Shown here in pieces: positions 1-64,000 of a stretch of 64,000 nt of DNA. The notes under the pieces are model-generated. The model worked only from the letters and a program-made list of their open reading frames with translations. It was not told the origin of the DNA and searched no databases. The stretch comes from an uncultured Chiayiivirga sp. (GTDB taxonomy: Bacteria > Pseudomonadota > Gammaproteobacteria > Xanthomonadales > Xanthomonadaceae). Every line of letters starts with the position of its first letter. Positions within the stretch are counted from its first letter, which is position 1. A program made the position numbers and the translations under genes. Location of the stretch: the NCBI GenBank assembly GCA_965653565.1, contig CBFHAI010000019.1, positions 6,140 to 70,139 on the forward strand, written 5' to 3'.

Positions 1-387
1 TTGCGGCTGCAGTCGGACCTGGTCGATCTGCTGCAGGCCGCGATCGATGGCCGCCTGAGCGCGGTCGAGGCGCGCTGGGATCCGCGCCCGAGCCTGGGCA
101 TCGTGATGGCGGCGGCGAACTATCCGGGCACGCCGCGCGCCGGCGATGTGATCGAAGGCCTCGACCGCCCCGCCCCGCCCGACACGAAAATTTTTCACGC
201 GGGCACCCGGCTCGACGCCACCGGCAACGTGCTCACGGCCGGCGGACGCGTGCTGACGGCCTGCGCGCTCGGCAACGACATCCGCGACGCGCAGCAGCGC
301 GCCTACGCGGCGGCCGCAGGCATCCGCTGGGACGGCGAGTTCCACCGCCACGACATCGGCTGGCGCGCGATCGAAAGGCTGCGCTGA
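1..387 (+). CDS. purD: phosphoribosylamine--glycine ligase (GAR synthetase), C-terminal part; 5' end lies outside the window
   Basis: The ORF runs in from the left edge. The translation (IVMAAANYPGTPRAGDVIEGL, FHAGT, TAGGRVLTACALG, RWDGEFHRHDIGWRAI) matches the conserved PurD C-terminal region. Confidence 0.85.
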   Translation: MRLQSDLVDLLQAAIDGRLSAVEARWDPRPSLGIVMAAANYPGTPRAGDVIEGLDRPAPPDTKIFHAGTRLDATGNVLTAGGRVLTACALGNDIRDAQQRAYAAAAGIRWDGEFHRHDIGWRAIERLR

Positions 388-504
388 CGATGCGTGCAGG
401 CGCGCCCGCGACGTCGTAGGATTCGATCGCGTCGCCGTTCCGGCGAGAGTCGGACGGCGCGTTTTGCGTTCTACTTCTAACAGTCCGCCGATTCGAAATC
501 CGCC

Positions 505-1254
505 ATGCGCGCGCCAGCGTTCGCCTTCCTGACCCTTTCCCTGCTGTTCGCGGCCCCCGCCGCCGCGCAGAGCGGCGCGGCCGCCGACAAGCCGGTGCTC
601 GGCGTGCTCAAGCTGCAGGACGAAACCGGCGCGATGCCGTTCCAGGGCGGCGTCGGCCGCGTGCTGACCAATATCCTCACCAACGAACTGGCGGCGCGGC
701 CGGCGTTCACCGTGGTCGAGCGCCGCCGCTTGATGGCGATCCTGGAGGAACAAGACCTCGCCGCCTCCGGCCGCCTGGCGCCCGGCGATGGTGCCAGGAT
801 CGGCCAGCTCACCGGCGCCGACTATCTGGTGATGGGCACGGTCACCGCGTTCGAACGCGATGTCGAACGCACCGCCAAGCGCGGCTTTTTCGGCGGCGCC
901 AGCGCCGGCAAGGAAACCACCACCGCGTATCTGGCGATCGACCTGCGCGTGGTCGACACCACCACCGGCGAAATCGCCTTCGCGCGTTCGATCGAAGGGC
1001 GCACCACGAAAACCGAAACTTCCGCCGGACTGGATCTGGGCGCGGCGGGTTTCGGTTACGAATCGCTCAACAGCGAGGCCGATGCGAAGGTAGTGCGCGC
1101 CGCCGTGATCGAGGTGATCGACTATCTCGAATGCGTGATGGTGGTGCGCGATGTCTGCGTGCAGGCGTTCGCCGACAAGGAGCAGCGCCGCGTCGAGCGC
1201 ACCCGCCAAGCGATCGAGGCGGACGAAAACAAACCGAGGAAACGCACCCGATGA
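505..1254 (+). CDS. CsgG/HfaB-family periplasmic/outer-membrane protein (secreted, no lipobox)
   Basis: Signal peptide ending AAPAAAQ. The core VLGVLKLQDETG...FTVVERRRLMAILEEQDLAASG...GQLTGADYLVMGTVTAFE is typical of the CsgG family. There is no Cys at the cleavage site. Confidence 0.7.
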   Translation: MRAPAFAFLTLSLLFAAPAAAQSGAAADKPVLGVLKLQDETGAMPFQGGVGRVLTNILTNELAARPAFTVVERRRLMAILEEQDLAASGRLAPGDGARIGQLTGADYLVMGTVTAFERDVERTAKRGFFGGASAGKETTTAYLAIDLRVVDTTTGEIAFARSIEGRTTKTETSAGLDLGAAGFGYESLNSEADAKVVRAAVIEVIDYLECVMVVRDVCVQAFADKEQRRVERTRQAIEADENKPRKRTR

Positions 1255-2255
1255 GAACGCCATCCTGCCGGCGGCGACCGGCGCTGCTGTCGGCCTGCCT
1301 GCTGTCCGCGCTGCTGAGTGCGAACGCAAACGCGTCGACCGTGCTCGAATACGACGTCGACGGCACCTGCGCCACCGACTTCACGCGCATGAGTTTCGAT
1401 GGCTTGTATGCCCGCTTCGATCACGACGCCGGCGGCGCGCCGATGTCGACCATCTTCGACGACAGCGAGCAGCTGATGTACGTGCTGATGCACGACTCGC
1501 GCAATGTGATGACGATGGAATCGGACGACGACGCCATCGATTTCCAGAGCGACGTCGGCCGCAGTTCGATGCTTTACGCCGGCAAGCAGACCGAAAAGAT
1601 CACCGGCATGAACCAGCAGCAGATGATCGCGCAGGCGCAGGCAGCGCAGGTGGCGGCCTGCCCGGAACTGGCGGAGATGGGTTTTTCCGATCCCGACTAC
1701 GCGGCCGCGGCCGAACGCTGCGCGCAGAAGATGAGCGCGATGCCGAGCGATCCGAAGGCGCAGCGCGAGATGGCCGAAGCGATGCTCGATTCGATGAACG
1801 GCGGCGGCAAATCGCGTCGCGCGAAACCGGCGGCGGCGCCCGCCGAACCGCTGCGCTGGGTCACCACCAGCACCGAGGCCGACGGCACCGAACAGCAAAT
1901 CGCCGGCATGACCTGCCGCGACGAAACCACGCGGCGCGGCGACACCGTATTGCGCCGGCAGTGCGTGATCGAGGTCGACGCTCTGCAACTGGAGGCGTCG
2001 GCGATGCGCCGCCTCAAGCGCATCGTCAAGGTCGGCGAAGGCATCAGCGCCGGCATTTCGAGCCTGAATCCCGAAGCCAATCCCGATGCCGGGCAACCGG
2101 CGAAAGTCGCGTTGCAGCGCACCTGTTTCGAACAGGGCCGCCGCAGCGGCACGGCGACGTTGCGGCTCGATCGCGATGCCGCGATCGACGAATCCATTTT
2201 CGCGGTGCCGGCCGGCTACGAGCCGCTCGAGATATCGATGCCCGACGAGCGCTGA
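1251..2255 (+). CDS. secreted hypothetical protein (LolA-like/DUF4412-like C-terminus)
   Basis: The ATG at 1251 overlaps the upstream stop (ATGA). Signal peptide ALLSACLLSALLSANANA. The C-terminus contains IFAVPAGYEPL. The 374-aa track ORF starts 120 nt too early. Confidence 0.6.
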   Translation: MRTPSCRRRPALLSACLLSALLSANANASTVLEYDVDGTCATDFTRMSFDGLYARFDHDAGGAPMSTIFDDSEQLMYVLMHDSRNVMTMESDDDAIDFQSDVGRSSMLYAGKQTEKITGMNQQQMIAQAQAAQVAACPELAEMGFSDPDYAAAAERCAQKMSAMPSDPKAQREMAEAMLDSMNGGGKSRRAKPAAAPAEPLRWVTTSTEADGTEQQIAGMTCRDETTRRGDTVLRRQCVIEVDALQLEASAMRRLKRIVKVGEGISAGISSLNPEANPDAGQPAKVALQRTCFEQGRRSGTATLRLDRDAAIDESIFAVPAGYEPLEISMPDER

Positions 2256-2269
2256 TCGCGCGCGAACAT

Positions 2270-2296
2270 GGCCGCGCGACGCATCGCGCGCGGCCT
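2270..2296 (+). terminator. candidate rho-independent terminator after the 1251-2255 gene
   Basis: A 9-bp GC stem (2270-2278 ggccgcgcg pairs with 2287-2295 cgcgcggcc) with an 8-nt loop, followed by the T-rich tatttcttctt. It overlaps the stop codon of the convergent XRE gene. Confidence 0.4.
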
Positions 2297-2735
2297 ATTT
2301 CTTCTTGTCGGAAGCCGGCGCCGGCACGGCGAGCGCGTGCACCAGCTCGCGCACCAGTTTGCGTTGCGGACGCGGCAGCGCGAGGAAGGCTTCGATCGCG
2401 GCCCGGTCGGGCGCCGGCAGCGCGCCCGGCCACACCGCATGCGCGTCGCGGATGCGCTTGGCCGCCTTGTCGCCGTAGCGCAGCACCTGCGGCTCTACCT
2501 TGAGCCATTCGGCCAGCACTTCGAGCTTGTCCTGGGTCGGTATGGCGGCGCCGCGCAACCAGCTGGAGGCCGTCTGGAAGGTGACGCCGCGGCCCCAGAA
2601 CCGTTCGTTGAACTCGCGCTCGAGCACCGCGGGACGAGGTTCATAGCCTTGTGCCTCCATCAGCCGACGCAATCGCTCGGCGAATTCTTTAGCTGCTTGC
2701 ATGGGCCCGGACGGTACGTGCCGGGGTTCGGACAC
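2295..2735 (-). CDS. XRE-family helix-turn-helix transcriptional regulator
   Basis: AKEFAERLRRLMEAQGY...TFQTASSWLRGAAIPTQDKLEVLAEWLKVEPQVLRYGD is a typical Cro/C1-type HTH. The start could be the internal MQAAKEF (2702). Confidence 0.7.
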   Translation of the reverse strand: MSEPRHVPSGPMQAAKEFAERLRRLMEAQGYEPRPAVLEREFNERFWGRGVTFQTASSWLRGAAIPTQDKLEVLAEWLKVEPQVLRYGDKAAKRIRDAHAVWPGALPAPDRAAIEAFLALPRPQRKLVRELVHALAVPAPASDKKK

Positions 2736-2779
2736 ACTGTAACTCTCCTTGCAAGTTTACTTAAGTTCTTGGTTTCATC

Positions 2780-3952
2780 ATGGCGACTTTTGCCGAGCCG
2801 CCCGCCATGCCCACATCGATCGCCAGTGCCTCGCAGCAGCCCGATCCGCGCGCCGTCCGGCTGGCGGAACACGCGGTTTTTGCCGCGAAAAAACGCTCCG
2901 CGGGCGCATTGGCAATCATCGAGCGGAGGCCCGCGCGCGGCGATCCGCGCCTGCAGCCGGCGCCGCACGCGGGCGATTCGCGACTGCTGGTCGGCGACGT
3001 ACTGCAGGCGCTGGCCTCGATTTTCGTCGCCGACGAACGGTCCAGCAACGCCGGCGAACGCTTCGATGCGGTCTTCTTCGACACGTTTTTGCCTGGAAAC
3101 AAGGGCAATTCGTATACCTGCCTGCTGCCCGGACTGGCGCTGGAAAAGCGTCCGCGCAAAATCGAGCTCCCGCGCCTCACCGGCGGACCGCGCAACCCGA
3201 CCGCCGACCTGCTGCGGCATCTGGCCTGCGTGGAACTTGCGCAACGGCTGCTGCAACCGGGCGGCGAAGTCTTCGTCGGGCGACCTGTGTTGCCCGAAAG
3301 CTTTTGCGGCGGCCGGATGCTCGACCTCACGCAGGACGGAGGATATGCGCTGGCCGCGGCGCGTCGTGGACAGCGATGGGTAGCCGTCGCGGCGAGCCCG
3401 GTTTCTGCGGCGCACTTGCGGCGCGGCTTGCTTGCGCAGGCCGACGGCCCCTTCGTTTGCGAGCGCGTTTGCGATGATGCAGGGGCAACCGGGCGTGCCC
3501 GGTCGGGCGGCGGCGCGCGGCGGCCGGCGTTGTGGCGCGCGCAATCTGCGTCGCACGGCACGCTGAAGCTGAGGCTCACACCGCAGATCGACGTTCGCGA
3601 GCATCCGCCCATGCTGCGCATCGACCTGGTCGGCCTCGACTGGAAATGTCCGGCCGACAGCAGCGGTCTTTCCGCCACTGCCCTCGCCCGTCTGCAGCAC
3701 TACGCACGCGAGGCACCGTTGCTGCTGCTCGACGATTGGTCGATCGATGCCGACTTCGACGGCGTGGTCTTCCAGCCCGGATGGACCGCAGCGCGCGGGC
3801 CGGATCGTTGCGTGCCGCTGGTCGCCGAAATGACGGCACCGGCGTCGGCCGCAGCGCCTGCGATCGTGGTGCGCGCCCACGATCTGCTCGGCCGCAGCTT
3901 CGAAGCGCGGCTTTCGTCCGCGGCCGCAGCGTCGCCCGCGCGCAGGCGCTGA
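2780..3952 (+). CDS. hypothetical protein (weak resemblance to a SAM-methyltransferase-like fold)
   Basis: Only long ORF here that is not antisense to another credible gene. FDAVFFDTF and LLQPGGEVFVG recall MnmC-type or class I methyltransferase motifs, but no GxGxG motif is seen. Confidence 0.45.
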   Translation: MATFAEPPAMPTSIASASQQPDPRAVRLAEHAVFAAKKRSAGALAIIERRPARGDPRLQPAPHAGDSRLLVGDVLQALASIFVADERSSNAGERFDAVFFDTFLPGNKGNSYTCLLPGLALEKRPRKIELPRLTGGPRNPTADLLRHLACVELAQRLLQPGGEVFVGRPVLPESFCGGRMLDLTQDGGYALAAARRGQRWVAVAASPVSAAHLRRGLLAQADGPFVCERVCDDAGATGRARSGGGARRPALWRAQSASHGTLKLRLTPQIDVREHPPMLRIDLVGLDWKCPADSSGLSATALARLQHYAREAPLLLLDDWSIDADFDGVVFQPGWTAARGPDRCVPLVAEMTAPASAAAPAIVVRAHDLLGRSFEARLSSAAAASPARRR

Positions 3953-3995
3953 CGGCGAGCGGCGCGCTTTGTTAGGCTCGCCGCTCAGCTAAAGG

Positions 3996-5891
3996 ATGCG
4001 TCGCATGGCTCACTCGCAATTCGCGCTGCTCGGCCAGCGGCGCTTCCTGCCGTTCTTCCTCACTCAGGCGCTCGGCGCCTTCAACGACAACGCCTTCAAG
4101 CAGGCGCTGGTGATCCTGATCGGGTTCCGCATCGCGGGTTTGTCGGACGAAGACATCGCGTTCTGGTCGAACCTCGCTGCCGGCCTCTTCATCCTGCCGT
4201 TCTTCCTGTTCTCGGCGAACGCCGGACAGTGGGCGGAAAAATACGAGAAAGCACGTTCGATCCGCCGCATCAAACTGTTCGAAGTGGTGGTGATGGCGAT
4301 GGCCTGCGTCGGGCTCTGGCTGACATCGCTGCCGTTCCTGCTGTTCGTGCTGTTCCTGCTCGGCACGCAGGCGGCGCTTTTCGGGCCGCTCAAATACGCG
4401 ATCCTGCCGCAGGCGCTGCGGCCGGAAGAACTGGTCGGCGGCAACGGCCTGATCGAAGCCGGGACCTTCCTCACCATCCTGCTCGGCACCCTGATCGGCG
4501 GCTGGCTGATGAACGGTTTCGAGCAGGGGCCGATGATCGTCTCGGTGGCGGTGATGGCGGTCGCGCTGGCGGGCTGGTGGTCGAGCTACGGCATCCCGCC
4601 GGCGCCGGCGACCGCGCCCGATCTGAAACTCAATCCGAATCCGATCAGCGAAACCTTCCGCACGCTCGGACATCTGCGCGGCCATCGCGCGGTGCTCAAC
4701 TCGGTGCTGGGCGTGAGCTGGTTCTGGTTCTTCGGCTCGATCGTGATCGCGCAGTTGCCGGTCTACACCAAGGTCTATCTGGGCGGCGACGGCAGCGTGG
4801 TGTCGCTGACCTTGATGTTGTTTTCGGTCGGCATCGGCGCGGGCTCGCTGTTGTGCGAAGTGTTGTCGCGGCGCACGGTGGAAATCGGCCTGGTGCCGCT
4901 CGGCGCGCTCGGTCTCACCGTGTTCGGCGCCGATCTTTATTTCGCGCAGCCGACCGCGGCGACCACGCTCGATCTGGGCTGGCGCGAATTCATGGCGCTG
5001 CCCGGCAGTTGGCGCATCGCGGCCGACCTGACCTTGATCGGACTGGCCGGCGGCCTGTACATCGTGCCGCTGTTCGCGCTGATCCAGCAGCGCGCGCCGC
5101 GCGACAAACTCTCGCGCATCATCGCGGCCAACAACATCCTCAACGCGGCCTTCATGGTGACGGCCGCTGTGCTCGCGATCGTATTGCTGAAGAACGGCTT
5201 CACGATTCCCGAACTGCTGCTGTTCACGGCGCTGCTCAATGCGGTCGTGGCAATCTACATCTTCAGCCTGGTGCCCGAGTTCGTCACCCGCTTCGTCAGC
5301 TGGCTGGTGATCAAGCTGCTGTATCGCATCGACATCCGCGGCGTCGAGGAAAACGTGCCCGACCAGGGCGCGGCGCTGATCGTGTGCAACCACGTGAGCT
5401 TCATGGATGCGCTGCTGGTCGGCGGCGCGGTGCCGCGGCCGATCCGCTTCGTGATGTACTACAAGATCTACAACCTGCCCGTCATCAACTGGGCCTTCCG
5501 CGCCGCGCGCGCGATTCCGATCGCAGGTTCGAAGGAAGATCCGGAACTGATGGAGCGCGCTTTCGCCGAGATCGACAAGGCCCTGGCCGAGGGCGAACTG
5601 GTCGGCATTTTTCCCGAGGGCGGGCTCACGCGCGATGGCGATATCGCGACGTTCCGCCCCGGCGTCGAGCGCATCCTCGCCGCGCGACCGGTGCCGGTGG
5701 TGCCGATGGCGCTGCGCGGGATGTGGGACAGCATGTGGAGCCGGCAGGATTCGCGGCTGCGGCGCATGCGGCTGCCGCGGCGCTTTCGCGCGCGTATCGA
5801 GATCGTGGCGGATGCGCCGATCGCGCCGGACGCGGCCAGCGCGGCGGCGCTCGAAGCGAAGGTGCGCGAATTGCGCGGCGAGCGGGCGTAG
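3996..5891 (+). CDS. MFS transporter fused to a PlsC-type acyltransferase (LplT/Aas-like lysophospholipid transporter-acyltransferase)
   Basis: About 400 aa of multi-TM MFS sequence is followed by an acyltransferase domain with the NHVSFMDALL (HX4D) and FPEGGLTRDG motifs. Confidence 0.8.
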   Translation: MRRMAHSQFALLGQRRFLPFFLTQALGAFNDNAFKQALVILIGFRIAGLSDEDIAFWSNLAAGLFILPFFLFSANAGQWAEKYEKARSIRRIKLFEVVVMAMACVGLWLTSLPFLLFVLFLLGTQAALFGPLKYAILPQALRPEELVGGNGLIEAGTFLTILLGTLIGGWLMNGFEQGPMIVSVAVMAVALAGWWSSYGIPPAPATAPDLKLNPNPISETFRTLGHLRGHRAVLNSVLGVSWFWFFGSIVIAQLPVYTKVYLGGDGSVVSLTLMLFSVGIGAGSLLCEVLSRRTVEIGLVPLGALGLTVFGADLYFAQPTAATTLDLGWREFMALPGSWRIAADLTLIGLAGGLYIVPLFALIQQRAPRDKLSRIIAANNILNAAFMVTAAVLAIVLLKNGFTIPELLLFTALLNAVVAIYIFSLVPEFVTRFVSWLVIKLLYRIDIRGVEENVPDQGAALIVCNHVSFMDALLVGGAVPRPIRFVMYYKIYNLPVINWAFRAARAIPIAGSKEDPELMERAFAEIDKALAEGELVGIFPEGGLTRDGDIATFRPGVERILAARPVPVVPMALRGMWDSMWSRQDSRLRRMRLPRRFRARIEIVADAPIAPDAASAAALEAKVRELRGERA

Positions 5892-5976
5892 AGGATTTCG
5901 ACCTGCGCGGTGCGCGTGCCCTCGTGGAGCGCGCGCGGTCGAGGTCGCGCCATCGTCATCGCGCCGTCGAACCGCG

Positions 5977-6885
5977 CTAGTTGACGAAACCCGCGAGCAC
6001 GAAAATCGCCAGCACCACCAGCCAGAGCAGCAACACGCGCCAGGCCAGGCTCATCGCGTCCTTCAGCGCCGGCATCGCCGGCGCCGGAGCGACCGACACC
6101 GCATCGGCGACATAGGCTTCGTCGAGTTCTTCGGCCAGTTCGCAATCGACGCTGACGCGCGCGGCGGCGCCGAGAAAACCCGTGTCGAGCGAGAAATAGC
6201 CGGCGCCGCGATCTTCGTGCCAGCGCCGCCACGCGCCGATCACGACATCGAAATTCGCCGCCAGCGCCAGGCCCAGCACGGTGAGTTGCGCGGCCGGCCA
6301 GTCGAGGATCAGTTTGAGACGGCGGTAAGCGTCGGCATGTTCGAGCGGCAGTTCGTTGCCCAGATCGCGCGTCGAACCCAGTTGCGTGAGGCGATACAGC
6401 ATCGCGCCGAACGGCCCGAGCAGCACGAACCACAGCAACACGCCGAACCAGCGTTCGAGCGCACCGGCGAACACGCCTTCGACCAATGTCGGCGCATCGA
6501 GCGTGGGCTCGCGATCGGGCCCGAGCAGCGCGCGCACCGCGAGACGGCGATATTCGGTGTCGGCGGCGTCGACCACGGCGTCGACATCCAGATCCAGATC
6601 GCGCGGGCCCCAGCAGTAGAACAGCACGATCAGCGAGAACGCGAAGCTCGGCAGGCCGTAGACGCGTTCGCCGAGCGACCATTGCAGCAGTCCGACCACC
6701 AGCAGCGGCAGGCCCAGGCTCAACACGATGCCGAAACGGCTGCCGTGGAACCCGCTGGCGCCGAAGCGCGCGCCGAGCGCGATCAGCCAGCGGCGGAACC
6801 AGCCGTAGTGGCGCACCTGCGCCAGTTGCGGCGCCGCGTGGCCGAGCACCAGAGCCAGGACGACGGCGATCAGGACAGCGGACAT
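5977..6885 (-). CDS. AmpE/CobD-family inner-membrane protein
   Basis: Multi-TM protein. The segments ALERWFGVLLWFVLLGPFGAMLYRL and LILDWPAAQLTVLGLALAANF parallel E. coli AmpE blocks as recalled from memory. Confidence 0.55.
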   Translation of the reverse strand: MSAVLIAVVLALVLGHAAPQLAQVRHYGWFRRWLIALGARFGASGFHGSRFGIVLSLGLPLLVVGLLQWSLGERVYGLPSFAFSLIVLFYCWGPRDLDLDVDAVVDAADTEYRRLAVRALLGPDREPTLDAPTLVEGVFAGALERWFGVLLWFVLLGPFGAMLYRLTQLGSTRDLGNELPLEHADAYRRLKLILDWPAAQLTVLGLALAANFDVVIGAWRRWHEDRGAGYFSLDTGFLGAAARVSVDCELAEELDEAYVADAVSVAPAPAMPALKDAMSLAWRVLLLWLVVLAIFVLAGFVN

Positions 6886-6944
6886 GAAAGGGCTCGCGGA
6901 AAGGGCTGGCCCGATTCTAGCGCCGCCGCCGCGTCGCGCGGTGT

Positions 6945-7907
6945 CTAGCGCTTGCGCAAATCGCGCAGGGCGTCCGCGCCGAGGGTGTCTTCCAGCCAGT
7001 CTTCGACCAGCCGGCGCGAGACCGAGATCGACGGCGGCAGCAGGGTTTCGCCACTACGCGCGGCGGCGACCAGTTCGGCGGCTTCGAACCAGCGCGCGTC
7101 TTCGAGCTCGTCGCCCAGGCGGATCGTGGTGTCGGTGGCCTGGGCGCGGAATCCCACCATCAGCGCGCCCGGGAACGGCCACGGTTGCGACGATTGATAG
7201 TCGCAGCGGCCGACCAACACGCCGGCTTCTTCGCGCACTTCGCGGCGCACCGCGTCTTCCAGCGTTTCGCCCGGTTCGACGAAACCGGCGAGCGTCGAAT
7301 AACGACCCGGCGGCCAGCCCGGCTGGCGGCCGAGCAGGCAGCGCGTGCCATCGCTGACGATGACGATGATCGCGGCATCGGTGCGTGGGAACTGCGAGAG
7401 GCCGCAGTCGACGCGCGTGCAGCGTGCGCAGTGGCCGGCGCGGATCAGTTCGGTCGCCGCGCCGCAGGCGCCGCAGAAACGCGCGCGCGATTGCCACAGC
7501 AGCAACGCCTTGGCGTAGGCGAACAAGCCGCTGTCGAACGCCGGCCAGGTGCTGGCGGCTTCGCGCAGGCCGAGCCAGGCACCGTCGGTGACGAGCGGCT
7601 CGGGCACGGCGGCCGCCGGCAGCGCGAACCAGGATTGGCCTTCCTGCACGCCGAGGAAGCTGGCTGCCGCGAAGGCCGCATCGTTCAATGCCGGTGCCGC
7701 GAGCGGTGCGAGCCGGTCGCCCTGCACCAGGGTACGGCCTTCGAAATCGACCACCAGCACGCGCGCGTCGGTCCACGCCGCGCGCACGCGCTCGGCATCG
7801 GCGCGCCATTCGTCGCGGCGATCGAGGGTGAGTCCGGCGAAGCGGTTGCGCAGGCTGCGTTCGCCTGCCGGCGCAGAGGCAGCCGGCGGCGCGGAGCTAG
7901 ACGGCAA
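6945..7907 (-). CDS. nudC: NAD(+) diphosphatase (NADH pyrophosphatase), Nudix family
   Basis: Zinc ribbon [24 protein letters not shown] followed by the Nudix box [23 protein letters not shown]. The start overlaps the erpA stop by 11 nt. Confidence 0.85.
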
Positions 7908-8256
7908 AGGACGAACCGCAGCCGCAGGTGGTTTTGGCGTTCGGATTGCGGATCACGAACTGCGCGCCGTGCAGGCTTTCGGTGTAGTCGACTTCGGCGC
8001 CCATCAGGTATTGCAGGCTGAGCGGATCGACCAGCAACACGACGCCGTCGCGCTCGACGGCCAAGTCGTCGTCGGCGCGGTTCTCGTCGAACTCGAAACC
8101 GTACTGGAAGCCCGAGCAGCCGCCGCCGGAAATGTAGACCCGCAGCTTGAGGTCGGCGTTGCCTTCTTCACGGATCAGGTCGCTCACCTTCGCCGCCGCG
8201 GCGGGCGTGAAGATGAGCGGCTGATCGAGTTGCTGGTAGGTCGGAGCGGCGATCAT
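7897..8256 (-). CDS. erpA: iron-sulfur cluster insertion protein ErpA (A-type carrier)
   Basis: [23 protein letters not shown] and the C-terminal CGCGSSFAV are the HesB/IscA family signature. Confidence 0.9.
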
Positions 8257-8311
8257 GGGAAAGAAATCGAGTGAAACGACCCCTGCAAGATGCGGGCGGC
8301 GCGGCGTCGAC

Positions 8312-8764
8312 TCAAGCGGCCGCCTCGGCCAGTTCTTTCTCGGTGCGGTCTTTCACCACTTCGGGCTTCGCCAGTTGCTTGGGCGGCGCGGTCTCGCCGT
8401 GGATCAGGCGTCCGCTCACCATCGCGCCGGCGGCCATCTGCACCACCTGGTAATAAATGTTGCCCTGCACGCGCGCATTGGCCGCCAGTTCGATGTGGCC
8501 GGTGGCGTAGACGTCGCCGCGCAACTGGCCGTTCACCACCACGTGCGGCGCACGCACCTCGCCTTCGATCAAGCCCTTCTCGGCCAGCGTGACCACCGCA
8601 TCCGGACAGCCTTCGTCGGCGATCACCGAGCCGTGGATGCAGCCTTCGACGTACAGGCCGCCGCTGAAATGCACATCGCCGCGGATCACCACGCGCGGAC
8701 CGATCAGCGTTTCTACGCCGCCGCCACTGGAGCGTGCGGGCTTGTTCTTGTCGCTGCCGAACAT
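8312..8764 (-). CDS. bactofilin (polymer-forming cytoskeletal protein)
   Basis: A 150-aa product starting [10 protein letters not shown] with repetitive beta-helix motifs ([40 protein letters not shown]). Its ATG shares one nucleotide with the upstream stop (TGATG). The 447-aa track ORF is a read-through artefact. Confidence 0.85.
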
Positions 8765-9510
8765 CAGGAGACTCCTTGCGCTGGGGGTGGCTGCCAGGGG
8801 AACACCTGTTCGCTCTGGCGGCCATCGGACTTCACGGACACCCGCACCCGGTGCGGAGTGAACCCGGGCGGCAGCATCACGCTGCCTTCGAGCTGCTGGA
8901 AATACTTGAAGGCGAACGGCTGCGCCGGTGCGTTCGGCACCTGCAGCAGATCGCCCCATGCCAGCGTACTGAGCTTGCCTTCGCGCACCCCATCGACGCG
9001 CAGCGTGATTTCGCCCTTGCTGACGCTCGCCTTCTTGAGGTTCTGCGTCAGGGTGAGAGTGTACCGCCACGAGCCGTCGCCGGCCGGCGCCAGATCGATG
9101 CTGTGCACGGCCAGGCCCTGGCGCTGGTCGCTGCCGCCGACCAGCCGTTCGTAGAAGGCGACGTCGGCGCGCAATTGCGCGATTTCCTCGTCGCGCGCGG
9201 CCAGGGTTTCCTGCACCGACTGGTTGGCCGCGCGGCTGGTTTCGTCCGAGCGATGGGCGACGGCGTTGCGCTGGCGCAGCCGTTCGATCCGCTGCTGGGA
9301 ATCGGCCAGTTCGACCCGCGCGCGGTCGAGTTCGGCCCGCACGCGCTCGTAATCGGGCACCGAATTGCGCCGGGTCAATTCGAACACGCCCCACAGCGAC
9401 ACCAGCCACGCCAGCGCCAGCAGCCCGAGCACCAGGCGGGCGCGCGGGCGATGCGGCACGATCATGAAGCGGCTGGTGGGAGGGGGGCTGGCCATGGAAA
9501 GCGCGCGCAC
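8764..9510 (-). CDS. membrane-anchored coiled-coil protein (DUF6776-like bactofilin partner)
   Basis: N-terminal TM segment LVLGLLALAWLVSLWGVF, then a coiled-coil region (RAELDRARVELADSQQRIERLRQ), directly upstream of bactofilin. The exact start is uncertain (several in-frame Met codons). Confidence 0.6.
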   Translation of the reverse strand: MRALSMASPPPTSRFMIVPHRPRARLVLGLLALAWLVSLWGVFELTRRNSVPDYERVRAELDRARVELADSQQRIERLRQRNAVAHRSDETSRAANQSVQETLAARDEEIAQLRADVAFYERLVGGSDQRQGLAVHSIDLAPAGDGSWRYTLTLTQNLKKASVSKGEITLRVDGVREGKLSTLAWGDLLQVPNAPAQPFAFKYFQQLEGSVMLPPGFTPHRVRVSVKSDGRQSEQVFPWQPPPAQGVS

Positions 9511-9620
9511 GGCGCGACAGGGGGCAGGAAGGGTCGGCGGCAGTTAGCCACCCGGGCCGGGCGAGGTCAAGCCGGGCGCTGGCTATACTGAGGCCCGGCT
9601 CACATCGCGGTTCGACGGCA

Positions 9621-10196
9621 ATGAACGATGCGCAGCTCTTCGCCCTCGGGCTCACACTGGCCTGGCTGGCCGGCGTCCGCGCCTATCTGACCGTGTTCGG
9701 CTTAGGCCTCGCCGGCCTGATGGGCTGGATGGAATTGCCCGCCGCGCTGCAGGTTTGCCAGAACCCGTGGGTGATGGGCACCGCCGCCGTGCTGGCGCTG
9801 GTCGAATTCAGCGCCGACAAGATTCCCGGCGTCGATTCGGGCTGGGACTTGCTGCAGACCGTGCTGCGCATCCCGGTCGGCGCCTTCCTCGCGAGCGCCG
9901 CGCTGGGCGGCCAGGAAGGCGAGCTCAGCCTTGGCTGGGCGGCGGCGGGAGCGGGCGCCGCGCTCGCCAGTCACGCCCTCAAGAGCGGCACGCGCGCCTT
10001 GATCAACACCTCGCCCGAGCCGGTCAGCAATTGGGCCGCCTCGACCACCGAAGATGCGATGACGGTCGGCGCGCTGGCGCTGGTATTCGCGCATCCGTGG
10101 CTGGCGCTGGCCTTCGTGCTCGGCATCAGCGCGCTGGTGTTGGCGATGGCGATCTGGGTCTGGCGACGACTGTTGCGGCGCACCGCAACCGGCTGA
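9621..10196 (+). CDS. DUF4126-family membrane protein
   Basis: LTLAWLAGVRAYLTVFGLGLAG...LVEFSADKIPGVDSGWD is the characteristic DUF4126 N-terminal pattern. Confidence 0.65.
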   Translation: MNDAQLFALGLTLAWLAGVRAYLTVFGLGLAGLMGWMELPAALQVCQNPWVMGTAAVLALVEFSADKIPGVDSGWDLLQTVLRIPVGAFLASAALGGQEGELSLGWAAAGAGAALASHALKSGTRALINTSPEPVSNWAASTTEDAMTVGALALVFAHPWLALAFVLGISALVLAMAIWVWRRLLRRTATG

Positions 10197-10289
10197 AACC
10201 GACCGGCTCGACGTGCGCGGCGCGGGAAAACGCGCTGACAGCTTCACCGACGAAGGTTATAGTTCCATCGACGGGGCAAGAACTTACGC

Positions 10290-12998
10290 ATGCACGCGCA
10301 GGCCGACACACAGCAACGCGCGGAACTACGCCTGGCATTTCTGCGCCACCTGCCCAAGCGGGCGGAGGCGATAGGCCGGCGCGGCCGGCGTTTCTGTCGC
10401 GAAGGCTGGGATATCAACGGCCTGTCGCTGCTGTACGAAGACGTGCAACGGCTGGCCGGCGTCAGCGGCCGCTACGGCGTGCTCGAAGTCAGCGAACAAT
10501 TGCTCGCGCTCGAAAGCGTGCTCGGCGAATTCCTCGAACACGAAACCCTGCCCGACGAAGCCGCCAACGAACGCATCGTCAAACTGCTCGACGAGCTTGC
10601 GCCGCACCTGCCCGACGTGCGCGTGCACGTCGGCGAGCCACCGACCGCCACCGCGCGCTACACCGATTCGCCGCGCGCCGAACTGGCGCCGCCGAACTAC
10701 TGGCGGCGCTGGGTGCCCGATGCCGACGCGCTGCTGGCACCGGATCTGACCGCCGCCAACGACGCCGAAACGCCGATCGGAGCCGAGCCGGCAGCGGCCG
10801 AAGCATCGATCGCAGATAGCGACCACGAGATCTTGCAGCAGGACGATCCGCCGCCGCCGAGCGCCGCCGTACCGGAAACCGCGGCACCGGAAGCCGCGGC
10901 ACCGATCGCACCGCCGACGCCGCGACCGGCGCCGGTCGCGCGGCGTCCGCATCAGCGCCTCTACCACCTCACCGACAGCAGCCCGCTGGCGGTGCTGCTC
11001 GATCAACGCCTCGAGGCGCTCGGCTACGAACTCGAGCTGATCGACAGCAGCCACGAACTGAAGGAAATCCTCACCGCGCTGGCGCCCGACGCGGTGATCG
11101 TCGACGCCGCCTTCCTGCCCGAAATCGAAAGCCTCGGCGCGGTGCTGCGCAGCACGCGCGAACGCAGCGGATCGCGCGTGCGGCTGCTGGCGATTTCCGA
11201 CGAAGACAGCGTGCAGGCGCGTTTGTCGGCGCGCCGCGCCGGCGCCGATTCGCTGCTGATCAAACCGGCCAACGTCGAAGACGTGCTGGCGCGCCTGCAC
11301 GAACTGCTCGCCGGCGGCGCGGCCAGCAGCAACTACCGCATCCTGGTGGTGGAAGACGATCGTTCGCAGGCGCTGTTCGCCGAATCGATTTTGCGCAACG
11401 CCGGCATGGAGGCGCTGGTCGTCACCGACGCGTTCGAAGTGCTCGATGCGATGGATCGCTTCAAGCCCGATCTGGTGCTGATGGACCTGTACATGCCGCA
11501 ATGCGACGGCACCGAGCTCACCGCGCTGATCCGCGAGCGCGAGGAATTCCTCAATACGCCGATCGTGTTCCTGTCGGGCGAGAGCGATCAGGACAAGCAC
11601 TACGAAGCGCTGAGCGTCGGCGGCGACGATTTCCTGTCCAAGCCGATCCGGCCGAAATACCTGATCGCCTCGGTCGACAACCGCGTGCGGCGCGCGCGCG
11701 CGCTGCAGCAGCGCTCGAGCGCACGCAATCCGCGCGACCCGACCACCGGCCTGTACCATCGCTCGTATCTGCTCGATCGGCTCAACGAAATCCTCGGCGG
11801 CGACGCGGTGCGCGATCGCGTCGGCGGCCTGCTGTTCCTCGAGATCGACGGTGTGGCCACGCTGCGCGAACGTCTCGGGCTGTCGGGCCTCGAACAATTG
11901 CTGAGCGAAGCCGCCGAATACCTGGTGCGGCAACTCGATCCGCACCAGATCGCCTCGCGCTACAGCGACGGCTGCATCGTCGTGATGGATCCCGAACGCG
12001 ATGACGCCGGCCTCGAATCGCGCGCCATCGAACTGCGCGCGCGGCTCGCCACGCAGGCTTTCACGGTCGCGGACAAACCGCTGCGCATCCGCGTGTCGGT
12101 GGGTGTGTGCGGCTTCCGCCACGGCTTCGCCGATGCCGGCGCGCTGCTCAACGCGGCCGAACGCGCGAGCCGCGAAGCGCGCGGGCTCGATCGCGGCGTG
12201 CATCGTTTCGAACCGCCGCGCCGCGCCGAAGACGAACAGGCCGCGGCACTGCTCACCTCGATGAAATCGGCGATCGAGCAGGATTCGTTCGAATTGCTCT
12301 ACCAGCCGATCGTCGCGCTGCAGGGCGGCGAGGAAGCGCAGTATCAGACGCTACTGCGGCTGCGCGACGATATGGGCCGCCTGCACACGGCTGCGGCGAT
12401 CGTGCCGCTGGCGGTGCGCAACGGGCTGATCCTCGACATCGATCGCTGGGTGCTGACGCAGACCTTGCGCGTGATCGACGAGCGGCGCGACGACCTGCGC
12501 CCGGTGAAACTGTTCGTCAGCCAGTGCGCCGCCAGCATGGTGGTGCCGGGCCAGGCGGCGTGGCTCGCCTCGCAGCTGCAGGCGCGCCGCATCGAAGGCA
12601 ACGCGCTGGTGATCGAACTGTCGCTCGATGATGTGAACGAGCCCATCGAGGCCGTCACGGAATTCTGCACCACGCTGGTCCGCGTCGGCGTGCACTTCTG
12701 CCTGAGTCGCTTCGAGCGCGGCCTGGAAGGCGACTCGGTGCTCGAACAACTGCCGGTCGACTTCATCAAGCTGGCGCCGAAATATCTCGCCGCCAGCGCC
12801 ACGCCCGGCCTGCGCGACGAATTGCGCGTGATCGTCGAGCGCGCCCACCGGCGCGGCCTGGCGGTGATCGCGCCGCGCGTGGAAGATGCGCAATCGGCCG
12901 CTACGCTGTGGATGAGCGGCATCGACTACATCCAGGGCAACCTGGTCCAGCTCGCCACCCGCGAGCTCGATTTCGACTTCAAGGCGGCGGTGCTCTAG
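10290..12998 (+). CDS. multidomain response regulator: Hpt-like N-terminus, degenerate receiver region, canonical REC, degenerate GGDEF, EAL
   Basis: REC domain: RILVVEDDRSQ...DLVLMDLYMPQCDGTEL...FLSKP. GGDEF-type domain with the motif replaced (SRYSDGCIVVM). EAL domain: FELLYQPIV...DRWV...FIKLAP. Confidence 0.8.
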   Translation: MHAQADTQQRAELRLAFLRHLPKRAEAIGRRGRRFCREGWDINGLSLLYEDVQRLAGVSGRYGVLEVSEQLLALESVLGEFLEHETLPDEAANERIVKLLDELAPHLPDVRVHVGEPPTATARYTDSPRAELAPPNYWRRWVPDADALLAPDLTAANDAETPIGAEPAAAEASIADSDHEILQQDDPPPPSAAVPETAAPEAAAPIAPPTPRPAPVARRPHQRLYHLTDSSPLAVLLDQRLEALGYELELIDSSHELKEILTALAPDAVIVDAAFLPEIESLGAVLRSTRERSGSRVRLLAISDEDSVQARLSARRAGADSLLIKPANVEDVLARLHELLAGGAASSNYRILVVEDDRSQALFAESILRNAGMEALVVTDAFEVLDAMDRFKPDLVLMDLYMPQCDGTELTALIREREEFLNTPIVFLSGESDQDKHYEALSVGGDDFLSKPIRPKYLIASVDNRVRRARALQQRSSARNPRDPTTGLYHRSYLLDRLNEILGGDAVRDRVGGLLFLEIDGVATLRERLGLSGLEQLLSEAAEYLVRQLDPHQIASRYSDGCIVVMDPERDDAGLESRAIELRARLATQAFTVADKPLRIRVSVGVCGFRHGFADAGALLNAAERASREARGLDRGVHRFEPPRRAEDEQAAALLTSMKSAIEQDSFELLYQPIVALQGGEEAQYQTLLRLRDDMGRLHTAAAIVPLAVRNGLILDIDRWVLTQTLRVIDERRDDLRPVKLFVSQCAASMVVPGQAAWLASQLQARRIEGNALVIELSLDDVNEPIEAVTEFCTTLVRVGVHFCLSRFERGLEGDSVLEQLPVDFIKLAPKYLAASATPGLRDELRVIVERAHRRGLAVIAPRVEDAQSAATLWMSGIDYIQGNLVQLATRELDFDFKAAVL

Positions 12999-15562
12999 TG
13001 ACGGCGGACGACAGCACTTCCTCGCGCTGGCCGCGAAACCTCGCGGTGCTCGGCGCGTTCGTCGCGCTGGCCGCCGCCGGCCTGCAACTTTATGGCGCCG
13101 ATGGGCCGTGGGCGATGATCTGCGCCGGCGCGGCCGGCATCGCGCTGATCGGCAGCCTGTGGCCGAATCCGCATGCCGACAAATCGAACGATCGCGCGCA
13201 TCGGCCGGCAGCCGGCGAGAGTTACCAGCAGCTGGTCGCCGAAATCGAAAAGCACAAGCAGCTCGAACGCGAACTGATCACCGCCAAGCAGGCGGCGGAA
13301 GCGGCGACCATGTCGAAGGGCGAGTTCCTCGCCACCATGAGCCACGAAATCCGCACGCCGCTCAACGGCATCATCCCGCTGCTCGATATTCTTCTGTCCG
13401 CGCCGCTGGCGCCGGATCATCGCGAATACGTGCAGACCGCGTTCGGCTCGGCCAAGCAGCTGTTGCGCATCGTCGACGACATCCTCGACTACTCGAAACT
13501 CGAAGCCAACAAACTCGAACTCGAAAGCGTCGGCCTGAATCTCAAGGACGTGCTCGAAGGCGTGCAGCGCCTGATGGACAAATCGGCCGAGAGCAAGAAT
13601 CTGCGGCTGAGCTTGAACATCGATCCGGGCGTGCGGCTGGCCGTGCGCGGTGATCCGGTGCGGCTGCGCCAGATCCTCACCAACCTGCTGAGCAACGCGA
13701 TCAAGTTCACCGAACGCGGCAGCGTGACTTTGAACGTGACACGTCGCGGTGAAACGCGCACGCAGCACGAGATGCGATTCGAGGTGAAGGACACCGGCGT
13801 CGGCATCGCGCCGGACGTGGCGGAGAAACTGTTCCAGCCGTTTTCGCAGGCCGATGCGTCGACCACGCGCACCTACGGCGGCACCGGCCTGGGCCTGGTC
13901 ATCTGCAAACGCATCGTCGACCTGATGGGCGGCCAGATCGGCGTCGAATCGCAGCCGGGGCGCGGCTCATTGTTCTGGTTCCAGGTGCCGATGCTCAAGG
14001 CGCACGGCGACATCGGCGCGCGCCGGCGCGAACTCAATGGCGCGCGCGTGCTCGTCGTCACTTCCAATCCGTCGCAGCAGCGCCGCCTGGCGCATGCGCT
14101 GCCGGCCTGGGGCGCGATGGCGGTGAACGCCGCCAACACGCAGGAAGCGCTCGCCAAGCTGCGCGCCGCGGCCGGCCGCAGCAGCAGCTGGTCGTTCGAC
14201 ATGATGCTGGTCGATGCCGGCGCCATTCCCACCACCCTGCTCGCCCTGCATCGCAGCGTGCTGCGCGAGAACGCACTGGAGGATCTGCAGATCGTGTACC
14301 TGCGAGGCGATGAAGACGTACCGGGCGAAATCGTCGAAGGCGAGCGCGTGCGCATCGTGCCGCGCGACGCCGGCGACGTCGAACTGCGGCAACAACTCTC
14401 GCGCATGCTCGAAAGCGACGGCCGCAGCGGCGTCGTACCGAGCGCGCCGAGCGTGACGGTGATCGCGCCGGCGGCCAACGCGCGCGTCTCGGCGCTCGCC
14501 CCCGACGCGCCGCTGCGCGGACATGTGCTGCTGGTCGAAGACAACCCGGTCAATCGCCAGGTGGCGCAGCGATTGCTCGCGCTGGCCGGCCTCACGCTCG
14601 ACTCGGCCGAGAACGGCCGCGAAGCCCTCGACCGCCTGAATGCCGGCGCCTACGACGCCGTGCTGATGGATTGCCAGATGCCGGTGATGGACGGCTACAC
14701 CGCGACGCGCCAGCGGCGCGCGCAGGAAGCCGAGCAAGGCCTGGAGCCGGTGCCGATCATCGCGATGACGGCCAACGCGATGGTCGGCGATCGCGAGAAA
14801 TGCCTGTCGGTGGGGATGGACGATTATCTGAGCAAGCCGCTCAACCGCGCGCTGCTGGAAGAAACGCTGCGGCGCTGGATGCCGGCGATTCCGGCCGCGG
14901 AAAAAACCGCACAGGCCGTGCCCGCGATACCGGCGCGCGCCGAACCGATGCGTGCCGAGCTGGCGGCGACGGCGTCTGCCGGCGGAGCGGCGCGAGCACC
15001 GGGCTTCGCGTCGCCTGCGGTACCGCCTGCGCCGGTGCGCGCCGCGTCGCGCGAAACGCCGCCGCGGGAAGCGATACCGCGTGAAACGGCATCGCGCGAA
15101 GAGATCACGCTGCCGCGCTTCGCATCGATTCCGGTCGCGCGTCCGGCAGTGCCGCCGGTGACTGCGGCACCGCCTGCGCCGGTCCCTCCGGTCGCTCCTG
15201 CGCCGCGCGCCGAGCCGGTGTCGGCGGCGCCGGTGCTCAATCGCGAGATCGTCGACGATCTGCGCGAAATCATGGGCGAGGAATTCGTCGCGCTGGTGAA
15301 AGTGTTCCTCGAAGACGCGCCGCACGCGCTCGAAAAACTCGAAGCGGCCGCCGCCCGGCACGACGTCGATGCCCTGGTCGGTCCGGCGCATTCGCTCAAG
15401 TCGACCAGCGCCAATCTCGGCGCGCTGGCCCTGTCGGACCTCGCGCGCACCATCGAACATGGCGCGCGCCAGCGCACGCTGGCCGATCCGCAAGGCACCG
15501 TGGCGGCGCTGGTCCGCGAGTTCCGCCGCGTCGATACCGCGTTGCGCGGTTTCCTGGGCTGA
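12998..15562 (+). CDS. hybrid sensor histidine kinase/response regulator with C-terminal Hpt domain
   Basis: The GTG at 12998 overlaps the upstream TAG (TAGTG). HisKA FLATMSHEIRTPLNGI, HATPase GGTGLGLVICKRIV, REC VLLVEDNPVNRQ...VLMDCQMPVMDGY, Hpt HSLKSTSANLGA. The track ORF start at 12908 lies inside the upstream gene. Confidence 0.8.
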   Translation: MTADDSTSSRWPRNLAVLGAFVALAAAGLQLYGADGPWAMICAGAAGIALIGSLWPNPHADKSNDRAHRPAAGESYQQLVAEIEKHKQLERELITAKQAAEAATMSKGEFLATMSHEIRTPLNGIIPLLDILLSAPLAPDHREYVQTAFGSAKQLLRIVDDILDYSKLEANKLELESVGLNLKDVLEGVQRLMDKSAESKNLRLSLNIDPGVRLAVRGDPVRLRQILTNLLSNAIKFTERGSVTLNVTRRGETRTQHEMRFEVKDTGVGIAPDVAEKLFQPFSQADASTTRTYGGTGLGLVICKRIVDLMGGQIGVESQPGRGSLFWFQVPMLKAHGDIGARRRELNGARVLVVTSNPSQQRRLAHALPAWGAMAVNAANTQEALAKLRAAAGRSSSWSFDMMLVDAGAIPTTLLALHRSVLRENALEDLQIVYLRGDEDVPGEIVEGERVRIVPRDAGDVELRQQLSRMLESDGRSGVVPSAPSVTVIAPAANARVSALAPDAPLRGHVLLVEDNPVNRQVAQRLLALAGLTLDSAENGREALDRLNAGAYDAVLMDCQMPVMDGYTATRQRRAQEAEQGLEPVPIIAMTANAMVGDREKCLSVGMDDYLSKPLNRALLEETLRRWMPAIPAAEKTAQAVPAIPARAEPMRAELAATASAGGAARAPGFASPAVPPAPVRAASRETPPREAIPRETASREEITLPRFASIPVARPAVPPVTAAPPAPVPPVAPAPRAEPVSAAPVLNREIVDDLREIMGEEFVALVKVFLEDAPHALEKLEAAAARHDVDALVGPAHSLKSTSANLGALALSDLARTIEHGARQRTLADPQGTVAALVREFRRVDTALRGFLG

Positions 15563-15581
15563 AAGCGGCGTCATCGGGCAG

Positions 15582-15617
15582 AAAAAAAACGCCGCGAAAT
15601 TCGCGGCGTTTTCGTTT
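15582..15617. terminator. bidirectional rho-independent terminator between the convergent kinase and bfr genes
   Basis: A-run (15582-15589), then a 9-bp stem (acgccgcga 15589-15597 pairs with tcgcggcgt 15601-15609) with a 3-nt loop, then ttttcgttt. Confidence 0.7.
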
Positions 15618-15650
15618 CAGCGGAAGATTTTCAGCAAGCGATGAAATGAC

Positions 15651-16130
15651 TCAGGATTTGTGGCCGCCGATCTTGGTCTGCAGATAGTTCTGCAAGCCCA
15701 GGCGCTCGATCAGGCCGAGCTGCGTTTCGAGCCAGTCGATGTGTTCCTCTTCCGACTCGAGGATGTCTTCGAACAATTCGCGCGAGACATAATCGCCGCA
15801 TTGTTCGCTGTAGGCGATCGCCGCCTTCAGATCCGGCACCGCCAGATACTCGAGCCGCAGATCGCACTCGAGTGCGTCCATCGGGTTTTCGCCGATGAAC
15901 AGCTTGCCGAGGTTCTGGAGATTCGGCAGGCCGTCGAGGAACAGAATACGTTCGATCAGCTTGTCGGCGTGCTTCATCTCGTCGATCGACTCGTGATACT
16001 CGTGGTCGGCGAGATCCTTCAGGCCCCAGTTCTTGAACATGCGGGCGTGCAGGAAATACTGATTGATCGCGATGAGCTCGTTGTAGAGCGCCTTGTTGAG
16101 ATGTTCGATGACTTTGGGATCGCCTTTCAT
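15651..16130 (-). CDS. bfr: bacterioferritin
   Basis: [37 protein letters not shown]...[12 protein letters not shown] is the classic Bfr sequence. Confidence 0.95.
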
Positions 16131-16245
16131 GGCGTTGGCTCCGAAACGAATTCCAACGTCAATCTAGCGAAATCGCGTTGCCGATGCGGTAACGAAAATC
16201 GCCCGCATCTTGGCGGGCGATCGGAGGCTACGAGGCCCGGCGAAC

Positions 16246-16449
16246 TCAGGCGGCGACGGGATACATCGCGAGCGGGAACGGTTGCGCGCGGCGCGCCTCG
16301 TGCAGCACTTGCAAGGCGACATCGGCGCAACTGCCGCAGGTCGATGCGCAACCGGTCATGGCGCGCAGGTCGGCCAAATCCTGGGCGCCGGCATCGGCCG
16401 CCGCGCGCACGGCGCGTTCGGTGATTCCATTGCAAAGGCAGACGTACAT
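16246..16449 (-). CDS. bfd: bacterioferritin-associated ferredoxin (2Fe-2S)
   Basis: A 67-aa product MYVCLCNGITERAV...MTGCASTCGSC with the Bfd C-x-C...C-x2-C pattern. The ATG at 16449 was checked in the sequence. The 123-aa track ORF over-extends upstream. Confidence 0.85.
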   Translation of the reverse strand: MYVCLCNGITERAVRAAADAGAQDLADLRAMTGCASTCGSCADVALQVLHEARRAQPFPLAMYPVAA

Positions 16450-16493
16450 GCGAGGCGGCATCCGGCAGTTCCGACGGAAGCTATTCCACGCCA

Positions 16494-16512
16494 GATGCGA
16501 ATGATTGTCAAC
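16494..16512 (-). promoter_or_regulatory. Fur-box-like sequence overlapping a TTGACA -35 element upstream of bfd
   Basis: The minus strand reads GTTGACAATCATTCGCATC. The core TGACAATCATTCGC matches the Fur-box core TGATAATCATTATC at 11 of 14 positions. It lies about 45-60 nt upstream of the bfd ATG and overlaps the rppH stop codon. Confidence 0.4.
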
Positions 16513-17095
16513 TAGCCTTGGCTGAATGCCCGCGCCCGCCGACGAATCGCTTGACCCCGTCGCGCCGGTCGCGCTCGTCCAGCGGCGGCGGGGCGCGGTT
16601 GAGGATCGCCGCGCCATCGGCCACCGAATGCGCCTTGTGGGCCAGATGGTGCAGTGCCTGGGCGTAAACGCGGCGCTTGAAGTTGACCACGTGCTCGAGC
16701 GGATACCAGAAATCGACCCAGCGCCACTGATCGAACTCGGGTTTGTCGGTCAGATCCAGCCGCACCTCGTGCTCGGCGCCGACCAGGCGCAGCAGGAACC
16801 ACACCTGCTTTTGCCCGATGCAGATCGGCCGCTCGCCGACCCGCACGCAGCGGCGCGGCAGGCGATAGCGCAGCCAGCCCGGCGTGGCGTCGAGCACATC
16901 GACGTGCCCGGGCGACAGACCGGTTTCCTCGTGCAGCTCGCGGTACATCGCCTCGAGCGGCGTCTCATCGGTGTTCATCCCGCCCTGCGGGAACTGCCAG
17001 CCGTCGCGCGACGCGCGACGCGCCCAGAACACACGACCGTCCCCGTGCATGAGCACGATGCCGACGTTGGGCCGGTAACCGTCCGGATCGATCAC
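16508..17095 (-). CDS. rppH: RNA pyrophosphohydrolase RppH (NudH)
   Basis: A GTG start gives [15 protein letters not shown]. Nudix box [23 protein letters not shown]. The track ORF start at 17203 adds 36 non-conserved residues. Confidence 0.85.
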
Positions 17096-17226
17096 GGGAC
17101 GGACTCCAAAACGTATCTGTCCCGACAATGCCACAGCGGCGCGCGCACCCACAAGCCGAATCGCATCCGGCACCGCGCCGCAAACGCCCGACTCGAAGCG
17201 CAACGCCCAACTCGAAACCCGCGCGG

Positions 17227-17255
17227 TTGACGCTCGATGAACCGGGATGGATAAT
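17227..17255 (+). promoter_or_regulatory. sigma70-type promoter of tRNA-Met
   Basis: TTGACG (17227-17232), an exactly 17-nt spacer, then GATAAT (17250-17255), followed by a GC-rich discriminator about 30 nt upstream of the tRNA 5' end. Confidence 0.6.
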
Positions 17256-17286
17256 TCGCGCCCCCGTCGCCCGGCGGGGCCCGCGT

Positions 17287-17363
17287 GGCTATGTAGCTCA
17301 GCCGGTTAGAGCACGGCACTCATAATGCCGGGGTCGGTGGTTCGAGCCCACCCATAGCCACCA
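17287..17363 (+). tRNA. tRNA-Met (CAT anticodon, elongator type; a lysidine-modified tRNA-Ile2 cannot be excluded)
   Basis: Cloverleaf read by eye: acceptor stem GGCTATG/CATAGCC, D arm GCTCAGCCGGTTAGAGC, anticodon stem CGGCA/TGCCG with loop CTCATAA, T arm GGTGGTTCGAGCCCACC, then an encoded ACCA. It is very similar to E. coli elongator tRNA-Met. Confidence 0.9.
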
Positions 17364-17678
17364 CGCTTCGAAACCTCTTTGACTGTCAGCCAGTTAGCTT
17401 TTGTGGCGAGAGCCAATTCGGTAGAGGTTCGGTACGACTCATCACGCGCAATGCGTGTGCGATTGCCGGTTTCGTGTTCTTCTGCCTTACTTCCTTCGCT
17501 ACATCCTCTGCACACGCAAGGGCATCTGCAGCTGGGGGCACCGAGTGCCGTTCCCGCAACGCGCGCCTCCTGCACACGCTGGCAGTAAGGCGAATTGAAT
17601 CGGCCGTCGACAAGCCTTCGCTCGTCGATGATCGCAATGGCTCGACTCTTTCGGCCAACTCGGGCTTAAACTTCGGTC

Positions 17679-18390
17679 ATGTTTGAGACCAGTACTTACA
17701 ACGACCCAGGCGTCCTGGACCCGGCCATTCGGAACCGCTGGGAGTTCATGGAGACAAGCTCGGCCTCGGCGGTGTTGCGATCCGTTTGCCCCGAGGAGTG
17801 GGACGACATCACTCACGTCTTACGCAACTTCTCCCTGGATCCGGCGCAATGGCTAAAGAAGGGAGGCAACCGGGGGACATCGCGAAGTTCATCGACGACA
17901 TGTTCAATGCGCGAGGTTGGCGTGAAACAAGAGTCGACTTACAGACAGAGGGCATTCTCTATTCAAAGGCCAACCTCGAAGTGGGGCGACTCCCTGTAGT
18001 CAAACAGGAGGGCTACTTGGTAGACAACTTCAAGGGGCGAGTTGCCCTTGATGTGAGTGGAACGCGAAAGACGGAAATCTAGATCGCGACCTTTGCGCGT
18101 ATCGCGCCTGGCATGAAGCCGGCGTCATCTCCGCTGTCGTATTGATAACTCAAGACAGACTTCCGATGAAGGCGTTGGCTGACAGGCTATGGCGTAACTA
18201 CCTCGGCACGTTGCCAGATGATCAGCGGAACCAGCGGTTACCGATTGATCTTTCGACCTCCACCACTACGAGTTTGGAGAAAGCTGCTCTCCGGGTTCGT
18301 CGAGGAATCATGGGAACTTGTCCGCTACTTGTTGTGGCAGTAACCGAAGCGACTTGGAATGGAATGCCGTATACCGCTCCCGTCGTCTAG
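17679..18390 (+). pseudogene. type II restriction endonuclease (BamHI/BglII-like PD-(D/E)xK family), disrupted by at least two frameshifts
   Basis: Three consecutive ORF pieces in frames 0, 2 and 1 join into one coherent protein: ...DPAQWLKKGGNRG / DIAKFIDDMFNARGWRE...GYLVDNFKGRVALD / EWNAKDGNLDRDLCAYRAWHEAGVISAVVLITQDR... Confidence 0.6.
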
Positions 18391-19196
18391 TCGCGTACGG
18401 CGTGCCGTCCGCGTGGCCGCAGTGGAGTGTTAGCCGACTTGAGCAAAGCGCGTACTCGCTGGATGGAGTAACCAGTGCCATCGGCGAGCTGACGGACGCT
18501 ACTGCCTTCGAGATATTGCTTGCCCAGCTCCATCCCCAACACATTCGCGCGAGACGCCTGTAAGTGTTCATTCGGTCGCAGAGGCGGGAGCATGGACCCG
18601 CCCTCGTAGCCTTTATGGACGGCTCCTTGAGGAATCACATCATCAGCTGATTCGTCGCCCCACACCGTCCATCCTGGACGCCTGTGCCTGGCAAACATCT
18701 CAAGGTACGCGCCAGGGGAACACGACTGAATGAGATCGTACTGTTCGTCCGGCTTACGCGAATGCTCTCGCTTGCGAGTCTCGATCATGTTGACCTGCGA
18801 GCGTCCGGGCGGAAGGGTTCGCATGGACCCACGCACTCCGAAAAGTAGAAGCTCTGTCATGTTTCTAAAGTAGAACCCCCCTCCTCGGCCATCAGGCCCG
18901 CCGTCCTTGCGTCGCTTTGCCCCCACGACGTTGCTTACATAGCGGAAACCCCGAGCACTCATCACATCGAGACCGTCGGGGAGCAGTGCGTTGGGAACCC
19001 ACAGATAGAGGTGAGCATTGCGCGACGCGGCATCGCGTACCGGCAAAGCCTTAATCGCCTCAAGAGGCATGGTCGAGTAACGGTCCAATCGCCGGTGCTC
19101 GGGGGCGACCTTTCCCGTCCTGTTGGCAAATCGCCAAGGCGGGTCCGCAAGGACTGTCGCGAACCCTCGGCGGCGACAGCTTGGTTTACGCCTGTC
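18387..19196 (-). pseudogene. MT-A70-family N6-adenine DNA methyltransferase with C-terminal HTH; 5' end apparently frameshifted
   Basis: My translation upstream of the annotated TTG start (19088) gives FATVLADPPWRFANRTGKVAPEHRRLDRYSTMPLEAIKALP. The catalytic DPPW (19145-19134) therefore lies in an open frame that has no ATG, GTG or TTG back to the stop at 19199-19197. An ATG at 19200 sits in another frame. Confidence 0.55.
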
Positions 19197-19495
19197 TCAT
19201 ATCTTGGGAATGCCCCCGCCAAAGAGGCTCTTCCGCGCTGCCATCCCTAGATGACCCTGCCCCGTGGCGGTCCAGGCGGCACAGCCGCCCTCATATTTTG
19301 TCATCGGGAGGTCGACGCCCTCCTTCCGCCCAACCGAAAAATTTGGGAGTTGTGCCCGGCTCGAACGCCGGACACGTCTACAGGAACGCCGAACGACTAA
19401 GAAGAACCAGCGTCGATCAGCACCAGTGAGCGCTTGGCAAGCCGAATGTTGCTGTCGCCCGCTGCGCCGAGCCATAGCGGCCGCCACACTGCGCA

Positions 19496-22231
19496 TCAAA
19501 GCGCGCGCTGCAACGCCTCCATGCGCGCCCGCTGCGGGGCGTTCTTCGCCAATTGCGGATCGAGGATTTCGCGTGCGCGTTGCAGTTCGCGGCGGGCGCG
19601 TTCGGTGTCGCCGTCGGCGTGCGCGAGTTCGGCCAGGTCGAGGGTGAGATCGCCGACGCCGACGTAGCGGTCGTTGAAAGCTTTGGCCTGGCGTGTGCGG
19701 GCCGATTCGAGTTCGGCTCGCGCGGTTTTGCGATCGCCTTCGGCGGCGGCGAGCAGGCCGCGGATGCGTTCGATCGCGGCGATGCGCGGGCTTTCGGGCC
19801 CGCCGATGTCGTCGAGATTGGCCTGCGCTTCGCGCAGCAACCGATGGGCTTGCGCACGATCGCCGAAGCGCCGATGCCACTCGGCCAGGTGGATGCGCTG
19901 GCGGCCGCGTTCCATCGCCCAGTCGCGATCGGCGATCGGGTCGATCGGTTTCTCCAGCCACAAGCGCGCTTCCTCGGCCTTGCCGGCCAGCAGCAGCAGG
20001 CGGCCGAAATTCTGCCGCGCCAGCGGCAGCGTGAAGCCGGCGTTCTCGTACTCTTCGATGATCGCCGCGCCCTGTCGCATCAGCGGTTCGGCCTGTTCGT
20101 AATCGCCGACCTGCTCGTACATCGAACCCAGGTTGAGCATATCGAGCGCGCGCGACGGATCGTGTTCGGCGCCGGCGCGTCCGCCGATGTCGAACACGGC
20201 GCGGAATTGCTCGATCGCCTTGAGCGTGCGGCCCTGGTCGTAATAAACCCGCCCGAGATTGTTGTGCACGACGGCAATCTTCTGGCTGTCGTGTTCGAGC
20301 AATGCCTTGCGGTGTTCGAGGATTTCGAGCAGGACCTTTTCGGCGGCTTCGCTCTCGCCCATGTCGCGCAACAGCACGGCGTAGAAACCCAACGACGAAA
20401 TCAGATCCAGATCGTCGGGCGGCAGTTGCGCACGCAGCTGCGCGATGCTGGCGTCCATCAGTTGGCGTGCTTCTTCGCTGCGGCCGGCGTTGAACAGCGC
20501 TTCCGACAAATACACCTGATGCTTGAGCGTGGCCGGCGCGTTGGCGCCGTCCGCCTCGGTTTGCAGCGCGACCGCTTCGCGCAGTGCCGCTTCGGCCTCG
20601 GCGTTGCGATCGTTGCGCGAATAGGCCAGCCCCAGGCCGGCCAGTGCATTGGACAATTCGCGCGGTTTGTCGAGGCTGCGCAGCAGATCGACGGCTTCGC
20701 GGTAATAGCGTTCGGTGTCGGCGAAACGTTGGCGGCCTTCGGCAGCCAGCGCCAGTTCCTGCAACAGTTCGGCGCGCTGCCCGGGGGCCAGCGTATCGGG
20801 CGCGGCGAGTGCGGCTTCGATCGCAGCAGAGGCTTTTTCGGGCTGGCCCAGATTGCTGTAGATCTCGCCAAAGGCGCCCAGCAGCCGCGCGCGCTGCGCC
20901 GCCGGAACGTCCTGCGCAGCGGCCAATCGCGCGGTGCCGCGATCGATCAGTGCCGACGGCGTGACGCTGGCGCCGCGCGCGCGTTCCGGATCGGCTTCGC
21001 GGAATAGTTCGACCAGATAGTCGGTCACCGCTTCGGCGGCCTGCGCTTCGCGCTGCGCATGCGCTTCGGCGCGTAATGCGCGATCGCGTTCGTCGGCCAG
21101 TTGCCAGGCCGACCAGCCGAGCAAGGCGACGACGATCAAGGCTGCGGCCGCGACGTAAGGATGGCGGCGCAACAATTTGTTGAAGCGATAGCCGACGCTG
21201 TCGGGCACCGCATGCACCGGTTCGCCGGCAAGATAGCGTTGCAGATCGTCGGCCAACGCTTCGGCCGACGAATAGCGTCGCGTCGCATCGACCGCGGTGG
21301 CGCGCAGCACGATGCGATCCAGATCGCGCCGCAGCACCGAGCGCCGAGCCGGATCGGCGATCTGGCTCGGCGCCGGCAAAGCGCCTTCGTCGTCGGGTTC
21401 GGGCGCCTTGTCGGTGAGCAGTTCCGACAGCAGCAGGCCGAGTGCGTAGATGTCGGCCGCCGTGCTGAGCGGCTCGCCGCGACGTTGCTCCGGACTGGCA
21501 TAGGCCGGCGTGAACCACGGCTGCGTCGCGCTCGAGGTGCGCGATTCGGGATCGACCAGTTTGGCGATGCCGAAGTCGAGCAGCAGCGGCCGGCCGTCGT
21601 CGCGCAGCAACACGTTCGCCGGTTTGATATCGCGATGCACGATCAGACGCTGATGCGCGTAGTGCACCGCGTGCGCCAGATCGCGCAGCAGTTCGATGCG
21701 GCGGACCAGCGGCAGCTTGCGCTCGATGCAGGCCTCGACGATGGGCTCGCCGGGCACGTATTCCATCACCAGATAAGGCTGCCCGTGCACGGTTTCGCCG
21801 CCATCGAGCAGACGCGCGATGTTCGGATGCACCAGTTCGGCCAGGATCTGCCGCTCGTGCCGCAACTGGCGCGCCGCATCGGTGCCGGCGTGGCCGCGGA
21901 TCAGTTTGATCGCCACCTGATGGCGGAACTGCTCGTCGGCGCGCTCGGCCAGATACACCAGGCCCATGCCGCCGCTGCCCAGTTCGCGCAGCAAGCGGTA
22001 CGGCCCCAGACGCATGCCGGGCGCCGGCGATTCGATCGCTTCGAGCAGGGCCGCGCCGAAGCGGTCGGGCAGTTCGGTACTGCCCGGGTCGGCGGCGAGC
22101 ATCGCGTCGAGCTCGTCGCGCAATTCGTCGTCGATCGTCAATCCACGCAACCAGCTCGCGCGTTGCGCGGGGGCGATCGCCAGACCTTCATCGAACAGAC
22201 GCTCGAGCGTCTGCCAGCGCGCGTCGCTCAC
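19496..22231 (-). CDS. transmembrane Ser/Thr protein kinase with extracytoplasmic TPR repeats
   Basis: The GTG start overlaps the sigma-gene stop (GTGA at 22231-22228). Kinase motifs LGSGGMGLVYLA, VAIK, HRDIKPANVLL, DFGIAK, SPEQ. One TM segment (YVAAAALIVVALLGWSAW), then about 500 aa of TPR-like repeats. Confidence 0.85.
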   Translation of the reverse strand: MSDARWQTLERLFDEGLAIAPAQRASWLRGLTIDDELRDELDAMLAADPGSTELPDRFGAALLEAIESPAPGMRLGPYRLLRELGSGGMGLVYLAERADEQFRHQVAIKLIRGHAGTDAARQLRHERQILAELVHPNIARLLDGGETVHGQPYLVMEYVPGEPIVEACIERKLPLVRRIELLRDLAHAVHYAHQRLIVHRDIKPANVLLRDDGRPLLLDFGIAKLVDPESRTSSATQPWFTPAYASPEQRRGEPLSTAADIYALGLLLSELLTDKAPEPDDEGALPAPSQIADPARRSVLRRDLDRIVLRATAVDATRRYSSAEALADDLQRYLAGEPVHAVPDSVGYRFNKLLRRHPYVAAAALIVVALLGWSAWQLADERDRALRAEAHAQREAQAAEAVTDYLVELFREADPERARGASVTPSALIDRGTARLAAAQDVPAAQRARLLGAFGEIYSNLGQPEKASAAIEAALAAPDTLAPGQRAELLQELALAAEGRQRFADTERYYREAVDLLRSLDKPRELSNALAGLGLAYSRNDRNAEAEAALREAVALQTEADGANAPATLKHQVYLSEALFNAGRSEEARQLMDASIAQLRAQLPPDDLDLISSLGFYAVLLRDMGESEAAEKVLLEILEHRKALLEHDSQKIAVVHNNLGRVYYDQGRTLKAIEQFRAVFDIGGRAGAEHDPSRALDMLNLGSMYEQVGDYEQAEPLMRQGAAIIEEYENAGFTLPLARQNFGRLLLLAGKAEEARLWLEKPIDPIADRDWAMERGRQRIHLAEWHRRFGDRAQAHRLLREAQANLDDIGGPESPRIAAIERIRGLLAAAEGDRKTARAELESARTRQAKAFNDRYVGVGDLTLDLAELAHADGDTERARRELQRAREILDPQLAKNAPQRARMEALQRAL

Positions 22232-22800
22232 GATTCGAGCCGCTGCTTGAGCCAGGCGCGGGCGAAACGCAGGTCGCGATTCACGGTGGCGAGCGAAACT
22301 TCGAGCACTTGTGCGACTTCCTCCAGATCGAGCCCGACCAGATAATTGAGTTCGATCACGTCGGCCTTGCGCGGATCGCTTTCGCGCAGTTGCGTCAGCG
22401 CTTCGTACAGCGCCTCGGCGTCGCCGCCGTTTTCCGCCGCGACATCGTCGGCCGCGCCGAGCGTCACGCGCACCTGTCCGCCGCCGCGTTTGGCGCTCGA
22501 TTGGCGGCGGCCGAGATCGTGCAGGATGTTGCGCATCGCCACCGCGACGGTCTTGAAGAAATGCACGCGATCCTGCCAGGCGACATCGGCATCGAGCAGG
22601 TTGATCACCAGTTCGTTCGCCAGTTCCGTCGGCTGCAGCATCGCCGGCCCGCCGTCGGTGCGCAGGCGGCGCGCCGCCAGCTGCCGGATGCGATCGTAGA
22701 CCAGGGCCAGCACCGCCTCGGCGGCATGCACATCGCCGCCGCTCCACGCTCGCAGCAGCGTGGTCAGCTGCTCGCGCCCGTTCGCGTCATCGCCCGTCAT
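22228..22800 (-). CDS. ECF-type RNA polymerase sigma factor (TIGR02999-like, Ser/Thr-kinase-linked group)
   Basis: LLRAWSGGDVHAAEAVLALVYDRIRQLAARRL...LQPTELANEL and C-terminal region 4 (IELNYLVGLDLEEVAQVLEVSLATVNRDLRFARAWL). Confidence 0.8.
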   Translation of the reverse strand: MTGDDANGREQLTTLLRAWSGGDVHAAEAVLALVYDRIRQLAARRLRTDGGPAMLQPTELANELVINLLDADVAWQDRVHFFKTVAVAMRNILHDLGRRQSSAKRGGGQVRVTLGAADDVAAENGGDAEALYEALTQLRESDPRKADVIELNYLVGLDLEEVAQVLEVSLATVNRDLRFARAWLKQRLES

Positions 22801-22964
22801 CGTCCGTCTCCTAGGTCCCCCTGCCGATCATACTTGCCGCAGGGCAGGCCGAACGACGATCGGCTCGCAGCTCGCCCCCCAAATGTGGGTGGCCGACGCG
22901 TGCGGTTCCCAGCATCGGCCCGCAGCCGGCGGCAACCCGACCGGGGCGATGGGCCCGGCGCTCA

Positions 22965-23219
22965 TCAGGTCAGCCGCAGGAAGGCGCGCAGTCGCGGATC
23001 GATGCCTTCCCGGCCGTCGGTCCGTTCGAACAATTCGACCGCCAGTTCCAGCGCTTCGTCGTCCGATTCGCGTTGCGCGCGCGTCAACCGGTCGAGGCGG
23101 GCGCGCAGTTCGTCGAGCGACAGCGTCGCCGGCGCCAGGCGCAGGAACGGGATTGCCCGCGCGCCATTCATCGCGGGGAGCTTCGCCGCGTCGCGATCCC
23201 GTTGCCGGGATCGCACCAC
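22965..23219 (-). CDS. small acidic helical hypothetical protein (84 aa from GTG 23219, or 68 aa from ATG 23171)
   Basis: The ORF starts 7 nt after the upstream stop, with a GGAAG-like RBS. No recognisable family, TM segment or signal peptide. Confidence 0.35.
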   Translation of the reverse strand: MVRSRQRDRDAAKLPAMNGARAIPFLRLAPATLSLDELRARLDRLTRAQRESDDEALELAVELFERTDGREGIDPRLRAFLRLT

Positions 23220-23225
23220 TTCCGG

Positions 23226-26009
23226 TCAGCGTTCGAAACCATCGCCGAACACGTGCGCGCCGGCCACCGGACTCACGCGCAGTTGCACCGTGCCGATGAC
23301 ATCGTTGTAGTTGCGATCGCCGGGCCGCGTCGCTTCGATCGTACAGGTGCCGATCTCCAGCGCGGTGACCGTGGTGCCCGACACTTCGCACGTGATGGCG
23401 CCAGCCGAAACGCGATAAACGATGGTTTGCGCCGTGCTGCCGCCGGTCGCGCCGAGCGCGGCGGTCCCGCCGGGGACCAGCTCGGCGGGCGTGAGCGTGA
23501 CGATCAACGCGGCCTGATCGGCCTTGTCGATGCCGACGGTTTGCGTTGTCTGCGGCGCCGCCTGGTAGCTGGCGTCGCCGGGCTGGTCGGCGGTGACGAT
23601 GCAATCGCCGGCGCCGAGAATCGAAATCATGCCGCTCGCCGCGTCCACCGCACACACCCCTGGCGTCGCGCTGCCATAGCGCACGTCGAGGCCGCTGCTC
23701 GCCGTCGCCGACACGGCGCCCGCCGTGCCGCCGAACACGAAGCGGCCGGGGTTGGGCCCGAAGTTGATGACTTGCGCCAGGCGCGCGTCGAGCACCGCCA
23801 ATGCATCGCGTGCTTCGCCGCCGATCTGCGCGAAGCGCCCGGCCACCGCCACCGATCCATCGGCGGTGAGGGCCAGCGAGAGCACGTCGTCATCCGGCGA
23901 GGGACTCCATGACGGATCGGCCTGCCCCGCGTTGGCGGTGGACAGCCGCGCCAGATTGGCGCGCGCGCCCCCGCCCAGTTCGGAGAAGTCGCCGCCGACG
24001 TAGAGCCGGCCGTTGCCGTCCAGCATCAGTGCAGTAACGACCGTGCCGACTTCCGAGGCCGGATTCCAGGCCGGATCGGCCGCGCCGGTGCCGGTTCCGG
24101 ACAGCTTCGCCAGACCGAATCGGCCGGCACCGCCGATCATCGGAAAATCGCCGCCGGCGTAAACGTCGCCGGCCTGATCGACCGCCAGCGCCATCACCGA
24201 GTTGGCCGGCGCCGGATTCCAGTTCGCATCGCGCGCACCATCGGTGAGCGCGAACTTGCCGAGCAGGAATGGGCCGCCCAGGTAAACCGCATCGCGGCCG
24301 TCGAGCGCGATCACTTGAACCGTGGAGCCGGGCTGCGGACTCCAGGAATCGAGCGCGCCGGCGGACGTGAATCGCGCGACGCCATTGCGCGGCGAAGTGA
24401 CCGCTCCGGCCGTGATGCGATTGAACTGCCCGCCGATATAGACATTGTCGGCCGCATCCGTCGTCAGCGCGAAAACCGGGCTGTCGGGTTGCGCGATCCA
24501 GGCTGGGTCGCGAGTACCGAGCGCGCCGGAAAGTTTGACCAGATGATCGCGGAGCGGGCCGTCGCCGAAGGAACCACCGGCATAAACATCGTCCTGGCTG
24601 TCGATCGCCAATGCATTGACGACGCCGTCGCCGATGCCGGCTACCCAGCCGGTGTCGAGCGTGCCGTCGGCCCGCACGCGGACCAGATCGTGCAGCGGAT
24701 AGCCGTCGGCGGTGAGGAAATCGCCGCCGACGATCAAGGCTCCGTCCGACTGCGCCGCGACCGCCGTCACCGCGCCCGGCAACTCGGCATCGACGCGGTC
24801 GCCGAGCGCACCGGAGGCTTCGATGGTGGCGAAACCGAGCCGCAGTTCGTCTTCGGCGCGCGTGAACGGGCCGCCGACGACGAGCATGTCGCCCGCCGGC
24901 CCGGGCACATCGATCGTCGCCGACACCAGCACTCCTTCCCAGGCGCCATCGAAGCGCGGGTGCCAGGAAGCGGCGACGCTGCCGTCGACCGACGACAACT
25001 TGGCAAGCCGGTGACGGGTGCTGGCGCCGATCGCCGAAAACGAACCACCGACATAGACATCGCCGTTGCCGTCGACCGCCACCGTGTTGATCTCGCCGTC
25101 GGGCGTGCCGGCGTTCCACGCGCCGATAGCCAGGCCGCTCGCGGTGTCGAGCTTCGCCACTTCCGAGCGCGCCTTGCCGCCGATGTTGTCGAACAGACCG
25201 ACGACATACAGGGCATCGCCGTCGAGCACGAATTGGTACGGGAATTTGTCCGGCGCCGGATTCCAGTTGGGATCGACGACCACGTTGCCGCCGGCGTCGC
25301 GCACCAGCTTCGCAGCGTTGCTCCGCGATACGCCGCCGATCGAATCGAACGAACCGCCGACATACAGCCCGCTGGCGTCGCTGGCCAGCGTGAGGATCGC
25401 ATTGCTCGGCCCCACATCCGGAGCCGCCGCCCATGCCGGATCGACGTTGCCGGTGCCGGAGGAGAGTTTCGTCAATCGGCGTGGCACCGGCGGCGTGGTG
25501 GTGACGGTGAACTGTCCGCCGCCGACGTAAACGCCGCCCGCGTCGGCCGCCATGGCGTAGACACTGCTGCCGTCGTCGAGCTGCGCCGTCCACGCGGGGT
25601 CGACGCTGCCGGCACCGGTGCCGGCGAGCTTGGCGAGACCGGTGCGCGGCTGGCCGTCGATCTCACCGAAATAGCCTGCGACGTAAACCGCGCCGTCCGG
25701 CGCGACCGCCATCGTCTGCACCGAATCGTTCGCCGAAGGCCGCCAGTCCGGATCGAGACTGCCATCGTTGCGCAGCCGCGCGAGATTGCCGCGCGGCTCG
25801 CCGTTGACCGATGTGAAGTTGCCACCGAACACCACGCCGCCGTCCGGAAGCCGTGCAATCGCGTGCACTTCGCCCGCAACCTTGAGCCGCAGATCGGGAT
25901 TCGCGCGTGGCGCGGGCGCCTGCGCCATCGCGCCGGCGGCGCACAGCAGCAATGCTGTCGCGAACGACGAACGCAGCGCCGCCGGCAACACGGAAAACAC
26001 GGTATTCAT
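23226..26009 (-). CDS. secreted delta-60/beta-propeller repeat protein with C-terminal Ig-like modules
   Basis: The ATG at 26009 gives MNTVFSVLPAALRSSFATALLLCAAGAMA (signal peptide). About a dozen 55-60-aa repeats follow (LAKLS..G..DP.W.P....V.AL..D..G.VYVGG.F..IGG..R), then Ig-like segments (SSGLDVRYGSATPGVCAV...). The protein ends VFGDGFER. Confidence 0.7.
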   Translation of the reverse strand: MNTVFSVLPAALRSSFATALLLCAAGAMAQAPAPRANPDLRLKVAGEVHAIARLPDGGVVFGGNFTSVNGEPRGNLARLRNDGSLDPDWRPSANDSVQTMAVAPDGAVYVAGYFGEIDGQPRTGLAKLAGTGAGSVDPAWTAQLDDGSSVYAMAADAGGVYVGGGQFTVTTTPPVPRRLTKLSSGTGNVDPAWAAAPDVGPSNAILTLASDASGLYVGGSFDSIGGVSRSNAAKLVRDAGGNVVVDPNWNPAPDKFPYQFVLDGDALYVVGLFDNIGGKARSEVAKLDTASGLAIGAWNAGTPDGEINTVAVDGNGDVYVGGSFSAIGASTRHRLAKLSSVDGSVAASWHPRFDGAWEGVLVSATIDVPGPAGDMLVVGGPFTRAEDELRLGFATIEASGALGDRVDAELPGAVTAVAAQSDGALIVGGDFLTADGYPLHDLVRVRADGTLDTGWVAGIGDGVVNALAIDSQDDVYAGGSFGDGPLRDHLVKLSGALGTRDPAWIAQPDSPVFALTTDAADNVYIGGQFNRITAGAVTSPRNGVARFTSAGALDSWSPQPGSTVQVIALDGRDAVYLGGPFLLGKFALTDGARDANWNPAPANSVMALAVDQAGDVYAGGDFPMIGGAGRFGLAKLSGTGTGAADPAWNPASEVGTVVTALMLDGNGRLYVGGDFSELGGGARANLARLSTANAGQADPSWSPSPDDDVLSLALTADGSVAVAGRFAQIGGEARDALAVLDARLAQVINFGPNPGRFVFGGTAGAVSATASSGLDVRYGSATPGVCAVDAASGMISILGAGDCIVTADQPGDASYQAAPQTTQTVGIDKADQAALIVTLTPAELVPGGTAALGATGGSTAQTIVYRVSAGAITCEVSGTTVTALEIGTCTIEATRPGDRNYNDVIGTVQLRVSPVAGAHVFGDGFER

Positions 26010-26146
26010 GCGGGGGTTCCTGAAAACTTGCGCGGTTGTTGCGCCAGAGAGATTCGCTTGCCGACATGGCGATCGCTCGGCGTCACCGGCATGGCGTGGA
26101 AGATGTCGATCGAAACCGGTATCCCGACGCAGGACGGCGCCGCCGC

Positions 26147-28525
26147 TCACCCGTGTTCGCCTTCCTGCAACCGCTTCGCCGAAGCCAGCCGATCGAACAG
26201 GCTGACCAGCGTGCGCTCCGCCGTCGCATCGCCCGTGCAGCGCACCAGCGTGCCGTTGGCGAGCATGCTCGCGACACGGCTGGCCGGCAGTTCGAGCGCT
26301 TTCACGCCGGCCTGGTTGACGAATACATGCCAGCCGCTCGAGACACCGCGCCAGCACAGTTTCAGACGCGTCGCGGGTTGATCGGGCGTGTGCAGGTCGA
26401 CGAGTTGGCCGACTTCGAGCGGGGTGTTGTCGGGTTGTGGCGGGGGTGGTGCGTCGGGAATCGGGAGATGGGAGCCGGGAGAAGGACGCGCGGTGTCTTC
26501 GATGCGTCTGGCGTCGACGCCGGTTTCGTAGTCGGCGGCTTCGTCCGCTGCAGTCGATCGCGAGGCTCGATCGCGACTGTCAGCCGCCGTGACTTCGTAC
26601 GGCACAGCGGCGAATGCGCGCGGCGCCGTGTCGATATCGTGCCCACCGCCGACGATCACGAAGGCCGGATCGCCGATCTCCGCCTCGGTCGCATCGACGA
26701 TCAGCCGCGTCAGGCTGCGCCAGACGTCCATCATCTGCTGCGCCGAATAGCCGACCAGTTCGAGTCCGTTGCGCAGATCGATCGCAGTGGAGGCCAGCTG
26801 ATGCATCGCCTGCTGCGCACGCGCCGGTCGGCACGAAGGCAAGGTCGCCCAGTTGCCGAACGCCAAGCGAAGACTCGTCGCCACCGCGGCGGCATTGCGG
26901 AATTCGACGGCATCGGCGCCATGACGCAATGCCACCAGCACCATGTACTGGGCCCACGGCCGACGCAGCAACTCGTGCACCAGCGGCGGCAGTTCGCCGT
27001 GCGCCAGTTCGCGGCCGATGTGCTCGGCCACCGTCTGCCAGGCGAGTTGCAGCCGTTCGCGATTTTCGGCGGAATCGTCGGCATCGATATCGCGCAGCAA
27101 TTCGAGCGAACGCACGCGCTCGTGGTTGCGCTGCAACACCTCGAGGATTTCGACGAACACCGCCGGGCTGTCGCCGTAATGCACGAGTACGTCGGCGATC
27201 GCGGTGCGACAGCAGGCCAGCATGCGCACGCCGCGCGGCGTGCCGGGGCCGAATTCGAGCGCGCCGCGCACCAGCGCTTCGAGCAATTGACGCGCGGCGC
27301 TGTCGCGGCGCAGCAGCAGCTGGCGATCGTCCAGCGTCAGGCGCAGGAAAGGAATGCGCAGTTTGAACAGATCCGGCACCAGCTGCGGCGGGAAATCCGC
27401 ATCGGCGACGAGCAATTCGAACAGGGTCTCGACCAGATCGGCGACCGCCAGATCGGTTTCTGACAACACGCGATCCTGTCCGCGCAATGCGTTGGCGCTA
27501 CGCAGGGCGGCTTCCACCAAGGCAGCCAGCGGCGCCGGCGCGTCTTGTTCGTCGCCGCGCGTATTCTTCTGCGCCGCCTGCAGCAGGATCAGCGCGCGCA
27601 CCAGCTGTTCGCGGGTCCAGTGCGGCTGCGCCGCGCTGCGCCGCGCCTGCGCCTTGCCGGCGAGCAGTTGCAATGCCGCGGCGAGCAGGTCGGAACGTGC
27701 GATCGAAGCCGACAATTTGCCATGCTGCGCTTCTTCCGCCATCGCCGCCGGCGACAAGCTTGCATTCGACGGTGCGTCGCTCTGGGCCGGCAGCGATTTA
27801 TCGCCGCGGCTCACCGACAATGCGAACTCCGCATCCTGCGCGCCCAGCATCTGCACGCATTCGCGGTAGGTTTCCGGCAACCCGCCCAGCATCTGCGCAT
27901 GCAGCGCGCGCAGCAGCACCACGCGCACTTCGGCTTCCAGCGACACCGCGGACACCGTCTGCAGATAGGCATCGAGCACCGGGCGCGGACCGATGACGCT
28001 CGCCACCCGATCGATCCGGGTTTCGTCGCCCGGCCCGAGCGCCCGCGCCAGCACCACCAGCGCCGGACGCGCGATGGCGTCGACCTGCGCCACGAAGGTC
28101 GCGCACAGCAACTCCTGTTCGAGATCTTCTTCGCACATCATGCGCAGCGCCCGCGGTTTGCGGCCGGCATCCGGTTTCGCCGTGGGCATCGCGGCGATGT
28201 GCGCCGCCACGCGCGTGACGAATTCGGCGCGCAATTGCGCTTCGCAGGCCTTCAGCGTCCGCAGGCTGCGATACACGGCGAGCCGCACAGCCTTGCTCGA
28301 GCGCAGCATTTCGCCGTCATCGGCGAGCAGTTCCAGCGCCTGTTCGTGCGCCTGCCGGCACAATCGGTCCAGATGCCGGCGCATCACCGACGTGAGCATC
28401 CCGAGCCGCGCCGGCGAGGCGAACTGGGTCGCTTCGCTTTCGCCATTGCCGGCGACCAGATCGGCGGATGAAACGTCGCCCGCTGCGGTCGGCGAGGAGA
28501 AATGCGACTGATCGAGCGGGTTCAT
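26147..28525 (-). CDS. DUF1631-family protein
   Basis: A 792-aa product from ATG 28525 (MNPLDQSHF), overlapping the upstream stop (ATGA). Blocks such as DLFKLRIPFLRLTLDDRQLLLRRDSAARQLLEALV fit my recollection of DUF1631. Confidence 0.55.
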   Translation of the reverse strand: MNPLDQSHFSSPTAAGDVSSADLVAGNGESEATQFASPARLGMLTSVMRRHLDRLCRQAHEQALELLADDGEMLRSSKAVRLAVYRSLRTLKACEAQLRAEFVTRVAAHIAAMPTAKPDAGRKPRALRMMCEEDLEQELLCATFVAQVDAIARPALVVLARALGPGDETRIDRVASVIGPRPVLDAYLQTVSAVSLEAEVRVVLLRALHAQMLGGLPETYRECVQMLGAQDAEFALSVSRGDKSLPAQSDAPSNASLSPAAMAEEAQHGKLSASIARSDLLAAALQLLAGKAQARRSAAQPHWTREQLVRALILLQAAQKNTRGDEQDAPAPLAALVEAALRSANALRGQDRVLSETDLAVADLVETLFELLVADADFPPQLVPDLFKLRIPFLRLTLDDRQLLLRRDSAARQLLEALVRGALEFGPGTPRGVRMLACCRTAIADVLVHYGDSPAVFVEILEVLQRNHERVRSLELLRDIDADDSAENRERLQLAWQTVAEHIGRELAHGELPPLVHELLRRPWAQYMVLVALRHGADAVEFRNAAAVATSLRLAFGNWATLPSCRPARAQQAMHQLASTAIDLRNGLELVGYSAQQMMDVWRSLTRLIVDATEAEIGDPAFVIVGGGHDIDTAPRAFAAVPYEVTAADSRDRASRSTAADEAADYETGVDARRIEDTARPSPGSHLPIPDAPPPPQPDNTPLEVGQLVDLHTPDQPATRLKLCWRGVSSGWHVFVNQAGVKALELPASRVASMLANGTLVRCTGDATAERTLVSLFDRLASAKRLQEGEHG

Positions 28526-29355
28526 GGTTTGAGCGGGCCGTGGCGTGGATCGGCGTGGAAGCAACTGGCGTACAGCGCCAGCAATTGGCTGCGTTGCAGC
28601 CGCGTATCGGCGAGTACTTCGTCGAGCACAGCGCTCTCGTCGTCGCCGCGTTCGGCCGCCACGCGCAGCCGCAGCAGCGCGAGGCGTTCGTCGCATTGCT
28701 CGGCGGTCATGCGGCGCAAGGGCCGGCCCCGTCGCAATGGACGCACGGCGCGCAGGCGCGTGGCCTCGCGCAGCAGGCGCACCGCGAACTGGCGGCGCTG
28801 CGCGACGGCCAGCGCAGTCTCGTCGGCGCGCAGCGCACCGCGCAGATAAAGCGCCAAGCGCACCAGCGGCAGGGTTTCACCGGCATTGGCGTGCATCCGG
28901 CGCAACCACGGTGCCTCGCTCGGTCCGGCGTCGCCGGTGGCGAAACGCAGCGCGATCCACTCGCCGCGGTTGCGTCCATGCAGCAGCGCCGCCATGCCCT
29001 CCGGCAGCACCAGCGTGTCGCCCGCCGACAGATGCCGGGTGCCGTCGACGGTTTCGATCACGCACGGCGGCCGCGTCGCGATCACCAGCCACCACGACTC
29101 GGCGGTGGCGATCTGCAGCGCCGCCTCGCGCTTGCCTTCGTGCAGTTCCAGCGACGCGCTGCGGGCGTCCAGGTCGGTGACCACATCGCAGCCGCTGCGC
29201 GTGAACAGGGCCGCGGCAGGCAGATGCGGATTGCGGACGCGATGGTCTTCGTGCCGCGGCCGCGCCTGCGTCGGCACCTCGGCGGCCGGCGCGAACTCCA
29301 GCGGCGGCAGCGCGGCGCGGGCGCGGCGCGAGCCGGACAGACTCAATGCGGACAT
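28522..29355 (-). CDS. AraC-like regulator (cupin N-domain with a partial or atypical HTH)
   Basis: Cupin-like region HLSAGDTLVLPEGMAALLHG. The C-terminal SQLLALYASCFHADPRHG resembles the second AraC HTH. Confidence 0.5.
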   Translation of the reverse strand: MSALSLSGSRRARAALPPLEFAPAAEVPTQARPRHEDHRVRNPHLPAAALFTRSGCDVVTDLDARSASLELHEGKREAALQIATAESWWLVIATRPPCVIETVDGTRHLSAGDTLVLPEGMAALLHGRNRGEWIALRFATGDAGPSEAPWLRRMHANAGETLPLVRLALYLRGALRADETALAVAQRRQFAVRLLREATRLRAVRPLRRGRPLRRMTAEQCDERLALLRLRVAAERGDDESAVLDEVLADTRLQRSQLLALYASCFHADPRHGPLKP

Positions 29356-29364
29356 GCCGGTCTC

Positions 29365-31548
29365 CTACGGAATCGCAGCGGCAGTGGCGGTGATCCGCGG
29401 CGTGCTGCGCGCGCCTTCGGCGTTCGACGCCAATATCGGCATCGCGATGACGCCGGCGTCGATCGGCGTCGCCTTGTTGGTCCATTTGCCGAGCAGGCGC
29501 GACAGCGTGCCGAGCTCGATCGGTTTGGCCAGGTGATCGTCCATGCCCGCTTCGAGGCAGCGCTCGCGATCGCCCGGCATCGCGTTCGCGGTGACCGCGA
29601 GCACCGGCATGCGCCGCAGACCGTTCTCACGCTCGTGCAGACGCTGCACGCGGGTTGCGGCGAAACCGTCGACGTCGGGCATCTGGCAATCCATCAGCAC
29701 GATGTCGAATTCGGTGCGACGCATCAGATCGATCGCTTCGCGTCCGCCGCTGGCCTGGGTGACCTTCGCGCCGAGTTTCTGCAGCGAAAGTTGGCCGGCG
29801 TAGCGATTGATCGCGATGTCGTCGACCAGCAGCACGCGCAGTCCGTCGAAACGCTGCGACGGTTCGCGCGACAGGCGGATCTCGGGGCCGTCGGCGAGCG
29901 CCGCGGCGTCCGGCGTGCGATTGGAAATCAGGTCGCGCACCAGACGGTTGGCGGCCGCGTCGCGCAAGTCGCGCGAAGCCAGCACTACGCGTCCGCCGTG
30001 ATCGCCGTCGATCAGGCCTTCGCTCGAATCGCCGAGCAGCAGCACGCGCATCTGCGAGAAGCATTCTTCGCTCAGCACCGGCCGCGTCAGCGATGCCGCG
30101 GTCTTGCTGGCCGACGCCAGGTCGATCACCAGCAGATTGGTCTGGCCGGAGGTACCTTGCGACGGTGACGCCGCCCGCAAGATCGACAGCGTCTCGTAGG
30201 CCGTGCCGACGCGCGTGGTGGTGAATTCGAGCGCGCTCAGGTTGCGCGTCCAGGTATCGGCCACGAACTCGTCGCGCGTCAACAGCAAGGCGTGCGCGGC
30301 AGCGGCGGACAGATTCACCGCCTCGCCGGCGGCACGCAGCAGCGGCACCGTGAACCAGAACGTCGAGCCACGGCCGAGCGCCGAGTCGACGCCGATGCGT
30401 CCGCCCATCGCATCGATGATGCGCCGGCAGATCGCCAGACCCAGACCGGTGCCACCATGCGCGCGCGCCGTCGATGCATCGGCCTGCGAGAACGGCTGGA
30501 ACAAGGTGGCGGCGGATTCCGGCGCAATGCCCGGCCCGGTGTCGCGCACCGCGACGCGCAGCGTGCGATAGGTGCGGTCTTCGGCCACCTGCGACACTTC
30601 GACGAACACTTCGCCGCGGGTGGTGAACTTGATCGCGTTGCCGATCAGATTGGTCATCACTTGGCGCAGGCGCAGCGAATCGCCGCGCACCACCGGCGGC
30701 ACCGAGCTGTCGACTTCCAGATGCAGGCGCAGCTGCTTGGCTTCCGCCGTGCGCTTCATCAGCGTGCAGACCGAACCGACCAGTTCGATCGGCCGCAGCG
30801 AGGCGGTTTCCAGCTGCAGCGCGCCGGCTTCGAGCTTGGAATAATCGAGCACGTCGTTGACGATGCGGCGCATTTCGCGCGCCGACTCGAAGGCCGCGGC
30901 GACCTGGTGGCGGATCTCCTCGTCGAGCGGCGCGGCCAGCACCAGTTCCAGGATCGGCAGGATGCCGTTGAGCGGGGTGCGGATTTCGTGGCTCATCGTG
31001 GCGAGGAACTCGCCCTTCGACAGCGCCGCCGCTTCCGCATCGCGCTTGGCCGACAGCAATTCGGATTCGCCAGCGCGCAGGCGTTCGACTTCGGCGGTGA
31101 GTTCCTTGATCTGCGTGCGCGCCAGGGTCGCCGCCAGTTCCGCGGCTTCGCGTTCGGCTGCGGGAATTTTCGCCTGCTCGTGCAGCACGACGAACTGCGC
31201 CGCGACACGGCGTTGCTGCACGAACGCCGCCGCGACCGCGCACGCAGCGCCGGCCAGCGCGCCGGCCGCGAGAAGATTGCCGCCCGAGACGAACAGCGAC
31301 ACCGCGGCGACGACCGCCATCAGCACCGCAGCGCCGGTGATGCAACCGTGATACAGCGTCGCGCGTTCGATCGCCGCGTGCGACGCCGCCGGCTTCGCAG
31401 GGCGGTTGTCGCCCGCCATTTGCGGGCGCGCGCCATCGCGAGCGCGGCGCGGCGGCATAGCCTGCGATCTGTCGGCACGCAACGGATGCGTCGAACCGAT
31501 CGCGGGGTCGGGAAGAACCGAAGAAGGTAAATGTACCGGGGTATTCAT
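29365..31548 (-). CDS. hybrid sensor histidine kinase/response regulator (paralog of 12998-15562)
   Basis: Two N-terminal TM segments. HisKA FLATMSHEIRTPLNGILP, HATPase GGTGLGLAICRRII, C-terminal REC VLLVDDIAINR...VLMDCQMPDVDGF. The ATG lies 11 nt after the stop of the pilus gene upstream. Confidence 0.8.
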   Translation of the reverse strand: MNTPVHLPSSVLPDPAIGSTHPLRADRSQAMPPRRARDGARPQMAGDNRPAKPAASHAAIERATLYHGCITGAAVLMAVVAAVSLFVSGGNLLAAGALAGAACAVAAAFVQQRRVAAQFVVLHEQAKIPAAEREAAELAATLARTQIKELTAEVERLRAGESELLSAKRDAEAAALSKGEFLATMSHEIRTPLNGILPILELVLAAPLDEEIRHQVAAAFESAREMRRIVNDVLDYSKLEAGALQLETASLRPIELVGSVCTLMKRTAEAKQLRLHLEVDSSVPPVVRGDSLRLRQVMTNLIGNAIKFTTRGEVFVEVSQVAEDRTYRTLRVAVRDTGPGIAPESAATLFQPFSQADASTARAHGGTGLGLAICRRIIDAMGGRIGVDSALGRGSTFWFTVPLLRAAGEAVNLSAAAAHALLLTRDEFVADTWTRNLSALEFTTTRVGTAYETLSILRAASPSQGTSGQTNLLVIDLASASKTAASLTRPVLSEECFSQMRVLLLGDSSEGLIDGDHGGRVVLASRDLRDAAANRLVRDLISNRTPDAAALADGPEIRLSREPSQRFDGLRVLLVDDIAINRYAGQLSLQKLGAKVTQASGGREAIDLMRRTEFDIVLMDCQMPDVDGFAATRVQRLHERENGLRRMPVLAVTANAMPGDRERCLEAGMDDHLAKPIELGTLSRLLGKWTNKATPIDAGVIAMPILASNAEGARSTPRITATAAAIP

Positions 31549-31559
31549 GCGGGCAGGAC

Positions 31560-33947
31560 TCAGCGATACCGCGCCCAGAGCAGCTGCGCCTGGTTGGTCG
31601 GATCCATCGACGGCGTTTCGTCGGGCTTGAACTCGCCGACCGGGTCGAAATGCAGGTTCAGCGTGTTGCCCAGGCGGCCCGAGGCTCCGGTATCCACACC
31701 TTGGGCGGCTCCGGTGACGTAGCCGCTGATGGTCGTAGCACCGCTTGTGGCGACTTCATTGCCCGCCATGACACTGCCATCGACTCGCGCAGCGCCCGAG
31801 AACGCGATGTTACCGCCGCTGAACGTGTTGTCGGGCGCGAAACTGCCCGCAACCAGCGAAACGTTGCCGATCTTGTTGTAGACCAGTCCTTCCTGACCTG
31901 CGGTCTTGTTGCACAGATTGGTCGGATACAGGTCCTCCAGCGCGGGCGATTCGATGGCGTCGCTGCCGGTGGCGGGCGGAATGTCGGCGTTGTCGCAAAG
32001 CAGGTCATACCCCGCATAATTCGGCGCCATGATGTGATTGTCTGCCGTTACCGAGATATTGCCCGTGGCGATGAACGCGTTGACGTACCCGCGCTTTGTC
32101 ACATTCAAGCTGCCGCTGAACCACACGACACCACGCGCCATGGTCTGCGCGTTGTCGGCGCCGAGGGTCCAGAGCGGCAAGGTGGGCGGCGTGGTATTGG
32201 GATCGCCGGGGGTGTAGTCGAAGCAACTCTCGTTGACATCATCGATGTTCTGGCAGATGCGCGCGACCGGGTCGCTGCATTTGTTCTGGCCGCCATCACC
32301 GCCCGTGTCGGATGTCATGTCCTGCGGCTTGCACAAATGATCCGGAATCTTTGCGTTGGCATCGTTCGGGTGAACGACGAAACCGAGCGTGTAAACGCCG
32401 TCCTGCACCCCGTTCATGCTCCTGACGGTGATCTTCGGCGTGCCGTCGGCATTGCGTTCGAACACCAGGTTGGCGACACCTTTCAGTGCATTGGCATCCA
32501 CCCGCGGCGGATCGAGGGCGTAGTCCGTCACGTTCTCGATGTCGACCAACGGCATGGCGGCGTCGCTGTAGTCGCAGGGGGCCGTGCCTTGCGTTACATC
32601 GGTGAGCACCGCATCCCAGCTTCGATCTGTGGGCGTCACGGCGGTGTACCTGAGCGTTCTTCCATACCGGCCCACGACTACGTCGTCGCGAGCAAAGGAC
32701 GGGCTCTGGTTTTTGTCCGCCCAGTTCTTGTGCGGGATGATCAGATCCCTTTGTGCGCAGTACCTCCTGATCTGAAGGTTCGAGGCCGCGCCGAAATCGT
32801 GCGTGATATCGATGCGCGAAACGAACTCGCCGATGTTCTCTCGCGACCTCAGGTCGATGCTTTCCCGGACGCGCAGACTTTGTTCGCCTCGGTAGTCGCC
32901 GGGACGATCGGCACCGTGATAGCGCAGTGTCTTGTTGCCATAAAGCTCTCTGACACCGCCGCCACAGGAGTACCACAACACCTCCTTTTCGACCTTCGCG
33001 AGCCGGATGTAGGTATTGTCCTTGCCGCTGCACGGATAGCCCGGCGGCACCCCTGCGATCAACTGGCCTCCGGCTTCGACGTGATCGGCAGACGAGGTTT
33101 CGAAGATGATGTCTTTGTTCGAGCGCAACAGACCGTGCTGGGTGCCGTTGACGCCATTGGTCTGGTTGCCGTTGCCCTTCACCGTGATGTTCTCTTTGGA
33201 CAGCACGGATTCGGTGGTCGTGTTCTGGGTGAGGGTTACCTTGCCGTTGGCATGGATGTTCTTCACGCCGACCGCGCTGTTGATCGTCACCTCGCCGGTG
33301 GTATTGATGTTCTCCACGCCGCTGAGGCTGACGTTGGTGATGGTCACGTCGCCCACCACGTTGATGTTCGCGTGTTCGCTGCCGTGGAAATTGATGTCCC
33401 CGGTGATGTTCACGTCGCGGAAGAAGTTCAGCGGCCCGGGTTCGCCAGCCGGCGTGCCGACCGGCTCGGGCAGGATCATGTTGTAGACGACTTCGACCGG
33501 CGAGTTGGCCGTCACCGCGCCGGTGCCGGCGCTGCCGTTGATCCGCGCGGTGATGCGATAGTTCTTGTCCGTCGCATCGGAGGGCACCAGTTTTGCGACG
33601 CCCGTGATCTCCACTTCTACGTTGCTCACCACCTCGCCCGTCGCATCGTCGGTCAGCGTGAGCGCCATGGGCGAGCCGGCGGTCGGCGGGGTGGCGAGCC
33701 ACGCCAGGACCGTCTCGCGATGGACCACGTCCAGATAGCGGCGTACCGTTTCTGCCGCATTGAAAGCGGTGGCTTGCGCGGGCGTCTGCGCATGCACGGC
33801 CAGCGTGCGCTCCTGCGCGCTGCTGGCTGCGCGGAATACGCCGACCACAGTCACGACCAGCGCCAGTCCCACCAGCACGATGAGCAGGATGGTAGCGATG
33901 CCGCGCTGCCGCTTCGGCGAGACGCGACGCGTATGTTGGCGAGTCAT
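31560..33947 (-). CDS. large PilX_N-anchored pilus-associated protein (795 aa; beta-helix-like and Cys-rich regions)
   Basis: The N-terminus KRQRGIATILLIVLVGLALVVTVV is a PilX/MshP-type anchor. A periodic segment follows (DVNITGDINFHGSEHANINVVGDVTITNVSLSGVENINTTGEVTINSAVGVKNIHANGKVTL), then a C-terminal half with several Cys pairs. It is the last gene of the pilin set. Confidence 0.6.
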   Translation of the reverse strand: MTRQHTRRVSPKRQRGIATILLIVLVGLALVVTVVGVFRAASSAQERTLAVHAQTPAQATAFNAAETVRRYLDVVHRETVLAWLATPPTAGSPMALTLTDDATGEVVSNVEVEITGVAKLVPSDATDKNYRITARINGSAGTGAVTANSPVEVVYNMILPEPVGTPAGEPGPLNFFRDVNITGDINFHGSEHANINVVGDVTITNVSLSGVENINTTGEVTINSAVGVKNIHANGKVTLTQNTTTESVLSKENITVKGNGNQTNGVNGTQHGLLRSNKDIIFETSSADHVEAGGQLIAGVPPGYPCSGKDNTYIRLAKVEKEVLWYSCGGGVRELYGNKTLRYHGADRPGDYRGEQSLRVRESIDLRSRENIGEFVSRIDITHDFGAASNLQIRRYCAQRDLIIPHKNWADKNQSPSFARDDVVVGRYGRTLRYTAVTPTDRSWDAVLTDVTQGTAPCDYSDAAMPLVDIENVTDYALDPPRVDANALKGVANLVFERNADGTPKITVRSMNGVQDGVYTLGFVVHPNDANAKIPDHLCKPQDMTSDTGGDGGQNKCSDPVARICQNIDDVNESCFDYTPGDPNTTPPTLPLWTLGADNAQTMARGVVWFSGSLNVTKRGYVNAFIATGNISVTADNHIMAPNYAGYDLLCDNADIPPATGSDAIESPALEDLYPTNLCNKTAGQEGLVYNKIGNVSLVAGSFAPDNTFSGGNIAFSGAARVDGSVMAGNEVATSGATTISGYVTGAAQGVDTGASGRLGNTLNLHFDPVGEFKPDETPSMDPTNQAQLLWARYR

Positions 33948-33975
33948 TGGAACGTCTCCTGCAGGATGGGATGGA

Positions 33976-34608
33976 TCAGGGATTGGTGAGGCAATACGAG
34001 AAAATCGTGACGTCGGGATCGGGCGCGGTGTCTTCCATCACCACCAGGGTGCGCAAGACAGCGGTACTGGCGATTCCGAAAGGACCGCAGCTCTGATTGG
34101 TGGCCAGGCGGAAACGCGCGGTCGACAGGTTGTAGTTGCGTTTCTCATCGGCATCGGGCGGCTCGAACAGCACCGCATCCGAGGCGAGCAGTTGTCGTTC
34201 GTCGACGTCCCAGTCCGGATGGTTCTGCGCCGTGGTGCAAGCGACGGGCGTGAGTCGATAGATGCCGTCAGCCGCCGTGCCGATCACCAGCTGCAAGCCG
34301 GAACACAGGAACGTCGCGTCGCCGACGGCATCGCGATAGCGCCACACGATGCGGCGATCGCTCGTGTCGACGAAAACATTGGTGCCTTCGGCGGGATTCA
34401 TGCCGAAGCCGGCTTGCTGCAATTCGATCTGCGCGGCCAGCAAGGCCGACGCGGCCTGCCCGTCGCGCACCGCCGAGCGCTGCGCCCCCATCGAAACCGA
34501 CACCGTGGCGCGGTAGGCGACCAACATCGCGCCGGCCGTCAGCACCGCAAGCAGCAAGCCCACCAGCGTACTGACCAGACTGCTGCCGGACTGGCGCGAG
34601 GGATTCAT
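33976..34608 (-). CDS. PilW-like minor pilin (atypical prepilin leader)
   Basis: The ATG at 34608 overlaps the upstream stop (ATGA). The N-terminus is MNPSRQSGSSLVSTLVGLLLAVL. Position and size fit PilW or MshO. The track ORF start at 34839 is too far upstream. Confidence 0.5.
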   Translation of the reverse strand: MNPSRQSGSSLVSTLVGLLLAVLTAGAMLVAYRATVSVSMGAQRSAVRDGQAASALLAAQIELQQAGFGMNPAEGTNVFVDTSDRRIVWRYRDAVGDATFLCSGLQLVIGTAADGIYRLTPVACTTAQNHPDWDVDERQLLASDAVLFEPPDADEKRNYNLSTARFRLATNQSCGPFGIASTAVLRTLVVMEDTAPDPDVTIFSYCLTNP

Positions 34609-35048
34609 TGCCTGGTGCCCACGACGACGTCCACCGCGGCCGCCGCCACGCCCAGATTGCTCACCGGCATGCGAACCGCCACCGACCGCACACCGTCGAC
34701 GGTGACGGTGTTGGGTGTCGTGCCGCCGGCCTTGACTCCCGGTTCCACGGTGATCGATGGGATGGCGTCGCAGGCATCGACGGTCAGATTCGCCGAAAGA
34801 TCCTGGTGCAACATGACCACGTTGTTGGTCGAGCCGCACAGGCCTTCGCCGCGATCGTTCAAAAGTTGACGCATCTGCGCAACCGACACGCTCTGCGCCC
34901 GCAACTCGTGCTGACCCACCGAGATTCGCGCCGCGATCTGCATCGTCCCGGCGCCGACCACGGTCATGATCGCGGCCCCGATCAGCGATTCGAGCAGCAT
35001 GTCGCCACGCTGTCGGCGCGGCGGCCGTTTCTCAGAGAATTTCGACAT
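34605..35048 (-). CDS. PilV-like minor pilin
   Basis: RRQRGDMLLESLIGAAIMTVVGAG is a prepilin-type leader with Glu at position +5. It overlaps the neighbouring genes at both ends. Confidence 0.55.
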   Translation of the reverse strand: MSKFSEKRPPRRQRGDMLLESLIGAAIMTVVGAGTMQIAARISVGQHELRAQSVSVAQMRQLLNDRGEGLCGSTNNVVMLHQDLSANLTVDACDAIPSITVEPGVKAGGTTPNTVTVDGVRSVAVRMPVSNLGVAAAAVDVVVGTRQ

Positions 35049-35514
35049 TGAGGTCCTCCCGGTTGGCGATCGTCACGGCAAGCCGGCTGGCGGCCTGATC
35101 GCAACCCGCCTCTGCTATCGCGACGCCACGGCTGTCGTAGGCATTGCAAGTGAAAGCGTTCGACGTACCCTGCAGTCGCAGGCTCACGGAAGCGGGCAAT
35201 TGCGCGCTCCAGATCACGGCGTCGTCCGCCGCGTTTTCGACCGTCAGCAGACCGGCGCTGAATCTCAGCCGCGCCACCGACTCGCCCCACGTGCGCGGCT
35301 CGGTGCCGCCATTGCGCAAGGCCCAGCCTTTGGCGCGTCCAACGGCGTCCACCAGATCGCCGCGTGCCTGCAGTTGGCGGGCACTGTCCATCCACGCCAT
35401 CGAGAACGGCACGGCGAGCAGCATCAGCATCATCGAGATCGCAAGCGACACCATCAGCTCGATGAGGGTGAAGCCGCGCCCCTGCTCGGCACGGAACAAT
35501 GGCTTGTTCACCAT
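35032..35514 (-). CDS. GspH/FimT-family minor pilin
   Basis: [29 protein letters not shown] is a canonical prepilin N-terminal methylation motif. The size and the [17 protein letters not shown] segment fit FimT/FimU. Confidence 0.7.
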
Positions 35515-35960
35515 GTCGTGGCCCCTCCCATCACGGGGTTGCAGCCGTCCGTCATTTCTTTCACGTTCGCGCTACTGAGCGAGAGCTCGCAGCCCGACAG
35601 CCGCGCGTCGCCGAGCCACACCGCCTCGACGATGTAGCTGTTCGGGATGCCCGGGGCGACCGGATCGGGCGTGTACTTGTAGTTGAAGTCCGCCCCCTGC
35701 GCAGGGCTCCACCCCGGAAATTCGGCGATCACTTCCGCCGTTAGATCCGCCGCCGTGCCGTTGTAGGCGAGCTGGCGTTGCAAGAAGTTTTCCGCGTTCA
35801 TCGACAGCGCCGCGAGATCGGCCTGCGCGGCGCGCACCTTGCTGCGCAGTACGTAATCGCGATAGGCGGGAATCGCCATCGCCAGCAGGATGCCGAGGAT
35901 GGCGATCACCACCATCAACTCGATCAGCGTGAATCCGCCATAGCGTCTTCGACTTTTCAT
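35508..35960 (-). CDS. type IVa pilin (PilE/PilA-like)
   Basis: [36 protein letters not shown], plus a C-terminal disulfide pair ([18 protein letters not shown]). Confidence 0.85.
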
Positions 35961-36306
35961 GTGTTGCCCCCGGTTGAATCGTTCCTGACTGAGCAGGTGA
36001 AACGAGTGTCCTGCGCCGACCTGCTTCCCCGTGTGACGCTCCTCTCAGAGCACCGGCCGGTCGTGTCGTTCGCGCAATAAATGCAAACTTGCCGCGAGCG
36101 TATTTTTTATTCGCCACATTCGCTCAGCGCGGGAGCAACGTTCCCACGAGCGAGCAAATTTTGTGTCCCGCAAACTTCCTATCAGTTCGTGGGCGCGCTA
36201 CTAACGCAGTGGCGCGCTGTGACGTATCACGAGGTCGCGCGGTTTCGTGGAGCAGGAGCGGGACACAGAGTTCGCCAAAAGAGAGCGGAGGGGCGTCGAG
36301 GACGAC

Positions 36307-36400
36307 GCGGGAATCGGGAGTCGGGAATCGGGAGAAGAGCAATGCCCGCAGATTGCCGGCCTTTCTCCCGATTCCCGATTCCCGATTCCCGACTCCCGAC
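36307..36400. repeat. inverted array of tandem heptanucleotide repeats (GGGARTC)n forming a long hairpin
   Basis: The left arm gcgggaatcgggagtcgggaatcgggagaag and right arm cttctcccgattcccgattcccgattcccgactcccg are complementary around a roughly 27-nt loop. The loop contains its own gcaat/attgc mini-stem. The element lies just 3' of the 36404-36709 gene. Confidence 0.8.
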
Positions 36401-36403
36401 GAC

Positions 36404-36709
36404 CTACATCGATGCCGCAGCCGGATGCAGCGCAACCGTTTCGCGCCCGGCAGGAGCCACAGCAGCGGCGGGCTGCGCGGCTTCGCGGTTGGCCTGCGAG
36501 AGTTGCGCCGAACGCACCACCACGCGGGCGGCTTCGATCGGCGAGAGCGACCCTTTCTGCACCAGGATCGCGAGCAGCGTGGCGATGATGTCGGCGTCGT
36601 CCGCGGGACTGGCGCGCAGACGTTCGGACAGACCTTGCGCCAGCCGGCCGCGCTGGGCGTCGAGCAGCAGGGCGCGCGCGAGTTCCTGTTCGTTCTGATC
36701 GTGACTCAT
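36404..36709 (-). CDS. hypothetical small protein (101 aa)
   Basis: The ORF overlaps the stop of the upstream AraC gene (ATGA coupling). No family recognised. Confidence 0.45.
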   Translation of the reverse strand: MSHDQNEQELARALLLDAQRGRLAQGLSERLRASPADDADIIATLLAILVQKGSLSPIEAARVVVRSAQLSQANREAAQPAAAVAPAGRETVALHPAAASM

Positions 36710-37638
36710 GCGACGGCTCCTTCGGATGGTTCGCTGTAGACGGATGCAGCTTCATCGCGCATCGCGACTGCTGCCTGCTGATTGCGCAATGCGGTGGCGC
36801 TCACGCCGAAATGCTGGCGGAAGGCGCGCGCGAAAATCGCGAGACTCGTATAGCCGACCTGCGCCATGACCTCGGTCACCGGCAGGCGGGTTCCGACGAT
36901 CAGCTGGTGCGCGCGCCGCATGCGTTGCCGGGCGCGGAACTGATGCGGCGATTCGCCAAATACATGATGGAACAGCCGCACGAAATGCGAGTTCGACAAG
37001 CGCGCCACCTGCGCGCAGCGCGTCACTTCGGCTTCCGAATCGCGTGCCGCCAGCATGGCGCGGGCGCGCGACAGACGCACGAAGACATCGCGGCGCCGCT
37101 CGGCGCTGCGGCCCGGACAACGTTCGATCGCGGCGTCGTAAACCTGCTGCGCGCGCAGCACCGCGCTGATCCAGAACTGTGCCGGATGGGCGCCATCGAG
37201 TCGCCGTGTGCCGGCGTGTCGAAGCGACTGCGCGAGCCGTTGCAACAGCAGCGCGATTTCGCTGCCCGGCTCGTGCACGATCGGCAACAGACGGGCACCG
37301 TCGTCACTGCCGGGCAACGAGCGCGGCGCCGCGTCGGGCCACAGGCACAGCAGATCCGCCTGCCCCACCAGTTCGCAGCGCAGCGTCGCCGGTGTGCGGC
37401 CGTCGCTGGCGTAGACGCAACCCGGCTCGAGCGTCACCGCGTGATCGGGCGCCTGCAGCACGACATCGCCGGCGATCACCAGCGCCAGCAGCGGGCGTCC
37501 GTGGATGTCCGGCAAGGTGCCGTTGAGCGACACCCAGCGGATGCGATGCTCGGGCTCGCCGAAGCCGCGCACCAACCGCGACAACGACGGACGCAGCGAC
37601 GGCGCACCGTTCGACTTGGCTTTCAGCTGGGCATTCAA
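36706..37638 (-). CDS. AraC-family transcriptional regulator
   Basis: C-terminal double HTH: SNSHFVRLFHHVFGESPHQFRARQRMRRAHQLIVGTRLPVTEVMAQVGYTSLAIFARAFRQHFGVSATALR. Confidence 0.85.
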   Translation of the reverse strand: MNAQLKAKSNGAPSLRPSLSRLVRGFGEPEHRIRWVSLNGTLPDIHGRPLLALVIAGDVVLQAPDHAVTLEPGCVYASDGRTPATLRCELVGQADLLCLWPDAAPRSLPGSDDGARLLPIVHEPGSEIALLLQRLAQSLRHAGTRRLDGAHPAQFWISAVLRAQQVYDAAIERCPGRSAERRRDVFVRLSRARAMLAARDSEAEVTRCAQVARLSNSHFVRLFHHVFGESPHQFRARQRMRRAHQLIVGTRLPVTEVMAQVGYTSLAIFARAFRQHFGVSATALRNQQAAVAMRDEAASVYSEPSEGAVA

Positions 37639-37964
37639 CGGCAGAACTCCGGCACGCTATCTCTATCCGGCGCGCAGGATTGTCCGTTCGGGGACATTTC
37701 GTCCCGACGAAGTTCCAACGAAACCTCGACGAACGCACATTTGTCGCACTTTCCGGCCGTCCGGCATCAAACTTCGACAAGGCGGTGCGGCCGAACAATC
37801 CAAATATCCGTCGGCGATAAACCGACGCTTGCGAAAACCGAAAATCTTGATGAATCCGGGATTCTTTGAATATTTTAGACCGCTGTCACGCTGTGACGCG
37901 CATGGTCGCAATGAGACGCGACTGACGCGATGAAGGCCGACATGCCGCAGCACGTCACTTTCAG

Positions 37965-38534
37965 TCAACCGATCAGCATCGCCGCGAAGGCGAGAAGCAC
38001 CAATGCCAGCAACAACGGCAGCCACTCGCGCACGACATCGATCGAACGCGGCAGATCGTTCGATGTCGGCAGCGACAACAGGGAAATCACACTGCTCGGC
38101 AGATCGATCGACGCTGCTGTCGGCAGCGTCATCGCAAGCGCCTGTGCATCGTTGTCGGAAGGCGCGTCGCAATCATCGGCAACCAGCGGACCCACCGCAG
38201 CCACCAGCACGTAACCCACGCGCGGCACGGTGCGGATGTAGCGCGAGGCGCGCGCGTCGTCGCCGAAGGCCTTGCGCAGTTGCACGATCGCGTTGGTCAC
38301 CACGTCTTCGGTCGGGAACTCGCCGCGCCAGACTTCCGCCAGCAGGCGCTCTTTCGACGCCGACTGTCCGGCCATGAAGAGCAGCACCTCGAGCACGGCC
38401 GCCGCCTTCGGCGCCAGGCGCGTGCAACGATCGCCGTCGTGTACTTCGTTGAGCGACAGATCGACGCGACAGTCGCCGACTTTCAGGCGGCGCGACTTGC
38501 GCAGCAGACGATCGAGTTCGTTGTGCGTTCCCAT
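37965..38534 (-). CDS. ToxR/CadC-like winged-helix regulator, C-terminally tail-anchored (189 aa)
   Basis: The ATG at 38534 was checked. OmpR/PhoB-type wHTH: LAPKAAAVLEVLLFMAGQSASKERLLAEVWRGEFPTEDVVTNAIVQLRKAF...YIRTVPRVGYVLV. A single TM segment (WLPLLLALVLLAFAAMLIG) forms the extreme C-terminus. Confidence 0.65.
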   Translation of the reverse strand: MGTHNELDRLLRKSRRLKVGDCRVDLSLNEVHDGDRCTRLAPKAAAVLEVLLFMAGQSASKERLLAEVWRGEFPTEDVVTNAIVQLRKAFGDDARASRYIRTVPRVGYVLVAAVGPLVADDCDAPSDNDAQALAMTLPTAASIDLPSSVISLLSLPTSNDLPRSIDVVREWLPLLLALVLLAFAAMLIG

Positions 38535-39016
38535 GCCGGCATCATCCTTGTCTTGCTCTTGGCGGTTCGGCGCGCCGCGCGCGCTGCAGGGCGGGGTCAC
38601 TGCGTCCGTTGTGCGCTCCCCGCACGCGGACCGAACCACGCGTCGTCCCGCAACGCCGTCCTGCCATTGCAGCGACGCGGCGTTCCAGTCGGGACACAAT
38701 CGAACCAGAACGCCGAGCGACGGCGATTCGTATCAAGCGAACGCGGCGCACGTGCAGTGCGATGACGAAGTCGAGGTTCGCGCGATCGACAACAATCGTG
38801 ACAATTGCTGCGCCGCTGCCCGCGGCGTGACACGAATTCGAGAATTCGCGCGCAAGGCCCGATGGCGACGAGAACCGCGCGACTGCCGACGCCTTCGTTT
38901 CGATGATGAGCGCATCTTGTGCGCCGTGCTTGCACCGCATGCGCGGGTGCGACGAACACTTCGCAACGACGGACGCGTTCGCGTCCGTGCGGTGTGCAGG
39001 CGAATGCCCGCACCGA

Positions 39017-40912
39017 TCAATCCAGGAACATTTCCGGTGCCGGCACCACGGTGACCAGGCTGTAGCCCGGTGCGCCGCCGGCCGCGGCCGTGAACGGACC
39101 GCCGAACACGGCGTTGCCGCCGCCGTTGCCGCCATTGCCGCCGCAGGCGCCGCCTCCGCCGCCGGCCACGTTGGCGCTCGTGGCGCTGGCATCGGTGCCG
39201 CCGGCGCCGCCGTTGACCGAAACCAGCCCCGCAACCGTCGGCGCCGCGGACGCGATCAGATGCACGATGCCGCCGCCTCCGCCGCCGCCACCGCCGGCTC
39301 CCTGCGTGCCGCCGTTGGCGTTGACACCGGGCGCGCCGCTGCCGCCGTCGGCGCGCAGCACGCCGCCGGCATCGATCGCGATGCTGCCTTTCGCTGCAAG
39401 GATCACGACACCACCGGCGCCGCCGCCGCCACCGGCGACATCGCCTGCGGTGGCGGGATTCGATCCATTGGCACCATTGGCATTGATGCTGCCGCCCATC
39501 GCCACGCGGATGTTGCCGCGCGCCGCGAGCATCAGCGCACCGCCGCCTTCGCCGCCGTTCGTGGTCGCGTTGCGATCGCCGGAGCCGCCGCCGAGGGTGG
39601 GCACGGAAAGAATCTGCGCCGCCTGCAATTTGGCCAGCGCGGTGCCGCCGGTGAGCGGCGCGGCTGCCGAGAGCGCGATACCCGGGTGCGCCGGTCCGTT
39701 GCCTGCATCCATCGCCGCCGTCGTCACCGTGATCGAACCGCCGTTGTTGATCACGACATTGCCGGTGGCGCGCAAGGTCACGCCGCTCGGCACGACCAGC
39801 GCGCCACTGATCGTGATGTCGGTGAACTGCAGATGCTGACGGCCGCCGAAGGCGTTGTAGCCGCCGTCGTAATTGAGCACGAGGCCCGCCGCACCGACCA
39901 CCAGGGCGCCGGCCGAACCGTCGCCATACAAGGACAGGCTGCCGCTCGGACCTTGCGGCCCGACGGCGCCCGCCGGGCCGACCGCACCCTGCGGCCCGGC
40001 CACTCCCTGGATGCCCTGCGGGCCGGGCGGACCGGCGATGCCTTGCGGACCGGCGGGGCCGGGAATGCCTTGCGGGCCGACCGGGCCGGCGACACCCTGC
40101 GGACCGATGTCGCCTTGCGGTCCTATCGGGCCCTGCAGCCCGATGGGGCCGATATTTCCCTGCGGTCCGATGGGACCGATATCTCCTTGCGGCCCGATCG
40201 GGCCGATGTCGCCTTGCGGGCCGACAGGTCCGGCGATTCCGGCCGGCCCTTGCGGCCCGACATCGCCCTGCGGTCCGAGCGGGCCGGCGATGCCTTGCGG
40301 ACCGGCCGGACCGATGTCGCCTTGCGGCCCGATCGGGCCGGCCACGCCCTGCGCGCCGACCGCACCGGCGGGACCTTGCGGCCCAACAGGCCCAACCGGA
40401 CCGACCGTACCCGCCGGGCCTTGCGGCCCGATCGGCCCAACCGGACCTTGCGGTCCGAGCGCGCCCTGCGGTCCCGCAGCGCCGACGTTGCCCTGCGGCC
40501 CCGCCGGCCCAGGCACACCTTGCGGTCCGGCATTGCCGTTCAATGCGAACAACGCGACCGGCGCCGCGGCGATCGGCTGGCGCGGCTGCAATGCGGTGCC
40601 GTCGACGCGGATCTCGAGCCAGCGCTGTTGCCCGGCGAAGGCGCCGGGAAAATTCAGATCGATCGTCACCAGGCCATCGTCCACCGGCCAATCGTCGGCG
40701 ACGATCGTCGTGCCGACTTGCACGCCGCCGGTTTCGGCATCGAACAGCGCGAAGGCGAGATCGCGCGTGCCGGTGACGGGCTGGCCGTCGAACTGCAGCG
40801 TGCCCTGGTAGGTGAACGTCGGCAGTTGCGGCGCCGCGTGCACAGGCGCGTTCAACGCCAGTGCCAACGCCAGCGCGGCGGCGAGAGAAATCTTGCGTGT
40901 TTGCATCGTCAT
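39017..40912 (-). CDS. secreted collagen-like (GXY repeat) protein with a Gly-rich beta-helix-like C-terminal domain
   Basis: Signal peptide [27 protein letters not shown]-domain [17 protein letters not shown]. By my count there are 66 uninterrupted G-X-Y triplets, followed by a Gly-rich C-terminal domain ([30 protein letters not shown]...). The ATG overlaps the upstream stop (ATGA). Confidence 0.8.
39944..40537 (-). repeat. 9-nt-periodic coding repeats (collagen GXY tract)
   Basis: The DNA reads as reiterated ggcccgcaaggc/ggaccgatcggc-type units encoding GPQGxxGPx. The other long ORFs here are alternative frames and strands of the same tract. Confidence 0.8.
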
Positions 40913-41271
40913 CGAGTCTCGAATCCATCGCGGAAAATCGCGTCGCCGACGGGCGCCGCGGGTTGCGGTTGCCAGAAGCCCGACGCCACGCGCTGCGTGC
41001 CGCCGGCCGAGGTGTCCACCGCGGCCTGGCCGATGGTTCCGCTCAGCACATGACCGCCGCCGGCGGAGGTGCCGCCGCCACCGGCGACGACGTGGTGTTC
41101 GATCGAGTAGCCGTCGGCAGCGAAAGCGGCGCCGGCGGCGAACGCCAGCGCGCAAGCCAGCCACGCGCACCGCCGCACGCTGCGCCGGTGCGCGGCGAGC
41201 GCAGGCGATCGTGCTGAATCCGCCGTTGAATCGGCATCCGATCGGGTGCCGTCGACACGCGCCATCCTCAT
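40909..41271 (-). CDS. small secreted Gly-rich protein ending in a GFW...FRDGFE tail
   Basis: Signal peptide [19 protein letters not shown], then [48 protein letters not shown], ending IFRDGFETR. It is translationally coupled to the collagen-like gene. Confidence 0.55.
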
Positions 41272-41421
41272 GCTTCCCCGCGTCGTCCTGACTTGAGTGC
41301 CCGCTGGCGGCGAGTCTTGTTCAGTGCGCAGCGCCGCACCTGTGACAGCGATCGCTGTCCGCGCGCTTCGGTGGCGAAGCGCGCAATTAATGCAAACCGG
41401 AAAGTCGGACGCGGCGTGGCG

Positions 41422-42411
41422 TCAATCGATCCGCGCCACCGCCGCCGTGCGCGGCTCCAGGATCATGCGCTCGCGCGAGTAGTCGAAGATCACGTTGTAG
41501 CGACGCAGGAATTTCGCGCCGAGGCGACCATTCTGTCCGGTGTCGATCACTTCGCGGCCGATCGCGTATTGCGCGGGAATTTCCTTGGCCGACGTTGCGC
41601 CGAAGCCCAGATCGACCGACGTGCCCGAATGATATTCGGCCAGGCCGCCGACGAAGCAGGCGCTGTCGCGCTCGCCCTTCTCCGGCACCACGATCGACGG
41701 ATGCGTGCCCGGAAACAGGCTCAGATCGATGCCGGCACCGCTGTCGACATGCAATCGCGCGGCATACGCCTCACCCTGCGGCGGTTGCACCTGTACCTGC
41801 GCGAACGGCTGGCGGCCGCTGATATCGACCGCGACGATTTCTCCGTCGCCGCGGTAGTCGAAGGTTTCCGGATCGTGCAGCACGACTTCGCGCCGGTCGT
41901 AATTCACTTCGACCACATAGCGATGGAACAACTCATGGCCGATCACGCCGGTGAACGGCGGCGGCGGGATGTCGCTGCGGCACAGGACGGTATCGAGCGG
42001 AATCGCCAGCGCGGTCTGCTGCAGCAGCGAAATCGGACCGAAGTCGATATCGAGGTTTTCCTGCGGCGCGCCGAACGGCGCCGACAGATCGCCCTCGGCG
42101 CCGAGCCGATGCGCATCGCTCATGTCCAGGCCGAGCGATTCGGTTTTCGGACCGGTGAGCAGCGCCAACATCGAGGCACCGGTGTCGAGCACGAAATCCA
42201 CCGGCTCGCTGCCGTTGATGCTGGCAGGCACCACGATCCAGCCATCGGCATCGCGGAACGGCAGCGTCATCGGCAAGGCGCGATCGAGTTTCGCCTCGGT
42301 GCCGTTGTTGGCGAAATACAGCTGCGTCAGCTCGATCTGGCTGCAGGCGCCGAGGCAAACGCAGGACAAGGCCAGCGCCAGGAGGCGCGGGACGAAAGAC
42401 GGCGACAACAT
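41422..42411 (-). CDS. retropepsin-like (clan AA) aspartic protease lipoprotein, two-lobed
   Basis: Lipobox CLGAC. Catalytic-type motifs FVLDTGAS and HVDSGAGIDL lie in two homologous halves. Confidence 0.7.
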   Translation of the reverse strand: MLSPSFVPRLLALALSCVCLGACSQIELTQLYFANNGTEAKLDRALPMTLPFRDADGWIVVPASINGSEPVDFVLDTGASMLALLTGPKTESLGLDMSDAHRLGAEGDLSAPFGAPQENLDIDFGPISLLQQTALAIPLDTVLCRSDIPPPPFTGVIGHELFHRYVVEVNYDRREVVLHDPETFDYRGDGEIVAVDISGRQPFAQVQVQPPQGEAYAARLHVDSGAGIDLSLFPGTHPSIVVPEKGERDSACFVGGLAEYHSGTSVDLGFGATSAKEIPAQYAIGREVIDTGQNGRLGAKFLRRYNVIFDYSRERMILEPRTAAVARID

Positions 42412-42725
42412 TCGGAAGCTCCATCGGAGGTGCGCGGCAGATTGCCGCTGTGTTGAAAATTACGCGTAGTTTTCAACCGACACAACCCAACCGATGGCAT
42501 ACCGGTGCGAAGGAATCGTGGCAACGTAGTTGTGCCACGAAACGTCTCATGCGGGAGCGAAATCATCGATATCGGCTACGCTTCGCCCCGGCGTGACCGT
42601 GTCGCAGCCGCCGCTGGATGAAGCGGCTGCACCGCGCAGTCCGGGGCAGAGATGGCTGCGTAGCGTGCAGTGCCGGATTCCAACTCACTGCATCCAGGCT
42701 ACGAGGCAGGCGTTGTGCTGCGCCG

Positions 42726-43196
42726 ATGTTCCGACCATCGATCGAGAAGCCGATGACTCAACCGATGCCCTTCCGCGTCGTGCTCGACACCAACGCCGCG
42801 CTCGATCTGCTGCACTTCGGCGATCCGCGCTGTGCGCCGCTGCGTGCGAAGTTCGCGTGCGGCGAGTGGCTCGCGGTTACCGACGCGCCCTGTCGCGCCG
42901 AGTGGCTGCGCGTGCTCGGTTACCCGGCGCTGGCGCTCGATGTGGATCGGCAGGCGGCGCTCGTCGCGGCGTTCGACACGCTCGCGAACATCGTCGCGAT
43001 GCGGCGAGACGACGTGAAAAAGCTGCCCCGCTGCGCCGACAGCGACGACCAGAAATTCCTCGAACTGGCGGCCCGCAGCGGCGCGATCGCGCTGGTGACG
43101 CGCGATGCCCAATTGCTGCGCTGGTCGCGCCGCACGCAGCGCGATTTCGGCTTTGCCATCGTGACGCCGGAGCAGGTGTCCGGCGTTGCACGCTAG
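42726..43196 (+). CDS. PIN-domain protein (TIGR00305-type putative toxin)
   Basis: FRVVLDTNAALDLL...CADSDDQKFLELAARSGAIALVTRDAQLL contains the conserved acidic residues of a PIN domain. The start is uncertain (Met codons at 42726, 42753 and 42765). Confidence 0.6.
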   Translation: MFRPSIEKPMTQPMPFRVVLDTNAALDLLHFGDPRCAPLRAKFACGEWLAVTDAPCRAEWLRVLGYPALALDVDRQAALVAAFDTLANIVAMRRDDVKKLPRCADSDDQKFLELAARSGAIALVTRDAQLLRWSRRTQRDFGFAIVTPEQVSGVAR

Positions 43197-43202
43197 CGCG
43201 GC

Positions 43203-44567
43203 TTACTGCTGCGACGCGCCGAACGTATCCCACTCGGCACGTTTCCAGGCCGGCGTGACGAGCGCGGTGTCGAGCACCGGGAATTGCAGCTCCTGTTCTT
43301 CGTCGTAGCGCTGCATGCGCCACAGCACGGTGGCGCGATCGGGCTGCACCGCGATCACCTTGCCTTCGCCATCGAGTTCGTCGGCATCGCCGCTGAAATC
43401 GTCGCCCACCATCAGGCCATGCGCACTGCCCTGATCGATCGTGAGTTCGAACCAGGTGTAGCCTTCGGCATCCCAGAACAGGCGCTCGCGCGGCTGGCCC
43501 ACACCGATCACCTTGGCGCGCAGCGCGGCGCTGGTGTCGAGGTGACACGAGGTCGAACCTTCGCGGCGCGTCGCGACGCGCAGGCCGACGGTCGGCAGCG
43601 CGACGGCGTCCTTCGGCGAGAAGCGCGAGATGCCATAAGTGGCGATCGCGGTTTCGGGTTTGACTTCGGTGATCTGCGCAAACACGGCTTCGTCCGGCGG
43701 CAGGCCGTAGGCGTCCATGCCGACGTACAGGCCATGATTGGCGCCGCGATCGAGCAGCAGCTTCACTTCGGCGCGCTGGTGCGACCACTTCAAAGTCTCG
43801 TTGGTGTCGAGCACTTCGACCACGCGCGCTTCGATCGCATCGCGGCGCAACAGGCTGGTGAGTTCGACCGGATGCTTCGACGAGAACGGGTCGAGCAGCG
43901 AGAACGTACGGAACGAATCGTCATCGCTGGCGGGAAGTTCGTTCGCCGGCACGCGCCACGCGGTGGCGTACAACTCGAGCGGTCCGTCGCCGTCCCAGCC
44001 TTTGGCGGCCATCAGCAACGCGTCCGAATCGACCAGCAGATCGCCGCTGCCGAACGGCACCACCAGCAACTTCATCGCTTCCGGATCGTCGGCTTCGATC
44101 GCAGCCACCGGCGCCTTGGCGTCGGTGGCGGGGGCGGCGAGCATCGCTTCGATCTCGGCGGCTTCCAGTCCCATGCCTTCGGCGTACTCGGCAAGCGCCG
44201 CGTCGCTCAGGCTGGCCAGATCGGCGGCGCCGCCTTCGATCTTCAGCAGCAGCCAGTTGCCGTCGCGCCGATAGCGGCCCAACGAGGCCACGCGCATCGG
44301 CGCAGGCGCGAATTCGGGGTCGAGCAACATGGCGGCGCGGCCGTCCGGCGCGAACAGGAATTCGCCGCCCGGACTCTGATAGGTGAGCCCGGACGCCTTC
44401 GGGCCACGCACCTGTTCGATCACGGCCTCGGCCTCCGACCACGGGCGCATCCGGTACTCGTAGTCCTCGCCTTCGTCGTGGACCCCGGTCGACGATGCCA
44501 TCGCCGACCCGCCGGCGCCGAACGCCAGCAGCAATGCCCAAACTGTCACTCGTCCGATGCGGCGCAT
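43203..44567 (-). CDS. secreted hypothetical protein (454 aa)
   Basis: Signal peptide VWALLLAFGAGGSAMA. It is the only long ORF here with protein-like composition. No family recognised. Confidence 0.5.
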   Translation of the reverse strand: MRRIGRVTVWALLLAFGAGGSAMASSTGVHDEGEDYEYRMRPWSEAEAVIEQVRGPKASGLTYQSPGGEFLFAPDGRAAMLLDPEFAPAPMRVASLGRYRRDGNWLLLKIEGGAADLASLSDAALAEYAEGMGLEAAEIEAMLAAPATDAKAPVAAIEADDPEAMKLLVVPFGSGDLLVDSDALLMAAKGWDGDGPLELYATAWRVPANELPASDDDSFRTFSLLDPFSSKHPVELTSLLRRDAIEARVVEVLDTNETLKWSHQRAEVKLLLDRGANHGLYVGMDAYGLPPDEAVFAQITEVKPETAIATYGISRFSPKDAVALPTVGLRVATRREGSTSCHLDTSAALRAKVIGVGQPRERLFWDAEGYTWFELTIDQGSAHGLMVGDDFSGDADELDGEGKVIAVQPDRATVLWRMQRYDEEQELQFPVLDTALVTPAWKRAEWDTFGASQQ

Positions 44568-44821
44568 GGCGATCCTTGTTCGCGTGGTGTGCAGCGCCGT
44601 TATGCCTGAAGCGGGCCGCAGCCGTCCAGAAGCACCTCACCCGAGGGTCACGCGAATCGAATCCGGGCCGCGCCGCCGGTGCGCCGGCGTGATGCCCTGC
44701 AGTTTCGAAGGCTCGATGCCATCGGCCATCGTCGAGCGCGTCAGGCCTTGCGCGAGGTGCCTTTGAAGATCGTTTCACATCGGTTCGCCAAGCTGGGCGT
44801 CGGTCCATTCGGCGCATCTCG

Positions 44822-45949
44822 ATGACAATCAAACCTGCTTTCTTCTTTTTCGCCGCGCTGGCCACCGCAGCGCTGGCGGCGGCGGATATTCCCACGCCGA
44901 CGCCGGCGCCCAGGGTGCTGATGGTGCTCAGCTCGGAAGGCCGCGATGGCGGCAAAACGCGGCCCGGCTTCGAGATGGACGAGCTGGCGCAGGCCTGGGC
45001 GATCGTGCGCGACAGCGGCATCGATGTGGTGCTTGCCAGTCCCAGCGGCGGCGCGGTGCATGCCGATGCCTACGACCCGAAGGATCCCGCGAACCTGCGT
45101 TTCCTGGCCGACGAGAAGGCGCGCGCGATGCTGGACGCCACGCACCGCATCGACGCCATCGATGCGAAGCAGTTCGATGCGGTGTTCGTCATCGGCGGCA
45201 AGGGTGCGATGTTCGATCTGGCGGTCGATGCCGAACTGGCGCAATTGCTCGCGCAGGTGCACGACGCGGGCGGTATCGTGGCCGCGGTTTGTCACGGCAG
45301 CGCCGCGCTGGCCGGCGTGCGATTGGCGAACGGCGAGTGGCTGGTGAAGGATCGGCGCGTGACCGGCTTCACCGGCGAAGAGGAAGCGGTGTTCGGCAAG
45401 CAATGGTCCGCCGAATTTCCGTTCGAAATCGAAGGCGCGATGCGCGAGCGCGGAGCACGGTGGAGCGAAGCGCCGCTGATGATGCCGAACCTCGCCGTCG
45501 ACGACCGCCTGATCACGGGACAAAACCCCTACTCGACCGGCGCGGTGGCCGATGCACTGGTGCGGTCGCTGGGTCGCACGCCTGCGCCACGCGAAGCGCG
45601 GCGCGACGAGGCGAGCCTGGCGCTGTTGCAGCGCGCCGTCGCGGGCGAAATGCAGCAGGCGCGTGCCGAGCTGGCCGCCGAGCCGTCGCGCTTCCAGCCT
45701 GAGCTCATCGGTATAGTCGGGCACTACCAATTGCAGGTGGCTTCGAATCCCGGGCAGGTGACGCAGGCTTTGGCAGCGATGGAGCTGGCCACGCCGCACT
45801 TCGCCGCCGCCGAACTGAAAGTCAGCCGTGCCGAAGCGCACTTCCGGTTGGGAGAACTGGCCGCCGCACGCACCCTGCTCGACGAAGTGCTGGCGGCGCA
45901 ACCCGCACTGCCTGCCGCGCTCGCGCTGAACGAACGAATGACCCGATGA
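44822..45949 (+). CDS. secreted DJ-1/PfpI-family (class I glutamine amidotransferase-like) protein with a helical C-terminal extension
   Basis: Signal peptide, then FDAVFVIGGKGAMFDL and the nucleophile elbow AAVCHGSAAL, followed by ITGQNPYS. Confidence 0.75.
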   Translation: MTIKPAFFFFAALATAALAAADIPTPTPAPRVLMVLSSEGRDGGKTRPGFEMDELAQAWAIVRDSGIDVVLASPSGGAVHADAYDPKDPANLRFLADEKARAMLDATHRIDAIDAKQFDAVFVIGGKGAMFDLAVDAELAQLLAQVHDAGGIVAAVCHGSAALAGVRLANGEWLVKDRRVTGFTGEEEAVFGKQWSAEFPFEIEGAMRERGARWSEAPLMMPNLAVDDRLITGQNPYSTGAVADALVRSLGRTPAPREARRDEASLALLQRAVAGEMQQARAELAAEPSRFQPELIGIVGHYQLQVASNPGQVTQALAAMELATPHFAAAELKVSRAEAHFRLGELAAARTLLDEVLAAQPALPAALALNERMTR

Positions 45950-45950
45950 A

Positions 45951-46673
45951 ATGCCCGTCAATCCGCTGAGAATCCTGCTGGTGGAAGACAGCGAGCCGTT
46001 GCAGGCGGCGTTGGCGACGCTGTTCGAAGCGCAAGGACATCATCTGGATTTCGCCGCCGACGGTCGCCACGGGCTGCAGCTCGCGTTGGCGCAACCGCCC
46101 GATGTGCTCGTGCTCGATCTGGGCCTACCCGGCATGGATGGCCTGCGCGTCTGCACCGAGTTGCGCGCGCGCGCCGATCGCCATGTGCCGATTCTCATGC
46201 TGACGGCGCGCGACACCGTGCAGGACAAGCTGCAGGGTTTCGCGGCCGGCGCCGACGATTATCTCGTAAAGCCATTCTCCGGTGACGAATTGCTGGCGCG
46301 CTGCGTGGCGTTGTCGCGCCGGCATCGCGTCGGCGCGTCGCACGAATTGCGCATCGGATCGCTGGTGCTCGATCGTCGCAGCCATGCCGCGCGGCGCGGC
46401 GAGCGAACCCTGATGTTGAACCAGACCGCAAGACAGATTCTCGTTGCCCTGGCCGAAGCGCATCCGCGTCCGCTCACCCGCTCGGAAATCGTGCGGCAGT
46501 TGTGGGGCGACGAGGCGCCGCCGTCCGATCCGTTGCGCACGCACCTGTACTACTTGCGCCGCGAGCTGGATCCGCCCGGCGCGAAACCGATGCTGGTCAC
46601 CGTGCATGGCGTCGGATTCCGATTGGAACCGGACGCATGGATCCGCCGCGCCGGCTGCAGCGCCGCTTGCTGA
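45951..46673 (+). CDS. OmpR-family response regulator
   Basis: REC domain (RILLVEDSEPL...VLVLDLGLPGMDG...KPF) and wHTH (LTRSEIVRQLWG...VHGVGFRLEP). Confidence 0.9.
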   Translation: MPVNPLRILLVEDSEPLQAALATLFEAQGHHLDFAADGRHGLQLALAQPPDVLVLDLGLPGMDGLRVCTELRARADRHVPILMLTARDTVQDKLQGFAAGADDYLVKPFSGDELLARCVALSRRHRVGASHELRIGSLVLDRRSHAARRGERTLMLNQTARQILVALAEAHPRPLTRSEIVRQLWGDEAPPSDPLRTHLYYLRRELDPPGAKPMLVTVHGVGFRLEPDAWIRRAGCSAAC

Positions 46674-47911
46674 TCGTGCTCGCCGGTTTCACGCTGGCCG
46701 TGGCCGCGGTGTTCTCGTTCTACACGATCGTATTCGCGTACGAACTGGAAGATGCGTTCTTCTTCGCGCAGTTGCGTGAAGAGGCCACGCGCCTGCAGGA
46801 AGGACGCGATGCGAGCGGCCACTGGGGCACGACGCGCGACCCTCGCATCACCTTGCACCGGCGCGCCGACACCTTGCCCGACGCGGTGCGGACCTTGCTC
46901 GATGCGGAACCCGACCGCGTCGAATTTGCGGGCGGCGACGGCCATCACTACCACTTGCACGTGCTGCCGGACGGCGAAGGCGGCAACGCCTGGCTGCTGT
47001 ACGACGTCGACGACCGGCTTCTCGTGCGACCGATGCGCGGTTCGCTGCTCTGGTTGCTCACCGGCACGGCCTTGCTCGCAGTCACTCTTGCGATCGTCGC
47101 GGGCCACCTTGTTGCGCGCGGTCTCACCCGGCGACTGTCGCGACTTGCCCACGATGTCGCCGCGCTGGACCCGCAACGGCTTCCGCAGCATTGGACATCG
47201 GCGGCGGGCGATGACGAAGTGAGCGTCGTGACACGCGGCGTCGATACGCTGGTGTCGCGGCTGCGCGAGTTCGTCGCGCGCGAGCGCAGCTTCACACGCG
47301 ATGCCAGTCACGAACTGCGCACGCCGCTGGCGGTGATCCGCAGTGCCGGCGACCAGATCGCGCGGCAGCCGGAGCTGGGTCCGACGGCGCGGCTGCACGC
47401 AGCGCTGATCCGCGATTCGACGGCACGCCTGGAAAGCACGGTCGATACGCTGCTCGCGTTGGCGCGCGAAGAGCAAACCGACGCGCCGTCGCAGGATGTG
47501 GTGTTGTTGCCGATGCTCGAACAGGCCATCGTCGAACAGTCGAGCCGACGCGACGACGGGAACCTGCAGGTGCAAGTGAACGTGCCGGCATCGGCGCGGG
47601 TTCACGCGCCGCCGGCCGTACTGCAAATCCTGCTCGCCAATCTGGTCGGCAATGCCTTCGCGCACTCGAGCACGGGCGTCGTGTCCTTCGCGGTCGAGGG
47701 CGAAGAGTTCTGCATTCGCAATCCGGTCGCCGTCAGCGAGTTGCCGGAAGCAGGTACCGAGGCCACGCCGTTCCAGCGTGGTGCGGGCAGCGACGGGTTC
47801 GGCCTGGGCCTGGCGATCGTGCATCGGCTGAGCGCACGGTTCGCAATCCCGCTGACGATCGAGACGCGCGGCAACGAAGTCGTCGCGCGGCTCAAATTGG
47901 CCGGCCTTTGA
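46637..47911 (+). CDS. sensor histidine kinase (two TM segments, HisKA, HATPase)
   Basis: The ATG at 46637 gives MDPPRRLQRRLLIVLAGFTLAVAAVF. H-box FTRDASHELRTPLAVI. G-box GSDGFGLGLAIVHRL. It overlaps the response regulator gene by 37 nt. Confidence 0.85.
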   Translation: MDPPRRLQRRLLIVLAGFTLAVAAVFSFYTIVFAYELEDAFFFAQLREEATRLQEGRDASGHWGTTRDPRITLHRRADTLPDAVRTLLDAEPDRVEFAGGDGHHYHLHVLPDGEGGNAWLLYDVDDRLLVRPMRGSLLWLLTGTALLAVTLAIVAGHLVARGLTRRLSRLAHDVAALDPQRLPQHWTSAAGDDEVSVVTRGVDTLVSRLREFVARERSFTRDASHELRTPLAVIRSAGDQIARQPELGPTARLHAALIRDSTARLESTVDTLLALAREEQTDAPSQDVVLLPMLEQAIVEQSSRRDDGNLQVQVNVPASARVHAPPAVLQILLANLVGNAFAHSSTGVVSFAVEGEEFCIRNPVAVSELPEAGTEATPFQRGAGSDGFGLGLAIVHRLSARFAIPLTIETRGNEVVARLKLAGL

Positions 47912-48125
47912 CATTCATTTGAGCACCGCCTGCGATGCTGGAATCGCGATTCCCGTGTCCTCGAAAGCGTCAGGGTGAAACCGATGAGTTGCCGCGCGGC
48001 CCGCTACGCCCGAGCGGTTCTCACCGCGAGGACGTCCTCAACACCAGCCTGTCGGATCTTACCTTCGAGCCCGCTACACTTCCCGCTCGCAACCCACTCG
48101 CCAGTCCTACACACCAGGAGGTTTC

Positions 48126-48392
48126 ATGTCGTCCAGACTCGTGATGCTCGCGCTGGCCAGCTCGCTGCTCGCACCGATCGCATCGGCCGGTGAAGCCGAC
48201 ATCTGCTACAGCGCGAACGTCCCGCTCGGCACCTCGGCACCGCCGACCAATGCCACCGTGTTCGCCTGCCCCACCGCCGGCAACCTGACCCTGCCGCAGC
48301 TGGCCGCCGCCGGCTGGCGCGTCGTGCAGCTCACGCCGGTCGTCACCTCCGGCTCCACGCAAGCCAACCAGCTCGTGATCCAACGCCCGTGA
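48126..48392 (+). CDS. small secreted Cys-containing protein, paralog A (88 aa)
   Basis: AGGAGG RBS 6 nt upstream. Signal peptide LVMLALASSLLAPIASA. Mature part ADICYS...PPTNATVFACPTAGNLTLPQLAAAGWRVVQLTP. Confidence 0.6.
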   Translation: MSSRLVMLALASSLLAPIASAGEADICYSANVPLGTSAPPTNATVFACPTAGNLTLPQLAAAGWRVVQLTPVVTSGSTQANQLVIQRP

Positions 48393-48691
48393 AGCACTGC
48401 CTCGCCGTGATGCTCGCCTGCTGCGCGGTGCCATCGATATCGCGCGCGGAAATCTGCTACTCCGATGCGCAGAACGCCGCCGCCGCCGTGCCGCCGACGT
48501 CGAGCACCTTCTTCAACTGCCCCGACGCCGGACGCAAGACCCTGACCGAACTGGCGCAAGCCGGCTTCGTCGTGATCAAACTCGCGCCGCTCATCGTCGG
48601 CCAGGCCGGACCGGAGCTGCAGTCGGCGCAACAACTGATCATCGAATTGCCGGCGCGTGTGTTCGCGAGTGGCTTCGAGTCCGGATCGTGA
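48389..48691 (+). CDS. small secreted Cys-containing protein, paralog B (100 aa), with FASGFESGS tail
   Basis: The GTG start overlaps the paralog A stop (GTGA). Same pattern as A: EICYS...PPTSSTFFNCPDAGRKTLTELAQAGFVVIKLAP. Confidence 0.55.
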   Translation: MKHCLAVMLACCAVPSISRAEICYSDAQNAAAAVPPTSSTFFNCPDAGRKTLTELAQAGFVVIKLAPLIVGQAGPELQSAQQLIIELPARVFASGFESGS

Positions 48692-48795
48692 ATCCGGCAG
48701 CCGCATCGGCGCGCCGATGGTGAACGCATCCGTCTGCGCTCTTTGCGGCGCAGACGATGTCGCGCAGTTCGTTGTTTGCAGAATCCGGCGTGGAG

Positions 48796-49008
48796 TTAGG
48801 TAACGAACAAGTCGAAGATATTGCTCAACGCCCGCTTGTCGGCCTTGAAGAATTCGGTATGACGGCAACGCACGCAAGTCACACTCGTGAAGCGGCTGCC
48901 CTCCACATCGAACACCTTCGCCAGCACACTGCCGGCCACATGCATTTCGCCGAGCTCGCAGGCGGTGTGTTTGCAGCGCAAACAGCTGAAGTTGGTTAGC
49001 TCGGCCAT
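48796..49008 (-). CDS. zinc-ribbon protein (70 aa)
   Basis: Two CxxC pairs (CLRCKH...CVRCRH) in the pattern of small Zn-ribbon, DUF2082-like proteins. Confidence 0.6.
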   Translation of the reverse strand: MAELTNFSCLRCKHTACELGEMHVAGSVLAKVFDVEGSRFTSVTCVRCRHTEFFKADKRALSNIFDLFVT

Positions 49009-49101
49009 GGTTTGTCCTCCAGCGAAGCTACGATTCTAGCTACGGCACGAGGAGAAATGTATTCGGAACGAGTCAGGTGCAGGCGCAATGCAGCACGCGC
49101 A

Positions 49102-50388
49102 TCAACCGACGATGTTCTGCGCGATGTCGCGTTCGCGATGCTCGAAGGCATCGACGAACTGGTCGAGCTCGCGATGGCTCATGCCGATGGAATGTCCGAC
49201 CTGACGCCAACGGCTGGTTGCGCGCTCAACCTCGGCCAGTATTCGAATGGCGGCGCCACGGTCGATGCGGAAATACGGCGCGACTGACATCAAGGCCCCG
49301 ATCGATGCCTCCGGCCCGGCGTCCTCCGAGATCCAGGTTTTCAGTTCGCGGGCGCGCTCGGGAAATGGATTGACGTCGAAGGCTGGCGCCAGCGTCCATT
49401 GCCCTCGTTGGCGGTGCAGGAATCCGTGGTTGTGGAGGTGATCATCTACGTTGGTGATGAGAATCGAGAAGGCGATGCGTCGCCACAATTCTTCGATGTC
49501 GGCTTGGGTCCGGGCGCCTACCTGCCGCAGGACCTCGACGATTTCCGTGTAGCTATGTTCACTTCCGTCCGCGGTGTCTACGCCGAGCATGGTTGCCGCG
49601 GAGACGTACATCAAACGACCGCCGTCGTCCGGCCGATCGAATCGACGGATCAGTGCGACCGGACTGCCATCGCTGTCCACCAACCTGGCCTCGGCGGCAT
49701 CGATGCCGGCGTCCCGCGCCAACAGGAGGGCCAGCACTTCTCCCTTGGTCACGGCGCGGTCGTCTTGCACGCTGGGGAATTTGCCGAGGGACAATCGGCC
49801 GTCCTCATCGATTACGGTACATTTCGGGCGCAAGCCTCCCAGGCTGGTACCGCGGCCGCGCAGGTAGGCCAGGTCGTCCGCGGTTTCGGTGTGCTGCTCC
49901 ACCGCCCGCGATGCGGAACGCAACATGCCCAACTCGATCAGTGGCGGCGCGGTGCGTCTTGCAGGATCCGACGCTCGTTGAAAACATCCGCTCTCATCGC
50001 GGAAGCGCAATGCGCCGACGCGACTGGTGTCGTCGACCGCCAAGAGCAGATCAACGTGATTCAATGCGTGCGCTTCGACGACCGCACCGGTCTGCCTGGC
50101 CTGTTGGCGTTGCTTCGCATGGTCGCGCAGGATGACCTTGCGTCCCCAGCCATCGGGCTCGGTGTCCGCGATCGCGCCATGGAATAGCGAACCATCGCGC
50201 CCTTGCTGGTGGAACTGCATGCCGGAAACCAGGGGCAGCCCCGGTTCGAGCGCGAAACGATCTTCGGCAGCCAACCAATCCGGGTGATATTCGAAACCCG
50301 CACTCTGACGTGCGCCCTGAACTTCGAATCGGAGCGTGCCGACCTGGCGCGTGGATTCGCCGAGAAAAACATCGAGCACCCGTTTCAT
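49102..50388 (-). CDS. hipA: type II toxin-antitoxin system HipA-family kinase toxin
   Basis: N-terminal coupling domain (VGTLRFEVQG...FEYHPDWL) and kinase core (SLGGLRPKC...NVDDHLHNHGFL). Confidence 0.85.
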   Translation of the reverse strand: MKRVLDVFLGESTRQVGTLRFEVQGARQSAGFEYHPDWLAAEDRFALEPGLPLVSGMQFHQQGRDGSLFHGAIADTEPDGWGRKVILRDHAKQRQQARQTGAVVEAHALNHVDLLLAVDDTSRVGALRFRDESGCFQRASDPARRTAPPLIELGMLRSASRAVEQHTETADDLAYLRGRGTSLGGLRPKCTVIDEDGRLSLGKFPSVQDDRAVTKGEVLALLLARDAGIDAAEARLVDSDGSPVALIRRFDRPDDGGRLMYVSAATMLGVDTADGSEHSYTEIVEVLRQVGARTQADIEELWRRIAFSILITNVDDHLHNHGFLHRQRGQWTLAPAFDVNPFPERARELKTWISEDAGPEASIGALMSVAPYFRIDRGAAIRILAEVERATSRWRQVGHSIGMSHRELDQFVDAFEHRERDIAQNIVG

Positions 50389-50714
50389 AGCGGCTTGGCT
50401 TTCTTCGGCCGTACCCGTTGCGGCAGGCGACTGCTGTCCATCAGCATTCCGGTTTCATCGCTGCGGCTGTCCGCGATCTCGGCCAGGCCGTTGGAGAATC
50501 CGAGCGTGAACAAGGTCATTGCGTACACCCCCATGGACACGCTGGGGTCGCCTTTCTCGACCTTCAGGTAGGTCGCCTTCGAGACGCCGACGCGTTCGAC
50601 CATCATTTCGACGGTCAGACTGCGTTTTCGGCGCGCGTCCCTGAGGTCCTTGCCAAGCTTGGCAAGGGCACGCCGGACCCGGGGAGGGAGGATGTCAGTG
50701 ACGGGAGATCGCAT
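50385..50714 (-). CDS. hipB: HipB-like XRE-family antitoxin
   Basis: HTH LKDLRDARRKRSLTVEMMVERVGVSKATYLKVEKGDPSVSMG. The stop overlaps the hipA start (ATGA). Confidence 0.8.
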   Translation of the reverse strand: MRSPVTDILPPRVRRALAKLGKDLRDARRKRSLTVEMMVERVGVSKATYLKVEKGDPSVSMGVYAMTLFTLGFSNGLAEIADSRSDETGMLMDSSRLPQRVRPKKAKPL

Positions 50715-50735
50715 AAATAAGGCCTCATAAAATAG

Positions 50736-50754
50736 CCCTTAAGCTTGTTAAGGG
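50736..50754. promoter_or_regulatory. palindrome upstream of hipB (candidate HipB operator)
   Basis: cccttaa-gcttg-ttaaggg: perfect 7-bp arms with a 5-nt spacer, 22 nt upstream of the hipB start, in an A+T-richer stretch. Confidence 0.35.
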
Positions 50755-50901
50755 ATAGATTATTAGTCCTTATCCGCCTGGGGCGGAGACATGTCAAGTC
50801 CGATCAAGCCCCGGTGGGCAGCAGGCATGTCGGCGCCGGGCCGCTGAACACCCGCAGTAGCGCGCCGTGCAATCCGCCTCCTGCCTTTCGGCGATGCACC
50901 T

Positions 50902-51108
50902 GCCGCCACCCGCTCGCCGAGCAGCGCACTCGACAGTCGGGAGTGCGGAACGAAAGGAAGACGAGCGCGGAACGTTCGGGGCTCGCATCGCGCGCGCCGC
51001 CATCTATCGGAACTACATCAGATCGCGAGTGAGCGAGTGAGGATCATCGCGCGCGTATCGATGGCATGGAGTCGATTCGAGGCAAGGGCCGGTAAGTTGC
51101 TCTGACCC
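50902..51108 (+). repeat. degraded copy of a roughly 0.28 kb element (copy 1), homologous to 61568-61850
   Basis: Hand alignment shows shared blocks CGCCACCCGCTCGCCGAG, GGAGTGCGGA, GAAAGGAAGACG, AACGTTCG, GGCTCGCATC, GAACT.CATCAGATCGCGA and the terminal GTAAGTTGCTCTGACCCC. Relative to copy 2, copy 1 lacks the ATG, about 76 nt, and frame continuity. Confidence 0.75.
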
Positions 51109-51259
51109 CAAGCGATCCGTCGCGCTTGTCCACCCTTTTGCCGGGGTTCGTATCAGGTAGCACTGGCATTCGCCATCGCGAGGTAACGCGTTCTCCCTAC
51201 CCGCCGTTCGCACTCCTGCATGGAAAACGATCGCCCATCACCGAATCGGAGGTCCGCGC

Positions 51260-52051
51260 ATGCGCCTGTTTATCGCCGCACTCGTCTTGTCACTCGCCAG
51301 CCCCGGCGCCTCGGCCCGGATGTACCTGCAGGGCAAGGATTCCTTTGCTCGCTGCAAACCGTGTTCCGAGATCGCCAACATCACCTTCGCCTACAACAAG
51401 GTTGGAGCTCTCAACTGCGCCTACGGCTGTACGACGTCTTGCAGCGCGATTCCGAAAGCGACGAATGACTCTTCCGAACGTGCCTCCGCTCAGGACGATC
51501 CCTTGCGCGGACTGGATCCCCTGTCGCTTGCGCCGAGCGCCGCATGCCCGGGGAAGGACGTCCCAAGGTTGCTGCTCAACTACTATGCATTCGATATTGA
51601 CGACGCGCAGATTCGTGCGATAGCAAAGGTATCTCCCCCGGCTGCATGGTTCGTGGCCGTGCTGCGCGACCAACCGGAAATCCCGCCGGTAGCCCTCGAG
51701 GAAGGCGAGACGATCGATGAATCCATCGTCACCGCCGAGAACATCGATCTGCTCCTCGAGGGCTTGGACGACGACGTCAGTCATGCCGCAGTGTCCCCGC
51801 CCCTCGAAGGCGACGTCTCGTTCGTGACCAACACGCGCGTGCATCGCCTACCCAACGGCCGTCGCGTGTTCGTCGTGGAATCTCGCGTCCTGGACCACCC
51901 GACCGGCGCGACGCTGGCGACGCCGTATCCGCGTTTCGCGGTCGAGATCGAGCAAATCGCGAACCAGACCCGCAAGGTGGGCGGCGCGGAAGGCAGCGAT
52001 GCCACGCTGTGGCGTGTGGTGTCGTGGGGCAGTCCCGAGCGCTACTTCTGA
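51260..52051 (+). CDS. secreted hypothetical protein (263 aa, Cys-rich N-terminal part)
   Basis: GGAGG RBS. Signal peptide LFIAALVLSLASPGASA. No family recognised. Convergent with the adhesin gene. Confidence 0.5.
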   Translation: MRLFIAALVLSLASPGASARMYLQGKDSFARCKPCSEIANITFAYNKVGALNCAYGCTTSCSAIPKATNDSSERASAQDDPLRGLDPLSLAPSAACPGKDVPRLLLNYYAFDIDDAQIRAIAKVSPPAAWFVAVLRDQPEIPPVALEEGETIDESIVTAENIDLLLEGLDDDVSHAAVSPPLEGDVSFVTNTRVHRLPNGRRVFVVESRVLDHPTGATLATPYPRFAVEIEQIANQTRKVGGAEGSDATLWRVVSWGSPERYF

Positions 52052-52139
52052 TTGAAGGCGCTGCTTCTCGCCTTCTGTGCCACTGCCCCGCGGCCTTTCG
52101 CCGTTGCAGGCGAAAGGCCGCGGGGTCCATTGCAGGCAG

Positions 52140-55100
52140 TCAGCCGCGGCGCAGTGCGCGGCCCGCCAGCAGCAGCATCAAGGCCGCCAGCATGACGAGC
52201 AGTTGATTGCTGCTCGCCGGGATCACGGCCGGCGCGCTCGGGCCCACGCCGGACCCGACCACGGTGCTCGCCGACGACGACGTGTCGCCCGGAGTCGGGT
52301 CCTGGCTGTCCGATACCACCGAGGCGATGTTGATGATCGTCGTGGGCCCGCTATACCCAGGCGGGACGAGGAACGTCGACTGCACCGTGCGCGTCTGGTT
52401 GACCGCCAGATCGCCGAGCGCACACGGGAAGGCCGTCGTGCAATCGCCGGCATTCGACACGAACTGCAAGCCCGCGGGTGTCGGATCGGTGAGCACCGTG
52501 TTCACCGCGGTGTGCGGGCCGAGGTTGCGCACGACGATGGTGAAGGTGACCGGCGCACCGACGGTTCCGTTCGCGGGGCCGCTCTTCTGGATCGTGAGAT
52601 CGGCGATCACCCCGCCCAGCGGCGTGCCGGCGTCGTCGCTGTCGGTGACGGGGTTGCCGCCGGGCGCGTTCGCCCTCGCGGCGGCGACGTTGGTCAGCAC
52701 GCCGCCCGCGCCGGCTTCGGCCAGCGTGATCGTGTGGCTGTAGGGATTGCAGGTCGCGGTCTGATTCGGCGCCAGCGTCGTCGGTGCGCATGTCAGTGCC
52801 ACGGCTGTCGCACCGGCCAGGCTGTCGCTCACCGCGAGCGCACTCAGCGTCACGTTGCCGACGTTGCGCACGGTCACCGCGTAGGCGATGGTTTCGTCGA
52901 CATCGCCGGTGCCGTTGCCGTTGCCGTCGTTCAACGTCGCCAGCTTGACCACTTCCAGCGCCGGCTGCGGCGCGATCGTCGTGATCTCTTCGTCGGTGCC
53001 GGTGACCGGCGGCGTGCCGATCGGGCCCGGTGGCGTGCCGGTCGCCGTCGCGGCATTGGTGACGTTGCCGGCATCGACGTTGGCCTGCGTCACCGTGTAG
53101 TTGCCGGTGCAGGTGATCGACGCGCCCGCCGCGAGCGTGGCCGGCACCGCCGGTGCGCAGCTCAGGCCCGCGATCAGCGAGTCGGTGACGCCGACGCTGC
53201 CAAGCGTGACGTTGCCGGTATTGGTGGCGACGATCTGGTAGCTGAGCACCGTTCCGGCAACGATCGGCGCGGTCGCATCGGTGCGCGTCTTCACCACCGT
53301 GATCGCGGGGCCGGGCTGCGGTCCGGTCGCGACGGCTTCGTCGCTATCCTGCACCGGGCCGCCGCTCGGCGGTGTGGCCGTGACCGTCGCGGTGTTGGTG
53401 ACCGTCCCGCTGTCGACGTCGCCAGCGGTGACGGCATAGGTTCCCGTGCACACGAGATTCGCGCCCGGAGCCAGCGTGGCCGGCTGCGCCGGCGCGCAGG
53501 TCAGCGCAGCGAGCAAGGGATCGGCGATGCTCACGTTCGAGAGCGTCACGTTGCCCGTGTTGGTAGCGGTCAGCTGGTAGTCGATGCTGTCGCCCACCGC
53601 AACATAGGCGGCGCCGGCGGTGATTTCCTTCAGCAACTCGATGGCCGGTGCCGGCGGAGAGATCGGCGTGCTCGTGGTGTCGGACTCTTCCAGCGGCGGC
53701 AACGTCGGGTTCATCGGATCCGGATCGGTCGGATCCGGCGCCGTCGCCGTGGCGGTGTTGATGAGGGCCACGCCGGCGTCGACGTCGGACTGCGTCACGG
53801 TGTAGCTGCCGGTGCAGGTGAGCGACGCGCCGATCGCCAGGTTCGCCGGCTGCGCCGGCGTGCAGGCGAGCGTCGGCAAGCGGGGATCGGCGATCGCGAC
53901 GCCGCTCAGTGCGATGTTGCCGGTGTTCGTGGCGGTGAGCGCGTAGTCGATGGTTTCGTTGGCGTCGGCGGCGGCGTTGCCGTTGCCGTCGTTGAGCGTC
54001 GCGCCCTTGACCAGTGCCAGTTGCGGCACGACCGGCACCGGCGTCTCCACGCAGCCGCTGCTCGGACACGACGGCACGATTCCGCCGGTCGGGTAGGCCA
54101 GATTCACCACGCGCGTCGCAGCGGCCGGCAAGGGATCGACCACTTGCACCGTCACCATGAGCACCAGGCTGCCGGCCGCCGGCACCGTCAGTCCGGTCCA
54201 CGTGACCACGCCCGCCGCATGCGCGCCGCCGGTGTCCGCGCTGACGAAGATGACGTTCGCGTCCAGTGCGTCGGTGACCGAGTAGCCGGTCGCGGCGACG
54301 CCGCCGCTGTTGCTCAGCGTGATCGAATAAGTCAGCGTTTCGCCGGGCGAGGCGATGCCGTTCGCGGGCGCATTGCCTTCGCCGGACAGCGTCTTCGTCA
54401 GGCGCACGTTGGACGCGAGCGGATGGGTCGTGCTGCAGTCGCTGCAGCTCGGATCCGGATCGCCGCCGTCGTTGCTCGGATCGATCGCGACGTTGTTGCC
54501 GACCGAGCCGCTGGCCGAGGCGAGAACGTCGGCGCTGTAGGAGACCGAATAGGTTCCGACCGCGCGGCCCGCCGGCAAGGTGAAGCTGCGCACGTTGCCG
54601 GCACCGCCGAGCACGAAGCCATCGCCGTTGGCCACGAGCTGGAAGTTGCCGAGTTGCGCGTCGAGCGTATCGGTGAGCACCAGCGCGGCCGTGGTCGGGG
54701 CGCCGGTGACGGCGACCGACAGCGTGTAGGTGATGGTGTCGCCTGCGGCGACCTGCGCACCATCGGCGGGATTGGCCGACTTGTTCACCGACACTTGCGG
54801 CGCGGCGATCGTGGTGACGACGGGCGGCGTGTCGCAGTCGGTGGCCGCCACGCAATCGGGATCGCCGCCGCCGGTCACGCCGGCGGTGTTGCTCACGCTC
54901 GCACCGGCGGCGACGGTCGGCGTCACGTTGATGGTGATCGCGACCGACTCGCCGATCTGCAGATCGCCCTGCGCGATCGAGCACGTGACAACCTGCGCCG
55001 CGATCGTGCAACCGGGCCCGGCACTGTTGATCGTGAGTCCAGCCGGGACGGTGTCGCTGACCGTCGCGTTTGCCGTCGCGTCGGCGGTACCCTCGTTGGT

Positions 55101-57629
55101 GACCGTCACGGTGTAGTCGTACGCGACGCCGACCACAGCAGTGGCCGGACCGGTCTTGGCGATCGTCAGATCGGGTGCGTTGACCGGATGCGTCGTGCTG
55201 CAGCTCGGGCTGCAACTCGGGGGATTCTCACCGCCGCCGCCCGAAGGCAGCACGCTGTTGCTGACGCTGACCGTTGCCGTGGCCGCCACCGTCGCCGAGT
55301 AGGTCACCGAATACGTGCCCGTCGCGGTGCCGGCAGGCAGCGTGCAGGTCAGCGTGCCGCTGCAGTTGAAGGCGGGGCTGGCGCTGACCACGGTGCCGAA
55401 AGTCAGCGAAGCGCTCAGCGTGTCCTGCAGCGTGAACGTGGCCGACAACGGTGCGTTCGCGATCGCGACGCTCACGGTGTATTCGATGCTGTCGCCGATA
55501 TCGACCGCGGTGCCGCTGGCCGGGTTGGCGCTCTTCGCCACCGTGATGATCGGCCGCGCAACGACCGTCTGCGCGCTGGCGCTGTTCGGCGCGACGTCGT
55601 TGTTCTCGTTGGCTGCGGCAATGCTGGTGGTGATCGGAATCGGTCCCGGATTCGCCACGGCCACCACATAGTTGAAGTTGAAGCTCAGCCACTGCTCCGG
55701 CGCGAGCGTGGTCGGCATGCCGGTGAAGGTGATCGTGCAGACCGGCGCCGGGTTGTAGTTGGCGGTCACCCCGGGCGGCAGCAAAGTGAAGTTCACCGAG
55801 GCAGGACAGGTCGCCGGCACGCCCGGGTTGCCGAGCGTGACCGCGTAGGTGACACCGGTGGCCGCCGTATCGCCGGCATTGCCGAAGACGAAGCTGCCGT
55901 AGGCCGTCTCGCCGGCCAGCACGCTGGGCGTGACGCTGACCTGCGTGCCGACGTCCACGCCGACGGTCGGAGGGACGATCACGATCGGTTCTTCGAGCAC
56001 CGGAGAGCGTTCCAGCGCCCACAGGTCCAGGCCCTTGGCCGTGCCGAAATATTCGGTCACGCGGTCGCGGCAGTCGCTGTTGTCGTCGGCCGAGCCGGTC
56101 CACGAACGGAAGTAGTTGCCGGAACCGGCGAGGTTGTCGTCGGCCGAATCCACGCCGATCAGTGAGTGGGTCGGCACCGGTTGCGTCACCAGGCTGGCGG
56201 CGCCGCACAGGTGCCCGTCGAGCGTGCCGATGGTCGTGTTGTTCGCGGCGCGGTAGCCGCGGTCGTCGTAGTAGACCGTCGTGGTGTCGAGCGCGAAGCC
56301 ATTGAGCTTGGTCAACGTCGGCCCGCCTTCGAGGTTGGCTTCGACGTCGATCATCGGGAAGTGGATTTCGCCGTTGCGCCCGACGATGCGGAAATCGTAG
56401 CTGCCGGCCGGGAACGGGTTGCCGCTGTTGTCCAGCCCGTCCCACAGTACCGTGTGATTGCCGCTGAGCGCGGTGCCGGTGAGCACACGATTGAGCGCGT
56501 TGGCCGGATCGTAGTCGACGCCGTCGCGGCTGACGACGATCTCGTAGGTCAGCGTATTGAGCGTGTTGAAGGTGAACACGCCGCCGGCCGCTTCGGTCGA
56601 GGTGTTGCCGCCGACGTTGCCGACGAAACTCGGGTTGCTCAACTGCGGCTGCGCGGGCACCAGCGGGATGGCGAGCGCCGCGAGCACGCGCGCCACTTCC
56701 GCCGCGTTCGGGCCGGACGGCGAAACATCGCTGAAGAAGATCGGGTATTGCGGGCGCTGCGCCGTGATGCCGGCGGTGAAGGACGGCCCGAGGGTGACGG
56801 CCGCATTGCTGCCGCGAAGATCGCGATAGAGCGGTCCGCCGTCGGAGTCGAGGAATCCGGCGGCGTTGGCGTAGAACGCGGCGCGATTCGGATCGAGTCC
56901 GCGGAAGGTCTGCTTGTAGCGGTAGCCGTCGCTCGAGACGTAGTACAGATCGTTGTAGAGCCGGCGGCCGTTGGAGTTCAGATACACGGTCCACGCATAG
57001 GTGAACACGCGGCCGTCGATGTCGGCCAGCGAGTCGGCGCTGGCGCGCACGGTGATGTCCCAGGCCGCGACCAGTTCGCCGCCGAGGATCGGCGGCGTGG
57101 CTATCGACGCCGAGTTGACCTGGGCGCCGCTGGTGGCGCCGCTGAATCGCACGCCATAGGTGCCGGTGGTGGGTGCGACGTACCAGCACGGCGTGAAGCC
57201 GTCGGTCACCGTGGCGGTGCCGTCGGCGCTGTTGGGGCCGGCCAGTTCCTGCGCGCGGCTGGCGATCGTGCCGCCGGCCTGCGAGCTGCAGGTGAAGTCG
57301 GCCGTGCCCGGAATCGTCTCGTCGCCGGGGGTGCCGAACGACTGCGGGTTGTACACGAAGATGTCGCCGCCGTTGCTGCGGTTGCGCGAGCCCAGCAGGA
57401 TGTACTCGCCGGCGCGCGCATAGACGTAGAGAAACTGGCGGCCGCGCGCCACGTTCGCGAAGTTCGAGCTGTTGCTGACGTCCATCACGCCGCGGTTGCC
57501 GAGTGCAGCGGCCGGATGCAGCGTCCGCGTGCCTTCGGCACTCGCGGGCTGCGGACAGGCCACCGCCAGCAGGAGGATCGACGCGGCGAAGCGCATCGAC
57601 CGGCGGATGGGACGCGACAGGGATTTCAT
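52140..57629 (-). CDS. giant surface adhesin-like protein: unique N-domain, many DUF11/TIGR01451-type repeats, IPTL-CTERM-like sorting tail
   Basis: The ATG at 57629 has GGAG 7 nt upstream and gives MKSLSRPIRRSMRFAASILLLAVACPQPASA. Reiterated modules follow (TATNTGNV.LS.V...D.....L.C.P..PA.LA.GA...CTG.Y.VT..DVD.G.V.N.A). The C-terminus is VIPASSNQLLVMLAALMLLLAGRALRRG. Confidence 0.8.
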   Translation of the reverse strand: MKSLSRPIRRSMRFAASILLLAVACPQPASAEGTRTLHPAAALGNRGVMDVSNSSNFANVARGRQFLYVYARAGEYILLGSRNRSNGGDIFVYNPQSFGTPGDETIPGTADFTCSSQAGGTIASRAQELAGPNSADGTATVTDGFTPCWYVAPTTGTYGVRFSGATSGAQVNSASIATPPILGGELVAAWDITVRASADSLADIDGRVFTYAWTVYLNSNGRRLYNDLYYVSSDGYRYKQTFRGLDPNRAAFYANAAGFLDSDGGPLYRDLRGSNAAVTLGPSFTAGITAQRPQYPIFFSDVSPSGPNAAEVARVLAALAIPLVPAQPQLSNPSFVGNVGGNTSTEAAGGVFTFNTLNTLTYEIVVSRDGVDYDPANALNRVLTGTALSGNHTVLWDGLDNSGNPFPAGSYDFRIVGRNGEIHFPMIDVEANLEGGPTLTKLNGFALDTTTVYYDDRGYRAANNTTIGTLDGHLCGAASLVTQPVPTHSLIGVDSADDNLAGSGNYFRSWTGSADDNSDCRDRVTEYFGTAKGLDLWALERSPVLEEPIVIVPPTVGVDVGTQVSVTPSVLAGETAYGSFVFGNAGDTAATGVTYAVTLGNPGVPATCPASVNFTLLPPGVTANYNPAPVCTITFTGMPTTLAPEQWLSFNFNYVVAVANPGPIPITTSIAAANENNDVAPNSASAQTVVARPIITVAKSANPASGTAVDIGDSIEYTVSVAIANAPLSATFTLQDTLSASLTFGTVVSASPAFNCSGTLTCTLPAGTATGTYSVTYSATVAATATVSVSNSVLPSGGGGENPPSCSPSCSTTHPVNAPDLTIAKTGPATAVVGVAYDYTVTVTNEGTADATANATVSDTVPAGLTINSAGPGCTIAAQVVTCSIAQGDLQIGESVAITINVTPTVAAGASVSNTAGVTGGGDPDCVAATDCDTPPVVTTIAAPQVSVNKSANPADGAQVAAGDTITYTLSVAVTGAPTTAALVLTDTLDAQLGNFQLVANGDGFVLGGAGNVRSFTLPAGRAVGTYSVSYSADVLASASGSVGNNVAIDPSNDGGDPDPSCSDCSTTHPLASNVRLTKTLSGEGNAPANGIASPGETLTYSITLSNSGGVAATGYSVTDALDANVIFVSADTGGAHAAGVVTWTGLTVPAAGSLVLMVTVQVVDPLPAAATRVVNLAYPTGGIVPSCPSSGCVETPVPVVPQLALVKGATLNDGNGNAAADANETIDYALTATNTGNIALSGVAIADPRLPTLACTPAQPANLAIGASLTCTGSYTVTQSDVDAGVALINTATATAPDPTDPDPMNPTLPPLEESDTTSTPISPPAPAIELLKEITAGAAYVAVGDSIDYQLTATNTGNVTLSNVSIADPLLAALTCAPAQPATLAPGANLVCTGTYAVTAGDVDSGTVTNTATVTATPPSGGPVQDSDEAVATGPQPGPAITVVKTRTDATAPIVAGTVLSYQIVATNTGNVTLGSVGVTDSLIAGLSCAPAVPATLAAGASITCTGNYTVTQANVDAGNVTNAATATGTPPGPIGTPPVTGTDEEITTIAPQPALEVVKLATLNDGNGNGTGDVDETIAYAVTVRNVGNVTLSALAVSDSLAGATAVALTCAPTTLAPNQTATCNPYSHTITLAEAGAGGVLTNVAAARANAPGGNPVTDSDDAGTPLGGVIADLTIQKSGPANGTVGAPVTFTIVVRNLGPHTAVNTVLTDPTPAGLQFVSNAGDCTTAFPCALGDLAVNQTRTVQSTFLVPPGYSGPTTIINIASVVSDSQDPTPGDTSSSASTVVGSGVGPSAPAVIPASSNQLLVMLAALMLLLAGRALRRG

Positions 57630-57920
57630 GGGCAGCTCCAGCACTCGATCGACGAAAAGCGCCGCGCCACACGCGATCGAGCGATCATGAGCAGGCGGAG
57701 CATCGAAACAGGCCGGTCCGTGCGCCGCTGGCGGGCACGAAGGAAGCTCCCGGAGCGACGGACTGGACTGGCATTCGCGTGCTAGGCGAGATCCGGAGTA
57801 GCCGGATGCCAGCGGTCTCGTGCGATATTTGCAAACAAAGGTGACACCTAGACGGGGTATCGCGCCCGCCCTGCACTATCCTTCCTGTCGAGCCGTTCTT
57901 CCTGCCCGGATGCAATCCAA

Positions 57921-58526
57921 GTGATTGATATTGCAAACGCGTCGCTGACGGTCTTGCTGAATCACGCCGCCGGCGGCGACCTGGCCGCCCGCCACCGGGT
58001 GTTCGAGCGCATCTATGCGGAGCTGCGCACCGTCGCGCGCCGATTGATGCTCGGCGAAGGTTCGGGCCACACCCTGGGGGCGACCGCGCTGGTGCATGAG
58101 TTGTATCTGCGGCTGTTCGCCGGCGAGTCCGCCGGCTGGGCCGACCGCGAGCAGTTTCTGCGCTATGCGCGCGCCGCGATGGCGCATCTGCTGGTCGATC
58201 ACGCGCGCCGCCGCAACACTCAGCGTCGCGGCGGGGGGCTGATGGCCACCGACGAGCAGCCCTTGGCCGAGCCCGCCGACACCGACGCCTTGATCGATCT
58301 CGAAGAGTCCTTGCAGACCCTGGCCCGGGTCAATCCGCGCGCCGCGCGCGTGCTCGAGTTGCGCTGCCTGGCCGGGCTGGAAGTGGAGCAGACCGCGTCG
58401 CTGCTCGGAGTCAGTGAGCGCACCGTCTGCCGCGACTGGGACCTGGCGCGCGGGCTGCTGTCGCAGATGCTCGCGTCGACCGAAGGCGCGCCGATCGCGC
58501 TGCGCGATGACGATCCCGGGCACTGA
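57921..58526 (+). CDS. ECF-type sigma factor (paralog of 22228-22800)
   Basis: GTG start. LLNHAAGGDLAARHRVFERIYAELRTVARRLM...HTLGATALVHELYLRL and region 4 (LELRCLAGLEVEQTASLLGVSERTVCRDWDLARGLL). Confidence 0.8.
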   Translation: MIDIANASLTVLLNHAAGGDLAARHRVFERIYAELRTVARRLMLGEGSGHTLGATALVHELYLRLFAGESAGWADREQFLRYARAAMAHLLVDHARRRNTQRRGGGLMATDEQPLAEPADTDALIDLEESLQTLARVNPRAARVLELRCLAGLEVEQTASLLGVSERTVCRDWDLARGLLSQMLASTEGAPIALRDDDPGH

Positions 58527-61152
58527 TCCGCACACCCGCTGGCGGCGATTGAGCGAGGCCCTCGACGGGCTGCTCGATGCCGACCCCGCCGCGCGCGATC
58601 GCCTGCTCGCCGACCTCACGCCCTCGCTGCGAGCCAGCGCGATCGCCGCACTCGGCGCGATCGGGCAGCACGACGCCTTCGACGAGATCGCGGCCGAAGC
58701 GGCCGCGCGGCGGCCCGAGCCGCTGCCCGAATCGCTGCTGGGCGAGCGCATCGGCGATTTCGAACTGACCGCCCTGCTCGGCGTCGGCGGCATGTCCTGG
58801 GTGTATCTGGCGCAGCGCGAACAAGGCGGCGCGCGCCAGCAGGTCGCGCTCAAACGCCTGCGTCCGGATCTGGCGTCGGCGCAGCTGCGCGAGCGCTTCG
58901 CCATCGAGCAGCGCATCGTCGGGCGCATCGCGCATCCGGGCATCGCGCGACTGATCGCCGCCGGGGTCGACGACGCCGGCGTGCCGTGGCTGGCGACCGA
59001 GCTGGTGCAAGGCAAGCCGCTGCTGCACTGGTGCGACGAACGCCGGCTGCCGGTGCCGCGGCGATTGGGCTTGTTCCTGCGCGTGTGCGAGGCGGTGAGC
59101 GCGGCCCATCGCCACCTGATCGTGCACCGCGACCTCAAGCCGGCGAACGTGCTGGTCGATGACGACGGCGAGCCCAAACTGCTCGACTTCGGAATTTCGC
59201 GCCTGCTCGAAGGCGATACGGCCGCTGTCGACAGCACCCGCGCCGAGTGGCGCATGCTCACGCCCGAATATGCGGCGCCCGAGCAACTGGCCGGCGCGGC
59301 GCCGAACATCGCCATGGATGTCTATGCACTGGGCGTAATGCTCTACGAGTTGTTGTCGGGTGTGCGGCCGCCGAGCGCCGTGTATCGCCGCGCCGATGAA
59401 GCGCCGCTCGTGCCGCCCTCGGCCGCGCACGTGCCGGCGGCGGCACATCTGCGCGCCGCGTCGCCAAAAGCGCTGCGGCGCCGTCTGCAGGGCGACCTGG
59501 ATGCCATCGTGCTGCGCGCGCTGGAGTTCGACCCGGAGCGCCGCTATGCGCGCGTCGATCTGTTGGCCGACGATCTGCGGGCGGTGCTGGAGAAGCGTCC
59601 GATATCGATGCGCCGCCGGAACTGGTTGCACACGGCCGCGCGCTTCCTGCAACGCAATTGGCTCGTCAGTTCGTTGGCGGCGGTCGCCCTGCTGGGTTCT
59701 CTGGGCGGCGTGGCGGGTGTGGTGATCGAATCGCAACGGCGCGAGCGGGCCCTGGAGCGCGCCGAAGCGGTGGAACGGTTCCTGGTCGGATTGTTCGGCT
59801 CGGCCTCGCTCTCCACGCGCGATGCCGCGCAGCGGCCGGTGTCGGCGCTGTTGCAGGACGGCGCCGACGAGGCGGCAGGTCTCGCACCGTCGCGCCCCGC
59901 GCTGGCGGCGAAATTGCTCCTGACGATCGCCACGGTGCAGAACCAGCTCGATCAATTCGACGCGGCGATCGCCAACTACGAGGCGTCCGCGGCCGCGGCG
60001 CGCGCCGCGAACGATCTGCTCACCGTCGCCGAAGCGCAGCTCGGCCACGCCAACGTGCGGCTGCGCACCGGCCTGAACGCCGGACGCATCGACGCCCTGC
60101 TCGAAGCAGCCCTGCCCGTGCTTCGCGAGCAGGCCCCCGAAAGTCTGCAACTGGTCAACGGCCTGACCATGCTTGCCCTGCGGCAGCAGGCACTGAAGCG
60201 GCTGAACGAGGCCGAGGCCAGCTTTCTCGAAGCCATCGCCCTGGTGGACCGCGTGGCGCCGAACGATGTCCTGGCGTTCCAGGCGCGTTCGGACCTGGGC
60301 GTGATGTACGAACTCGATGGGCGAGTCGACGAGGCCGTGGCTATCGAACGCGAAGCCTGGGCCGGAGCGCGCGAAATCCTGGGCCCGGCGCACGTCACGA
60401 GTCTGCGCATCGGGTTCAATCTTGGCAAAGCGCTCGGCAGGCAAGGCGCGCTGGCCGAAGCGAACGAGCTGATGCGGCAAACCGCCGGGCCGCTGTTCGA
60501 GCTGCTGCCGCCCGATCACACCGACCAGGTGGCGATCCGCGCCGAGTACGCCCGCGTGGCCGCGCAGTTCGATCGACTCGACGAGGCCGAGACCTTGCTG
60601 GTCGACGCTACGCGGATTGCCGGGCAGCGCGAGGATATCGACGGCACCCTGGTGGCCGTGATGCGCTCGCATCTGGGCGCGCTGCGGGCGCGGCAAGGCC
60701 GCCTGGACGCGGCGTTCACGGAAATCGATGCGGCTTATCGCTGGCTGGTCGAACACGGCGCCCAGGATTTCTTCCAGACCTGCTGGGCGCAGGGCACCAC
60801 CGCGCGCCTGCTTTTCGATCTGGGCCGCGATGCCGAAGCACGCGAACGGCTCGCCGCGCCATCCAATTGCGGCGCCGCCCTCGACGAGGCGCGCGCGCGC
60901 GCCGCCTGGGCGGCCGGCGACCACGACCAAGCCCACACCCGCTATGCCGCGTTGTTGACGCCGCGCGATGGCACGCCGCAGGCGCAAATCGCCGTGCTTC
61001 CCGTGCGTCTGCGCTATGCGGTGCTGCTCGGCGAAAGCGGCGACCGCACTCGGGCCCGCGCGCAGTTGCAGCACATCACCGAAACGTTGGCGGCCATGGA
61101 TATCACGGCCAATCCCGAGCTGCGTGAAGCGCGGCGATTGCTTGCGGAGTGA
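58507..61152 (+). CDS. transmembrane Ser/Thr protein kinase with TPR repeats (paralog of 19496-22231)
   Basis: The ATG at 58507 lies inside the last 20 nt of the sigma gene. Kinase motifs LGVGGMSWVYLA, VALK, HRDLKPANVLV, DFGISR, APEQ. TM segment WLVSSLAAVALLGSLGGVAGVVI. The C-terminal half is TPR-like. Confidence 0.85.
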   Translation: MTIPGTDPHTRWRRLSEALDGLLDADPAARDRLLADLTPSLRASAIAALGAIGQHDAFDEIAAEAAARRPEPLPESLLGERIGDFELTALLGVGGMSWVYLAQREQGGARQQVALKRLRPDLASAQLRERFAIEQRIVGRIAHPGIARLIAAGVDDAGVPWLATELVQGKPLLHWCDERRLPVPRRLGLFLRVCEAVSAAHRHLIVHRDLKPANVLVDDDGEPKLLDFGISRLLEGDTAAVDSTRAEWRMLTPEYAAPEQLAGAAPNIAMDVYALGVMLYELLSGVRPPSAVYRRADEAPLVPPSAAHVPAAAHLRAASPKALRRRLQGDLDAIVLRALEFDPERRYARVDLLADDLRAVLEKRPISMRRRNWLHTAARFLQRNWLVSSLAAVALLGSLGGVAGVVIESQRRERALERAEAVERFLVGLFGSASLSTRDAAQRPVSALLQDGADEAAGLAPSRPALAAKLLLTIATVQNQLDQFDAAIANYEASAAAARAANDLLTVAEAQLGHANVRLRTGLNAGRIDALLEAALPVLREQAPESLQLVNGLTMLALRQQALKRLNEAEASFLEAIALVDRVAPNDVLAFQARSDLGVMYELDGRVDEAVAIEREAWAGAREILGPAHVTSLRIGFNLGKALGRQGALAEANELMRQTAGPLFELLPPDHTDQVAIRAEYARVAAQFDRLDEAETLLVDATRIAGQREDIDGTLVAVMRSHLGALRARQGRLDAAFTEIDAAYRWLVEHGAQDFFQTCWAQGTTARLLFDLGRDAEARERLAAPSNCGAALDEARARAAWAAGDHDQAHTRYAALLTPRDGTPQAQIAVLPVRLRYAVLLGESGDRTRARAQLQHITETLAAMDITANPELREARRLLAE

Positions 61153-61377
61153 CGGAATCCGGCGCAAGGGCCGGGCTCCGGAGTGCGTTAACCGCGCCTC
61201 CTACCTTTCGTCGGCGACGCCTGACAGCGCACAATTGTCCTGCCTTCATCGTGTGCGCCAGGACGAGTTCGAGATTTCGCGGGGTTTTTCGCATTCTCTG
61301 TATTCGATGTGTTTGCGACGAAGCTGATTCGTTGCATTTATCTTGATGCTGTGAGTGCGTCGCCGTAGGATCGATCG

Positions 61378-61462
61378 CGCTGCGGCCAAATCCGCAGCCG
61401 GGTATGACAGCCCGCAAACACAAGGCGCATCAGCGCCCACGTCCGATGTCGGCGCTTTTTTT
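61378..61462 (+). ncRNA. candidate small RNA or leader transcript (promoter-like element, two hairpins, U-tract)
   Basis: TTGATG (61343-61348), a 17-nt spacer, TAGGAT (61366-61371). Hairpin ctgcgg-ccaaat-ccgcag. Then agcgcc...ggcgct followed by seven T residues (61456-61462). No credible ORF inside. Confidence 0.25.
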
Positions 61463-61567
61463 GCGTCCGCCATCGGCGTGGGCGCAAACCGGCTTCTATG
61501 GCGGCGGTGCGCGGGAGCTTTCGGGCTCGCCGGTTCCTTGTGTACCGGTCTGTCACCGCGCACCGTT

Positions 61568-61850
61568 CGCCACCCGCTCGCCGAGTGGCGCACTTCGACA
61601 AGCCAGGAGTGCGGAGATGAAAGGAAGACGTGCGGCAAAACGTTCGCGGCTCGCATCCCTTGCGAAAGCAAGGTCGATGCTCTGGGCGCTTCAACAACTC
61701 ACCGCGAAGAACGTGACCACCGGCAGGGCAGGTCGCAGCTATCTATTCGAACTGCATCAGATCGCGACTCAGGGCGTGAATATCGTCGAACGTGTTCTCA
61801 ATGATATTGAGTCGGCTCGCGACGAGGGCAAGTAAGTTGCTCTGACCCCC
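61568..61850 (+). repeat. intact copy of the roughly 0.28 kb element (copy 2), containing a 72-aa ORF
   Basis: See copy 1. Homology starts about 50 nt upstream of the ORF ATG and continues 15 nt beyond its TAA, to GTAAGTTGCTCTGACCCC. Confidence 0.75.
61617..61835 (+). CDS. hypothetical basic/helical 72-aa protein
   Basis: GGAG lies 8 nt upstream of the ATG. Product MKGRRAAKRSRLASLAKARSMLWALQQLTAKNV...LFELHQIATQGVNIVERVLNDIESARDEGK. Only the last 72 codons of the 143-aa track ORF look real. Confidence 0.4.
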   Translation: MKGRRAAKRSRLASLAKARSMLWALQQLTAKNVTTGRAGRSYLFELHQIATQGVNIVERVLNDIESARDEGK

Positions 61851-61871
61851 GCCGTTCGACCCCCGCCGTTC
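61844..61871. repeat. perfect 14-bp tandem duplication (gacccccgccgttc x2) at the right boundary of repeat copy 2
   Basis: Positions 61844-61857 and 61858-61871 are identical. The first unit begins inside the conserved CTGACCCC end of the element. Confidence 0.9.
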
Positions 61872-62076
61872 GGCTATCAAACGGCTTACAGCAAAGCACA
61901 TCGACGACGAGAGTTGTGGTTGCAGCTTTCTGTTCGAGTTGCACCAACTTGCGAGCAGGGACTTGAGGCAACTGACCGTTTGATTGATTGCATCGAAAGC
62001 GGTGAAGCGGCGAGCGATGCCTCTGGCGCCATACTCGCCCGTGCCGAGTCAGGAAGGAACCCAGTCAATCGCCAAT

Positions 62077-64000
62077 TTAGTAGATCTGTTTCCGACCTCC
62101 GCGAGACGGCAACTGACGAATTTCCAACCCGAGCAACTGGCAATACTTTCGCTTTGTCGCGGTGTCGGGCGGCGAGAGGTACATCCTGCGCTTGACGAGT
62201 TCCCTAACGACGATCCTGGGGAGAAGGTCGGCCTCTCTTGTTTCGCGCAAGAACTTCTCAATGGGAATTCCAGGGAAATCCTTTTCCGACAAGATGCCTG
62301 CTCCGAGCCAGAACAGCATATCTGTACTCTCGGGCCTTACCCTTCGCATGTCTGCAACAAGCGGCCGAAGCTCTTGCGCGCCAATTGCGGTCGCGACTCG
62401 CGATACGCACGCCAGGGTCATCTGAGAAACAACCCATCCCAATACGCGGTTAGCTGTCTGTCGCGCCACCTCTGGATCTAATCGAAATGAAGCCTCGAGT
62501 GCCCCGGACATCTGGTGTGCGATCTGTGGCCCATGTTCTTCCACTAGTTGGAAGAACAATCGCATCAAGCGGCGAGCGAGACTCGAACAGCTACTGGCCA
62601 CCGCCATCTTACGCTCGCCGTCCAATCCTCCTGCACGACTCCGCAGCACTTGGCCCAACACCTGAATAGTCTTAAACGCCGAATTGATACGGCCAGGATC
62701 GTCCTCAAGCCCTTCCATTCCGCGATGACTAGGCGCGAGGCTTTGCCTCTCCGCTTTGTCGGCCTGCTCGGCAAAATGCTCACTCACCTCAATAGGGCGG
62801 CCGTCTATCAACACGCTGCGGTCTGCGACGGTGAGGAAACGCGTGAGCAGTCCTGTCCCTTCCGAAACTTCCGCCTCTCCTATTTCGGGAAACAGCGCAT
62901 TGGCGTGACGACACAATAAATCGACGACCTCGGTTTCGTGGCCAAGATGGGCAACAAATGTGAGTACATTCGCGCTTCGCTCGGTATGAATGTACTCAAT
63001 GAGTCGCGGAATCAACTCGTCCTGCTCGCGCCTGTTACGAGCCGCGCTAATATCACGAGCCAAGAAATAGTAGAAATAATACGGGTAGTAGAAGCGAGTC
63101 ACACCGTCGTGCACCGCTAAAATTTGCGCCGACACAAGCTTGGAGACCAACGTAGTGCGATCTACCTCGATTCTCTTTTCTTTCAAGAAGCTCTCGTAGA
63201 ACTCATCGAACTCTTCTTGCGTAACCGCTTCCGACGGTTCTTCCGAGACACGCCTCGCGAATGCGGATAGAACTGCAACCACAATCTCAATCTTGACGCC
63301 CTTGACGCGCTCGTCAATTGTTCTAGTAATCAGCTCTTCGAACAAGTAGCCGTGACTACCGTTTGCAACGATGGATTTCGCGTCCGATGCGAGCTCAAGC
63401 TGCTGCAGCACCAAGAGCACGTAGACCGGGTATCGAGGGATAATATTCCTAGCGAAAAGCTCATCGACGAACTTCTTGAGCTGTCGACACTGCGATTCGA
63501 TCTCTACCTCCGAGAATTCTCCGTCATCTCCGAGTGAGACCCAACGGCGAATTAGGTCTGAGCGATGCTTGTGGCTAGTTGGAGGAAGCTCGAAGAGCGC
63601 GGCATCTCGCCACACATTCGACGCTCCAGTGACAAGGTCATCCACCACTCCTGAGATGGCGGAGTACTGACCGGAGAAAGCAACAATTCGCCCATGGTGA
63701 GCGGAAAGGCGGTCTACTACTCTCTTTAGCCCCTCATGCCCACCGGGCACGCTGTGTACGTTGTCTAGAAACGCAATCTTTCGTGTCGGAGTGGCTTGCT
63801 TGATATCTTCCGCACAATCGCTCGGATACTGCTCGGTCATCGCAGAGTTGATCCACGAGGTTATTTCTCCTCGGAAGCTCTTCGACAGCCTGCTGCAATC
63901 TAGATAAAGCGGGACATCTCCTCGGCGCTGACTTTCACGATAAAGCAGTTTCGCAAGAGAGGTCTTTCCGGCCTGCTCGACGCCAGCCACCAACGACAGC
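62077..64000 (-). CDS. P-loop NTPase, STAND-like (N-terminus beyond the right window edge)
   Basis: Walker A GVEQAGKTSL sits at the very edge and the frame stays open to position 64000. Walker B-like KIAFLDNVH. A long helical C-terminal region follows. G+C is visibly lower than in neighbouring genes. Confidence 0.6.
   Translation of the reverse strand, partial: LSLVAGVEQAGKTSLAKLLYRESQRRGDVPLYLDCSRLSKSFRGEITSWINSAMTEQYPSDCAEDIKQATPTRKIAFLDNVHSVPGGHEGLKRVVDRLSAHHGRIVAFSGQYSAISGVVDDLVTGASNVWRDAALFELPPTSHKHRSDLIRRWVSLGDDGEFSEVEIESQCRQLKKFVDELFARNIIPRYPVYVLLVLQQLELASDAKSIVANGSHGYLFEELITRTIDERVKGVKIEIVVAVLSAFARRVSEEPSEAVTQEEFDEFYESFLKEKRIEVDRTTLVSKLVSAQILAVHDGVTRFYYPYYFYYFLARDISAARNRREQDELIPRLIEYIHTERSANVLTFVAHLGHETEVVDLLCRHANALFPEIGEAEVSEGTGLLTRFLTVADRSVLIDGRPIEVSEHFAEQADKAERQSLAPSHRGMEGLEDDPGRINSAFKTIQVLGQVLRSRAGGLDGERKMAVASSCSSLARRLMRLFFQLVEEHGPQIAHQMSGALEASFRLDPEVARQTANRVLGWVVSQMTLACVSRVATAIGAQELRPLVADMRRVRPESTDMLFWLGAGILSEKDFPGIPIEKFLRETREADLLPRIVVRELVKRRMYLSPPDTATKRKYCQLLGLEIRQLPSRGGRKQIY

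Follow-up and report, generated by a model that had tools for sequence, protein, structure and literature searches.

The locus

The window (the whole 64-kb stretch of DNA analysed here) carries two direct copies of a diverged repeat, one on either side of genes for an adhesin, an ECF sigma factor and a Ser/Thr kinase (Table 1). Blastn aligned the copies at 83.7% identity over 98 nt (E 6e-21) and 75.9% over 116 nt (E 1e-17), or about 74% overall, with exact runs of at most 18 nt; this agrees with a first-pass annotation of the sequence, which had described two diverged direct copies about three quarters identical. No further match to the repeat in the 64-kb window was better than E 0.05 by blastn. 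Two 18-mers are identical between the copies: GTAAGTTGCTCTGACCCC at their right ends (51092-51109 and 61832-61849) and CGCCACCCGCTCGCCGAG at 50904 and 61568. Three parts make up the repeated unit: ~20 nt from the 3′ end of a C4 antisense RNA gene, a leader with a ribosome-binding site, and an ORF. Two features were missed by the first-pass annotation: the start of copy 2 falls within the C4 gene, and a third, more diverged partial copy directly follows copy 2.

On the far left, a hipBA-type toxin-antitoxin pair adjoins copy 1 at its truncated 5′ end. The interval from copy 1 to the adhesin gene contains a 263-aa ORF that matched no family in Pfam, NCBIfam, PHROG or PADLOC. In the related contig L001, the 1.1 kb on the left side of the adhesin gene showed no counterpart of this ORF.

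Table 1. Coordinates of features at the locus, in window positions
Feature	Position	Strand	Evidence or remarks
hipBA-type toxin-antitoxin pair	49102..50714	-	Pfam HipA_C, Couple_hipA, HTH_31; NCBIfam couple_hipB
Copy 1	50896-50989 + 50995-51109 (50896..51109)	+	blastn/tblastn; pseudogene
263-aa ORF	51260..52051	+	signal-peptide-like N-terminus
Bracketed block (adhesin, ECF, kinase)	52140..61152	.	Pfam; collinear in L001
DUF11/DUF7507 adhesin	52140-57644	-	Pfam
ECF sigma factor	57921-58526	+	Pfam
Ser/Thr kinase with TPR	58507-61152	+	Pfam
Possible sigma-70-type promoter	61343..61371	+	TTGATG-17 nt-TAGGAT; inferred from alignment only
IsrK-like RNA	61379..61462	+	Rfam RF01394; two hairpins, then intrinsic terminator with T-run
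C4 target a1, UGACAG	61405-61410	+	in IsrK-like hairpins
C4 target b1, ACACAAGG	61418-61425	+	in IsrK-like hairpins
C4 antisense RNA gene	61494..61577	+	Rfam RF01695
Copy 2	61560-61657 + 61734-61849	+	blastn; intact
Last 18 nt of C4 plus leader	61560..61616	+	start of copy 2; 84% identical to copy 1
a2-like GACAAG	61598-61603	+	in leader, beside SD
SD/ribosome-binding site AGGAG	61605-61609	+	in leader
72-aa ORF (position of icd or orf45)	61617..61835	+	motif EARSLFW..QLT..GRSYLFELHQ
18-mer GTAAGTTGCTCTGACCCC in copy 2	61832..61849	+	present TAA 61833-61835; ancestral last codons; ancestral TGA 61843-61845
14-nt tandem duplication, GACCCCCGCCGTTC x2	61844..61871	+	across the junction; read from sequence
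Copy 3	61873..62026	+	frame-shifted fragment of distant family member; tblastn E 9e-6, family profile E 8.9e-9
1031-aa Metallophos-nSTAND4 NTPase, 3′ part	62077..64000	-	Pfam; PADLOC candidate PDC-S60; runs off window

An IsrK-like/C4 RNA cassette containing copy 2

Two structured RNAs precede the 72-aa ORF of copy 2. The first matches the IsrK family (RF01394) at 52.9 bits against a gathering score of 50; because the corresponding matches in relatives (42.9-48.3 bits) fall below that score, IsrK membership is borderline for the clade as a whole. The c4-a1b1 model (RF03163), at 61366-61418, reached 37.1 bits, below its gathering score of 46.7. The second RNA matches the full length of the C4 model (RF01695, positions 1-87 of 87) at 67.2 bits against a gathering score of 45, and scores 46-70 bits in relatives. 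Its minimum-energy fold reproduces the C4 architecture: an outer stem, two hairpins, a hairpin-2 loop (b′, CCUUGUGU) and a single-stranded CUGUCA (a′). Both elements find matching partners in the IsrK-like hairpins upstream, a′ with a1 and b′ with b1, and the spacing between a1 and b1 is 7 nt, the same as in the P1 annotation. The hairpin-2 loop and b1 covary in six lineages, in which the variants ACACAAGG, GTAAGCGG, TCTCAGG and GTTTGGG change together; cognate b′-b1 matches extend over 7-8 nt at the same offset, versus 4-6 nt for non-cognate pairs, except in two lineages with a common loop. Further upstream, a candidate promoter is suggested by the pattern TTGnnn-17-TAGnAT, which is kept in the L033 and L034 alignment and was not called by a consensus scan.

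Downstream of C4, L001, L003 and L033 share a conserved leader with the window, and candidate C4 sites are present at GACA(A)G beside the Shine-Dalgarno sequence and at AAGGAA just after the AUG. Covariation gave no support for pairing with these a2/b2-type sites: cognate pairs match no more closely than non-cognate ones, and no such site occurs in L039. The leaders of L039 and L041 are very short. The order IsrK-like RNA, C4, ORF is common to the window, L001, L033, L034-37, L038 and L039, and in the L041 and L003 contigs, which start close to or within C4, only the last two of these parts are seen.

AlphaFold predicts the ORF product to be a basic two-helix hairpin (pLDDT 83). It belongs to a small, uncharacterised family of 13 clusters, without matches in Pfam, NCBIfam, PHROG or PADLOC, and comparison of the family with P1 Icd by hhalign detected no similarity (probability 0.3%). 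Orthologues differ mainly at third codon positions (10/6/22, 5/3/18 and 7/3/15), and the differences between copies 1 and 2 are spread evenly (5/4/6); the ORF is under coding constraint among orthologues, and copy 1 is not. The 18-mer GTAAGTTGCTCTGACCCC is mostly old coding sequence: in four relatives (L001, L033, L034 and L038) the ORF ends at the TGA within its TCTGA; in L003 the ORF has a premature TGA. The identical stretch that the first-pass annotation had noted beyond the stop codon is real, but the conservation that it read as an element boundary or recombination site can be explained more simply: upstream, the 3′ end of C4 and the leader, and downstream, the ancestral last codons and stop.

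A variable slot for defence genes beside copy 2

Contig L002 matches the window at 99.96% identity, extends 1.5 kb further to the stop codon of a TSCPD gene and carries the full NTPase gene. Every related lineage with context has the IsrK-C4-ORF cassette, and the order ORF (+), cargo (-), TSCPD (-) recurs in six lineages, each with a different cargo. The slot is flanked by C4-ORF and the TSCPD stop codon in the window/L002, L001, L003, L033, L038, L039 and L041 (a small sample), and its contents take seven different forms; in L039 the site is empty, with 88 nt between the stop codons. Among the cargoes are a PDC-S60 nSTAND, a type II-A retron, an OLD/AriA-like ATPase and an MNT-like protein; PADLOC recognised four of the cargoes (PDC-S60; retron II-A RT plus NDT; an AriA/Old/GajA-like ATPase; and PDC-S09). 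The window's cargo has a GC content of 0.54 vs 0.67 for the window. In L037 the ORF is followed by an IS transposase on the + strand, and no TSCPD was detected. Two long contigs continue past TSCPD into a class II ribonucleotide reductase gene. These relatives are metagenome contigs only, from eight metagenomic lineages of a poorly sampled clade; a search of 185,579 reference genomes found nothing.

The gap between the ORF and TSCPD is a chromosomal slot for different anti-phage genes, and the intact copy 2 marks one of its edges. The first-pass annotation had proposed a hotspot, an att-like junction or a flanked mobilisable or deletable module, to be checked by seeing what follows the repeat end in relatives. 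Where the right flank is visible, cassette and TSCPD are kept around different cargo or none, so the hotspot idea is right for the copy 2 end; the att-like site and the flanked module are not supported.

Copy 3 spans codons ~24 to the end of the ORF, terminating in CTCTGG, and has ~54% nucleotide identity to every other copy. It is not present in L001 or L003, its GC content is cargo-like (0.53), and it belongs to the variable segment.

It could be argued that copy 2 has no present function and is all that is left of a prophage or P4-like satellite that decayed beside TSCPD, with copies 1 and 3 as more of the same debris. C4 RNAs are indeed typical of P1-like phages and P4-like satellites (for example int, C4 and primase in Pseudomonas phage vB_Pae_U10), a C4 with a small ORF occurs on a Cupriavidus plasmid, and no other phage gene is left at the locus. 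Debris, however, would not show the signs of selection seen here: the same chromosomal site is kept in lineages whose ORF proteins are only ~40-55% identical, substitutions in the ORF favour third codon positions, compensatory changes tie the C4 loop to its b1 target, and the cassette is still there in L039 despite the empty slot. We consider this explanation improbable, although it is the best of the alternatives.

Copy 1 is a truncated pseudogene

Copy 1 is cut off inside C4 and consists of the last ~18 nt of that gene, the leader, an ORF remnant and the 18-mer. As the first-pass annotation had it, the 72-aa ORF is intact only in copy 2: in copy 1 the start codon reads ACG in place of ATG and 1 nt is deleted, the 76-nt stretch at 61658-61733 has no counterpart, and the reading frame is lost. 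An Rfam scan upstream of copy 1 found no C4 and no IsrK, and similarity between the sequence upstream of 50891 and the region upstream of copy 2 is not significant (shuffle test p 0.15-0.32).

Plain paralogy would have the 72-aa gene duplicated within the genome and one copy dying, with positions around the adhesin block that are coincidental and unrelated to any exchange at the hotspot. Both copies have a derived 28-nt, frame-shifted spacer and a TAA stop, which L003 (30-nt spacer) and other lineages do not share, and this suggests that they came from the same lineage. For plain paralogs, the first-pass annotation had expected similarity confined to the ORF and a synonymous bias. The homology, however, takes in the non-coding leader and the C4 tail and ends inside C4, which implies that a DNA segment was copied rather than a gene. 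In addition, copy 1 is about as distant from copy 2 (74%) as is the L033 orthologue (74.5%), and copy 3 shows that cassette fragments travel with cargo. We therefore give paralogy a slightly smaller chance than debris, roughly one that we would call slim.

The adhesin-ECF-kinase block is not a unit bounded by the repeats

The block is collinear and 92% identical in L001, where homology to the window runs from 52048 to 61811; its start lies 940 nt beyond the right end of copy 1, not at 51110. To the left of the L001 adhesin gene (a comparison covering 1.1 kb on that side) lies an IetA-like defence ATPase. The cassette stands beside TSCPD without the block in L033, L038, L039 and L041; it also lacks the block in L034-37, where the right flank is not visible. 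Conversely, the gene trio occurs without the C4 cassette in distant Lysobacteraceae-type contigs (L026-L031). Pfam scans, which covered the main ORFs at 41-64 kb and not all of the small ones, gave no match to an integrase, resolvase or transposase.

The adhesin-ECF-kinase block is a conserved chromosomal block, not cargo, and although this 10.7-kb segment lies between two copies, it is not a unit bounded by them. The first-pass statement that different cargo follows each copy holds for the variable cargo after copy 2 and fails for the adhesin block. An integrative element bounded by att sites is not supported on two counts: no recombinase was found among the main ORFs at 41-64 kb, and the break points do not lie at the repeats, given the start of L001 homology and the separate occurrence of cassette and block.

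That att-like recombination sites flank a mobilisable or deletable 10.5-kb module, one of the models proposed by the first-pass annotation, is already largely refuted and very unlikely: it would account for direct repeats with an identical 18-mer at each right end, unrelated DNA beyond, and flanking GC slightly below that of the block, but the copies are only ~74% identical, the 18-mer is missing from the far side of every cargo, the L001 breakpoint is off the repeat, no integrase or transposase was found among the proteins scanned at 48-64 kb, and copy 1 is dead and truncated while copy 2 has the complete upstream RNA cassette, the opposite of what integration into the 3′ end of a gene leaves.

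Comparison with known systems

The closest parallel is the immI region of phages P1/P7 (a1 b1, c4, a2 b2, icd, ant1/2). The order of parts is the same, the upstream targets are likewise 7 nt apart, C4 presents a hairpin-2 loop and a single-stranded CUGUCA(A), and an ORF of ~72-73 codons starts 40-50 nt after C4. Unlike immI, the window has an ORF without detectable similarity to Icd, an intrinsic terminator between the targets and C4 (the IsrK form), and no ant gene, C1 operator context or surrounding phage genome; no antirepressor gene follows the ORF, and the next gene converges on it and belongs to a defence system. The isrK-orf45-anrP region of the Salmonella prophage Gifsy-1 (PMC4825925) shares an IsrK-type RNA with its own terminator and, by analogy, a predicted partial read-through into a small ORF regulated by RNA pairing; it differs in that the window has a separate C4 RNA between IsrK and the ORF, lacks an antirepressor (anrP) or antQ, and is chromosomal rather than prophage. 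P4-like satellites and integrative elements with C4/CI-type RNAs (Pseudomonas phage vB_Pae_U10, PP003922) also place a C4-family RNA in the leader of a small-ORF operon, but our locus has no integrase, AlpA, primase or capsid-related genes, and its cassette stays when the adjoining cargo changes or is absent.

Core defence hotspots between conserved genes, RNA genes included, are an established category (PMC10250203). Like cDHS1/cDHS2 of Pseudomonas aeruginosa described there, our slot holds varied defence systems between conserved markers, with GC below that of the genome and an RNA gene at the flank. The flanking RNA here, however, is a phage-type C4 cassette and not a tRNA/tmRNA, each cargo is one small system of 1-3.3 kb, the only mobile-element gene seen was one IS, with no integrase, and our sample is eight metagenomic lineages vs thousands of genomes.

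Proposed explanation

Taken together, we think it probable that the repeats are an intact and a dead copy, plus a third fragment, of a phage-derived C4/small-gene cassette, that copy 2 forms the edge of a defence hotspot, and that copies 1 and 3 are scars of exchange. The repeated unit would be the distal half of a P1/P7-type immI leader cassette, now chromosomal, whose full order would be promoter, IsrK-like hairpins with a1/b1 and terminator, C4, ribosome-binding site and 72-aa ORF. Copy 2 is the intact cassette and, on sequence grounds, is likely to be functional. By analogy with P1, C4 RNA would be produced from read-through transcripts. The CUGUCA and hairpin-2 loop of this RNA would bind the decoy sites upstream of it and, with less certainty, further sites near the Shine-Dalgarno sequence of the ORF; such pairing would keep the small basic protein repressed.

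The content of the hotspot is most likely exchanged by recombination in the conserved flanks, and copies 1 and 3 may be what such exchanges left behind. The likeliest route, read from the anatomy only, would be one-sided homologous (homology-facilitated illegitimate) recombination that imported foreign DNA together with part of the donor cassette, the surplus copy decaying afterwards. In this Xanthomonadales/Lysobacteraceae-like clade, the cassette is a fixed landmark converging on the TSCPD gene, and the gap between their facing stop codons is a hotspot for defence genes.

An antisense RNA cassette precedes the small ORF

Rfam places a full-length C4 antisense RNA upstream of the 72-aa ORF of the intact repeat unit (copy 2), so that the unit starts inside C4; of the 57 nt that copy 2 shares with its diverged counterpart (copy 1) ahead of the ATG, the first 18 belong to the 3′ end of C4 and the rest is leader. 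The parts follow the order annotated for immI of phage P1, namely promoter, a1, b1 (7 nt apart), c4, a2, b2, icd (73 codons) and ant (PMC8198154), and the 7-nt spacing of a1 and b1 is the same. C4 carries a single-stranded CUGUCA that complements a1, and its hairpin-2 loop, CCUUGUGU, complements b1.

Among related metagenome contigs, C4 lies directly upstream of the ORF in every family member with a readable contig, and IsrK-like hairpins are found in every member that reaches far enough upstream (L001, L033, L034-L037, L038 and L039); in L041 and L003, whose contigs end close to or inside C4, C4 alone is visible. The hairpin-2 loop varies by lineage and b1 follows it (ACACAAGG, GTAAGCGG, TCTCAGG and GTTTGGG). 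Because a duplex-energy test of C4 pairing was uninformative in such GC-rich sequence (shuffles did equally well or better), we counted exact complements instead: across lineages, cognate loop and b1 are complementary over 7-8 nt at a constant offset and non-cognate ones over 4-6 nt, the exception being L033 and L038, which have the same loop. Compensatory change of this kind is an argument for a working RNA system. The cross-lineage counts gave no covariation support for a2/b2-like sites in the ORF leader, and repression of the ORF by C4 is suggested by analogy with P1. A 19-nt piece of C4 had no viral matches in the sequence collections, and its 12 metagenome matches were all chance ones within unrelated genes.

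C4 RNA (72.9 bits) also occurs on a Cupriavidus malaysiensis plasmid (NZ_CP017756; L025, 6003-6449), followed by a 103-aa ORF that has a basic N-terminus and a GRSYL motif in common with the window ORF. Clear target-like sites lie downstream of that C4: TTGGCAG, and CACAAGGAG overlapping the SD. There may be a wider class of C4-linked small ORFs.

Positions of features in the window and contents of the slot between the ORF and the TSCPD gene
Sequence	Feature	Position	Strand	Details
Window	Copy 1, first block	50896-50989		83.7% over 98 nt to 61560-61657, E 6e-21
Window	Copy 1, second block	50995-51109		75.9% over 116 nt to 61734-61849, E 1e-17
Window	Identical 18-mer	51092-51109, 61832-61849		GTAAGTTGCTCTGACCCC
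Window	c4-a1b1 target motif	61366-61418	+	Rfam 37.1 bits, below gathering
Window	IsrK-type RNA	61379-61462	+	Rfam 52.9 bits, gathering 50
Window	a1	61405-61410		UGACAG
Window	b1	61418-61425		ACACAAGG
Window	C4 antisense RNA, full-length	61494-61577	+	Rfam 67.2 bits, gathering 45
Window	AGGAG ahead of start	61605-61609		
Window	Intact ORF	61617-61835		72 aa
Window	Copy 3	61873-62026		tblastn E 9e-6; family profile E 9e-9
Window/L002	Slot: copy 3 and 1031-aa Metallophos-nSTAND4 protein			PADLOC PDC-S60
L001	Slot: type II-A retron (RT + NDT)	10279-12346		
L003	Slot: AriA/Old/GajA-like ATPase			
L033	Slot: two small unknown genes			
L038	Slot: DUF4062 protein			
L041	Slot: 238-aa protein and MNT-like protein			PDC-S09
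L039	Slot: empty			88 nt between facing stop codons

The ORF defines a new small-protein family

A word-index search for relatives of the ORF returned three proteins only; once an exhaustive profile search and another indexed one had been added, the family stood at 13 clusters (56-83 aa) with the motif EARSLFW..QLT..GRSYLFELHQ(I/L)A. No relatives were found in 185,579 reference genomes, JGI metagenome contigs or IMG/VR, nor were there matches in Pfam, NCBIfam, PHROGs or PADLOC, or in phage genomes by tblastn. Differences between intact orthologues are in excess at third codon positions (10/6/22, 5/3/18 and 7/3/15), which places the ORF under coding constraint, and those between copies 1 and 2 are even (5/4/6), which marks copy 1 as a pseudogene. 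The predicted structure is a two-helix hairpin (pLDDT 83), for which fold libraries offered only generic two-helix hairpins, with no E-value of 0.001 or lower. No similarity to P1 Icd was detected (hhalign probability 0.3%). As judged from sequence, the ORF is a real gene and is not Icd.

Conserved DNA around the ORF is mostly RNA tail, leader and former codons

Comparison of the copy-2 region with the window by blastn gave two significant blocks in copy 1 and no other match with E better than 0.05. The two direct copies described in the first-pass annotation are thus real, and the identity of roughly three quarters judged by eye comes to 74%; the decay described for copy 1 also holds: its ATG has become ACG alongside a 1-nt deletion, 76 nt are gone and the frame is lost. 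The count of copies was one short: a frame-shifted fragment directly past copy 2, reading AIKRLTAKHIDDESCGCSFLFELHQLASR..., had been overlooked. This copy 3 is ~54% identical to all other copies, and copies 1 and 2 are about as distant from each other as copy 2 is from its L033 orthologue (74.5%). Besides the tabulated 18-mer, copies 1 and 2 have another, CGCCACCCGCTCGCCGAG, at the left end of the repeat unit. Copy 1 loses its homology within the outer stem of C4, in the 3′ strand, adjoining the hipBA promoter region; a 500-nt Rfam scan upstream of copy 1 found no C4 or IsrK even at E 10, and local alignment of this region to the copy-2 upstream sequence was no better than with shuffles.

At the other end, the ORFs of L001, L033, L034 and L038 terminate at the TGA within TCTGA. 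Copies 1 and 2 have a common spacer of 28 nt, whereas it is 30 nt elsewhere, and the shorter spacer shifts the frame so that translation ends at a TAA four codons early; the L003 ORF has a premature TGA. The alignments indicate that the conserved DNA past the stop codon is mostly former coding sequence: variable DNA begins directly past the ancestral stop, with weak leftover similarity running ~30 nt further in some lineages. The motif (C)TCTGAC is better kept than the remainder of the ORF's 3′ third. Conservation beyond the coding part had been taken as a sign of an element boundary, a reading that gives way to C4 tail and leader upstream and mostly old codons downstream. Since the C4 tail and the former stop codon already account for the conserved ends, neither an ECF-type promoter nor a terminator has to be invoked.

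Three smaller features were seen near the copies. A perfect 14-nt tandem duplication (61844-61871; GACCCCCGCCGTTC twice) begins within the 18-mer, exactly at the junction with variable DNA. The sequence CCCGCCGTTCG recurs at 51200-51210, 90 nt past copy 1, with p about 0.04 for the local alignment. Just upstream of the hipB start, an AT-rich near-palindrome (50713-50774; CCCTTAAGCTTGTTAAGGG with its flanks), which draws spurious weak Rfam matches to plastid psbA 3′-UTR models, is probably the HipB operator.

The cassette borders a slot for defence genes

The ORF is convergent with a TSCPD-domain gene in the window and L002 (99.96% identical to the window, and adding 1.5 kb) as well as in L001, L003, L033, L038, L039 and L041; in L001 and L033 the TSCPD gene is followed by one for a class II ribonucleotide reductase. 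Intergenome homology restarts exactly at the TSCPD stop codon. The earlier suggestion of a hotspot at the end of copy 2 is borne out, in that cassette and TSCPD gene are constant and the cargo between them differs or is absent across these lineages; in the window, cargo GC is 0.54 versus 0.67 overall. A second copy of the 18-mer was looked for at the far end of the cargo and not found. In L034-L036, three independent assemblies of one lineage, the contigs break ~50 nt past the ORF, and in L037, a fourth, an IS transposase (DDE_Tnp_1; 593-1975) follows it; both would fit a junction that differs between strains. The slot fits a recognised class, the core defence hotspots with conserved markers at their edges (PMC10250203). 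RNA borders in that class are tRNA or tmRNA genes; here the border is an immunity RNA cassette.

The retron in L001, the closest relative, pairs its RT with a nucleoside deoxyribosyltransferase, and a structured intergenic stretch of ~190 nt adjoining TSCPD could hold the retron msr/msd RNA.

No support for the bracketed adhesin block as a mobile unit

The adhesin, ECF sigma factor and Ser/Thr kinase genes between copies 1 and 2 had been proposed as a repeat-flanked mobilisable or deletable module, or the copies as an att-like junction. The copies are only 74% identical, and Pfam scans of the main ORFs at 41-64 kb turned up no recombinase, which speaks against att-like sites. L001 is collinear with window 52048-61811 at 92% identity, from the adhesin terminator region through the ORF, so its homology starts at 52048; block and cassette also occur separately, with different genes left of the cassette in L033-L036 and L039 and the adhesin-ECF-kinase trio without C4 on distant Lysobacteraceae-type contigs. 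On these comparisons, the block is not a unit bounded by copies 1 and 2, and neither the att-like nor the mobile-module reading finds support. Left of the adhesin, the 1.1 kb of L001 that was read (1-1091) has an IetA-like defence AAA ATPase (PADLOC E 3e-33) in place of the window's 263-aa ORF, copy 1 and hipBA, so that both sides of the block look like variable defence or toxin-antitoxin islets. A search of reference genomes anchored on the kinase gave distant kinases only, and its closest named homologues are in Lysobacteraceae and Xanthomonadales MAGs (54-58% identity).

In both L001 and L002, the kinase gene also matches window 21241-21658 and 23429-23495 (72-79% nucleotide identity), which points to a paralogous Ser/Thr kinase locus ~37 kb upstream (19496-23500 region). 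Diverged repeats inside the adhesin gene, at 52600-55600 (families D1-D8), recur every 339-366 nt and correspond to its DUF7507/DUF11 Ig-like domains. Farther upstream (17287-19400), a tRNA-Met (17287-17363) is followed by ~2 kb of lower-GC DNA (0.58-0.61) with short ORFs only (≤ 233 aa), which may be a decayed island.

Proposed origin of the extra copies

Copy 3 is missing from L001 and L003 and is low in GC like the cargo; the terminal motif of the family stands at its end, directly ahead of the nSTAND gene. In the simplest reading, the nSTAND gene would have arrived from a distant donor with the same kind of locus, carrying along part of the donor ORF as copy 3, with homologous joining at the TSCPD end and illegitimate joining directly past the resident ORF. 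Copy 1, whose 28-nt spacer is a derived trait in common with copy 2, may be the scar of a similar exchange or a local segmental copy, and would later have been truncated at the hipBA side; it is on copy 1 that this account is weakest.

Implications

We think it unlikely that the domesticated IsrK-C4-ORF cassette plays an active role at the defence locus, beyond that of a passive landmark, and is also a homology handle for swaps of defence cassettes. If it did, the ORF could encode an RNA-repressed small toxic or regulatory protein, freed when C4 is titrated or out-competed by an incoming phage or satellite, which would make the cassette an infection sensor or addiction module based on immI; or the cassette could regulate the converging defence gene via read-through antisense transcription; a homology handle would also explain copies 1 and 3 as fragments travelling with cargo.

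The locus is a variation on familiar parts: a C4/IsrK cassette that has become fixed in the chromosome, carries a new family of small ORFs and lies at the edge of a defence hotspot. A P1-type antisense-RNA cassette is kept under selection in a bacterial chromosome with no phage present, and carries a previously unrecognised small-protein family in the icd position. The defence-gene slot has this cassette as one fixed border and TSCPD, with the ribonucleotide reductase gene beyond, as the other, and an immunity-RNA border poses a testable question: does a cassette of this kind have any sensing or regulatory part in defence? The cassette is also a practical marker with which to look for new defence genes in a clade that is poorly sampled.
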